Below are positions 1 to 44,454 of a stretch of 44,454 nucleotides of DNA, piece by piece (position 1 is the stretch's first letter; each line of letters starts with the position of its first letter). Origin of the DNA: Deltaproteobacteria bacterium HGW-Deltaproteobacteria-1. Lineage in GTDB: Bacteria > Desulfobacterota > Syntrophia > Syntrophales > Smithellaceae. Made by a program: the position numbers and the translations under genes. The notes under the pieces are model-generated. The model saw only the letters and a list, made by a program, of their open reading frames with translations, did no database searches and had not been told where the DNA came from. The stretch spans positions 1 to 44,454 of the forward strand of contig PHBN01000001.1 in assembly GCA_002840635.1 (NCBI GenBank). The letters run 5' to 3'.

Positions 1-1
1 A

Positions 2-436
2 TGGCAGGATCAACTGGCCGAACTGCTGCCAGCCGAAAATCGAAGGGGTATATTTATCGAAAATAAAGGCCTGACAATATCTATCCATTATCGCCATGCT
101 GCCGACATCGGTTCTGCACGTAATCAAATCCTTCGTGCGACCAACCGACTGGTCCCGCAACCGCGGCTAATCAGCGGTATATATATTGAAAACCTTCTTC
201 CGAAAGGCGCGCCGGACAAGGGCGTTGCACTTACGTTCCTGATGAAGCATGCAGGGTGCCCGAAGGCATTTTTCGCCGGGGATGATGAAACGGATGAGGA
301 TGTGTTCAGCCTGAGTCATCAAAATATTTTTACCGTCCGTGTGGGAAGGAAAACCGGAAGCCTCGCTCGTTTCTACCTGCGAAACCAGCAGGAAATCGTC
401 CGGGTCCTGCGAGAAATCAGCAGAATTATCAGATAA
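2..436 (+). CDS. otsB: trehalose-6-phosphate phosphatase (HAD superfamily), 5'-truncated by window edge
   Basis: Frame 2 is open from base 2: ...IFIENKGLTISIHYR...PDKGVAL...FAGDDETDEDVF...VRVG, matching the T6PP cap and HAD motifs III/IV. The listed 242..436 ORF is only its tail. Confidence 0.85.
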   Translation, partial: WQDQLAELLPAENRRGIFIENKGLTISIHYRHAADIGSARNQILRATNRLVPQPRLISGIYIENLLPKGAPDKGVALTFLMKHAGCPKAFFAGDDETDEDVFSLSHQNIFTVRVGRKTGSLARFYLRNQQEIVRVLREISRIIR

Positions 437-624
437 TTCACGGAATCTCCCCATAAAGCTTGCCATGGACTCTTTAAAAAAGAAAAACAGATGACCAGGT
501 CGGTCTTGAAGTTTGAGTTTACGGGAAGCCAGTAAAAAATTTTTAATTACATTAAGTCCGTAAAATAGAAAATCTGACAGAGAACATCTTTCTATTGTAT
601 AAGCGTCTAATAAATCTTTTCATG

Positions 625-1143
625 TCATTTAGGATTAACAGACCTTTTAATATCCTTATTGTTCGGCACATTAACTTCAGTTGATAAAATAAGTTTAGGA
701 GGTGTTTTTTGAGCGCCAAATATTTTAACCAAAAGTTTCATCGATCTATCAATCTCTATAAGATTATTTGTTGAAATTTCTTCCAATCCTTCAACAAGTA
801 ATCCCTGCGCAACTTCCGGGGCCGATTTTACCAGATGGTTTCCTTTATTTGTCAATTCAATCCAAACAACTCGGCGATCGTTTTTAGATCTGCGTCTTTT
901 GACTAAATTCTGCTTTTCTAAACGATCTATAATTCCAATTACGGTAGTGGGATGCAGATATAACTTATTGGCAAGATCTGAAACATTGACAGGTGAATTT
1001 TCATTAATCGTTTTTATTGCCCAAAGCTGAGGGCCTGTTAATCCGGTTTCTCTTTTATTTTTTTTGGATTGTTCATTTAAGATCTGGAACACTCGTCGCA
1101 AATTGTCAATGATATTTGATATGATTAACGTTTTATCCCGCAT
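625..1143 (-). CDS. MarR family transcriptional regulator
   Basis: GLTGPQLWAI...LANKLYLHPTTVIGIIDRLEKQNLVKRRRSKNDRRVVWIELT winged-HTH pattern. Confidence 0.9.
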   Translation of the reverse strand: MRDKTLIISNIIDNLRRVFQILNEQSKKNKRETGLTGPQLWAIKTINENSPVNVSDLANKLYLHPTTVIGIIDRLEKQNLVKRRRSKNDRRVVWIELTNKGNHLVKSAPEVAQGLLVEGLEEISTNNLIEIDRSMKLLVKIFGAQKTPPKLILSTEVNVPNNKDIKRSVNPK

Positions 1144-1194
1144 ATTATCGCCTCAAAGAAACCCTGGAATTAGTGGGCATAAATTGTCCACTTC

Positions 1195-1231
1195 TCGAGA
1201 AGGCAACATCGAATTAACGTTGCCCTCTCGA
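1195..1231 (-). terminator. hairpin downstream of usp, probable terminator
   Basis: TCGAGAAGGCAAC...GTTGCCCTCTCGA inverted repeat just past the usp stop. Confidence 0.45.
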
Positions 1232-1257
1232 TAATATTTAGTCAGGGTCTATACTAA

Positions 1258-1710
1258 CTAGTGTCGGACAAGGAGAACAGGACTCCTGGCTTCCTCCATT
1301 ATCTTTTCAGAAATCTGACCCATGAGCCGTTTCATAAATCCTGTTTTGCCATGAGAAGGCATAACGATTAAATCGACGCCTTTCTCTTCCTGTTCCCTAA
1401 GGATCTCTTCAACAGGTTTTCCTTCCCTGATATCACTGATAACTTCGATCTCCTGGAATTCGGAAAATTTTGTCAGTTCTTTTTGCATCTTCTCCTTCAC
1501 TCGAAGGATTTCGGCATCCTCAGCCGCCTTGACTGTTGATAAATCTAAACAATAATCAACAGCGCACTGTTCGATCGGTTCCGCAACATGAAGCAAGTAA
1601 ACCTTGGCATTGTATTGCTTCGCCAATTCTAATGCCTGCTTTAACGCTTCATCCGATGAATCAGAAAAGTCTGTCGGTACAAGAATTCTTTTTGGCGCAA
1701 ACATGATCAT
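1258..1710 (-). CDS. universal stress protein (UspA family)
   Basis: ILVPTDFS...LLHV...DLIVMPSHGKTG...PVLLV; AAGGAGG RBS. Confidence 0.93.
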   Translation of the reverse strand: MIMFAPKRILVPTDFSDSSDEALKQALELAKQYNAKVYLLHVAEPIEQCAVDYCLDLSTVKAAEDAEILRVKEKMQKELTKFSEFQEIEVISDIREGKPVEEILREQEEKGVDLIVMPSHGKTGFMKRLMGQISEKIMEEARSPVLLVRH

Positions 1711-1961
1711 TACCTCCTTTCATGTATTATCACCATTATTGATTCGTTAACTCACACCAACTCCTTCATATTTAATTATTTTTTCCTGACCGAGTCCAAC
1801 CACCTCCTTAAATAATTGCTATACAAATCATTTGCTTACATATAATATACAGGCCGATTGTCAAAAAGTCAAGGCCGGCGGGGTATTGACACGGATAGAA
1901 TGGATTATTTAGTTACCGAAAAAGAAAGGATAAATTAATATTTTATTTCTACCTAGGTCAT

Positions 1962-1977
1962 TGGCAGGCTACCTGCA
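1962..1977 (+). promoter_or_regulatory. putative sigma-54 (-24/-12) promoter
   Basis: TGGCAGGCTACCTGCA has GG-N10-GC spacing and lies ~95 bp upstream of the 2073 gene. Confidence 0.5.
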
Positions 1978-2072
1978 AAAGGAGATCATAACCAAACGAT
2001 TATGTTGATTGATAAAGACATATTAAAACAAATAGGTCATCCTGAAAGATGACCTGGAAAGGGTAAAAGTAA

Positions 2073-2405
2073 ATGAAGAAAATTAATTTGTTTATTATTT
2101 TAACATTGGTGCCACTCATAAGTATGTGCTCTGGACCTTATGGACCCATGAGGGACGGTTATGGTGGTTATGGTATGGGACCCGGAATGATGAGCGGATA
2201 CGGTTATGGATATGGAGGTATGTTTATGGGGATATTGTTTTTAATTCTTCTCGGTGTAGTGATTTACTTTATTGTTCAAAATGTAAGATCGAAGAATGAA
2301 ATAGGGCAGGCTAAGGAGTCCCCTCTGGACATTTTAAAGAAGCGCTATGCTAAGGGTGAAATAACAAAAGAAGACTTTGATCGAATGAAAAACGAGCTAC
2401 AATAA
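2073..2405 (+). CDS. SHOCT-domain membrane protein with Gly/Met/Tyr-rich exported segment
   Basis: Signal-like N-terminus, GYGMGPGMM tract, one TM helix, C-terminal SPLDILKKRYAKGEITKEDFDRMK (SHOCT). Confidence 0.88.
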   Translation: MKKINLFIILTLVPLISMCSGPYGPMRDGYGGYGMGPGMMSGYGYGYGGMFMGILFLILLGVVIYFIVQNVRSKNEIGQAKESPLDILKKRYAKGEITKEDFDRMKNELQ

Positions 2406-2425
2406 AATCAAAGAAATCATTATTG

Positions 2426-2464
2426 CTAACTACTGACAGACCTTCCTGCTTAGTCAGTAGTTAG
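2426..2464 (+). terminator. hairpin after SHOCT gene
   Basis: CTAACTACTGAC...GTCAGTAGTTAG, perfect 12-bp stem. Confidence 0.55.
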
Positions 2465-2627
2465 TGCAGTAAAAAAAATAGAGAACCAAAGAGGGTAGGT
2501 TTATCCTATCAATAAGCTATTGAACAACCATTACTGTAAATTCAGCAATATCATATATGCTGATAAAAAGAGGATAAATTAAAATTTTATATTAATCTTT
2601 AAAAAATAAAAACGTAAGGAGGACAGT

Positions 2628-3017
2628 ATCGGATTTAAGGAGAAAAGCAGCGGAATTCACGCTTTCGAAATTTATATCGATAAAGGGTCAGAATCGGTAT
2701 ACTTGGAGATGGGTCCCTACATGATGTGGAACACAAAATACGGGCATATGGGGATGATGGAAGGCTATTCTTATGATTCGGCAGCGCAATTGCCCGTTTC
2801 CGAGAAAAAAGCAAAAAGCCTGGCCGCGCAGTATGTAAAGGCATCTCTCCCGAATGCTTCCGTGGATAATGACGTCGAGGTATTCTACGGTTTCTATGAA
2901 TTTGTCATAAAATTGAATAACAAACCTTTCAGTCATTTATTTATCAATGGCTATTCAGGGCAGTACTGGTATTTCAATCCGCATGGCTCCATTATTCAGA
3001 TAAGAAAATTTAAATAG
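2628..3017 (+). pseudogene. N-terminally deleted PepSY-like exported protein (EMGPxMMWNTKYG family)
   Basis: Frame is open from 2610 (..GFKEKSSGIHAFEIYIDKGSESVYLEMGPYMMWNTKYGHMGMM..). The strong RBS AAGGAGG at 2616 is followed by ATC, not ATG, and there is no signal peptide. Confidence 0.6.
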
Positions 3018-3051
3018 CCGTCTTTAAGCAGCCTTTAATTTAAGGAGAGAA

Positions 3052-3354
3052 ATGCATAATCAGGTATTTGTCAAAAAGATGAATTTAATTGATGAAGGGG
3101 AACTTTAAGAACCCCAACTTGAAGTTGGGCAAGATAAAAGACACAGGGATGCCTTTGAAGCAGAGATATTGACAAAGAAGAACGACCTTGTCATGCTCCC
3201 CTGTAACGTTATTGTTTGTGAAAAAAGCGGCAAGACGGTTCTATCTGTTATAAGGCCGACAGTTGCCATGCACATGGTTGATAATGTGGAACTCCGAAAA
3301 ATTGCCCCGGCAGTTGAAGTGCAGTTGAAGAAGGCTTTCGATGCCGCAATGTGA
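3052..3354 (+). pseudogene. DUF302 family protein, disrupted
   Basis: C-terminal MLPCNVIVCEKSGKTVLSVIRP...VEVQLKKAFD is DUF302-like; the RBS+ATG at 3052 runs into an early stop. Confidence 0.65.
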
Positions 3355-3449
3355 CGGGATACAGGTTGTGTCACCTTTCATATCTTAAGGGATTTGGCAC
3401 ATCAGAAATAAACCGCCGTATTAATAATAAGCAAAGAGAGGAGATTTAG

Positions 3450-4025
3450 ATGAAAAACTATATCGTGAAAGTAATTGCAATGTCGCTCATATTGTCGGTC
3501 TTATCATTTTCAATCGCCTATTCCAGTGGAAATCCGACATCCAATAACAAAAACAATTATAAGCAGTTAAAAGAAAAACTAAAAGGAATTGACGGCAAAA
3601 CAGCAATGGCAATTGCCAACAAGTGGCACATGGATAAAATTGACGTGGTCACTTTTGTTACACCTGACAAGGTAAATTTCAAGTTCAAGGATGGACAGAC
3701 TATAAGCGTGCCGCTGCCTGATGATGTAATGATGGTTTCAATCGCACCATACATTAACAAAACTCATACATGTGCAACACATTATATATCGAGTTGTGAT
3801 GCGGAATTAAAGAACACAAACATAAAAGTCGTAGCGGTTACTGCCGGCGGTAAAATCCTGATTAACAAAACCATGAAAACGGCACCGACCGGTTTTCTTG
3901 ATCTTTGGCTGCCCAGAAACCAAGACATTAATATAACAGTGAGCGCCAAAGGCAAGAGTGCAACCGGGAGAATATTTACCAATAGAGACAGCAAAACATG
4001 TGAAACAACTCTTAAGCTGGAATAA
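3450..4025 (+). CDS. cueP: CueP family periplasmic copper-binding protein
   Basis: Signal peptide; SIAPYINKTHTCATHYISSC, GFLDLWLPRN and TCETTLKL signatures. Confidence 0.85.
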   Translation: MKNYIVKVIAMSLILSVLSFSIAYSSGNPTSNNKNNYKQLKEKLKGIDGKTAMAIANKWHMDKIDVVTFVTPDKVNFKFKDGQTISVPLPDDVMMVSIAPYINKTHTCATHYISSCDAELKNTNIKVVAVTAGGKILINKTMKTAPTGFLDLWLPRNQDINITVSAKGKSATGRIFTNRDSKTCETTLKLE

Positions 4026-4255
4026 TGGAATCAAATCTGAAAAGGAGATACCGAAGATGACTGCCATGACTCGCAGGGTCAAGGCGACTGATGGCCCATG
4101 ATACATTATGGATTCGGATATGGAGAAATGTGCAAATTACTTCACTCAAAACGAAAACATCGGGGCTTCAGCAATGAAGAAGTGATCTGTCTTTTTTTAA
4201 GGTCAAGTGTTCATTCAATGTGAAAGGTTACAAATGAATCCGAAGGAGGCAAACT

Positions 4256-4711
4256 ATGGATTTTATCAAGCGTATTCTTGTAGTCAGCTGGCTAACCCAA
4301 TATTGTGATAATACGATTAAAGTGGGAATATCATTGGCTGCCAAATATAAGGCTGAACTTTCAGTCATTCACGTGATGGATACCACATGGCTAAAAGGAT
4401 GGAGCGTTCCCATGGTATCCGTTGAACAGGAACATAAAAACGAGATGGAAAAGTATAAGGCCCAATTGCATGAAATAATCAGTGCGGAAAATAAAAAGGG
4501 AATGGCGATTCAGGAATTCGTTAAGGAAGGCAATCCTTCCGAGATCATCCTGAATCTGGTAAAAGATGAGACGATTGATCTACTGATCCTTCGCAGCCAT
4601 CAGGAAAGTCGCTTGGAACGCATGCTTGTTGGTGGGAGTAACGACGAAATCATCAGAGCCATGCCCTGCTCGATATTTCTGGTAAAGCAGGAGCTAAGTG
4701 CTGTGGAGTGA
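4256..4711 (+). CDS. universal stress protein
   Basis: IKRILVV...VIHV...EGNPSEII...DLLILRSH...MPCSIFLV. Confidence 0.88.
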   Translation: MDFIKRILVVSWLTQYCDNTIKVGISLAAKYKAELSVIHVMDTTWLKGWSVPMVSVEQEHKNEMEKYKAQLHEIISAENKKGMAIQEFVKEGNPSEIILNLVKDETIDLLILRSHQESRLERMLVGGSNDEIIRAMPCSIFLVKQELSAVE

Positions 4712-4752
4712 AGGAAGTCTGTACTTTTCGACGAAATACTTGAGGATAATTG

Positions 4753-5919
4753 ATGCCAAAATATATTTTCTGCATCAACTGCGGCTCATCATCGATCAAG
4801 TATGCCCTGTATCTGTCAGGGGCCTATGAAGAACTGGTCGTTCAAGGAGCGGCGGAACGTATTGGATTATCAGAAGGCTGGCTGTGGTTAAATGATGGTT
4901 CCGGAAAAAGACTATCGGACTTAAAGACGCAATTACCCGATAATGATCGGGCAATCGAATTGATCTTCAAGCAGGTTATCGAACAACATAATTTTCCGGC
5001 GCCCGATGCCGTGGGGCATCGTCTGGCTCACGGCGGTCCCGACCATCTGACGCCGGAAGCGGTGACGCCGTCGCTGCTGCGGGAATTGAATGCATGCATT
5101 TCCCTGGCGCCGATCCATCTGCCGGGCGAGCTCGCTTGTATTGAAGCCGTCAGTGAGCACTATCCTCAACTTCCCCAAGTGGTTTGCTTTGACACAACCT
5201 TTCATTGTCAAATGCCGGACATGGGAAAGCTGCTGCCGCTGGATTATCATTTACGGGAGGAAGGTATCCACCGTTACGGATTTCACGGTCTTTCCTATGA
5301 ATATATTACCGGCGTCCTCGGGGCGTCTATTCACGGGAAAATTATTATTGCCCATCTGGGAAGCGGATCCAGCATGACCGCACTTCAAGACGGTACTCCT
5401 CAGGATACGACCATGGGCTTTTCCCCACTGGGCGGCCTGATGATGGGGTCGCGCTCAGGCGAGCTTGATCCGGGAATCATTTTATATCTGATGGATGAAA
5501 AAGGATACGACCTCGGGCGTCTCCAGGATTTATTGTATCATCATTCCGGCCTCATGGGCGTATCGGGAATAAGCTCCGATATGAAAACATTGCTTGATCA
5601 TTGCAACAACTCTCTGCAGGCAAGCCAGGCCATTGCCATGTATTGCTATAGCGTTCGGAAATCCATCGGGGCGTTATCAGCTGTGCTTGGCGGCCTGGAT
5701 ACGCTGGTTTTCACCGGAGGCATCGGCGAGCGATCCGCGCCGATTCGCTGGCTGATCTGTCGCGGGCTTGAGTTTCTGGGAATTGCTCTTGATCCCCAAA
5801 AAAATGATGCCGATGCCGATGTGATTTCCACGGATTACGGTCAATGTACCGTCCGCGTCATACCGACCAACGAGGACATCATGATTGCCAGACATACGAC
5901 AGACGTACTGTTTAAATGA
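4753..5919 (+). CDS. ackA: acetate/propionate kinase
   Basis: INCGSSSIKY, VGHRLAHGG, FDTTFH, RYGFHGLSY, AHLGSGSS, TTMGFSPLGG, FTGGIGE, PTNE. Confidence 0.95.
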   Translation: MPKYIFCINCGSSSIKYALYLSGAYEELVVQGAAERIGLSEGWLWLNDGSGKRLSDLKTQLPDNDRAIELIFKQVIEQHNFPAPDAVGHRLAHGGPDHLTPEAVTPSLLRELNACISLAPIHLPGELACIEAVSEHYPQLPQVVCFDTTFHCQMPDMGKLLPLDYHLREEGIHRYGFHGLSYEYITGVLGASIHGKIIIAHLGSGSSMTALQDGTPQDTTMGFSPLGGLMMGSRSGELDPGIILYLMDEKGYDLGRLQDLLYHHSGLMGVSGISSDMKTLLDHCNNSLQASQAIAMYCYSVRKSIGALSAVLGGLDTLVFTGGIGERSAPIRWLICRGLEFLGIALDPQKNDADADVISTDYGQCTVRVIPTNEDIMIARHTTDVLFK

Positions 5920-5936
5920 GATAAGGGGAAGTCATC

Positions 5937-6845
5937 ATGATTATTGAGTTTAGCAATTTTGACGAATTACGCCGGGCGGTTCATGGACTGAAGGCCGTTC
6001 CAACGGCCGTCATCGATGCCGATGAGCAGCATGTTCTGGAAGGGGCCTGCCAGGCGGCTGCCGAAGGGTTGATCGAACCGACACTAATTGGCGATACAGA
6101 TATCATCACCAGGTTGTTGGGCGACATTTCATGTAAGAACAATTTTCGTGTGATCCATGCAAGCGATGATGACGCCATGGCGGAAAAAGGCGTCGAGCTG
6201 ATTGAAAAAGGTGAAGTCCTGGCGCTGATGAAAGGTCACATCCACACCGATCAATTTCTCCATCCGGTTCTTGTTCATCACCTGCAAGGGAAAAAACGCA
6301 TATCTCACGTGTTTCTGGCCGATTTAAAAACCTATCCGAAATTGCTGTATATTACGGATGCCGCGATCAATATCACGCCCGACCTTTCAACCAAGATGCA
6401 CATTATTCAAAATGCAGTGGATATGTGCATTCTACTGGGTGTGGAACAACCCAAGGTAGCCGCGTTATCTGCGGTGGAAGTTATCAATCCGGCCATCCCG
6501 TCAACCATCGATGCGGCGTGTCTGGCCAAAATGTCCCAACGCGGACAAATTACCGGCGCATTGGTGGACGGACCGCTGGCCTTTGATAACGCCATTTCGG
6601 CCGAGTCGGCCAAAGTCAAGGGAATCAAAAGCGACGTGGCAGGCGACGTGGACATCCTGCTGGTTCCCGATCTTGTTTCAGGAAACATTCTGGGTAAAGA
6701 CTTGGAATACCTTGCCGGCGCACAACTGGCCGGTATTGTCGTCGGAACAAAAGTGCCGATCATCCTCACGTCCCGATCCGATCCGGCCAATGCGCGAATT
6801 CTTTCGTGCGCCGTGGCAGCGCTTTTATGCCACAGAATGGAGTAA
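5937..6845 (+). CDS. phosphate acetyl/butyryl-transferase (Ptb-like)
   Basis: LMKG, ITDAAINITPD, DGPLAFDNAIS, GNILGK, PIILTSRSD. Confidence 0.92.
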   Translation: MIIEFSNFDELRRAVHGLKAVPTAVIDADEQHVLEGACQAAAEGLIEPTLIGDTDIITRLLGDISCKNNFRVIHASDDDAMAEKGVELIEKGEVLALMKGHIHTDQFLHPVLVHHLQGKKRISHVFLADLKTYPKLLYITDAAINITPDLSTKMHIIQNAVDMCILLGVEQPKVAALSAVEVINPAIPSTIDAACLAKMSQRGQITGALVDGPLAFDNAISAESAKVKGIKSDVAGDVDILLVPDLVSGNILGKDLEYLAGAQLAGIVVGTKVPIILTSRSDPANARILSCAVAALLCHRME

Positions 6846-6848
6846 GCA

Positions 6849-8678
6849 ATGAGCCAGGAAAACAATTACCTCACAAATTTAAATTTAAACCCCCTGTTCA
6901 GGGATATGTATGACTACCTGCTCGATTCGGGGCAGCGGTCGATCCTTTTTATGGATGTTATGCGCAGGCGGGGGAATAATTATTTTCAAACCATCAAAAA
7001 GGGAGAACCGCCCGTTCTTATTTTTGATTACGAAATTCTTCTTTCCGGGCGCACCTTGAAGCGTCCGGTGAACTATGATCTGGCCCGGATCATTCCACCA
7101 AAAGATAACAGCATCAATCCGAACAGTCGGCCGATTATTGTCATCGATCCACGGGCGGGAAACGGCCCAGGGATAGGGGGTTCCAAGCGCGAATCGGAAA
7201 TCGGCGACGCCCTTGCCCAGGGTCATCCGGTTTATTTCATTCTTTTCCATCCGGAACCTGTTTTTGGACAAACCATAGCCGATGTGGAGCAGGCGGAAAT
7301 CCTGTTTATTGAAGAAGTATCCAGGCGTCATCCTAAAGCGCCAAAACCGGCTGTCATCGGCAATTGCCAGGCCGGCTGGGCGGTGGCCATGCTGGGCGCA
7401 GACCGACCGGATATGACCGGTCCGCTGGTGCTCAATGGCGCGCCTCTCTCCTACTGGGCCGGTGTGCAGGGGAAAAATCCCATGCGGTATGGCGGAGGAC
7501 TTTTGGGCGGCATCTGGATGGTATCGCTCATGGCTGATCTGGGTCATGGAAATTTCGATGGCGCCTGGCTTGAAGAAAACTTCGAATCATTAAATCCTGG
7601 GAACACGCTTTGGACCAAGCAGTATAATCTCTATGCTAATGTAGATACCGATGAAGAACGATACCTTACTTTTGAAAAGTGGTGGGATGGCTATTCTGAT
7701 TTAAGCAAAGAGGAAATGCATTTCATTGTGGAAAACCTTTTTGTGGGGGACAAACTGGAAGAAGGGAAATTGACGCTGGACAGAAAAAAAATAATCAATT
7801 TGAAAGATATCAAAAAGCCCCTGCTCCTGTTTGCCTCCGAAGGTGACAACATTACGCCGCCACAGCAAGCTCTGGACTGGATTATCAAAGAATACGGCAG
7901 TACGAAGGAAATCAAACGGCAGGGTAAAGTCATCATCTATATGATTCATCCGAATGTCGGACACTTGGGCATATTCGTCGGCTCCAAGATTGCTCAAAAG
8001 GAACACAATGAAATCATTAAAAGCATCGACATTATAGACGCACTGCAACCGGGTCTCTATGAGATGATCATTGTCGATAAAGGGAAAAAAGAAGGCGTGT
8101 CCGATTACGATGTCCGCTTTGATGCACGCGACATCAAGGATCTCATAGCACTCAATGATGGTAAACAGGAGATGAAAGAAGAAGATGCAGACTTCCGTAG
8201 AGTTGCTGCTGTTTCCGAGATAAATGATAGACTGTACAACACCTATGTCAGTCCCTGGGTAAAGATGTTTTCCACGGAAACATCTGCTGATATATTGAAA
8301 CAACTCCATCCGCTCCGGATCAATAAATATATCTTCTCAGATACGGTCAATCCGTTTATGCCGATCTTCAAGACATTGGCGCCTTTGGTGAAAAAGAACC
8401 GCAGCCCGGTTTCCCCGGACAACCTTTTTCTGTCCATTGAAAAGAATGTTTCGGACAGCATTGTTACCATTCTGAACAGCTACCAGAAAGCACGCGACCA
8501 GTTCAATGAAGCCATGTTTTTCGCTATCTATGAAAATCCCTGGATGAAGATGCTCTATCCTGAAGCATCGCAGAAAAAGAAACCATTCAATGAACAAGAA
8601 AAAAAAGAAGGTGTACAGATCCAGAAAGTTAGCAGCCACGTCAAATCATCGAAAAGAAGCACTGGCAAAGATAAATAA
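6849..8678 (+). CDS. DUF3141 family alpha/beta-hydrolase, PHA-synthase-like
   Basis: IDPRAGNGPGIGG, GNCQAG nucleophile box, SEGDNITPPQQAL (Asp), GHLGIF (His). Confidence 0.88.
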   Translation: MSQENNYLTNLNLNPLFRDMYDYLLDSGQRSILFMDVMRRRGNNYFQTIKKGEPPVLIFDYEILLSGRTLKRPVNYDLARIIPPKDNSINPNSRPIIVIDPRAGNGPGIGGSKRESEIGDALAQGHPVYFILFHPEPVFGQTIADVEQAEILFIEEVSRRHPKAPKPAVIGNCQAGWAVAMLGADRPDMTGPLVLNGAPLSYWAGVQGKNPMRYGGGLLGGIWMVSLMADLGHGNFDGAWLEENFESLNPGNTLWTKQYNLYANVDTDEERYLTFEKWWDGYSDLSKEEMHFIVENLFVGDKLEEGKLTLDRKKIINLKDIKKPLLLFASEGDNITPPQQALDWIIKEYGSTKEIKRQGKVIIYMIHPNVGHLGIFVGSKIAQKEHNEIIKSIDIIDALQPGLYEMIIVDKGKKEGVSDYDVRFDARDIKDLIALNDGKQEMKEEDADFRRVAAVSEINDRLYNTYVSPWVKMFSTETSADILKQLHPLRINKYIFSDTVNPFMPIFKTLAPLVKKNRSPVSPDNLFLSIEKNVSDSIVTILNSYQKARDQFNEAMFFAIYENPWMKMLYPEASQKKKPFNEQEKKEGVQIQKVSSHVKSSKRSTGKDK

Positions 8679-8873
8679 TGCCCCAGGGATTGAGTAAGCT
8701 GTGAACAGAGGGAGGCTGTTTCCTTATTAACTTGCTCATTTAGAATGAAGATCAAACCCGTGCCAGTAGTAACATTTCAGCGGTTGCGGCCAAGTCATTG
8801 CCTCAAAAGCTGACATTCATTTATCCTATTTGTAAAAGTATCACTAAGAGCGTCGAATGTGTAGCAGTCACAT

Positions 8874-9395
8874 TTAGCTCCGGTCCGGAGACGGGGTTTT
8901 TACTTTCCGTTCACCCACATCAACAGTATTTGATAATAGCTTTAGTGTAATGCCGAGAACAAGAATAACGATAACATTAACGACGAGCTCGATCATCGCG
9001 TCTGCAAATGCCTGTCCCTGAAGAGTTTCGACGGATAGTTTCGCGCTTATTGACAGAATGCCCCGGGTGGCGGAAACGATACCGATATTAAGAAATGGCC
9101 GAAGATCTGTTTTATGATCTTCGAGATAACGAATTACAGTGCCCATGACTTCCATAATGATGATCACAAGAAGAAGGTCAGAGACAAATCGGATGATCGC
9201 TACAGCGGCATTTCTCGGATCATTAACGTTCCAGATAATTGAACTGAAATCCCAGTAGCTGTAAACTAAAGAAACTAATGCCGCTATTAAAAAACTGATT
9301 CCGACCATCGCATAAAGAATAGAATCGCCTGTGCGGAGTTTTTCTTTCGAGAATCTGGCGATATAATCCTGTATTTTTTTATCAAGCGCGCTCAT
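8874..9395 (-). CDS. phosphate-starvation-inducible PsiE-like membrane protein
   Basis: Four TM helices; DLLLVIIIMEVMGTV...PFLNIGIVSATRGIL pattern. Confidence 0.75.
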   Translation of the reverse strand: MSALDKKIQDYIARFSKEKLRTGDSILYAMVGISFLIAALVSLVYSYWDFSSIIWNVNDPRNAAVAIIRFVSDLLLVIIIMEVMGTVIRYLEDHKTDLRPFLNIGIVSATRGILSISAKLSVETLQGQAFADAMIELVVNVIVILVLGITLKLLSNTVDVGERKVKTPSPDRS

Positions 9396-9845
9396 TTATA
9401 TTCATCCTTCTTGAAGCGTATAGTGATAAATCGCCCAACGGACCCCATGGCCGTCTCTGATGTTGCAAAGCATATGCGTTTGATGGAATAATTCGCCCTT
9501 TTAAAGTATTAACAATATCTTGGATGTCAAGGAAGGGCGTGTAATTCCATTTCCAATTCAAGAGCTGCCTTTGTTGGCGTCGTCGGCTTCCTCAACGTTC
9601 GTAAAATACGCCTTTGAAATGTGCCATGTTCTCCTGGCGGCGGATATGACGTCAATGACGCACTGCGCCTGAATATTTTTTTTATGAAAGATGTGCACTT
9701 TCCTCAAAGTCACCATCAATATATTGAGGCGCCACCAAATACTGAGGGCAAACAAATCATTTCATGCTTTCTACTATTTCCTCTTATCCATCTAATTTCT
9801 TATTCATAAAGGACGAATCCAATATTTTGGCTCTCCTTCAGCTGT

Positions 9846-9861
9846 TGGCAGGTTATTTGCT
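9846..9861 (+). promoter_or_regulatory. putative sigma-54 promoter
   Basis: (T)TGGCAGGTTATTTGCT, near-consensus GG-N10-GC. Confidence 0.6.
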
Positions 9862-9892
9862 GTTACGTTATGATGTTATAAAAATATCGAAC

Positions 9893-10156
9893 CCTGAAGG
9901 CGTAGTCACAGGCAGATGATTTCTTTCTCTGTAAGGATCGGACTTTGGAAAACGATCAGGGAGAAAAGAACCAATGAGAATTTCAGAATGGCTGGATAAA
10001 AAAGAAACAGGAGGCATTGACGTATCTCAGATCACATTGCCTGATAGCCTGCCTTATGACGAAATGCCCGACGAGACCATTTTTTTTTAAGGAGATTGGG
10101 TGGCGCTTGATCAAAGAGTGAATTCGGAGAACTTACTCAGAAGATGGAGAATAGAC
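9893..10156 (+). repeat. diverged direct repeat copy A (counterpart 32187..32675), internally deleted
   Basis: Colinear blocks CCTGAAGGCGTAG, GAGAAAAGAACCAATGAGAATTTCAGAATGG...GAGACCATTTT and ATCAAAGAGTGAATTC...GATGGAGAATAGAC are shared with copy B. Confidence 0.92.
9974..10097 (+). pseudogene. truncated paralog of the 32270..32578 hypothetical gene
   Basis: MRISEWLDKKETGGIDVSQITLPDSLPYDEMPDETIFF*; a T9 run (T8 in the intact copy) gives TAA at 10088-10090, and the rest is deleted. Confidence 0.88.
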
Positions 10157-10546
10157 ATCAGGGAAAAAGTGAAGCCATGGGACTGCCTGGTGATCAATGC
10201 CTGATTGGTTATAAATCCTAAAATATGAAATATAGCAGTTGTGTCAGATTCCGAGATACGCATGCATTTCTTCACTGATAGTATTTACCTACTAATGCAT
10301 TATAGATATTCTGCTATTGCCCCGGGTTCCGAATGCAGATATTTTATATGCGTACAAGAAAAAATATTTTTTCCTAGTTCACATATGCGGATGTTTGGAC
10401 ACGCGCCGTAATTGTGTTGAGGGTGGTATGCCAATGCAAATAAAAGAAACAGGGGGCCGGCGACAATTCCTGCGTCCCATGCCGACGGAAATGATGCGGT
10501 TAACCTATATTGTTATGAGCGTAATGTAGATGGATAAGGGTATCTC

Positions 10547-12478
10547 ATGAATCGGGAAAATGAATCAGGAAACATGCCGTCGGAAAAGCCCGCTATTTTC
10601 CCCACCAGTCCGAATGACCTGGCGGGCGCATCCTCCCAAGACACAATCATAAATTTCCATTCAGCCGAGTTCAATTATACGGACAATCTCAATGACTATT
10701 CCGGCAACTATCGAGCCTTCCAGTCACTCGACGGTGTGGTCACCGCCGACATGCGCCATCAAACGGAGCGTCTGCACGGGAGAAACGTAGTTGATACGGC
10801 TGTGGATAAAACGGCCTCCTCAAAAATAATTGAGTGGGAAAGAAACGCAGAAGCAACCCGCGAGGCTTTGCCACCCATAACCGTGGTCTCCCAGGGGCGA
10901 ACTTTAATTGTTGATACGGATATCGGACGTGCCATCGCCTGCGGCAGACGCCTCCATGATCAAGGATTGGTGTGTACGCTGCTGATCACGAAAAAAGAAT
11001 CCCCGGATGTAGCCCCCCGGTTTGATCCATTTAATACGCTTGAGGTCATCGCGGTATCGATTACCGGTGCCCTGGGCGGATTTTCCGCAACGGTGACCAG
11101 AAACGGGAACCCGCAACCTCTGTCGGAATGGTTTGGCGACGAGGCGTCCGCATTTGATCTTGTTTTGGATCTTCAAGCCACGCCCTCTTTTGCAGGTGGT
11201 GGTCTACCGATGGGTTATTACGCCCCCGGATTGAATCTTGCGACCCTCGATGAAATGATGACCGAACTGCCTCAGATGCGCGGCCGGTTTCATAAGCCGC
11301 AATTTACGGTCCTTCTGAAAACCCATTGTCTGCATAGTCTATCGCGTAAAAGTAACTGCAGCCAATGTCTTGATGTCTGCCCCTTCGGCGCAATCCAATC
11401 CGTGAATCGAACCATTTCAATCGATTCTCGCCTGTGTCAGGGTTGCGGCGGCTGCGCCATGGTCTGCCCTGCGGGTGCCATTCAAATGGACCACCCATCT
11501 CATAAAGAACTGTTGAGCAGCCTGCAACTTACACTTGCAGAACAACGGGCAGATTCCGCATTACCGCCGTCTCTGGTGATTACGGATTTGGAAATAACCG
11601 AAAGCAACAAACTTCCGGGGATGGATGAGGGGAGTTCTCACCGCCGGATCAATTTCAAAGTGGAGCAAATCGGTTATGTCGGACTGGAGATGATTCTGGC
11701 CGCATTGGCCTATGGCGCAGGGTCGGTGGTCGTGGCCTGCGGCGCGCAAAACCCTCTCAGCATTAAAAAGGCCGTCGAGTGGCAGGCTCAAATTGGCAAT
11801 GCCATCCTGAGGGGCCTCGACATGTCGGAGGATAAAATCCAGTTTGCCGTCATTGCAGATGAAAACAACCGGCCTGAAAATGCGCTCCCCGTGACGGTAG
11901 GCCTTGACGCACGACTTGACCAACCTCTTTTGCCGCCTGAAACATTGTCCCCCATCTACGATAAACGGACACTGACCCGGCTGACAACCCAACATCTTTA
12001 TGATCAATCCGGTGTGCGACAACCATGCATTCCTCTGCCGACTGGCGCCCGGTTCGGCGCGGTGGGGGTGGACTCCGCTGCCTGTACCCTTTGCATGGCC
12101 TGTGCCGTTGTCTGTCCTTCCAACGCTCTGTCTGCGGCAGGCGATGTGCCAAGGCTTGAATTAATTGAAGCCCGCTGTCATCAGTGCGGCCTGTGCATAG
12201 AAGCATGCCCCGAAAGGGCGATGCACCTGCTGCCCCGGATGCTCTGCGACCAAGATGCTGTCCAGGCGCCGGCAATGCTCAATGAAGCCCAGCCGGTCAG
12301 ATGCATCGAGTGTGGTGTGCCCTTTGCCTCGCAGGGCATGGTCAATCGCATACAGGGGAAACTTACAGGCCACTGGATGTATAAGGCCGAACGGCAATTA
12401 CGCCGTCTGCAAATGTGCCGGACCTGTCGCACAAGGGATGCCCTTTCGTCACAGGATATAAAAGAATGGAATCGATAA
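10547..12478 (+). CDS. FDH-associated polyferredoxin (4Fe-4S dicluster protein)
   Basis: Several ferredoxin-type Cys motifs (CQGCGGCAMVCP, CTLCMACAVVCP, CHQCGLCIEACP) plus CIECG and CRTCR; first gene of the fdh operon. Confidence 0.88.
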   Translation: MNRENESGNMPSEKPAIFPTSPNDLAGASSQDTIINFHSAEFNYTDNLNDYSGNYRAFQSLDGVVTADMRHQTERLHGRNVVDTAVDKTASSKIIEWERNAEATREALPPITVVSQGRTLIVDTDIGRAIACGRRLHDQGLVCTLLITKKESPDVAPRFDPFNTLEVIAVSITGALGGFSATVTRNGNPQPLSEWFGDEASAFDLVLDLQATPSFAGGGLPMGYYAPGLNLATLDEMMTELPQMRGRFHKPQFTVLLKTHCLHSLSRKSNCSQCLDVCPFGAIQSVNRTISIDSRLCQGCGGCAMVCPAGAIQMDHPSHKELLSSLQLTLAEQRADSALPPSLVITDLEITESNKLPGMDEGSSHRRINFKVEQIGYVGLEMILAALAYGAGSVVVACGAQNPLSIKKAVEWQAQIGNAILRGLDMSEDKIQFAVIADENNRPENALPVTVGLDARLDQPLLPPETLSPIYDKRTLTRLTTQHLYDQSGVRQPCIPLPTGARFGAVGVDSAACTLCMACAVVCPSNALSAAGDVPRLELIEARCHQCGLCIEACPERAMHLLPRMLCDQDAVQAPAMLNEAQPVRCIECGVPFASQGMVNRIQGKLTGHWMYKAERQLRRLQMCRTCRTRDALSSQDIKEWNR

Positions 12479-13161
12479 TGCAAAAGATGGATGCTCCGGA
12501 ATGGTTTACCACCTATGCGGATATGCGCAGCGACACTTATGTGATGCTGGCCGCACTTCTGGGACTTCCTCCCTCAGAAGACCTCCTGGGCGTATTACAA
12601 AATCTGGAGTGGCCCCAGGCCACTCCAGAGCCGCTTAGCAATGCTTTAGAAGCCTTGCGCCAGGCCGGACAAAACACATCTCTTGGCGCGATGAAAGACG
12701 AATTTAACAGGCTGTTCATCGGCCTGGGAACCGGTGAGATGGTGCCTTATGCATCGTGGTATAAAGAAAAAAAGATACAGTCGTTGCCACTGGCATCCTT
12801 ACGCTCAAGCCTCCTTGAACTGGGCATTTTGAGGCAAGCGGGCAGCCATGAGTCAGAAGATCATGCCGGGGCACTCTGTGAAATCATGGCGCTTATTTCC
12901 CGTCAATCCAACCCTATTCCCCTTCCAGTGCAGGCCAATTTTTTTCAACGCCATATTGCATCGTGGATAATCGCCTTTTTCGAAGATCTGCGTTTAGTAA
13001 AAGACGCCTCGTTTTATAGCGTGGTCGGTTTGTTCGGCAGTCGTTTTATGGAATTAGAGCACAAATATATGAATCTGGGTGAACACACCCCATTCCCGAT
13101 TAAAACAAGGAGGATTCAAAATGGAAATAAAAGTATCCGGCGGCAGACGGGCGTTTATTAA
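12478..13161 (+). CDS. TorD/DmsD family molybdoenzyme maturation chaperone
   Basis: EFNRLFIG, PYASWY, ESEDHAG, FFQRHIASW; ATG overlaps the upstream TAA (TAATG). Confidence 0.9.
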   Translation: MQKMDAPEWFTTYADMRSDTYVMLAALLGLPPSEDLLGVLQNLEWPQATPEPLSNALEALRQAGQNTSLGAMKDEFNRLFIGLGTGEMVPYASWYKEKKIQSLPLASLRSSLLELGILRQAGSHESEDHAGALCEIMALISRQSNPIPLPVQANFFQRHIASWIIAFFEDLRLVKDASFYSVVGLFGSRFMELEHKYMNLGEHTPFPIKTRRIQNGNKSIRRQTGVY

Positions 13162-13318
13162 AGGTGCGGCTATTTTCTGCGGGTCTTTAGCGCTGATGGG
13201 CATCGTCAAGCCTGCACCGGTCAAGCCTGAAGAACCATTGCCTCAGTCATCAGAGTCCAAAGGCGGGTATCGATTAACGGAACATATAAAAAAATATTAT
13301 GAAACGGCGAAATTATAA
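13121..13318 (+). CDS. small Tat-signal protein of fdh regions
   Basis: RBS AAGGAGG; GRRAFIKG twin-arginine motif; C-terminal GYRLTEHIKKYYETA. Confidence 0.82.
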   Translation: MEIKVSGGRRAFIKGAAIFCGSLALMGIVKPAPVKPEEPLPQSSESKGGYRLTEHIKKYYETAKL

Positions 13319-13352
13319 CTGATCGACTATATACAAGTGGAGGAATGCCTAA

Positions 13353-16241
13353 ATGAAACCATTCAATAAAAAGTGGCTGACGCGGATTTCTTCCGAACCT
13401 GCCTCTCAAAAAGGCATCGACCGGCGAACATTTTTAGGTCGGGGAGCCGTTGTCTTGGGCAGTGGCGCCTTGCTGGGGTTCTTACCGCTGTCATGCGTAA
13501 GGGATGCCACGGAAGAGGAAAAGAAGAATTTCCCACGGCCTGATGTAAAGATGGAATACCGCCGAAGCATTTGCACCCACTGCTCGGTGGGATGCGGTGT
13601 AATCGCCGAGCTTCAAAACGGCGTATGGGTAGGCCAGGAACCCGATTATGAATCACCCTTCAATCTTGGTTCTCATTGTGCAAAGGGAGCCTCCGTCCGG
13701 GATCATGGCTTTGGCGTCAAACGTTTAAAATATCCTATGAAGCTCGTGAACGGGTCATGGCAAAGGCTATCCTGGGACCAGGCCATCAATGAGATCGGCG
13801 ACCGCTTTCTGAAGATTCGCAAAGAGTCGGGTCCTGATGCGGTGTTTTTCTGTGGATCCTCTAAAGCGAGCAACGAGGGTTCTTACCTTCAACGAAAATT
13901 CGCCGCGTTTTGGGGCACGAACAATATCGATCACCAGGCACGCATCTGCCATTCGACTACGGTAGCCGGCGTAGCGAGCACTTGGGGCTATGGCGCCATG
14001 ACCAATTCCTACAACGATATGCATAACTCCAAAGTCATGCTGTTTCTCGGCAGCAATGCCGCCGAGGCCCACCCGGTGGCCATGCAGCATGTATTGAGGG
14101 GAAAAGAAAACGGCGCTAAAATTATTGTCGTGGACCCGCGCTTCACGCGCACGGCAGCCCATGCCGATATCTATGCGAGGCTTCGCCCGGGAACAGATAT
14201 TCCTTTTATTTACGGTCTGCTCTGGCATATTTTCAAGAATGGTTGGGAAGACAAGCAATACATCGCCCAGCGGGTCTGGGCGATGGACGATATCCGCAAA
14301 GAGACCAATAATTGGCCACCCGATGTCGTGGAAAATGTGACGGGCATGCCGAAAGAAAAGGTATATGAAATTGCCAAAACCATGGCGGAAAACAAGCCTG
14401 GCACCATCGTTTGGTGTATGGGCGTCACTCAGCACCATATGGGCACTAATACCACAAGGCTTTTCTGCATCCTCCAGCTGGCCCTGGGTAACATTGGCGT
14501 CGCCGGCGGCGGTGCCAACATCTTTCGCGGCCATGACAACGTGCAGGGGGCAACCGATATAGGCCCTAATTCCCATACCCTGCCCGGATATTATGGACTG
14601 GCTGAAGGGGCATGGAAACATTGGGCTCGCGTCTGGGATGTGGATTATGAATGGCTCAAAGCCCGGTTTGATATGACGGGTAAATATGATTCCGGGAACG
14701 GTACCCCGGAATACACCATGTTCATGGAGGGAATCCCTGTTTCACGCTGGATCGACGGTGTCCTGGAGGACAAGAAAAATATCGCCCAAAGGGATAATTT
14801 CCGAGCCGTTTTCTTTCAAGGCCATGCCGCGAACAGTCAGACCCGCGGCGTGGAGATGAAGAAAGCATTAGAGAAACTGGAAATGGTCGTGATCTCCGAT
14901 CCCTATCCGACCCACATGGCGGTGATGAGCGACCGGAAGAATGATACCTATCTTCTGCCGACCTGCACCCAGTTTGAAACCTACGGATCCGTCACCGCCT
15001 CGAATCGTTCACTGCAATGGCGGGAAAAGATTATAGAACCGCTCTACGAAGCATTGCCGGACCACACCATTTTATATAAATTAGCCAAGAAACTGGGCTT
15101 TGAGAAAGAACTGTTCAAACATATCAAGGTGACAAACGACGAACCCCTGATTGAAGACATTCTGAGGGAAGTTAACCGTGGCGCCTGGACCATCGGCTAT
15201 ACAGGACAGACCCCTGAGCGTCTCAAGCTTCAGGCCAAGCATCGGGGCACTTTCAACACAACAACCCTGAAAGCCGAAGGCGGTCCCTGCAACGGCGAAT
15301 ATTACGGCCTGCCCTGGCCCTGCTGGGGGGCGCCGGAAATGAAACATCCCGGGACGCCGATCCTCTATGATCCCAGCAAACCGGTTGCTGAAGGTGGACT
15401 GGTTTTCCGGGCTCGCTTCGGCACGGAACGAAACGGCCAAAACCTGCTGGCCGAAGGGGCCTATTCCCAAGGTTCGGAAATCAAGGACGGTTATCCGGAA
15501 TTCACCGACGTGCTGCTCAAAAAACTGGGCTGGTGGAATGATCTCACGGAGGCGGAAAAAAAGGAAGCTGAAGGGCGCAACTGGAAAACCGATCTCTCCG
15601 GCGGTATCCAGCGGGTAGCCATCAAACACGGCTGCGCACCGTTCGGGAACGCAAAGGCCCGTTGCCAGGTCTGGGAATATCCCGACCCCGTCCCGATTCA
15701 CCGTGAACCCCTTTATACACCAAGGTTCGATCTCGTGAAGAAATATCCCACGTATCAGGACCGTAAGATATTCTGGCGGTTGCCGACCCGGTATAGCTCC
15801 ATTCAATCCGTTAATCACAGCCAGAAATATCCCCTGGTTTTTACCAGTGGCCGATTGGTGGAATATGAGGGGGGCGGTGCGGAGACACGCTCCAATCCCT
15901 GGCTGGCCAAGTTACAGCCGGAAATGTTCGCTGAAATTAACCCGAAAGATGCGAATGATGCGGGCATCGGTAATGAACGATACATGTGGTTGGAGGGTGC
16001 GGAAGGGGGCAGAATCAAGGTAAGGGCCATGGTCACCCCGAGAGTCGGTCCCGGTGTGGTCTGGACACCGTTCCATTTCGGCGGCTGGTTTGAGGGTAAG
16101 GATCTCTATGACCGTTACCCGGAGGGCACCGTGCCCTATGTGCGCGGTGAATCGTGCAATACCGCCACCACCTATGGCTACGATGCCGTTACCCAGATGC
16201 AGGAAACCAAAGCAACGCTCTGCCGTATAACACCTGCGTGA
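13353..16241 (+). CDS. fdhA: formate dehydrogenase alpha subunit (Mo/W-bisPGD, Cys ligand, Tat-exported)
   Basis: DRRTFL Tat motif, CTHCSVGC...C Fe-S site, DHQARICHSTT, RGHDNVQG, C-terminal molybdopterin-binding domain. Confidence 0.96.
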   Translation: MKPFNKKWLTRISSEPASQKGIDRRTFLGRGAVVLGSGALLGFLPLSCVRDATEEEKKNFPRPDVKMEYRRSICTHCSVGCGVIAELQNGVWVGQEPDYESPFNLGSHCAKGASVRDHGFGVKRLKYPMKLVNGSWQRLSWDQAINEIGDRFLKIRKESGPDAVFFCGSSKASNEGSYLQRKFAAFWGTNNIDHQARICHSTTVAGVASTWGYGAMTNSYNDMHNSKVMLFLGSNAAEAHPVAMQHVLRGKENGAKIIVVDPRFTRTAAHADIYARLRPGTDIPFIYGLLWHIFKNGWEDKQYIAQRVWAMDDIRKETNNWPPDVVENVTGMPKEKVYEIAKTMAENKPGTIVWCMGVTQHHMGTNTTRLFCILQLALGNIGVAGGGANIFRGHDNVQGATDIGPNSHTLPGYYGLAEGAWKHWARVWDVDYEWLKARFDMTGKYDSGNGTPEYTMFMEGIPVSRWIDGVLEDKKNIAQRDNFRAVFFQGHAANSQTRGVEMKKALEKLEMVVISDPYPTHMAVMSDRKNDTYLLPTCTQFETYGSVTASNRSLQWREKIIEPLYEALPDHTILYKLAKKLGFEKELFKHIKVTNDEPLIEDILREVNRGAWTIGYTGQTPERLKLQAKHRGTFNTTTLKAEGGPCNGEYYGLPWPCWGAPEMKHPGTPILYDPSKPVAEGGLVFRARFGTERNGQNLLAEGAYSQGSEIKDGYPEFTDVLLKKLGWWNDLTEAEKKEAEGRNWKTDLSGGIQRVAIKHGCAPFGNAKARCQVWEYPDPVPIHREPLYTPRFDLVKKYPTYQDRKIFWRLPTRYSSIQSVNHSQKYPLVFTSGRLVEYEGGGAETRSNPWLAKLQPEMFAEINPKDANDAGIGNERYMWLEGAEGGRIKVRAMVTPRVGPGVVWTPFHFGGWFEGKDLYDRYPEGTVPYVRGESCNTATTYGYDAVTQMQETKATLCRITPA

Positions 16242-16320
16242 CCCGTTTGTCGGGATCTGTGCAAAGCGGAATTATTTTCTAGAAGAAGATAATTTCTGAC
16301 TTACGAAAAGGAGACAAACC

Positions 16321-16929
16321 ATGGCTAGAATGAAATTTCTCTGTGACACCGAACGCTGTATTGAATGCAATGCGTGCGTGACGGCCTGTAACAACGAACA
16401 TGACGTTCCGTGGGGCATTAACCGGCGGCACGTGGTCACCTTGAAGGACGGAGAGAGCGGAGAAAAATCCGTCTCCGTAGCCTGCATGCACTGCACGGAT
16501 GCACCCTGCGCAGCTGTCTGCCCCGTTGATTGCTTTTACACAACGCCGGATGGCATTGTCCTGCACGACAAGGATCTGTGCATCGGGTGCGGCTATTGTT
16601 TCTATGCCTGCCCGTTCGGAGCGCCCCAATTTCCAGAACAAAACTGGTTTGCGGCACGCGGCAAGATGGACAAATGCACGTTCTGCGCCGGCGGACCAGG
16701 TCCGGACAACTCTGTCGAGGAATACAAAAAGTACGGCCGCAACCGGATTGCCGAAGGCAAATTGCCTCTATGCGCGGAAATGTGCGCGACAAAGGCGCTG
16801 CTTGCCGGAGATGGTAATGTCGTGTCTGACATCTATATTCAACGCATTACGAAGCGTGGGGGCCGTCCTCAGACATGGGGATGGGAGACCGCTTATAATT
16901 TCAAATCAGGTAAGGGGGAAAATCCATGA
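16321..16929 (+). CDS. fdhB: formate dehydrogenase beta (Fe-S) subunit, FDH3B type
   Basis: MARMKFLCDTERCIECNACVTAC, CMHCTDAPC, CIGCGYCFYACP, KCTFC. Confidence 0.95.
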   Translation: MARMKFLCDTERCIECNACVTACNNEHDVPWGINRRHVVTLKDGESGEKSVSVACMHCTDAPCAAVCPVDCFYTTPDGIVLHDKDLCIGCGYCFYACPFGAPQFPEQNWFAARGKMDKCTFCAGGPGPDNSVEEYKKYGRNRIAEGKLPLCAEMCATKALLAGDGNVVSDIYIQRITKRGGRPQTWGWETAYNFKSGKGENP

Positions 16930-17114
16930 GATTAAAATATTTGATCCTGGCGGTAATGATGGCACTTGCGGGGATCGCCGGATGTTCCCCAGAACCGCGC
17001 AGTGTGACTATGCATGAACCGGGTGTATACAAGGGCGCTAAAGATCCGTTGCTTGCGTTAAAAAATCAGCAGGAGTTGATCGATCGCTTCAAACTCGTGC
17101 AAACCGACCGCTGA
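16926..17114 (+). CDS. small lipoprotein of the fdh operon
   Basis: Lipobox IAGC; ATGA overlap with fdhB. Confidence 0.75.
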   Translation: MRLKYLILAVMMALAGIAGCSPEPRSVTMHEPGVYKGAKDPLLALKNQQELIDRFKLVQTDR

Positions 17115-17127
17115 ATAAGGAGGCGTT

Positions 17128-18117
17128 ATGACAACGAAAAGCAGAATTCTGCCGATCAGACGTCTTGTGATCTTAGCCGTGCTTCTTTCACTGCTGGGAG
17201 GAGCGATGTCCTTTCAGGTGATCGGCTCTGATCTCGAAAACCCGCGGGCCAACTTCTGGCGTGTGGTCCGGGAGGGCGTTCCGGCCTATACCTCCACGCC
17301 GGATCAGGGGCACACAGTTCTCATTCAGAACAGCGGCGAGAACTGGCGGGAAATTCGCAACGGTCTCATTGCGCGGATTTCTCCGTGGATCATTATACTG
17401 GCTCTGATAGGCATGGCCGCGTTCTATCTGATTGTCGGCCAGGATAAATTGGAAAAACCTCGTTCTGGGGTGATGATCGAGCGTTTTACTTATCGGGAGC
17501 GCTTTCTGCACTGGTCTACAGCCTTGCTGTTTATTGTAATGGCTGTCACGGGGTTGAGTCTTCTTTTAGGACGCTTCGTGCTGATACCGATTTTCGGGCA
17601 TTGGCTTTTTTCAGGATATCTACAGGGTGCAAAAGTATTACACAATTATTGTGGCCCCCTGTTGCTTGCAGGAATTCTTTTGGAATTTGTCCTCTGGGTC
17701 CGTTTCAATATTCCCCGAAAGATTGATCTTCAGTGGTTCAAAAGTATGGGCGGCATGATTGGCAGTGGACCACGGCCACATATCGGGAGAGTCAACGCCG
17801 GCGAAAAGGGATGGTTCTGGCTGATATTTATTTTCGGGAGTGCCGTGGGGATCACCGGTGTACTGCTTGATTTCCCCATTTGGGAACAGACTCGCCTCAC
17901 CATGCAGGTCTCTCATGTCGTACATGCCGTGGTGGCGGTTCTGTTTGTTACCGTCTCCTTTGGACATATTTATATGGGAACTCTTGGCATGGAAGGCGCT
18001 TTTGAAGCCATGTGGTCTGGTTCCGTCGATGCTGTATGGGCAAAGCAGAACCATGATCTCTGGTATCAAGAAAAGATGCGGGAGAGTACTGTAAAACCGG
18101 ATGCGGAAATGTCTTGA
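17128..18117 (+). CDS. fdhC: formate dehydrogenase gamma subunit (cytochrome b)
   Basis: ERFLHW, LHNY, NAGEKGWFW, SFGHIYMGT; TM helices with His ligands. Confidence 0.95.
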   Translation: MTTKSRILPIRRLVILAVLLSLLGGAMSFQVIGSDLENPRANFWRVVREGVPAYTSTPDQGHTVLIQNSGENWREIRNGLIARISPWIIILALIGMAAFYLIVGQDKLEKPRSGVMIERFTYRERFLHWSTALLFIVMAVTGLSLLLGRFVLIPIFGHWLFSGYLQGAKVLHNYCGPLLLAGILLEFVLWVRFNIPRKIDLQWFKSMGGMIGSGPRPHIGRVNAGEKGWFWLIFIFGSAVGITGVLLDFPIWEQTRLTMQVSHVVHAVVAVLFVTVSFGHIYMGTLGMEGAFEAMWSGSVDAVWAKQNHDLWYQEKMRESTVKPDAEMS

Positions 18118-18186
18118 TGTAGAACAGAGTACCTCTGGTATTCCGTTGATAGGCAAACAGAAAAACAAGATTCAACAAAAAGGAGA

Positions 18187-18612
18187 ATGGATATGAAAAA
18201 AATTACAATGTTGTTAGTCATTGTCGGGATGATGGCCTTGGGGATTGGTGTCGCTATGGGTATGCATCATGCAGTTAAAATTCAAGAAAAGAATGGCATA
18301 GGAAAATATCTTACAGATACAGAGGGGAACACCCTGTATACATTTAAAAAAGATTCTCCTGGAAAAAGCGCTTGCACCGGCCCTTGTTTAGAAAAATGGC
18401 CCATCTATTACAGAGAAACAGTTGCTGCCCCCAAAGGGACAAAGGCGTCGGATTTTGGGACGATTACCAGGGAAGACGGTAAGACACAGACAACCTTCAG
18501 GGGCTACCCGCTTTATTACTGGATTAATGACAAAAAGCCCGGCGAAACCACTGGCCAGGGTGTAAAGAATGTATGGTTTGTTATTAATCCGGATAATTTC
18601 CCACTTAAGTAG
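18187..18612 (+). CDS. secreted repeat protein with Y-X4-D motif (COG4315-like)
   Basis: G-TLYTFKKD, SACTGPCLEKWP, GYPLYYWIND...G-TTGQG...WFV. Confidence 0.85.
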   Translation: MDMKKITMLLVIVGMMALGIGVAMGMHHAVKIQEKNGIGKYLTDTEGNTLYTFKKDSPGKSACTGPCLEKWPIYYRETVAAPKGTKASDFGTITREDGKTQTTFRGYPLYYWINDKKPGETTGQGVKNVWFVINPDNFPLK

Positions 18613-18757
18613 TCCTGCACAAAGGACAGGGGATCACCAGGCGGGAATGATAAAAATACGCTATTTAATTCTGGTATATATTTCGGGGTGAAACCAGCAG
18701 CATTTGCTTAAACCAATCTGAAAAAGAGTTTCAACCGAAAACATAAGAGAGGCAGGG

Positions 18758-19477
18758 ATGATGGATTTATGGATTAATACATTTTACAGCATGGTTAACA
18801 GTTTGGGTTTTCCCGATCCCATTCATGCCATCCTGGTGCATATACCGATGGGTCTGACGATAGGCGCCTTTTGCTTTGCCTGGATTTCCGCACTCTCCAG
18901 TTGGAAAAGACTGGCCGTAACGGCGTATCATTGTATTACCCTTTCTCTTGTTTTTCTATTACCCGTAATCATCTTCGGATTTGCGGACTGGCGGCATTTC
19001 TATCTCGGTGCCTGGCTTACGCCAATCAAAATAAAGATGGTTCTGGCCGTTATTCTTTTGTTCCTTTCATTTGTGACATTTCTTTTGGGTTTCAAGGGCA
19101 AGAAAAGTTCAAGGATTACTCTAGCTCTTTATACGTTCTGTCTCATAACTATCATTTGTCTCGGCTGGTATGGTGCAAGGATCGTCTACGGGGAACAAAT
19201 GCCGCCGCATTCAAATAAATATCCAATCGGCGAAAAAATATTTATTGCGAACTGCAACATTTGTCATGCTAATGGAGGCAATAAAATTAGTCCACAAAAT
19301 CCTCTGAGAAGCTCCGACAATTTAAATAACTTAAAGGCCTTCATTTCGCTGATCCGCCATCCTGTAAAACCAATGCCAACATTCACAGCATCCCGGATAT
19401 CCGACCAAGAGGCTAAGGAACTCTATGATTACATTGTGAATGAAGTCAATCGCCCATGGGGAACTGACAATAATTAA
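18758..19477 (+). CDS. DUF2231-like membrane domain fused to a monoheme cytochrome c
   Basis: HAILVHIPMG plus four TM helices, then CNICHANGGN...MPTF. Confidence 0.82.
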   Translation: MMDLWINTFYSMVNSLGFPDPIHAILVHIPMGLTIGAFCFAWISALSSWKRLAVTAYHCITLSLVFLLPVIIFGFADWRHFYLGAWLTPIKIKMVLAVILLFLSFVTFLLGFKGKKSSRITLALYTFCLITIICLGWYGARIVYGEQMPPHSNKYPIGEKIFIANCNICHANGGNKISPQNPLRSSDNLNNLKAFISLIRHPVKPMPTFTASRISDQEAKELYDYIVNEVNRPWGTDNN

Positions 19478-19495
19478 CTTAAAGAGGTGTAGAAT

Positions 19496-19783
19496 ATGAA
19501 TCAGCAACAAATGACCAGAGAGACGATAGAATTTGACAACCCATTGCCGGACACCGCCTTTAGTACAATCAACACGATCTGGGATCAATCGGCAAAAATA
19601 TTTTCTGCTATCATTGGTAATGCCAATTTATTACCCGATGATGGGGGAAATGAAACAGACAATGGGATTCCAGCTTATAAAAAAAAACGTGAAGCTCCCC
19701 GTTTGAGCAATAAAGAACTGGCTCGGTTGAAAAAGATTAAGCTTACCTGCCTCCAGGAAGAGCATGCGCTGTGGCTGAAATAA
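19496..19783 (+). CDS. hypothetical protein, resembles a deltaproteobacterial phasin-like family (diverged)
   Basis: MNQQQMTRETIEF...DTAF...DQ...LPDDG...AYKK pattern recalled from Syntrophales helical proteins; RBS GAGGT. Confidence 0.4.
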   Translation: MNQQQMTRETIEFDNPLPDTAFSTINTIWDQSAKIFSAIIGNANLLPDDGGNETDNGIPAYKKKREAPRLSNKELARLKKIKLTCLQEEHALWLK

Positions 19784-19869
19784 CGTTAATGTTTCACCGT
19801 CTATGAAAGCCCCTCGGTGAAAATGCCTTACCCCGAAGCATCGTAAGAAAAGATGAGAAAAGTAATACA

Positions 19870-20286
19870 ATGAATCAGTCGGAAATAATTGAAGATAAAA
19901 AATATACAGGCGTTCGTAATCGCCGTGTTCACATGGCAAATGAAAGAACATTTCTTGCGTGGATAAGAACAAGCATCGGGCTAATGGCATTTGGTTTTGT
20001 TGTTGAAAAGTTTGCGCTGTTCATAAAACAAATGTCATTGATTTTGGGAAACGCTAATATTGCGAATGCTTTGCCTCCTCCTCATGGATATTCGGCAATC
20101 GTTGGAATATTCCTTGTCTGTCTTGGCACGTTGATTGGCCTGCTTGCATTTGTCAGGTACAGGAAAGTGGAGAGACAAATAGACGATGATACTTATCAAC
20201 CGTCATCGGTACTTGACCTGCTGCTCACCCTATCAGTCCTTGCAGTTGGAATCTTCCTTGTTGTGTATTTGATTCATAGTACTTAA
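19870..20286 (+). CDS. YidH/DUF202 membrane protein
   Basis: HMANERTFLAWIRTSIGLMAFGF. Confidence 0.92.
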   Translation: MNQSEIIEDKKYTGVRNRRVHMANERTFLAWIRTSIGLMAFGFVVEKFALFIKQMSLILGNANIANALPPPHGYSAIVGIFLVCLGTLIGLLAFVRYRKVERQIDDDTYQPSSVLDLLLTLSVLAVGIFLVVYLIHST

Positions 20287-20434
20287 TGCAGAGACAGTTC
20301 GCAATGGAAAAAAAGCAAAAACCCGAAGAACACCATGAATGAAGGATGAGCATGACCGCAAGCATTCTGCAACTTCAGAAATCTGCGGTATCGTAAAGGT
20401 TAAGTTACACGAAGCTTTGCGAAAGGAAAAAAAG

Positions 20435-20650
20435 ATGAAAAGATTGATGATTCCATTAGCGGTTTTGTTTGCTTTTAGCACTTCAGCATTGGCCCAGATG
20501 GGCAACAATCAAGGTAACAACATGATGGGTGGTGATTCGTGGGGTTCGAGGTGGGGAATGGGATACGGCTTCGGTTTCGGATGGATATTGTTGATTATTG
20601 TCGCTATTCTCGTTATTTTTGGCATCGTTTACATGATAAAACGAAAATAA
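20435..20650 (+). CDS. small exported Gly/Met-rich protein with C-terminal membrane anchor
   Basis: MKRLMIPLAVLFAFSTSALA signal, GNNMMGG..WGMGYGFGFGW, TM helix, basic tail. Confidence 0.72.
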   Translation: MKRLMIPLAVLFAFSTSALAQMGNNQGNNMMGGDSWGSRWGMGYGFGFGWILLIIVAILVIFGIVYMIKRK

Positions 20651-20676
20651 AAAATCAGTAAAGGGGAGGTTATTCA

Positions 20677-21189
20677 ATGAAAAAATCAATAGCGGCTTCA
20701 ATTTTGGCAGTCGTCGTGGGAGTAGTTCTTATTTCCTGGGATGCAGATACTCAAATGGGATATGGACCAGGCTATGGTAGAGGACAGGGTATGATGGGCG
20801 GCGGAACGGGGTGGGGAGCGGGATCCTTTCGTTCTAACGGAGAACGCATCTATTTCACCTCTACGAGCGAGCGCGGTACGGTAATCACTTACGCGGGCGG
20901 TCCGGCATCGAGTGGTTGGATGATGATGGGAGGACAACTGGCATGTGTTTCATGTCATGGTCCGGATGGGCGGGGTGGCAGACACTCCATGGGAATGATG
21001 CAGGTGATGGATGCCAAAGATATACGCTGGAAAGTTTTGCAGCCCGAATTCGATGCGGAAAAATTTCGACTGGCGGTTGTAAAAGGTCAGGACCCCGATG
21101 GCACCCAGTTAAAACCGGACATGCCGCGATGGAATATCGGCAAAGCTGATTTGGCCGACCTGATTGCTTTCCTCAAAACGCTGCCATGA
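20677..21189 (+). CDS. periplasmic monoheme cytochrome c with Gly/Met-rich segments
   Basis: ACVSCHGPDGRGG, distal MPRW; GGAGG RBS. Confidence 0.88.
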   Translation: MKKSIAASILAVVVGVVLISWDADTQMGYGPGYGRGQGMMGGGTGWGAGSFRSNGERIYFTSTSERGTVITYAGGPASSGWMMMGGQLACVSCHGPDGRGGRHSMGMMQVMDAKDIRWKVLQPEFDAEKFRLAVVKGQDPDGTQLKPDMPRWNIGKADLADLIAFLKTLP

Positions 21190-21334
21190 GTCTATAATTC
21201 GCGTTCGGCAAGCAACCGACATGCAGCGGGTAATTGTTTTAATGTTCATAGGGCTGGAATTATCCTAAGTGACTATTCTTGTGTTCCGGATCCTGCCGAT
21301 TAGCCGGGTCGAAAAAATCAAGGAGGCGTATCTC

Positions 21335-21730
21335 ATGAAAAGAATTCTCGGATGTGCTGCAATTGTATTATTTCTGGGAGCCACTCCTTTGTTGGCCCAG
21401 AGTATCGGGGACAATGAATATGAGAAAGGGAAAACACTTTACAAGAACAAATGCCAGTTCTGTCATGGGATGAGGGGCGACGGCAAAGGACCAGCGGCTC
21501 AATCCCTCCTGATGCACCCTGAAGATTTCACCACTCCCGAGTTTTGGCAGGATGATATTGAAAAAAAAATAACCGTGGAGCAGAAAATCGAAAATACTAT
21601 CAAAAAAGGCAAGGAGATGATGCCGGCATTTAACCTGGAATCCGATGAGATAAAGGCCATCATCTTGCATATGTCTAATACCTTCAAAAAAAAATCTCAA
21701 AGCAATAACTTAGGGAGGGATGAAAAATGA
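21335..21730 (+). CDS. periplasmic monoheme cytochrome c
   Basis: RBS AAGGAGG, signal peptide, CQFCHGMRGDGKGPAA, MMPAF; stop overlaps the next start (ATGA). Confidence 0.9.
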   Translation: MKRILGCAAIVLFLGATPLLAQSIGDNEYEKGKTLYKNKCQFCHGMRGDGKGPAAQSLLMHPEDFTTPEFWQDDIEKKITVEQKIENTIKKGKEMMPAFNLESDEIKAIILHMSNTFKKKSQSNNLGRDEK

Positions 21731-23148
21731 TTGGTGAAAAACCAAGAAAAGTATTCTTTCTTCTCATAATATTCTTTCTTCTCATAGTATTCGCGTTATT
21801 GCAGATTTTGCCGTTAAACACCGCCCAGGCAGTACCGAGTTTTCAGCGGCAAACAGGGATATCGTGTAATCAATGTCATACTGTATTCCCGGAATTGACG
21901 CCCTTCGGACGAATCTTCAAACTTGGCGGTTATGTCATGAGCAAGACAGGGAAGTCCTATGAATTTCCTCCGCCGGTTGCGGGCATGGTGCAGGCATCTT
22001 ATACAAACGCCAGGGGACTGACTTCCGGGGTTGCTCCTTTTGATTACAACAACCGGGAAACCGATGGACTCAATCTGCCGCAGCAGTTAAGCTTATTTTA
22101 CGGAGGTCGAATCTACGATAAGATAGGCGCCTTTATACAGGGCACCTACGATGGCGCCACCAACAAAATCTTCTTGGACATGACAGATATACGTTATGCA
22201 AACAACACCATGGTGTGGGGTAAAAATCTAATTTACGGGTTTACGCTCAATAATAGTCCAAGCGTACAAGATGTCTGGAACACCACTCCTGCTTGGAGGT
22301 TTCCTTTTGCTTCTTCCAGCGTTGCCCCAACGCCTGCCGCAGGGGCGATCATCGATGGGGCTTTAGACCAGCAAGTAGGCGGTATCGGTGCCTATGCCTT
22401 TTGGAACAATTTGATTTATCTGGGAGTGGCTGTTTACCGCTCGGCCGACGAAGGTATTGCCTTGCCATTGAGCGCGGGCACCTTTACAGAACAGATCGTG
22501 GACGGTACAGCCCCATACTGGCGTCTGGCATTGGAACACCGGTGGAAAAATCACTTCTTTACCATAGGCACTTACGGGATGCAGACAGATATCTTTCCCT
22601 CAGGGAACAGCAGTGGGCCGTCAGATCGCTTTACAGATATCGCCTTTGACGCACAATATCAATACATGGGGACGATTGAACCGGAAGACATACCGGGTGT
22701 GGACGACGCACATAAGGCTAAAGCGGGAAAGTATATGATAACGGCGCACGCCACCTGGATTCGCGAGAACCAGGACTGGAAGGCAAGCTTTCCCCTTGGG
22801 AATACGGCAAACCGCTCTGACTTACTGACAACATTCAGAATGAATCTGAATTATTACTATCGGAGCCCGCTTGGCGATATTGGTGGATCAACGAGTTATT
22901 TTTCTACGACCGGCGAAGCAGATTCGCTGCTTTATGCTTCTAATCCAGTTGACGGAAGCAGAACGGGCATTCCTGACAACGATGGTTTTATTCTTGAGGC
23001 GAGTTATCTTCCGTGGGAAAAGACCAAGATTTCCATTCAGTATACAATTTATAACAAGTTCAACGGCGCTTCTTCGAACTATGATGGATTCGGCCGGAAT
23101 GCTTCCGATAACAACACGCTCTATGTTGTCATCTGGCAAATGTTTTAA
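21727..23148 (+). CDS. cyc2: Cyc2-like outer-membrane cytochrome c-porin fusion
   Basis: After the AQA cleavage site: VPSFQRQTGISCNQCHTVFPELTPFGRIFKLGGY; aromatic-rich beta-strand body; terminal Phe. Confidence 0.8.
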   Translation: MIGEKPRKVFFLLIIFFLLIVFALLQILPLNTAQAVPSFQRQTGISCNQCHTVFPELTPFGRIFKLGGYVMSKTGKSYEFPPPVAGMVQASYTNARGLTSGVAPFDYNNRETDGLNLPQQLSLFYGGRIYDKIGAFIQGTYDGATNKIFLDMTDIRYANNTMVWGKNLIYGFTLNNSPSVQDVWNTTPAWRFPFASSSVAPTPAAGAIIDGALDQQVGGIGAYAFWNNLIYLGVAVYRSADEGIALPLSAGTFTEQIVDGTAPYWRLALEHRWKNHFFTIGTYGMQTDIFPSGNSSGPSDRFTDIAFDAQYQYMGTIEPEDIPGVDDAHKAKAGKYMITAHATWIRENQDWKASFPLGNTANRSDLLTTFRMNLNYYYRSPLGDIGGSTSYFSTTGEADSLLYASNPVDGSRTGIPDNDGFILEASYLPWEKTKISIQYTIYNKFNGASSNYDGFGRNASDNNTLYVVIWQMF

Positions 23149-23174
23149 TTACTGCCTTTCATGAAATGTTGATT

Positions 23175-23190
23175 TGGCATGGTTATTGAC
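23175..23190 (+). promoter_or_regulatory. possible sigma-54-like promoter upstream of copB
   Basis: TGGCATGGTTATTGAC: good -24 element, but -12 reads GA rather than GC. Confidence 0.3.
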
Positions 23191-23238
23191 AACGTATCAA
23201 GAAAAATTCAGTTTTGGTACTTGCGCGAGGAAAAAATA

Positions 23239-25362
23239 ATGGAACATCATCACCATTTAGAACACCCGCCAGAAGCAATGAATCACACGATGCACGAAGG
23301 GCACGACATGAAAGGGTCTAAAGGTGGCAACCACACCGATCACCATGCCCACATGGCGGCGGACTTCCGGAAACGGTTTTGGATTTCGCTTATTTTGACT
23401 CTGCCGATTCTCATCCTCTCGCCGATGCTTCAAATGCTGGTGGGCCTGAGGGAAACCATTCATTTCCCCGGCGACATCTATGTCTTATTCGTTTTTTCTT
23501 CCGCGGTATTCTGGTATGGCGGCTGGCCGTTTCTGAAAGGCCTGTTCGAGGAGCTCAAATCCCGTCAGCCCGGGATGATGACGCTGGTTGCCGTCGCCAT
23601 TACCACGGCCTATGTTTACAGCAGCGCCGTCGTGTTCGGCCTGGCCGGCAAAATCTTCTTCTGGGAATTGGCCACGCTTGTAGACATCATGCTGCTGGGG
23701 CACTGGATCGAGATGAGGTCGGTGATGGGCGCTTCTAAAGCCCTGGAAGAACTGGCCAAACTCATGCCCTCCGACGCCCACAAACTCATGCCCGACGGCA
23801 GCGTAAAGGATGTGCCGCTCGGTGAACTGGCGGTGGATGATAAAGTCCTGATCAAACCGGGTGAGAAAATTCCCGCAGACGGTGTCATTGTGGAAGGCGA
23901 GAGCTCGGTTAATGAAGCGATGCTCACCGGGGAATCAACCCCTGTTGCTAAAAAAACCGGTGGCAAGGTCATCGGCGGCGCAATTAACGGTGAAGGTTCA
24001 CTGACAATCGAGGTCAAAGGCACCGGGAAGGATTCGTTTCTGGCGCAGGTCATCGACCTTGTCAAACAGGCCCAGGAAAGCAAATCGAAAACCCAAAAAT
24101 TTGCCGACACCGCCGCGATGTGGCTCACCATCGTGGCGCTCAGTTGCGGTGCCGTCACCTTCCTGATCTGGTTGGTTGCCATGAGCAAGGAATTTTCCTT
24201 TGCCATCGAGCGAGCCGTGACCGTAATGGTCATCACCTGTCCGCATGCGCTGGGTCTTGCTATACCCTTGGTTGTGGCCGTTTCCACAGCCCTGGCCGCG
24301 AAAAACGGCCTGCTCATTCGTAATCGCGTTTCTTTCGAAGGCGCGCGAAAACTGCAAGCCATCATTTTCGACAAGACCGGCACGCTCACTGAAGGCCGTT
24401 TTGGCGTGAGCGACACACTCGTACTATCGCAGGACATCGACGAAGAAACGCTGCGCCAATACGCGGCCTCTGTAGATGCAAATTCCGAACATCCCATCGC
24501 CACGGCCATCGCCGCTTCTTCGGAAAAGAAGCTGCCCGTTGAAAACTTTAAAAGCATCCCGGGCAAAGGCGCCGAAGGCACAGTCGAGAGTAGAGAAATT
24601 AAGGTGGTCAGCCCCGGCTACCTCAGCGAACAGAAAATACATCTTGCCGACCCGCGCATCGAACCACTGCAAGCACAAGGCAAAACGGTTGTGTTTGTCC
24701 TCGTGGACGGGAAGTTGAAAGGAGCCATTGCCTTGGCCGATATCGTCCGGCCCGAGGCGAAGCAAGCCATCGATGCTCTTAAGGCGTTGAATATTCGCTG
24801 CATGATGCTCACCGGCGATAACAAGGCGACAGCCAAATGGGTATCAGATCAGGTCGGATTGGACGAATACTTCGCCGAAGTCCTGCCCGGGGATAAAGCC
24901 GCCAAAGTGAAAGAGGTCCAATCCAGGGGTATCCTGGTGGCCATGACCGGAGACGGTGTGAACGATGCCCCGGCGCTGGCGCAGGCTGATGTGGGCATCG
25001 CCATCGGAGCGGGTTCCGATGTAGCGGTGGAAACCGCTGACGTGATTCTGGTGCGGAGTAATCCGCTGGATGTTGTGGCCATCGTGCAGCTGTCACGCGC
25101 CACTTACCGCAAGATGATTCAAAATCTTTTCTGGGCCACAGGCTACAATGCCTTCGCCATTCCACTGGCCGCCGGAGCGCTTTATGCTTGGGGCGTACTA
25201 CTTAGTCCCGCCATGGGCGCGGTATTGATGTCCGCAAGCACGGTGATTGTGGCCATCAATGCACGACTGCTGAAACTGAAGACAGAGCCAAACCTAAAGA
25301 CAAAGCACAATGACGATCGGCAAAGAAAGATTAAGTTAGATGAATATGCCAAACCGGCTTGA
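23239..25362 (+). CDS. copB: copper-exporting P1B-3 type ATPase
   Basis: His-rich N-terminus, TGES, CPH, DKTGT, SEHP, GDGVNDAP, YN and MSAST. Confidence 0.93.
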   Translation: MEHHHHLEHPPEAMNHTMHEGHDMKGSKGGNHTDHHAHMAADFRKRFWISLILTLPILILSPMLQMLVGLRETIHFPGDIYVLFVFSSAVFWYGGWPFLKGLFEELKSRQPGMMTLVAVAITTAYVYSSAVVFGLAGKIFFWELATLVDIMLLGHWIEMRSVMGASKALEELAKLMPSDAHKLMPDGSVKDVPLGELAVDDKVLIKPGEKIPADGVIVEGESSVNEAMLTGESTPVAKKTGGKVIGGAINGEGSLTIEVKGTGKDSFLAQVIDLVKQAQESKSKTQKFADTAAMWLTIVALSCGAVTFLIWLVAMSKEFSFAIERAVTVMVITCPHALGLAIPLVVAVSTALAAKNGLLIRNRVSFEGARKLQAIIFDKTGTLTEGRFGVSDTLVLSQDIDEETLRQYAASVDANSEHPIATAIAASSEKKLPVENFKSIPGKGAEGTVESREIKVVSPGYLSEQKIHLADPRIEPLQAQGKTVVFVLVDGKLKGAIALADIVRPEAKQAIDALKALNIRCMMLTGDNKATAKWVSDQVGLDEYFAEVLPGDKAAKVKEVQSRGILVAMTGDGVNDAPALAQADVGIAIGAGSDVAVETADVILVRSNPLDVVAIVQLSRATYRKMIQNLFWATGYNAFAIPLAAGALYAWGVLLSPAMGAVLMSASTVIVAINARLLKLKTEPNLKTKHNDDRQRKIKLDEYAKPA

Positions 25363-26237
25363 ACAAAGGACTCGCAGGGTCTGGGAGCTACTTAGGCTCA
25401 CCGTCAAAAAGATTTTGCTAATTGACGTGGCACATTGGGCGGGAGCATTCGCCTTTAATGCGTTCTTCTCGCTGTTTCCTTTGATCGTCCCCTTCGTTAC
25501 TATTGCCTCTGTTTATATTGACCGGGAACAGGCCGGGATGAGGTCATTGCTTACATGGAAAGATTTGTTCCAATTAGTGGTGAAATGCAGAGTTACATTT
25601 TCGACACCATCGCCGGTGTGATCAAAGTGCGCAGGCAGGCGGGTGCGGTCTCGCTTCTCATCCTGGTATGGGTCGTGCTCCAGGCCTTCACCACGCTCAT
25701 CAGCGCGACCAACCGCACCTGGGGCGTTCGAGCGCACAATTGGTGGCGGGCGCTGTCCTCCTGGGCATGGTGGCGCCGGTGATGATGAAAATGGCAAAGG
25801 GTTGGCTCTTTCAAGTAAATGATCTCCGTTCCTGGATCGGTGCCCCGGGGAGCTTTGTCGTCCCCTTACTGGTCGCGTTCCTTAGTCTGAGCCTGTTTTA
25901 CAAACTGGCACCGCGCAGGCCCACGCGGTTTGCCGAAGTGTGGGCCACAGCTCTGTGTGTTACGGTTGTTTTACATGTAGCCGATACTCTATTCGTGATC
26001 TACCTTAAGAACTTCGCCATGTTAAACGCGATCTATGGAACGTTCGGCGGGATCATGGCAATGCTGCTGTGGATTTACTTTTCCGGGTGCATTTTCATCT
26101 TCGGCGCCTGCCTTTGCGCCGCTCAGGCCGAAGGGCATTTTGCGCCGGAGAAACGATTAGGGCGCACTGAAAAATGGAGGATTGAAACATGCACAAACCC
26201 GTTGATCAAGAAAAGGTCATCGACAATCACGGCATGA
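25340..26237 (+). pseudogene. YihY/BrkB family membrane protein, frameshifted
   Basis: Segments in three successive ORFs: AFNAFFSLFPL / LISATNRTW / LFYKLAP...IYGTFGGIMAMLLWIYFS. Confidence 0.82.
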
Positions 26238-26275
26238 CTTGCCTGAAATCCGGAACTGGAAATGGAGTCTGACAA

Positions 26276-27607
26276 ATGAATAAATTCAAGCAACTCTGGA
26301 GCAGACTACGGTCTAGCTTTTGGTTTACCCCTTCGCTGATTGTTTTGCTCAGCGCTGCCTTTGCGGTAGCGATGATCGAAGCGGACTCCGCCGGAAGCGA
26401 CCAATGGTTGGCCAAGTGGCCGCGCCTGTTTGGGGCCGGTGCGGAAGGCGCGCGCGGAATGATGTCCACAATTGCCGGTTCGATGATGACCGTGGTGGGC
26501 GTCACGTTCTCCATGATCCTGGTCGTGCTGGCGCTGGCTTCGAGCCAATACACCTCACGCATTCTGAGGAATTTCATGCGCAGCCGCGTCACGCAGGTCG
26601 TGCTCGGAATCTTCGCCGGCATTTTTACGTACTGCCTGATCATATTGCGCACCATTCGCGGCGGCGACGAGAGCGCATTTGTTCCAAACCTGGCGGTGTT
26701 CTTCGGCTTCGTGCTGGCGCTCGGAGGTGTCGGCGCCCTCATGTTCTTCATTCATCACATCGCCTCTTCGATTCAGGCTTCCAGCATTATCTCCTCGGTT
26801 GCTGAAGAAACCATTGCCGTCATTGACCGGCTGTTTCCTGAAAAACTTGGCCAGGAACCGGGTGAAGACGATGATGACCAGACGCTAAACCCTATATCCG
26901 GGCGGAATTGGCGTGCCGTCCCGGCCCCGCAAAGCGGTTATGTCCAGAGCGTGAATAACGCAGCGCTCCTACGCTTAGCGCAGGACAGGAAAACCATCGT
27001 ATTGATGGAGCATGGCATCGGTGATTTCGTTGTCCGGAACACCCCACTGGCCTCACTCGCTCTTGAAGATCCGCCGGATCAAGAAACGATTGCCTTCCTG
27101 CAGGATACTTTTAGCATCAGCAGCTACCGCACTGTGGAACAGGACGCTGCCTTCGGCATCAGGCAGATCGTGGATGTGGCATTGAAAGCCCTCTCCCCCG
27201 GCGTCAACGATACCACGACAGCCGTAATGTGTGTGGATTATCTGACAGCGATTATGGCACAGCTGGCCCCCCGGCAAATCCCTTCAGCGCACCGCTATGA
27301 AGAAGGGAAACTGCGAGTGATCGCCAAAGGCCCGAGCTTTGAAAGCTTGTTGGCCGAATCATTCAATCAAATTCGAAGCAGCGCCATTGGCAATGTCGCC
27401 ATCATATTGCAGATGCTGGGCGCGCTTCAAACCATCGCCAGTATGACAGACAGCCCAAGCCGTCGTCGGGCGCTTCGTGAACAATTGCAATGGATCGCCG
27501 AACTGGCTGAGCGCACCCTCGTGTCTCCATTCGACCGGGCAAGGGTTGAGGGCCAACTGGAGCTAGTGCGTAAAGCACTCGAAGATGAAAGAGAGTTTTT
27601 AACGTAA
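26276..27607 (+). CDS. DUF2254 family membrane protein
   Basis: SFWFTP, LASSQYTSRILRNF, QDAAFGIRQIVDVALKALSPGVNDTTTA. Confidence 0.9.
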   Translation: MNKFKQLWSRLRSSFWFTPSLIVLLSAAFAVAMIEADSAGSDQWLAKWPRLFGAGAEGARGMMSTIAGSMMTVVGVTFSMILVVLALASSQYTSRILRNFMRSRVTQVVLGIFAGIFTYCLIILRTIRGGDESAFVPNLAVFFGFVLALGGVGALMFFIHHIASSIQASSIISSVAEETIAVIDRLFPEKLGQEPGEDDDDQTLNPISGRNWRAVPAPQSGYVQSVNNAALLRLAQDRKTIVLMEHGIGDFVVRNTPLASLALEDPPDQETIAFLQDTFSISSYRTVEQDAAFGIRQIVDVALKALSPGVNDTTTAVMCVDYLTAIMAQLAPRQIPSAHRYEEGKLRVIAKGPSFESLLAESFNQIRSSAIGNVAIILQMLGALQTIASMTDSPSRRRALREQLQWIAELAERTLVSPFDRARVEGQLELVRKALEDEREFLT

Positions 27608-27656
27608 GCCGTTGTCAAACAATAACTGTAACATTGTAACATCGTGATCGGCATAA

Positions 27657-27707
27657 GGGGCCGTAACGAAATGGCTAGAAATGTAACAGTTATTTCTTAA
27701 CGGCCCC
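27657..27707. mobile_element. 51-bp MITE or internally deleted IS with TAA target duplication
   Basis: TAA|GGGGCCGTAACGAAAT...ATTTCTTAACGGCCCC|TAA; 14/16 terminal inverted repeat. Confidence 0.6.
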
Positions 27708-27760
27708 TAACTGAATCGCGAAACAGGAAGAACGAAAATGAATGGAGATAACATCTGGTA

Positions 27761-29377
27761 ATGGAGACGGAAACCATCTTAATTTTGCTGTTTGTCGTGG
27801 CCACAACCGTGGCGATTGCCGTGCAACGTCTGGCCATTCCTTACACAGTCGCTCTGGTCGTCACCGGACTCCTGCTGGGGATGCTGAATATCTTTGAAGC
27901 GCCCCACCTGACCAAGGCGCTGCTGTTCGGTGTCTTTCTGCCGGGGCTGCTCTTTGAGGCCGCATTTCATATCGAGTTTAAACAATTCTGGCGAAACCGC
28001 CTCATCATTTCTTCGCTGGCCCTGCCGGGCGTTGTGGCGGCCATCGTGCTGACTGCCGTAATTTTAACCCCGGTCGCCGACGCGCTGCATTTCGTGCAGG
28101 GTTTTACCTGGAAACATGCTCTTGTGTTTGGCGCACTCATCGCCGCGACTGATCCCATAGCCGTCGTCGCCATCTTTAAGAATCTGGGCGTCCCAAAGCG
28201 GCTGTCCGTATTGCTCGATGGCGAGAGCCTGCTCAATGACGGCACCGCCATCGTTTTCTTCACGCTCAGCTTGGCGCTCGTAACAGGGACAGCGGCAACG
28301 GCCGGCGGGTTGGCTTTTGATTTTATCAGAATCGTCGGCATCGGTGCATTGATTGGAACGGGTGTCGGACTGGCCGTTTCGCAGGTCATCAGACAGGTGG
28401 ATGACCCGATGATCGAGATCACACTGACGACGATTGCAGCGTATGGTTCCTTCCTGGCTGCTGAACATTTTCATTACTCCGGCGTGATTGCCACCGTGGC
28501 GGCGGGTATGCTCTGCGGAAACTATGGCGCCCGTGTCGGCATGTCGCCATCAACCCGGATCGCCGTGGAGACGTTTTGGAAATACATCGCTTTTGCTCTC
28601 AACTCCATCATTTTCCTGCTGATTGGTCTCGAAGTACACTTCCAGGCATTGCTGGCCTCCTGGAAGGCGATCCTGGTTGCCTATCTCGTGGTGACGGGCG
28701 GCAGGGCGCTGGTCATCTTCGGCGTATCTTCGCTGCTCGGCCGGACGCGTGAAAGAATTCCCTGGGCGTGGAGCGTGATCCTGACGTGGGGCGGGTTGCG
28801 CGGCGGGCTGCCCATGGTACTGGTCCTCAGCCTCCCAAAGGATTTTCCGCATCGGGAATTGCTGGTCTCGATGACCTTCGGGGTGGTCATTCTTTCAATA
28901 CTTGTCCATGGGTTGACGATGTCTCCCCTGTTGAGATGGCTGGGCATTGTGCGCGGACACGAGGAACTCGCCGCATATGAGTTGACGCGCGGGGGGTTAC
29001 AGGCAACCCATGCCGCACTGAGCGAGATTGACCAAATGTCACACGTCCACTTCACCCAGCCGGACGTACTCTCTGATCTGCGCCGCGAATATGAACAGAA
29101 GGTCGAGCGCGATAGTGCTGCGCTCGATGAGTTGCATATCGATAACCAACAACTTCATGCCGAGGAATTACAACGCACTCGACGACACCTGTTGTTGGTG
29201 GAAAAAAACACGGTAATCGATGCCTTTCACCGTGGACTTCTCAGTCAGGCTGTCCAGGAGCAGTTACTCGCGGATATCGATATCCGGTTGCTGCGTCTCG
29301 AAACAGCAAAAACCGATTCGTCCGCCGAAGAAGAACCGTCCTTCGGACATACCGATGAGCATGCCCCTGTGGGATAG
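27761..29377 (+). CDS. CPA1 family Na+/H+ antiporter (NhaP-like)
   Basis: FLPGLLFEAA, AATDPIAV, GESLLNDG, WGGLRG. Confidence 0.94.
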   Translation: METETILILLFVVATTVAIAVQRLAIPYTVALVVTGLLLGMLNIFEAPHLTKALLFGVFLPGLLFEAAFHIEFKQFWRNRLIISSLALPGVVAAIVLTAVILTPVADALHFVQGFTWKHALVFGALIAATDPIAVVAIFKNLGVPKRLSVLLDGESLLNDGTAIVFFTLSLALVTGTAATAGGLAFDFIRIVGIGALIGTGVGLAVSQVIRQVDDPMIEITLTTIAAYGSFLAAEHFHYSGVIATVAAGMLCGNYGARVGMSPSTRIAVETFWKYIAFALNSIIFLLIGLEVHFQALLASWKAILVAYLVVTGGRALVIFGVSSLLGRTRERIPWAWSVILTWGGLRGGLPMVLVLSLPKDFPHRELLVSMTFGVVILSILVHGLTMSPLLRWLGIVRGHEELAAYELTRGGLQATHAALSEIDQMSHVHFTQPDVLSDLRREYEQKVERDSAALDELHIDNQQLHAEELQRTRRHLLLVEKNTVIDAFHRGLLSQAVQEQLLADIDIRLLRLETAKTDSSAEEEPSFGHTDEHAPVG

Positions 29378-29410
29378 TCGGGCGGTAAATCAAAGACAGG
29401 AGGAATACCT

Positions 29411-31936
29411 ATGATGAAACCCACTGACCGGCCCAAGGATGCTAAATCGCAGCCGGGATCGAAGCCTGATGCGAAAGATGGTTTAAAAACGTTGCCAGTG
29501 GTGGAAGTGGAGAAAAAGTTAGAATCGTCGCCGGACGGTCTAACCCAGACCGAGGCGCAGAAACGGTTGACCCAATATGGCCCGAACGAGATTGCGGAAA
29601 AGAAGACCAATCCCTTCCTGAAATTCCTCACCTATTTTTGGGGTCCCATCCCGTGGATGATTGAAGCGGCCGTGATCCTTTCGGCTATCGCCCGGCATTG
29701 GCCGGACTTCGGCATCATCCTTGTTCTGCTTGTCGCCAACGCCGTGGTCGGCTTCTGGGAAGAGCACCAGGCGGGTAATGCCATTGAAGCGCTGAAGGCA
29801 AAGCTGGCGATCAAGGCCCGGGTGAAGCGTGACGGGCAGTGGGTCAACCCGGAAGCGCGCGAGCTGGTGCCAGGCGACGTCATCCGGTTGCGCCTGGGCG
29901 ATATTGTACCTGCGGATGCGCGATTGCTGGAAGGCGATCCGGTTGAAGTGGATCAGTCGGCTTTAACGGGAGAGTCGCTGCCCGCGTCACGAAAATCAGG
30001 CGAAGCGGTTTACTCCGGTTCGATTATCCGGCAGGGTGAAAGCGAAGCGCTGGTCTATGCCACAGGCTCGGGGACTTACTTCGGCAAAACGGCGCAACTG
30101 GTACAGGAGGCGCATACCGTCAGCCATTTTCAAAAAGCGGTTTTGAAAATCGGCAATTACCTGATCGTTTTGGCGGTGGTCCTGGTAGCGGTGATTATCG
30201 GTTTTGCCGTCTACCGAGGTGACGCGCTTCTCACCACGCTGCAATTCGCCTTGGTGCTGACGGTGGCTGCGATTCCTGTGGCCATGCCGACGGTCTTGTC
30301 GGTAACGATGGCGGTGGGCGCGCGTATTCTTGCCAGGAAAGAAGCGATTGTGAGCCGACTGGTGGCGATTGAAGAACTGGCCGGCGTGGACGTGCTGTGC
30401 GCGGACAAGACCGGCACCCTGACGCAGAACAAACTGACCCTGGGCGATCCGTTTTGTGTTGATGATATTTCACCCGATCAAGTCATCCTCAATGGAGCAC
30501 TGGCCTCGCGTGCGGAAAATAACGACACCATTGATCTGGCCATTTTAGGAGGCCTGAAAGACAAAGATTCATTTAAAGCATATGAGGTCGGCCATTTTAT
30601 GCCGTTTGACCCGGTGCACAAGCGTACCGAAGCCGCCGTCACAGGCAAGGACGGAAAGACGTTTAAGGTGACGAAAGGCGCGCCGCAGGTGATTCTGGAG
30701 TTGTCGGCCAACGTCGGGCAGGTCAAAGCCGCCGTAGAGAAAGCCGTCAACGAATTTGCGGCACGCGGTTTTCGTTCACTCGGCGTGGCGCGGTCTGAAG
30801 GCGGCAGCCCCTGGCAATTTCTCGGGGTGCTGCCCCTGTTCGATCCGCCCAGGGAAGATGCCAAATCAACCATCGCCACGGCGCGACAAATGGGCGTTAC
30901 GATCAAGATGGTTACGGGTGATGCCCTGGCTATTGCCCGGGAAACCGCCCAAAAATTAGGGATGGGTTCATCCATTCTCGATGCCAGTGGCTTGGGTGAT
31001 TCCAAAAAGCAGGAAACCCCGGAAATGGCCCGGTCGATCGAAAAGGCAGACGGTTTCGCCCAGGTGTTCCCTGAGCATAAATTTCACATTGTGGATGTCC
31101 TGCAAAAGCTCGGGCACATCGTCGGCATGACAGGCGACGGGGTGAATGACGCCCCCGCGCTGAAGAAAGCCGACTGCGGTATTGCCGTTTCCGGCGCAAC
31201 AGACGCAGCGCGTGCGGCGGCCTCTATCGTGCTGATGACGCCGGGTGTGTCGGTCATTATCGATGCGATCAAAGAGAGCCGGAAGATTTTTCAGCGGATG
31301 AACAGCTATGCAATTTACCGCATCGCCGAAACGCTCCGCGTCCTGTTGTTCATGACGTTCTCGATTTTGGTCTTTAACTTTTACCCGGTGACCGCCGTCA
31401 TGATCGTCATGCTTGCGCTTCTCAACGATGGGGCCATCCTGTCCATTGCCTATGACAACGTTCGCTATAAAAATCAGCCCGAAGCCTGGAATATGCGCAT
31501 GGTGCTGGGGATTGCCACAGTATTGGGCATTCTCGGGGTCATCGCCTCTTTCGGCCTGTTTTACTTAGGCGAGCGCGTTTTTCATATCGACCGCGCGCAC
31601 ATCCAGACGCTGATGTATTTGAAACTGTCCGTCGCCGGACACTTAACGATCTTCGTGACGCGCACGCGTGGCCCGTTCTGGTCCATACGTCCTGCGAAGA
31701 TATTATGGCTCGCGGTACTCGGCACGCAAATCGTAGCGACGCTGATTGCGGTTTACGGACTGTTTATGATGCCTCTGGGCTGGGGGTGGGCCGGTTTCGT
31801 GTGGGGTTATGCGCTGCTGTGGTTCCTGGTGAACGATCGCATAAAGCTGCTTGCCTATCGGATTTTCGATCCGGTCAAATCTGCTGCAAAACCTGACGTC
31901 AAAGCTGGTGAGCCTAAGCCTGATCATGCAGGTTAG
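29411..31936 (+). CDS. plasma-membrane-type proton-efflux P-type ATPase (P3A)
   Basis: FWGPIPWMIE, DQSALTGES, AIPVAMPTV, CADKTGTLT, KGAPQ, FAQVFPEHK, YAIYRI, ALLND. Confidence 0.92.
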   Translation: MMKPTDRPKDAKSQPGSKPDAKDGLKTLPVVEVEKKLESSPDGLTQTEAQKRLTQYGPNEIAEKKTNPFLKFLTYFWGPIPWMIEAAVILSAIARHWPDFGIILVLLVANAVVGFWEEHQAGNAIEALKAKLAIKARVKRDGQWVNPEARELVPGDVIRLRLGDIVPADARLLEGDPVEVDQSALTGESLPASRKSGEAVYSGSIIRQGESEALVYATGSGTYFGKTAQLVQEAHTVSHFQKAVLKIGNYLIVLAVVLVAVIIGFAVYRGDALLTTLQFALVLTVAAIPVAMPTVLSVTMAVGARILARKEAIVSRLVAIEELAGVDVLCADKTGTLTQNKLTLGDPFCVDDISPDQVILNGALASRAENNDTIDLAILGGLKDKDSFKAYEVGHFMPFDPVHKRTEAAVTGKDGKTFKVTKGAPQVILELSANVGQVKAAVEKAVNEFAARGFRSLGVARSEGGSPWQFLGVLPLFDPPREDAKSTIATARQMGVTIKMVTGDALAIARETAQKLGMGSSILDASGLGDSKKQETPEMARSIEKADGFAQVFPEHKFHIVDVLQKLGHIVGMTGDGVNDAPALKKADCGIAVSGATDAARAAASIVLMTPGVSVIIDAIKESRKIFQRMNSYAIYRIAETLRVLLFMTFSILVFNFYPVTAVMIVMLALLNDGAILSIAYDNVRYKNQPEAWNMRMVLGIATVLGILGVIASFGLFYLGERVFHIDRAHIQTLMYLKLSVAGHLTIFVTRTRGPFWSIRPAKILWLAVLGTQIVATLIAVYGLFMMPLGWGWAGFVWGYALLWFLVNDRIKLLAYRIFDPVKSAAKPDVKAGEPKPDHAG

Positions 31937-31975
31937 ACCATTTGATGAAATCAAAAAAATAAGGAGGAAATAAGT

Positions 31976-32044
31976 ATGGATGAAATATTTACAAAAAAAG
32001 TACGGGCCGCGGCAGTGGCTGGGTGGTGGCAAGAATCAATCTAA
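31976..32044 (+). pseudogene. 5' stub of a membrane-protein gene
   Basis: RBS AAGGAGG plus MDEIFTKKVRAAAVAGWW, then QESI*. Confidence 0.5.
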
Positions 32045-32199
32045 CACCCAGGGAAGAAGAAGAGCTGCTACGGATTCTCGAAAGATATCTTCCTGATCTG
32101 GAAAGAGAAATGGCGGATACGGATAGAAAGGAGTTTCTCCATGCACTGGAAGAACGAGCAGCTATAATGAGGGATTTGATAAAACGCCTGAAGGCATAG
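32026..32199 (+). CDS. small helical hypothetical protein (57 aa); start probably damaged
   Basis: GTG-ARINLTPREEEELLRILERYLPDLEREMADTDRKEFLHALEERAAIMRDLIKRLKA*; absent from the ORF track. Confidence 0.5.
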   Translation: MARINLTPREEEELLRILERYLPDLEREMADTDRKEFLHALEERAAIMRDLIKRLKA

Positions 32200-32675
32200 T
32201 AACAGGCCGATGAATTCTATCTCTGGAAGGATCTGGCGGCCATAAAAACGAGCAGGGAGAAAAGAATCAATGAGAATTTCAGAATGGTTGGATAAAAAGG
32301 AAGCAGACGGCATTGATGTATCTCAAATCACATTGCCTGATAACCTGTCTTATGACGAAGCGCCCGACGAGACCATTTTTTTTAAGGAGATTAATCCTCC
32401 TGATGGAGTCCTTTCTACAGCCGATCATCCATTTTCTACTGTAGAGCGTTTTGGGCACTGGTATTATTGCAGGGGGCGCGACAAGGCAACCGGCATTCAC
32501 GCGTCAGGGCTAGAGTGGCGGTTATTTACAAAGGATAAAGATCTTGCCGTCAAAACAGCCAAATCACACATAGGATAGAAATATTAGGATTGCTTGTTAG
32601 CGACCCACGCCACCGGAGGTAGCACTTTATCAAAGAGTGAATTCTGAGAAATTACTCAGAAGATGGAGAATAGAC
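32187..32675 (+). repeat. diverged direct repeat copy B (counterpart 9893..10156)
   Basis: Same blocks as copy A plus ~225 bp that A lacks. Confidence 0.92.
32270..32578 (+). CDS. hypothetical protein
   Basis: RBS GGGAG; intact ORF with a decayed paralog at 9974. Confidence 0.75.
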   Translation: MRISEWLDKKEADGIDVSQITLPDNLSYDEAPDETIFFKEINPPDGVLSTADHPFSTVERFGHWYYCRGRDKATGIHASGLEWRLFTKDKDLAVKTAKSHIG

Positions 32676-32763
32676 GTTAATCAGAACATCGAGGTATAAA
32701 ATGTTTCCAACGCGCCTGAAAAAAACGTTATGGCGCTGAAATTACAAAAAAGGAGGACGTGTT

Positions 32764-33018
32764 ATGAAACTTAACACAAAGGCTTTCGGACTGGCATTTG
32801 GGCTTCTATGGGGCTTCGGTTTGTTTTTCGGAACATGGTGGATGATAATTATAGGGAAAGCATCGGGAGCGCCGACGCTTATAAGCAGCGCCTACATAGG
32901 TTACAGCATTACTCCCATAGGCAGCCTGGTAGGTTTGGTATGGGCTTTTTTCGATGGTTTAATAGGCGGCGCAATTTTTGCCTGGTTATATAATAAACTC
33001 AGTTCCCAGGAAAAATAA
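32764..33018 (+). CDS. small 2-TM membrane protein (family often labelled holin-like)
   Basis: RBS AAGGAGG; MKLNTKAFGLAFGLLWG...GSLVGLVWAFFDG...FAWLYN. Confidence 0.75.
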   Translation: MKLNTKAFGLAFGLLWGFGLFFGTWWMIIIGKASGAPTLISSAYIGYSITPIGSLVGLVWAFFDGLIGGAIFAWLYNKLSSQEK

Positions 33019-33080
33019 AATTCACAGCGAATAAAATGCGTAAAGGGTGTGGAGGTATGATCTGAAAATAATGGTGACAG

Positions 33081-33218
33081 TGAAGTGGTATGGTCATAGC
33101 AGACACCTCGAAAAGCGTGATATAGAGACTAAACGATCTGAGGCGAGAGATGACAACAGAGGAAAAGAGTTATTCAAAGCAATTTAAAATTGACGCCGTG
33201 AATCTTGTGACGGATCAA
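33081..33218 (+). mobile_element. IS3-family left-end remnant (IRL plus start of orfA)
   Basis: TGAAGTGGT...GACACC end resembling IS911-type IRL, followed by MTTEEKSYSKQFKIDAVNLV (OrfA HTH start). Confidence 0.7.
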
Positions 33219-33233
33219 AAAAAGGAGAAGCAG

Positions 33234-33440
33234 ATGAAAAAAAACATGGGGACTGTTGATAGAGTCATTAGAATAGTGCTGGCCATTGTGGTGATTGTTC
33301 TTTACCTGACCGGCAATATCACAGGCATTGCAGCCATTATTCTGGGCATTCTTGCCTTGGTTTTTATCGTAACGAGTCTGATCGGTTTTTGCCCTCTTTA
33401 TGTGCCTTTTAAAATTTCGACGATTGGCAAATCAAAATAA
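33234..33440 (+). CDS. DUF2892 (YgaP-like) membrane protein
   Basis: Own RBS AAGGAG; MKKNMGTVDRVIR...GFCPLYVPFKIST. Confidence 0.92.
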   Translation: MKKNMGTVDRVIRIVLAIVVIVLYLTGNITGIAAIILGILALVFIVTSLIGFCPLYVPFKISTIGKSK

Positions 33441-33463
33441 AGCTGATTGCCCAAGTTCAAAGT

Positions 33464-33502
33464 TGACCGGTTGCATTGTCCAGCAGGCAATGCAACCAGT
33501 CA
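33464..33502. terminator. hairpin between convergent genes
   Basis: TGACCGGTTGCATTGTC...GGCAATGCAACCAGTCA. Confidence 0.6.
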
Positions 33503-33580
33503 TTCTATTATTTCGAATCATTCATTGGCGGCTAAAAACTGATTTTTCAAGACCTGATCATCCAATTGAAACTTAGAATT

Positions 33581-34441
33581 TTAGGGGCGTCCCGTTTGGG
33601 CTTTCTTTTCTTTTTTACCGGCATCCCCATTTTTCCCGTTGCTTTCGACAACACAGTTATTTTGTCCCAGACGCAAAACAGGGTCCTGACGGTAATATTC
33701 TTTGAGCACCCGGTAAAGATCGGGCGCGTGCTTGATCATTAAACGGGGCTGGTCAAAGAATTGCTCGGTCACCACAGCGAAAAATTCAGCTTCATTCGTC
33801 GCTCCGTAGGAATTGAGAAACGATTTTTTGCCGTGTTCGGCGTCATGCTTGAGACGAAGATATTCCCTTTCACATGTCTGTACCCAGTCCCGGTATTCAG
33901 CCCGGTCTCTAAGCGGCGGTGTACCGTCTGCCGCACCGTCGAGCATATCCAGCTTGTGAGCAAATTCATGATAGATAACATTATGGCCGGACTCAGGATG
34001 GCGGCCGCCTTGCAGCGCAGCATCCCAGATAATGATGACGGGGCCCTGTTGGAAGGCCTGCCCGAGAATCGGATGGCTCAGCTCTATCGGTGCCGACGCG
34101 TTTTCAAAAAAGCCAAGTTTGCGCTGGGGTGGAATTACTGTTGAGGGGTAAACGATGATGGATTCGACATTCCGATAATAGTTGTGGGGCAGTCCCAGAA
34201 GAAGCAGGCAGGCCTGGGCGGCGATGGTCACGCGGATTTCATCAGTCAGATCAAGCCCGCCGGCGCCTTCCCAATCTTTTTCAGCGATAAATACTTGGAT
34301 CAGCGCGCGCAGTTGAGTACGCTCAGCATCGGAGAGCATGCAGTAATGGGCAACGTTACGCCGTACAATATCTTCCCACGCGGCAGGAAATGGAACATCG
34401 GTGAGCTTCTTACGACGATGATCGGCAAACCACTGAAACAA
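33581..34441 (-). CDS. MtfA / peptidase M90 family zinc-dependent peptidase
   Basis: IAAQACLLLL, NVIYHEFAHKLD (HExxH), YGATNEAEFFAV.TE.FF. Confidence 0.92.
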   Translation of the reverse strand: MFQWFADHRRKKLTDVPFPAAWEDIVRRNVAHYCMLSDAERTQLRALIQVFIAEKDWEGAGGLDLTDEIRVTIAAQACLLLLGLPHNYYRNVESIIVYPSTVIPPQRKLGFFENASAPIELSHPILGQAFQQGPVIIIWDAALQGGRHPESGHNVIYHEFAHKLDMLDGAADGTPPLRDRAEYRDWVQTCEREYLRLKHDAEHGKKSFLNSYGATNEAEFFAVVTEQFFDQPRLMIKHAPDLYRVLKEYYRQDPVLRLGQNNCVVESNGKNGDAGKKEKKAQTGRP

Positions 34442-34804
34442 ATTTAATCCCCTTTTTCGAAATGTGGATTATTAAGTATGCTGTCTGGGGAATTCTGTCC
34501 AGCGAAAAATCGAGGGGATAGTATTTAATAATTTGTTTTCGGCTGACTGTTTGAATTAAATAGAACCGGTCCATTTTATTAGTAACTTAGTATTTTAGGG
34601 GCATCCCCCCGGGCCACCCAGAGACGGGATTCACGAAAGTGCGGTTACTCCAAACAGGCTATGACATGGAAGCGCTGGTCTAAGCCTTCAAGCCTTAATG
34701 AACCGGACGCGACCATCACTGCGGGTGGCAAGACCGTTCTCTACAAATGCATTGAGGAAGCGCACGGCGACGCCAACAAAGACAGCGTTGAATTAGAAAA
34801 GGAA

Positions 34805-36160
34805 TTAAATAACGATACGATATTCTCTGATCTTGTTTTGGAGAGTTTTGCGCGTTACCCCTAAAATCAGAGCTGCTTTGGTCCTGTTTCCGCCGGTCTG
34901 TTCAAGCGTTTTCAGGATCACCTCTTTTTCAATTTCTTTCAAAGAAGAACCTGTCGGGCCCGGCTTTATATCGTTTCCGTTTGGTAAGGTTTTAAAATCC
35001 TGAGGAAGATCTTCAAAAAGAAGTCTGTCACCGTGACTCATGATCACCATTCTTTCTATGATATTTTCCAGTTCCCGCACATTCCCAGGCCAGGGGTAGC
35101 GAACCAGGGCATCCATAACTCGAGGTTCCAGTGTTTTGACGTCCTTATTGTTTTTCCCGGCGTACTGTTTAAGAAAATGTTCAGCCAAAAGAGGGATGTC
35201 CTCCTTTTTATCTCTCAACGGGGCGATGGTGATCGGTACCACATTGAGGCGATAAAAAAGGTCTTCTCGAAAGCGGCCTTCTTTAACTTCCTTCCCCAAA
35301 TCTTTGTGGGTCGCAGCAATGATTCTCACATCCACTGAAATGGTCCGATTCCCCCCGACGGGTTCAAACTCCTTCTCCTGAAGGACTCTCAATATCTTTG
35401 CCTGTGTTGCGGGCGACATCTCTCCAATTTCATCAAGAAATAACGTTCCCCCATCGGCTAATTCAAACCTTCCTTTTCTTTTAGACTGGGCTCCGGTAAA
35501 AGAGCCTTTTTCATGACCAAAGAGTTCACTTTCCAACAATGTTTCCGGAAGGGCGGCGCAATTAACCTTGATGTAGGCCTGGTCTTTTCTAAGGCTGTTT
35601 TGATGAATGGCATTAGCGATAACTTCTTTTCCTGTTCCGCTTTCCCCAAGGAGAAGAACCGTGGCATCCGTCGGGGCTACCATGGCCAGGGTTTCAAAAA
35701 GTTCTTTCATGGATTGACTCTTACCGATGATATTGGAAAAATGGAATCTTTCCCCCAGGCGTTCCCGGTTTAAAATATTTTCTTTCTCCAAATCTCGATA
35801 GTGGAGGACCTTTTCGATCTTTAAAAGGAGTTCATCCATATCCAGGGGTTTGGTCAGATAATCATCGGCGCCGGATTTCAAGGTCGCCACGGCGGATTCG
35901 ATAGAGCCATAGGCGGTCATCATGATAATCGGCAGGCTGGGGCTGATTTTCTTAATTCGGTGGAGAGCCTCAATTCCATCCATAATGGACATTCGAATAT
36001 CCATCAAAATGAGATCATAAAAATGTTGACTGACCAAATCCACAGCTTCCTGACCGTCGGATGCCTCGATGACTTCATACCCTTCCTCGCCCAGGTGCGC
36101 CTTGAGCATCATCCGATGACTGGATTCATCGTCAACGACAAGGATCGTTTGTTTATTCAT
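34805..36160 (-). CDS. zraR: sigma-54-dependent response regulator (ZraR/NtrC family)
   Basis: Receiver domain, GESGTGKE, ESELFGHEKGSFTGA, LFLDEIGE, WPGNVRELEN, Fis-type HTH. Confidence 0.85.
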   Translation of the reverse strand: MNKQTILVVDDESSHRMMLKAHLGEEGYEVIEASDGQEAVDLVSQHFYDLILMDIRMSIMDGIEALHRIKKISPSLPIIMMTAYGSIESAVATLKSGADDYLTKPLDMDELLLKIEKVLHYRDLEKENILNRERLGERFHFSNIIGKSQSMKELFETLAMVAPTDATVLLLGESGTGKEVIANAIHQNSLRKDQAYIKVNCAALPETLLESELFGHEKGSFTGAQSKRKGRFELADGGTLFLDEIGEMSPATQAKILRVLQEKEFEPVGGNRTISVDVRIIAATHKDLGKEVKEGRFREDLFYRLNVVPITIAPLRDKKEDIPLLAEHFLKQYAGKNNKDVKTLEPRVMDALVRYPWPGNVRELENIIERMVIMSHGDRLLFEDLPQDFKTLPNGNDIKPGPTGSSLKEIEKEVILKTLEQTGGNRTKAALILGVTRKTLQNKIREYRIVI

Positions 36161-37937
36161 TCGTTTCTTCCGTAATTAATGGTAACGCTATCTGAAAAAT
36201 AGAACCTACACCCGGTTTGCTGTTCACTGTTAAAGTCCCCTGATGCTTTTCGATGATCCGATAAGCTATGGCAAGGCCAAGCCCTGTTCCTGTTCTCTTG
36301 GTGGTATAAAACGGATCAAATATTTTAGACATATCCTCTCCAGGAAGACCCGGGCCGTCATCTTCAATCTCTATGACGATGATCTTCTTTTCAAGGTTTA
36401 GCAGAGCACGAATTGAAATCGTTCCTCCTGCTTTCAGGACATCCAGCCCGTTCAACATGATATTCAGCAGCGCCTGGGTGATCTGGTCGCTATCCATCAG
36501 GAGCAAAGGCAAATGTTCTGCGGTTTCCGTTTTGACCTGAATCCCTTTTGTCCGGGCGTCATCCTTAATCAATTCTATCGTATGTTGTATAACTGCCTCT
36601 AAAGGAACCATCATCTTAACCGGTTCTTTAGGGCGGGCAAAATCAAGCAGGTTGGAGATAAGCCTATTCAGTCTTTCCACTTCCTGGATGATGACCTGAC
36701 TGTATTTTTGCCCCTCGCTGCCCGGTGGGTTCTTCTTAAGAAAATACTGGGCAAATCCCTTGATGGAGCTCAGAGGATTCCTGATTTCATGGGCCATGCC
36801 GGCAGCCAGTGTTCCCAGGCTGGCCAGCCTTTCGCTCCTTTTAATTTTCTCCTGCAATTCTTTTATTTCCCGTAAGTCCCTCAGGATAATGACCGCCCCC
36901 AGATCTTCTCCTGTTTCCGCAACCAGCCTTGCTGCACTCAGGGCAAGAGGAATGAACTTTCCCTGTTGTCCCGGAAATTCCACCTCGTATTCCATAACAG
37001 GTGTTTTTTCTTTTAATGAGTTTAAGATGGGTCCGATAATAGACCGGAGTTGCTCTTTCGAGGCCTCTTTTTCCGGCCATTTCCCAGTTAGGGAAAGTAT
37101 CTCCTTAGCCCGGTAATTCATTGTGACGATATCTCCATTCGAATCAATGGAGAGAAGCCCGTCGGGCATGTTTTCGACCACATGGTTCGCATACAGGGTG
37201 ACGGCGTTCAGCGCTCTCTGGGTGATATAATAATTCTGTACTAAAAATATGAAATATAAACCGGCTGTACCCATGATCAATAAAATTAAGCCCATCATGA
37301 CCGCATGACGCAGGTCGCTGTCCCGTGCTTCTTCAAATGACTTCGTATCCAACCCTACGACGGCGTAAACCTGACCGGAAAACACCTGGTCAAGGAGTGT
37401 GCCGCTAGGCGATGTCGCAGCATGCCTTCTATAGCGCATGCGATCGGCCATATCATCGCCTTGCCCCATGGCAGGGAAGACGTCCATCTTTTTTGCCACG
37501 AAGAATACCCCTTTATCGCCAAACCAGCTCTTCGGTTCATCTTGTTTTACTATCCCGGTGATTTTTTCCTTCTGAGGAAAAGCTGTTCCGATCAAGTGTT
37601 CATTGCTATGTGCAAGAATGATACCTCGCTGATCCAGCAGGGCAATGAAATGAATATCCGAAAGATTGGCAATGGAAACCATAATCTCCTGAAGGTTGTC
37701 ACTTCGCCCCATCATCCCCATCATGCCGGTGTGAAAGGAAGCCTCGAGGCTTTTGAGAATGATCTTTCCCTCACGGCTCAGTGATTGCTCCATCCGGAAT
37801 TGATACTGGTGTAAATGCCTGTATGTCGAGATACCCAGAAGAATAAATAAAGTTATAACAACCGCAAGGATAGAGAAAATGGGAATGAACAACTTCTTGC
37901 TTCTGGTTGTCGGGATTTTGTATTTATTAAATTTCAT
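36153..37937 (-). CDS. zraS: PAS-domain sensor histidine kinase (ZraS-like)
   Basis: Two TM helices flanking a periplasmic domain with GMMGMMG; PAS; AHEIRNPL; DDGPG; GTGLGL. Confidence 0.8.
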   Translation of the reverse strand: MKFNKYKIPTTRSKKLFIPIFSILAVVITLFILLGISTYRHLHQYQFRMEQSLSREGKIILKSLEASFHTGMMGMMGRSDNLQEIMVSIANLSDIHFIALLDQRGIILAHSNEHLIGTAFPQKEKITGIVKQDEPKSWFGDKGVFFVAKKMDVFPAMGQGDDMADRMRYRRHAATSPSGTLLDQVFSGQVYAVVGLDTKSFEEARDSDLRHAVMMGLILLIMGTAGLYFIFLVQNYYITQRALNAVTLYANHVVENMPDGLLSIDSNGDIVTMNYRAKEILSLTGKWPEKEASKEQLRSIIGPILNSLKEKTPVMEYEVEFPGQQGKFIPLALSAARLVAETGEDLGAVIILRDLREIKELQEKIKRSERLASLGTLAAGMAHEIRNPLSSIKGFAQYFLKKNPPGSEGQKYSQVIIQEVERLNRLISNLLDFARPKEPVKMMVPLEAVIQHTIELIKDDARTKGIQVKTETAEHLPLLLMDSDQITQALLNIMLNGLDVLKAGGTISIRALLNLEKKIIVIEIEDDGPGLPGEDMSKIFDPFYTTKRTGTGLGLAIAYRIIEKHQGTLTVNSKPGVGSIFQIALPLITEETNE

Positions 37938-37985
37938 TACGAAATATTTTATCTCTTTTTTTTAAAAAATCATAGCCTTATCGGG

Positions 37986-38045
37986 TGCATAAAAATTATC
38001 CAATAGATGCTCAGTTAAGTAAGCTTGGTGCATAAATATTATGCA
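37986..38045. promoter_or_regulatory. tandem palindromic enhancer sites (putative response-regulator binding)
   Basis: TGCATAA-AAA-TTATCCA (37986-38002) and TGCATAA-ATA-TTATGCA (38029-38045), starts 43 bp apart. Confidence 0.7.
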
Positions 38046-38131
38046 GTTGCCCCCGATAGGGGAGAGTCAAAGAGAATAATTATTACTATTTTATTAATTA
38101 TAGTAGATACTTATGATTGATGCTAACCATT

Positions 38132-38147
38132 TGGCATACCCCATGCA
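38132..38147 (+). promoter_or_regulatory. sigma-54 promoter
   Basis: TGGCATACCCCATGCA, GG-N10-GC, 35 bp before the ATG at 38182. Confidence 0.75.
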
Positions 38148-38181
38148 ATGATAACGATTAAAACATTGAAGGAGGTAGGAT

Positions 38182-38565
38182 ATGAAGAAGTTATTTATAG
38201 CATTGGTTCTGGTTTTTGGATTAGGCGTAGCTGGTGTTGCTTCGGCAGGTTATTGGGGCGGACACATGATGGGTTGGGGTTACGGTGGATATGGGGCAGG
38301 TCCGGGATATGGCAATGCAGGTTCCGGATATGGCATGCCCTGTTGGGACAATAGTTATGGCCCCGCTCAAGGTCAAAAAAAGTTGACCAAAGAGGATGCC
38401 GAAACCATTACACAAAATTACATTGGCCGGAATCCTAATTTAAAGGCTGGAAAGATTGAGGACAAAACGAAGTATTTTGAAACAGAGATACGTACCAAGG
38501 ATAATTCTCTGGTCTCCAAGCTGACCATTGACAAGAATACCGGCTACGTTGATCAAAGTTATTAA
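38182..38565 (+). CDS. periplasmic Gly/Met/Tyr-rich protein with PepSY-like C-terminal domain
   Basis: RBS AAGGAGGT, signal peptide (ASA), GGHMMGWGYGGYG..GMPCW, LTKEDAE...IDKNTG. Confidence 0.85.
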   Translation: MKKLFIALVLVFGLGVAGVASAGYWGGHMMGWGYGGYGAGPGYGNAGSGYGMPCWDNSYGPAQGQKKLTKEDAETITQNYIGRNPNLKAGKIEDKTKYFETEIRTKDNSLVSKLTIDKNTGYVDQSY

Positions 38566-38575
38566 GAGAATCAAT

Positions 38576-38606
38576 TGCGAGGCCAGGGCAATGCCCTGGC
38601 CTCGCA
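38576..38606 (+). terminator. strong hairpin terminator
   Basis: TGCGAGGCCAGGGC-AAT-GCCCTGGCCTCGCA, perfect 14-bp stem. Confidence 0.75.
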
Positions 38607-38612
38607 TTATGA

Positions 38613-38747
38613 ACAACGGAAGCCGATGTCATGAAATGGATCGTCGCCCCCATAGTTGGCGGTATAATCACGTCCAACATTCTGGAGTTGATGATTTGTC
38701 CGGCGATTTACAATATATGGCAGGGAGGATCTTTCCAGAAGAAATAG
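38613..38747 (+). pseudogene. C-terminal relic of a CusA/CzcA heavy-metal RND permease
   Basis: EADVMKWIVAPIVGGIITSNILELMICPAIYNIWQ resembles the last TM of CusA (GADVMKRIAAPMVGG...YPAIY); absent from the ORF track. Confidence 0.75.
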
Positions 38748-38848
38748 CAGGTAGCTTATGACTATCATTATCTACTCATTCAACTATCGTTGCTTATTGT
38801 TATAAGGGTATAGATAATGATAACGGGTTGAAAATAAAGTGAAATGCT

Positions 38849-38960
38849 ATGGACTGGATCAAAGAAAACTGGTTTTTTATTTTGTTTTTTATCTTCTTCA
38901 TCTGGATGCCTTTTTCGTCTCCACCATGGCCATGCGCCACACATCCATGTCCTGATAAAT
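38849..38960 (+). pseudogene. DUF2933-like protein, 5' relic
   Basis: MDWIKENWFFILFFIFFIWM, then a frameshifted HHGH tract. Confidence 0.55.
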
Positions 38961-39228
38961 GCAGACAGGAAAACCGGCTCATCACGGATCGCCTCTACGG
39001 GCTGGTGTGGCACCCTCAGTACACGGGACTTTTTATTGCGCTTTTCGGCGAGGCATTGTTCATTGGCCCAACATTTTTTCTGTTCTGCTTTTCCCAATAA
39101 TCGTTCTCGCCTATTTTCTGCTGGCGCGAAGCGAAGAGCGCAAGGTGGAGAACCAGTTTGGTGACGAATATCGCTCTTACCGGAAACGAGTTCCGATGTT
39201 CATTCCACGTTGGGGGCAATGGAGTCAG
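38961..39228 (+). pseudogene. isoprenylcysteine carboxyl methyltransferase-like protein, 3' relic
   Basis: LITDRLYGLVWHPQYTG (frameshift) IVHWP...ARSEE...[17 protein letters not shown]. Confidence 0.78.
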
Positions 39229-39470
39229 CTGAAGGGCGAACTCACCGGCATCGTCCGTGCGAGGCGTTTGAGCAACGCCACAATAGCCAATATCAAGAAA
39301 ACCTGTTCTTTGCCTTTATTTGCAACGCGATTGGCGTACCCATTGCAGCGGGTATTCTGTATCCCAATTTCGGCATTCTTCTCAGCCCGATCATTGCTGC
39401 GGCGGCTATGAGCCTTTCCTCCGTTTCCGTGGTCGGAAATGCCCTCAGGCTGAAGAGAGTAAAGATATAG
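39229..39470 (+). pseudogene. C-terminal relic of a CopA-type Cu(I) P1B-1 ATPase
   Basis: [23 protein letters not shown] (frameshift) [18 protein letters not shown]...[16 protein letters not shown]. Confidence 0.85.
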
Positions 39471-39532
39471 GACAAATTGAAATTATAACCGGGGCGGAAG
39501 GATTACCAATTGTATCTTAGGGAGGTTTATAT

Positions 39533-39922
39533 ATGAAGCGCATAATTTTGATTTTGACAGTTTTATTTTTATCGGTGGGGCTGGCTTACGGGATGGACTA
39601 TGAGGTAATGAAGAAGTCGGGAGACTACACGGTGCAGGTCAAGATCGACCGGAATCCTCCGGCCGTAGGAGACAACAACATGATGATCTGGTTGAAAGAT
39701 GCCGCTGGCAACGATGTTAAGGGCGCCACCATGACGGTAGACTACAGCAAGCCCACCAAATTTTGGAAGTCAGCAAAAAAATACAACTCATGGGCTCAGC
39801 CTCATGAAAACAATTACCATGCAATCCTGGCGGTTCCCACACAGGGGCCATGGGATGTCACTATAAACATCCATCATAGGGGGAAGAGCGTATCAACTGA
39901 GTTCAGAATAGATGTGAAGTAG
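39533..39922 (+). CDS. FixH/YtkA-like exported protein
   Basis: Signal peptide; IDRNPPAVGDN...LKDAAG..VKGA..VDYS.P...GPW.V.I Ig-like pattern. Confidence 0.72.
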   Translation: MKRIILILTVLFLSVGLAYGMDYEVMKKSGDYTVQVKIDRNPPAVGDNNMMIWLKDAAGNDVKGATMTVDYSKPTKFWKSAKKYNSWAQPHENNYHAILAVPTQGPWDVTINIHHRGKSVSTEFRIDVK

Positions 39923-40226
39923 AGGATCTCTATCACGTTCAACTTCAACACCGGTGCTGATCATAAAAGTGGATTGCCGCTCTTATGGTTGACGGTGTTA
40001 TAATTTTGATAATTCTCTAATTGATAATTTATATTGCAATACACATGATATAAAATAGCAGGATCTTAGCTAAATATTAATAGTTTATCCGAATGTATTT
40101 CCATCCGTAATCTTCAGTTCTGGTAATTGCCCGCGACTAAATAGTTGTAGGTGACGTCAATTACTGAGGCAGGACATTTTTTTACACTGTACGTCGTGTC
40201 AATCATCGGTCAGGTCAATTTCTCTT

Positions 40227-41636
40227 TTACTTGTATCCTCCGCCAAGGGCCTTATAGAGCGCGACTGTATTATTGAAACGGGCGAAGTGCAGGGCAATCA
40301 ATCCTTTCTGTGCTCCATAGAGCGAGCGTTGCGCGTCGAGTACAGAGAGGTAGCTGTCAATACCCTTATCATAACGGGCCAGGGTGAGCCGGTAAGCGAC
40401 GGATAAAGCATCAACCAGTGACTGCTGCGCGTTGATCTGCCGGTCGACCGTCCCGTTCACGGCAAGGGCATCGGCCACTTCCCGAAAGGCGGTTTGAATG
40501 GACTTCTCATACTGGGCCACCGCGATTTCCCTGTCTATTTTGGTTACTCCATATGCAAACCATGTACGGGCGTCAAAGATCGGCATAATAATCTGCGGCG
40601 CGAAACTCCATGCGAATGAACCGGGGTTGAAAAGTCCCGATAGTTCGACACTCGCGGTCCCGGCGGCGCCGGTCAGGATGACGCGGGGGAAGAAAGCCGC
40701 GCGGGCGGCGCCGATATTGGCGTTGGCCGCCTTGAGCTGATATTCTGCGGCCAGGATATCCGGCCGGTTTAAAAGCAGTTCCGAAGACAGGCCGGCAGAT
40801 ATTTCGCGGGGGGAGCTGACGCTGGATAAATCCGCCGGCAGAAGTTCCTGCGGAACGGGGGATGCAACGAGGAGATTCAGAGCATTTTCAGATTGTGCCG
40901 TAAGTTGCGTGTAGTTGGCGACATCTCCCCGCGCCACATCAACCTGGCTTTGAGCCCGGCGCAGATCCAGTTCTGAAATCATACCGACATCATATCGTTT
41001 TTGAATCAGTTTGTAGCCGGCTTCCTGAGACTCCAGCGTCTTGGATACCAGATGCAGAGTTTCCCGGTTGGCTGCCACGGCAAGGTACGCCTGCGTTACG
41101 GAGGATATCAGCATTATTTTTGTGCTCAGGCGGGCCTGATCCGTTGCCATAAACTCTTCCAGGGCTTTGTCCTTCAGGCTGCGGATGCGGCCGAAGAAAT
41201 CTACTTCCCAGGAAGTGATACCGATACTGGCATCATATCGTTCGGTGGTAGAGGCGCTGCCGCTTTGTGAAAGATCAGCCGGAACACGTGCCTTGGACAG
41301 GCTTCCGAGCGCATTGATCGTAGGCAAAAGGGATGCTACCCCAATGCCGTACATCGCCTTCATTTTTTCAACATTTAAAGCCGCAACCCGCAGATCACGG
41401 TTGTTCGTCAGCGCTGTTTCAAGAACCTTATGCAGCCGCTCGTCAGTAATGAATTCCGTCCATGGCAGCACCGATACCGCCTGTGCGGATGTCCCGATTT
41501 TTATTTCATCGTACGATGCACCTTTCGGCCATTCAGACGGTACCGGGGCATCCGGCCGCATGTATTTGGGGGCCATCGTACAGCTGCACAGAAAGAGGAC
41601 CGCGATGACCGGCAGAAGGTATAGTTTTCTGTTCAT
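40227..41636 (-). CDS. RND efflux outer-membrane lipoprotein (OprM/NodT family)
   Basis: Lipobox LCSC; NNRDLR, WEVDFFGRIRS, RPDILAAE...ANANIGAARAAFFP, LYKALGGG. Confidence 0.95.
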   Translation of the reverse strand: MNRKLYLLPVIAVLFLCSCTMAPKYMRPDAPVPSEWPKGASYDEIKIGTSAQAVSVLPWTEFITDERLHKVLETALTNNRDLRVAALNVEKMKAMYGIGVASLLPTINALGSLSKARVPADLSQSGSASTTERYDASIGITSWEVDFFGRIRSLKDKALEEFMATDQARLSTKIMLISSVTQAYLAVAANRETLHLVSKTLESQEAGYKLIQKRYDVGMISELDLRRAQSQVDVARGDVANYTQLTAQSENALNLLVASPVPQELLPADLSSVSSPREISAGLSSELLLNRPDILAAEYQLKAANANIGAARAAFFPRVILTGAAGTASVELSGLFNPGSFAWSFAPQIIMPIFDARTWFAYGVTKIDREIAVAQYEKSIQTAFREVADALAVNGTVDRQINAQQSLVDALSVAYRLTLARYDKGIDSYLSVLDAQRSLYGAQKGLIALHFARFNNTVALYKALGGGYK

Positions 41637-41637
41637 A

Positions 41638-44454
41638 TCAATTGACCTCTGATGGATTCACATCGTTTGTGGGGGCTGATTTTTGTTCCACTTGTCTGCC
41701 GAATATTTTTTCAGTCAACCTGCTGAAAAACGAGGGAGTGCCTGTGCCGTCAGGTTTTCCCCGATGCTGTTTGCCGAAGATTGTTTCGATCAGCACATAG
41801 AAGAGGGGAGAGAAGATCAGCACCAGCACTGTCGCGGTGATCATACCTCCCAGCACCCCAGTACCGATGGCGTTTTGGGCTCCCGCGCCAGCTCCGGTAG
41901 TCATGACCAGAGGCAGGATTCCGAAACCAAATGCCAGAGATGTCATGACGATGGGGCGAAAACGAAGTTTTACCCCCTGCAGTGTGGCCTCGATCAGCCC
42001 CATTCCTTTTTCCACGCCCTGTTTGGCGAACTGTACAATCAGGATAGCATTTTTAGTCGTCAGTCCCAGCGTGGTTAAAAGCGCAATCTGAAAATAGACG
42101 TCATTGGGCATTCCCCGGAGGCTGGATGCGATGACGCCTCCGATGACTCCGAGCGGCAACGCCAACAGGATTGAAATGGGTATGGTCCAGCTTTCATAGA
42201 GCGCGGCCAGGCATAGGAAAATCACGAAGATGGAAAAAGCGTAAAGCAGGGGTGCCTGGGTGCTTGCCATTCGTTCCTGGTAGGAAAGACCGGTCCAGTC
42301 AAAACCGAATCCCTGAGGCAGCTTTTTAACCGCATCTTCCATGGCCTGCATGGCCTCTCCCGAACTCTTTCCCGGGGCCGGTTCTCCCCAGATGTTGATG
42401 GACGGGAACCCGTTGAACCTTGCCCGTTTCGGAGCCCCGGATGTCCAGCGTCCGGAGGCAAAAGAAGAAAAGGGGACCATCTTTCCCTGTGTATTGCGGA
42501 CATACAGTTTTTCCAGATCTTTGGGCAGCATGCGGTAGGGGGCATCAGCCTGAACGAAAACCCTTTTTATCCGTCCACCCTGAATAAAATCGTTGACATA
42601 GGAACTGCCGAAGGCCACGGAGAGTGTTCTATGGATGGAGGTAATCGGAATGCCCAGGGCACCGGCTTTTTCCCAGTCCACATCGATCCGGTACTCGGGG
42701 ACATCATCCATACCGTTGGGACGGACCTTGGTTACCCTCGGGTCTTTGGCCACAATGCCCAGGAGTTGGTATTGAGCATTCATCAATGCCTGATGGCCGA
42801 GACCGCCCCGGTCCAGTAACTGAAAGTCAAAGCCCATGGATGAGCCCAGTTCGGGGACGGCCGGCGGTGAGAAGGCAAATACCATGGCATTGCGGATTTT
42901 TGAAAAGGCCATCGTGGCCCTTCCTGCGACAGCCTTTGCTTTCAGATCAGGCCGTTTGCGAAGGTCCCAGTCCTTTAACTTGGCAAACACCATTCCATTG
43001 TTTTGCGACTGTCCGGAAAAGCCGATACCGGTGATGGTCATTGCAGATTCCACCGCTTCTTTTTCGTTATTTCTGAAATAATGCGCAACCTGCTTGGCGA
43101 TGTGATCTGTTTGTTCCAGTGTAGAGCCTGTCGGCATGATTAACTGAGCAAGCAATATCCCCTGGTCTTCATCTGGCAGGTAGCTTTTGGGCATGCGCAG
43201 CCAGAAAAATCCCATGATCGCAACGATAATCAGGAAAAACACCAGAAAGCGTTTCTTGCGGATGAGGGAATGATTGACCAGTTTTACACACCGGTCACGA
43301 ATGCCAAAGAACACACGGTCGAACCAAAGAAAAAAAGGACGCAAAAGTGGATGCGCATGTTCCGCGGGTTCATGTCCCGCTTCAACCGGCTTGAGAAGCC
43401 CCGCACATAATACCGGTGTCAGGATCAGGGCGACAACCACCGAAAGCAGCATGGCGGAGATGATGGTAATTGAGAACTGGCGGTAAATGACACCTGTGGA
43501 CCCGGGAAAAAACGCCATGGGACCGAACACGGCGGCAAGCACAAGTCCAATACCGATCAGCGCGCTGGTAATTTGTTCCATGGACTTGGCGGTGGCTTCT
43601 TTGGGGGGCAGTCCTTCCTCACTCATGATGCGTTCCACATTTTCAACAACGACGATGGCATCATCCACCAGAAGACCGATGGCTAAAACCATGGCAAACA
43701 TGGTCAGCATATTGATGGAAAAACCGAAGAGGGCGAGAACGCCGAACGTTCCCAGAAGGACAACCGGCACGGCTATAGTGGGAATGAGTGTGGCCCGCAT
43801 ATTGCCCAGGAAGAGCCACATCACTAGAAAAACCAGCACAATGGCGATGATGAGGGTCTTGACCACTTCGTTGATGGCCACCTTGATGAAGGCTGTGGAG
43901 TCCATCGGGTACACAACTTTGATCCCTCCAGGAAAAAACCGGCTCATTTCTTTCATCTTTGCTCTGACGGCATCGGCCGTATCCAGGGCATTTGCGCCGG
44001 CAGCCTGGCGGATGGCAATACCAGCCGCAGGTTTGCCGTTGAATTGGGCCTGGATGTCATAAATTTCGGTACCCAGTTCAGTGCGACCCACATCCCTGAT
44101 TCGCACAATTGATCCATCCGGATTGGTGCGCAGGGGGATTTTGGCAAATTCTTCGGGAGTCGAGAGCATGTTCTGGACAACGATAGGTGCGTTCAAACGC
44201 TGGCCTTTTACCTGAGGCGCCCCGCCGAACTGTCCTGCGGAAACCTCCACATTGTAGGCTTTGAGAGACGCCATTACATCTTCCACGGTCAGCCGGTAAT
44301 CCGTCAGTTTTTCAGGATTCAGCCAGATGCGCATTGCGTATCCGCCGCCGAAGATTTGCACTTCGCCCACTCCGGGGACCCGCGCCATGACTTTTTCCAG
44401 ACTGGATTTGGCATAGTCTCTCAGATCATCACCGTCCATGGAGCCGTCTTCAGA
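41638..44454 (-). CDS. acrB: HAE1 family multidrug RND permease, 5'-truncated by window edge
   Basis: MRIWLNP, AIGLLVDDAIVVVENVER, KNAILIV, RFRPIVMTS; frame stays open to the window end. Confidence 0.93.
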   Translation of the reverse strand, partial: SEDGSMDGDDLRDYAKSSLEKVMARVPGVGEVQIFGGGYAMRIWLNPEKLTDYRLTVEDVMASLKAYNVEVSAGQFGGAPQVKGQRLNAPIVVQNMLSTPEEFAKIPLRTNPDGSIVRIRDVGRTELGTEIYDIQAQFNGKPAAGIAIRQAAGANALDTADAVRAKMKEMSRFFPGGIKVVYPMDSTAFIKVAINEVVKTLIIAIVLVFLVMWLFLGNMRATLIPTIAVPVVLLGTFGVLALFGFSINMLTMFAMVLAIGLLVDDAIVVVENVERIMSEEGLPPKEATAKSMEQITSALIGIGLVLAAVFGPMAFFPGSTGVIYRQFSITIISAMLLSVVVALILTPVLCAGLLKPVEAGHEPAEHAHPLLRPFFLWFDRVFFGIRDRCVKLVNHSLIRKKRFLVFFLIIVAIMGFFWLRMPKSYLPDEDQGILLAQLIMPTGSTLEQTDHIAKQVAHYFRNNEKEAVESAMTITGIGFSGQSQNNGMVFAKLKDWDLRKRPDLKAKAVAGRATMAFSKIRNAMVFAFSPPAVPELGSSMGFDFQLLDRGGLGHQALMNAQYQLLGIVAKDPRVTKVRPNGMDDVPEYRIDVDWEKAGALGIPITSIHRTLSVAFGSSYVNDFIQGGRIKRVFVQADAPYRMLPKDLEKLYVRNTQGKMVPFSSFASGRWTSGAPKRARFNGFPSINIWGEPAPGKSSGEAMQAMEDAVKKLPQGFGFDWTGLSYQERMASTQAPLLYAFSIFVIFLCLAALYESWTIPISILLALPLGVIGGVIASSLRGMPNDVYFQIALLTTLGLTTKNAILIVQFAKQGVEKGMGLIEATLQGVKLRFRPIVMTSLAFGFGILPLVMTTGAGAGAQNAIGTGVLGGMITATVLVLIFSPLFYVLIETIFGKQHRGKPDGTGTPSFFSRLTEKIFGRQVEQKSAPTNDVNPSEVN

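Follow-up and report, generated by a model that had tools for sequence, protein, structure and literature searches.

The window analyzed here, a stretch of 44,454 nucleotides from the genome of Deltaproteobacteria bacterium HGW-Deltaproteobacteria-1, encodes a fused cytochrome-porin of 473 residues directly behind an exported monoheme cytochrome c, within a run of genes read on the same strand (Table 1). The porin translation opens with a hydrophobic signal-like segment up to NTAQA, followed by VPSFQRQTGISCNQCHTVFPELTPFGRIFKLGGY; judged by eye, a signal peptide is present, with a basic n-region that leads into a hydrophobic stretch and then AQA just ahead of VPSF, and residues 6-27 form a single helix outside the fold in the AlphaFold2 model. 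CNQCH at residues 47-51 is the sole CxxCH of the protein, PEL lies four residues past it (CNQCH-TVF-PEL), and the chain ends in VVIWQMF, that is, with a terminal Phe. A sequence-only reading of this DNA had named the mature N-terminus, the single CxxCH and the terminal Phe, all of which the open reading frame bears out.

Table 1. Features at and around the cytochrome-porin gene, with positions in the window
Feature	Position	Strand	Remarks
Fusion of a four-helix DUF2231 membrane domain and a c6/OmcF-like cytochrome c	18758..19477	+	
Small Gly/Met-rich protein, 103 aa, with a C-terminal membrane helix	20339..20650	+	
Exported cytochrome c, 170 aa, with Met clusters flanking the heme motif (GWMMMGG..CVSCH, HSMGMMQVM)	20677..21189	+	Conserved clusters
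Exported class-I monoheme cytochrome c, 131 aa (CQFCH, MMPAF)	21335..21730	+	ATGA-coupled to the porin gene; predicted periplasmic docking partner
Cyc2-family fused monoheme cytochrome-porin, 473 aa (assigned by homology)	21727..23148	+	Signal peptide, cytochrome region AVPSFQRQT-GIS-CNQCH-TVF-PEL, 16-strand barrel, C-terminal Phe
CopB-type (P1B) copper ATPase	23239..25362	+	Native to the genus
Cross-phylum cassette (131-aa cytochrome c and porin), about 1.85 kb	21316-23172		Nucleotide identity 76-81%
Segment (two cytochromes c and porin) that lacks a counterpart in 46 genomes of the genus	about 20653..23238 (to 23250)		

The β-strand-like sequence that the same reading had noticed behind the heme motif folds, in the AlphaFold2 model, into a barrel to which DSSP assigns 16 strands (mean pLDDT 92.0, pTM 0.88). 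A Foldseek search of the PDB with this model returned 226 matches at E ≤ 0.001, headed by 16-strand general porins and with OprP (2o4v) at rank 39 (E 2e-6). Sequence searches of Pfam, NCBIfam and the PDB gave no match for the porin, as these collections hold no model or entry for its family; in the ESM Atlas it falls among "cytochrome C family" clusters that carry no Pfam assignment, with Porin_O_P in some near clusters. More than 5284 database proteins and 3116 representatives of clusters formed at 50% identity match the frame at E ≤ 0.001, so that it is a real gene and not a chance frame.

To place the protein we compared it with the Cyc2 fused cytochrome-porins as defined by McAllister 2020 (PMC7029218) and Keffer 2021 (PMC8406198). 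As given in parts of Keffer 2021 (PMC8406198), these have a signal peptide, one CXXCH, AXPXFAR[Q/K][T/Y] before it, PXL four residues after it, at least 365 residues and a porin of about 16 strands; PXFAR[Q/K][T/Y] serves there as the screen for Cyc2, and the longer AXPXFAR[Q/K][T/Y] motif is called unique to it. The window protein has 473 residues, a predicted barrel of that size behind the cytochrome region, and in AVPSFQRQT six of the seven fixed positions of the published motif, with Q replacing A, on account of which a literal screen for PxFAR[Q/K][T/Y] passes it over. Among its homologues that position is occupied by A in 200, S in 13, E in 12, K in 8 and Q in 1; the three nearest relatives have K or E, and those at 76-81% identity (P0004-P0018) carry the exact AVPSFARQT, including P0004, which is 81% identical across 100% of the length. 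Exactly one CxxCH occurs in 250 of the 270 homologues retrieved, the PXL pattern follows it in 214 of those 250, and the strict PxFAR[QK][TY] form is found in 159 of the 270. Homologues in Ralstonia and other Burkholderiaceae are 42-47% identical to the window porin, and Ralstonia and Burkholderia are among the genera from which Cyc2 homologues are given in Keffer 2021 (PMC8406198). By homology, then, we assign the porin to the Cyc2 family, an assignment that concerns the family and not cluster 1, 2 or 3 within it; the Cyc2 architecture proposed from the letters (signal peptide, single heme motif, Cyc2-type cytochrome consensus, 16-strand porin, terminal Phe) is thus upheld.

The gene immediately upstream is joined to the porin gene by an ATGA overlap, the TGA of the cytochrome (21728-21730) overlapping the porin ATG at 21727, as had been noted earlier. 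Its open reading frame was listed from a GTG at 21269, and the ATG at 21335 is preceded by an AAGGAGG box; the porin ATG has a GGGAGGG box 7 nt to its 5' side. The 131-residue product matches PF13442 (4.4e-11) and PF00034. Its coupling to the porin, part of the original observation, extends to the relatives: a cytochrome c lies at most 400 nt upstream in all 26 loci whose porin is more than 65% identical, in 36 of 51 at 50-65% and in 1 of 29 below 50%. Prediction of the complex of the two proteins gave an ipSAE of 0.68, compared with 0.00 for the best of three controls; of 157 solved complexes 116 attain this mark, and of 215 mismatched pairs 2 do, a calibration that is rough here since our own alignments were used. 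At least 82% of contacts were common to the runs, with a partner pLDDT of at least 80. The predicted interface comprises, on the porin, residues 43-75 around the heme motif together with the short turns 160-169, 225-228, 272-275 and 314-316, which strand parity suggests to be periplasmic, and, on the cytochrome, residues 35-59 and 95-105 around the heme motif and the Met loop. Predicted contacts within it link porin residues 58-67 and 160-169 to residues 51-58 of the cytochrome. The heme regions of the two proteins are thus predicted to dock at the periplasmic rim of the barrel. A PDB sequence search found no solved relative of the porin, which makes it unlikely that the docking result is a memory of a similar complex.

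The protein shares with Cyc2 of Acidithiobacillus ferrooxidans, Cyc2PV-1 of Mariprofundus ferrooxydans and Cyt572 of Leptospirillum the signal peptide, the single N-terminal CxxCH, AxPxF.RQT and PxL, a length of at least 365 residues, a predicted OprO/P-like porin of 16 strands and an adjoining gene for a periplasmic cytochrome c. It differs from them in the Q for A of the motif, in a partner that is a 131-residue monoheme cytochrome and not the diheme Cyc1, in a strictly anaerobic host that has no heme-copper oxidase, and in its neighborhood, where genes for CopB-type ATPases or DUF2231-cytochromes c stand in place of oxidase, rusticyanin or bc genes. The Acidithiobacillus rus operon is described as cyc2-cyc1-cup-coxBACD-rus in parts of PMC10654088, and there too the genes for an outer-membrane Cyc2-type protein and a periplasmic cytochrome c lie side by side on one strand; in the window, however, the cytochrome c comes first, the porin second and a copper exporter next, and the neighbors include no cupredoxin, cox genes or diheme c4. 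A cytochrome held in a barrel that carries electrons across the outer membrane also recalls MtrAB, MtoAB, PioAB and the Pcc systems of Geobacter, in which, unlike here, a separate deca- or multiheme protein sits in a barrel of about 26 strands (size from PMC10654088). With one fused heme and 16 strands, the window porin is not a multiheme porin-cytochrome conduit, a candidate that we rejected. Neither Fe(II) oxidation nor the electron exchange with minerals or partner cells suggested earlier finds support here. Keffer 2021 (PMC8406198) argues that a single heme within a porin reaches dissolved species only.

The host genome (3.3 Mb, 83% complete) appears, from its sequences, to be that of a strictly anaerobic, Syntrophales-type (Smithella-like) groundwater bacterium; its rpoB fragment shares 76% identity with the one from a metagenome-assembled genome (MAG) titled Syntrophales, compared with 61-66% for four others. 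In this 83%-complete genome we found no match to COX1 (PF00115), the control search being positive in 9 of 14 named genomes, and neither NarG above the cut-off nor RuBisCO; cytochrome bd subunit I is the only terminal oxidase found, in keeping with the anaerobic life that had been surmised. Cytochrome c maturation genes are present (PF01578, 2 loci), and the genome has only two PF13442 cytochromes, both on the window contig. Among the 28 window open reading frames scanned with Pfam there is no terminal oxidase, rusticyanin or cupredoxin, so the previous statement to that effect for oxidase and rusticyanin holds. These observations bear on the classical role of Cyc2, energy-conserving oxidation of Fe(II) as in Acidithiobacillus, Mariprofundus and Gallionellaceae, which membership in the Cyc2 family and the pairing with a periplasmic cytochrome c (compare cyc2-cyc1) would suggest. 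We disfavor this role and consider it very improbable, because the 83%-complete genome shows cytochrome bd but no COX1-family oxidase, no NarG above the cut-off and no RuBisCO, because the partner is monoheme rather than a diheme c4, because there is no cupredoxin in the window, and because the gene was not found in 46 sister genomes and is rare in the phylum sample, of which 400 genomes gave 3 close matches of full length.

Comparison with the sister genomes adds to what the sequence-only reading held: the pair lies on a horizontally spread cassette that those genomes lack, and genes for CopB-type ATPases or DUF2231-cytochromes c recur as its neighbors. Positions 20653-23250 are unmatched in 46 same-genus genomes save for pieces of at most 54 nt, and the flanks match same-genus genomes at 75-94% nucleotide identity and are native; in 24 same-genus and 16 same-order genomes there is no match. 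The core of the segment, the 131-residue cytochrome and the porin, recurs in MAGs of at least six phyla, whose titles include Nitrospirota, Desulfuromonadales and Aminicenantes. In the tree the window porin belongs to a clade marked 99* that consists of 15 rows on short branches, drawn from at least six phyla, while the Syntrophales row lies elsewhere. The clade of anaerobes in this tree comprises 58 rows; it is well defined and almost entirely confined to anaerobes. We rejected vertical inheritance on the grounds of this position and of the unmatched sister genomes. Misbinning or a chimera was likewise rejected: the flanks match sister genomes, and single contigs from another assembler cross the junctions, independent assemblies covering 20509-28000 with zero differences and at even depth (the runs may be those of the source sample). 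The pair is a small mobile cassette that the host gained horizontally and that now lies directly upstream of its native copB.

The surroundings of the cassette are a mosaic island of stress and ion-homeostasis genes with variable content. Just downstream in the window the island holds a split BrkB-family gene, which shows that gene decay happens there. A scan of 18000-25600 gave 12 promoter-like and 4 terminator-like sites, not in excess of shuffles (means 10.1 and 9.0), from which no operon boundaries can be called. Conceivably the cassette is a passenger on a mobile stress island and does little or nothing for its host, as the mosaic make-up, the spread across phyla and the decay might suggest. 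We regard this as quite improbable, however, since all three cytochrome genes are intact and have strong ribosome-binding sites, the ATGA coupling has been kept, the pair persists intact with its partner down to about 50% identity, and the host can mature c-type cytochromes.

The gene directly behind the porin encodes an ATPase that scores 630.6 bits against TIGR01511 (cut-off 397), has a CPH membrane motif (ITCPHALG) and a His-rich N-terminus (MEHHHHLEH...HTDHHAH), and contains no HMA domain by Pfam. We take the CPH/His-rich signature to be that of the CopB, or P1B-3, copper ATPase subgroup. Its start was set at 23239 rather than 23179 because homology with the sister genomes begins exactly at 23239. 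By comparison with CopB and P1B-3 ATPases the pump is ordinary; what is unusual is the cytochrome pair encoded before it. A CPH/His-rich ATPase of this type follows the porin by 39-87 nt in 11 of the 39 close loci that have enough downstream sequence, 2 of the 39 have a proton-pump-type ATPase, and the remaining 26 have no P-type ATPase next after the porin; in the 15 of those 26 that were inspected the next gene belongs to the stress-island mix (DUF4396, DUF302, BrkB, methyltransferase, sugar-phosphate enzymes). Since related samples may underlie many of the metagenome contigs, these counts are not independent. The five-gene order of the window is repeated in two loci (L089 and L090), and in an Aminicenantes MAG the porin-CopB adjacency is preceded by a CusB-type RND set. 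With only two CopA/B-type loci in the 3.3 Mb of the host genome, adjacency to the porin by chance would be about 1%. Same-genus genomes, on the other hand, have the same copB without the cassette, and the 26 of 39 close loci that lack the ATPase suggest that the linkage may reflect block transfer of the island rather than function.

Upstream of the pair lies the 170-residue Met-cluster cytochrome, an arrangement found in the window and its three closest metagenome relatives; in its family, 72 of 119 members have at least five Met before the CxxCH, with a median of four Met in the next 25 residues. Homologues of the 103-residue Gly/Met-rich protein lie upstream of the cytochromes in five loci (L089, L090, L163, L037 and L005), and a CueP gene is present in the window. 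Met clusters of this kind are likened to the copper chemistry of CueO, PcoA and CusF. PcoA/PcoB (CopA/CopB of Pseudomonas) and CueO provide a periplasmic multicopper cuprous oxidase, accompanied in the Pco/Cop pair by an outer-membrane barrel. The likeness to these systems is one of analogy only, namely a redox protein and an outer-membrane barrel whose genes accompany those for copper export; here a multicopper oxidase is lacking, the sequences are unrelated, and a heme redox center fused to a 16-strand barrel could work without oxygen. Passages of He et al. 2017 (PMC5566968) discuss PcoAB as a porin-multicopper oxidase analogue of porin-cytochrome systems, tying PcoAB to iron and not Cyc2 to copper. 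A title by Bird et al. concerns a synergy between iron and copper under anoxia.

These neighbors raise the possibility of a copper-specific system, an O2-independent counterpart of cuprous oxidases such as CueO and PcoA and of outer-membrane partners such as PcoB. CopB would pump Cu+ to the periplasm, where the Met-rich cytochrome c would bind and oxidize it; the electrons would leave via the 131-residue cytochrome and the heme-porin, or copper itself would pass through the pore. The ATPase behind the porin, the shared five-gene order, the adjacency in Aminicenantes, the Met clusters beside the heme motif and CueP all speak for such a system, which we nevertheless hold to be rather unlikely: the window and its three closest loci are the only ones in which the Met-rich cytochrome goes with the pair, most close loci have no ATPase next to the porin, the distant clade has a DUF2231-cytochrome c there instead, the linkage could be explained by hitchhiking on the island, and the Met clusters are only suggestive of a putative copper site. 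Put more generally, and with the tentativeness that this calls for, strict anaerobes may replace multicopper cuprous oxidases by a heme-based route that runs from CopB to a Met-cluster cytochrome c, on to a small cytochrome c and finally to a heme-porin that discharges the electron or the copper.

In the more distant porin clade just mentioned, a DUF2231-cytochrome c membrane protein follows the porin in 20 of 61 loci. The same fusion is encoded in the window, and its position directly 3' of the porin in that clade makes it a candidate for the inner-membrane end of the chain. Its cytochrome domain resembles OmcF of Geobacter, and Foldseek matches only this half. For the DUF2231 domain VIA-align found generic four-helix bundles (Z up to 12.6), among them CcmF (11.5), CcmC (9.9), cytochrome b561 (9.7) and bd oxidase (9.6), all below the level that is meaningful for helical bundles; binding of heme b by the domain would be a guess. 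Genes for a periplasmic formate dehydrogenase of the FDH3 type, including its cytochrome b subunit, lie 3-10 kb upstream of the pair. We rejected the idea that the porin and this operon form one unit, since the operon is present in sister genomes that lack the cassette.

Electrons might instead flow outward, in a reductive chain by which a fermenting or syntrophic anaerobe disposes of them to soluble acceptors outside the cell, for instance chelated Fe(III) or humic quinones. A host from a syntrophic order, the formate dehydrogenase upstream, relatives of the porin in Geobacteraceae and Desulfuromonadales MAGs (from a locus scan with 25 closer rows) and the OmcF-like domain of the DUF2231 fusion would all fit this direction. 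Cytochromes of the class-I c6/c551-like monoheme type, to which the partners belong, usually have high potentials, unlike the multiheme chains of known metal reducers. This, together with the 46 sister genomes of the same lifestyle that do without the cassette and the finding that no multiheme partner of the quinol-dehydrogenase type is encoded nearby in the window, leads us to judge outward disposal unlikely. For the opposite, oxidative direction, no electron sink was identified in the 83%-complete genome, which has no high-potential terminal reductase.

The reading that we favor, with moderate confidence, is that of an outer-membrane one-heme electron gate for metal stress rather than for iron lithotrophy. 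The substrate, the direction of electron flow and the physiological role of the pair we infer as follows. One c-type heme would sit at the periplasmic mouth of the 16-strand outer-membrane porin, which with the 131-residue cytochrome c would form the gate. Most likely the porin heme would take electrons from dissolved reduced metal ions in the pore, Fe2+ by family precedent and possibly Cu+. From the porin heme the electrons would move to the 131-residue cytochrome c and on to a membrane cytochrome, for which the DUF2231-cytochrome c is an example. What the host would gain is protection from metal stress under anoxic, metal-rich conditions and not growth on iron, as insertion of the cassette directly before a copper-export pump points to metal defense rather than to living on iron.

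The sequences show a Cyc2-type clade that passes between phyla as a pair of genes, cytochrome partner included, and is found repeatedly beside a copper exporter or a DUF2231-cytochrome; the clade may already be present in supplementary trees or alignments of published Cyc2 papers, such as the 1,593-sequence alignment of Keffer 2021, and a full-text literature search found nothing that treats Cyc2 and DUF2231 together. The association would give DUF2231 a first functional lead, and the compact set of two to four genes lends itself to tests in E. coli, in which Cyc2PV-1 has reportedly been produced with the help of a ccm plasmid. In metagenomes Cyc2 serves as the marker gene for iron oxidation by microbes. 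If this clade serves metal defense or other electron exchange, counting every Cyc2 hit would overstate the iron-oxidation potential of anoxic soils, peat and groundwater. The function of Cyc2 homologues is often unverified, above all in organisms that are not known to oxidize iron, according to parts of PMC8406198 and PMC5566968. Should the copper reading be true, part of a family regarded as "iron oxidases" would be copper-detoxifying, and the abundance of Cyc2 homologues in organisms that do not oxidize iron would be accounted for.

The porin gene encodes 473 residues, with a signal-like N-terminus closing in AQA and followed by VPSFQRQTGISCNQCHTVFPEL; it has only one CxxCH and terminates in WQMF, which confirms the lone haem motif and terminal Phe noted in the sequence-only reading. 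The proposed ATGA coupling is likewise real, since the TGA of the upstream cytochrome c ORF overlaps the ATG of the porin. The preferred start of that upstream ORF is the ATG at 21335, preceded by an AAGGAGG box, and the product is then an exported class-I cytochrome c of 131 aa (PF13442 4.4e-11, PF00034 5.2e-9). Searches of the porin sequence against Pfam, NCBIfam and the PDB gave no match. Homologues at E≤0.001 number more than 5284 among 8000 scored candidates, 3116 cluster representatives at 50% identity are matched, and every source-given name shown among 120 listed homologues is "hypothetical protein."

The AlphaFold2 model (alignment of 108 sequences; mean pLDDT 92.0, pTM 0.88) contains 16 beta strands after a short helical N-terminal region surrounding the haem motif, as expected for the barrel proposed earlier. 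Foldseek against the PDB yielded 226 matches at E≤0.001, led by 16-strand general porins (chitoporin, OmpF, OmpC, OmpT), with OprP at rank 39. In Keffer et al. 2021 (PMC8406198), Cyc2 is defined by a signal peptide, one CXXCH and at least 365 residues, with an upstream AXPXFAR[Q/K][T/Y] motif stated to be unique to Cyc2, PXL four residues downstream and a 16-strand OprO/P-like porin. The window porin shows all of these features save one, in that FAR has Q in place of A; the assignment to the Cyc2 architecture thus stands in every respect but the literal motif. AVPSFARQT is present unaltered in homologues at 76–81% identity. The 270 retrieved homologues include 250 with one CxxCH and no second, 159 in which the upstream motif fits strictly and 214 with PxL. 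On these counts and the exact motif in close relatives, we would file the protein by homology as a one-residue motif variant inside the family, and we hold with high confidence that it is a Cyc2-family cytochrome-porin.

To characterize the coupled pair, the mature porin (36–473) and mature 131-aa cytochrome (24–131) were modeled together from separate alignments. While the best of three controls scored 0.00, the complex had a median of 0.68 over three runs, a mark that 116 of 157 solved complexes attain along with 2 of 215 mismatched pairs; these counts are only rough here because our own alignments were used. Contact agreement among runs was at least 82%, with partner pLDDT of at least 80. 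The predicted interface sets the porin haem region (43–45, 49, 58–75) against the haem motif and Met-ligand loop of the partner (35–59, 95–105) and takes in short barrel turns at 160–169, 225–228, 272–275 and 314–316, which strand order would place on the periplasmic side. A PDB sequence search found no solved complex resembling the pair. The predicted docking is topologically sensible, as a matter of model confidence and not of measurement, and the 131-aa cytochrome is probably the direct periplasmic partner of the porin.

A scan of one genome per species returned 351 porin relatives. The best 80 are nearly all MAGs, titled Nitrospirota/Thermodesulfovibrionales, Desulfuromonadales, "delta proteobacterium," Aminicenantes, Bacteroidales, Acidobacteria, Syntrophales, Geobacteraceae and like groups; Methylococcaceae, Gemmatimonadota and Burkholderiaceae relatives follow at 42–47% identity. 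The two-gene block (21316–23172) is 76–81% nucleotide-identical in eight loci from several phyla. In a quick maximum-likelihood tree of 76 rows, which left out locus ORFs below 380 aa, those without CxxCH and a Ralstonia plasmid locus (L004), the window porin falls in a 15-row clade with short branches and members from at least six phyla (support 99), nested in a 58-row clade of Nitrospirota and Thermodesulfobacteriota (support 94). The copy of a Syntrophales MAG lies elsewhere, apart from this clade. Nucleotide identity across phyla and tree placement together form the pattern of a cassette recently transferred across phyla. One Thermodesulfovibrionales MAG chromosome carries three separate cytochrome-porin gene copies (L021, L035, L056).

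Most of the window is common to same-genus genomes at 75–94% nucleotide identity, including the copper ATPase (23239–25306; 85–89%). The porin protein has no match in 24 same-genus and 16 same-order genomes, and 20653–23250 has no counterpart in 46 same-genus genomes save pieces of at most 54 nt. In two sister genomes homology restarts exactly at 23239, the ATG of MEHHHH..., and for that reason we take this ATG as the true ATPase start; in one of these two (G049), a DUF3141 gene is followed after 84 nt by copB. We rejected an assembly chimera: a different assembler produced contigs over the region from four runs, and in two of those runs a single contig spans 20509–28000 with zero differences and even depth, although these runs may represent the source sample. 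When 400 genomes of the phylum were searched by profile, 31 gave porin matches; just three of the 31 are close relatives at full length, and one of the three is split by a TGA. At G435:C16:83953-85426, in the same phylum, a close homologue lies in two pieces with a TGA within the first.

Neighbours were tallied in 159 fetched loci, 80 of them on metagenome contigs and 79 in genomes; 153 include the porin 3' end and 130 at least 900 nt downstream. A cytochrome c lies within 400 nt upstream in 26/26 loci with porin identity above 65%, in 36/51 at 50–65% and in 1/29 below 50%. Three downstream genes were sought. Above 65%, the next gene is a CopB-type ATPase in 11/39, a proton-pump-type P-ATPase in 2/39 and none of the three in 26/39; at 50–65%, a DUF2231-cytochrome c in 20/61, a proton-pump-type P-ATPase in 1/61 and none in 40/61; below 50%, a DUF2231-cytochrome c in 1/30 and none in 29/30. 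The pump has a CPH motif and His-rich N-terminus in all 11 CopB loci and the window, and the spacer is 39–87 nt in 10 metagenome loci (the eleventh case is L009) and about 90 nt in the window. The full window order (small Gly/Met-rich protein, 170-aa cytochrome c, 131-aa cytochrome c, porin, CopB) recurs in two metagenome contigs, and in an Aminicenantes MAG the pair has a CusB-type RND efflux set on one side and CopB on the other. Since the host genome has only two CopA/B-type loci, chance adjacency of porin and copB would be about 1%. Counting against a functional reading of this linkage, sister genomes carry copB without the cassette, the contigs are not independent samples, and heterogeneous stress-island genes follow the porin in the 15 loci inspected among the 26 other close ones (DUF4396, DUF302, DUF202, BrkB, methyltransferase, sugar-phosphate enzymes and phosphoketolase among the first two ORFs, 20 of which were scanned with Pfam). 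A specifically copper-directed system appears unlikely, and a passenger role for the cassette very improbable. Separately, the proton-efflux ATPase is 81–85% identical in protein across MAGs of different phyla (L016, L091, L021); in two of these loci, L091 and L016, its gene comes after the porin with the 40-nt spacer that elsewhere precedes CopB.

Features of the window, with coordinates
Feature	Position	Observation
CueP-family periplasmic copper-binding protein	3450-4025	NF038094, 131 bits, in this anaerobe; 79-85% nucleotide identity to some sister genomes
Direct copies of a non-coding stretch	9893-10097; 32187-32392	~205 nt, 86% identical; also adjoins the formate-dehydrogenase cluster in sister genomes
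Periplasmic formate-dehydrogenase-type operon	10547-18117	polyferredoxin, TorD-like chaperone, 962-aa molybdopterin subunit, FDH3-beta equivalog (335.8 bits; cut-off 240), FdhI-like cytochrome b
DUF2231-cytochrome c	18758-19477	33 retrieved homologues
170-aa cytochrome c	20677-21189	family of >692 proteins
131-aa cytochrome c	21335-21730 (+)	
Cytochrome-porin	21727-23148 (+)	
CopB-type ATPase	23239-25362 (+)	
BrkB/YihY-family gene	25340-26237	two frames (25340-25621, 25668-26237)
Repeat	27605-27710	~106 nt, between DUF2254 and Na+/H+ exchanger genes
Proton-efflux P-type ATPase	29411-31936	type IIIA, TIGR01647, 1070.9 bits

The DUF2231-cytochrome c has invariant H23, H28, D77, W78, K93, haem motif and M206, and topology reasoning probably places the H23/H28/D77-W78 group at the periplasmic face. 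The cytochrome half is similar to cytochrome c6 and to OmcF of Geobacter, and the membrane half is a four-helix bundle with no discriminating structural match; a full-text literature search on the domain name met no described function of DUF2231. The 170-aa cytochrome family, often named "cytochrome c oxidase subunit 2" automatically by one source, has conserved Met clusters on either side of the haem motif (GWMMMGG..C..CH, H.MGMMQVM), which we take to resemble Cu(I)-binding Met motifs and which may form a metal-binding site beside the haem. The formate-dehydrogenase-type operon belongs to a variable block bounded by DUF3141 and copB and occurs in only some sister genomes (75–80% nucleotide identity). 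An intact 294-aa BrkB/YihY homologue in L010, a relative's locus, aligns over both pieces of the split gene, whose frameshift is probably real because independent contigs carry identical sequence. The ~106-nt repeat looks like a miniature mobile or REP-like element, as it has many copies (84–91% identity) in same-genus genomes and contigs of other assemblies break or branch there.

The host genome (3.30 Mb, 558 contigs, 83.2% complete, 4.9% contaminated) has one porin copy and only two PF13442-type cytochromes, both on the window contig. In rpoB, a fragment from this genome shares 76% identity with its counterpart in a MAG titled Syntrophales, versus 61–66% for four other MAGs. This 83.2% complete genome yielded neither a COX1-family oxidase nor RuBisCO, and no NarG above cut-off; it does hold cytochrome bd subunit I, along with two loci for cytochrome c maturation. 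This gene content supports the description of the host as an apparent anaerobe, within the limits of an incomplete genome. Outward electron disposal seems distinctly unlikely, and classical iron lithotrophy the remotest of the readings.

PMC8406198 and PMC5566968 already mention Cyc2 homologues from organisms in which iron oxidation is not known, and the window porin is thus a further member of an established family. The papers that could be searched yielded neither an anaerobe-dominated clade moving as a cytochrome-c-plus-porin cassette nor its recurrent linkage to CopB-type pumps or DUF2231-cytochrome c. We favour a role in metal-stress protection, in which dissolved Fe2+ and/or Cu+ would be oxidised at the outer membrane; we regard the statement as a whole as evenly poised, and much of that confidence comes from Cyc2-family identity and the 131-aa partnership.
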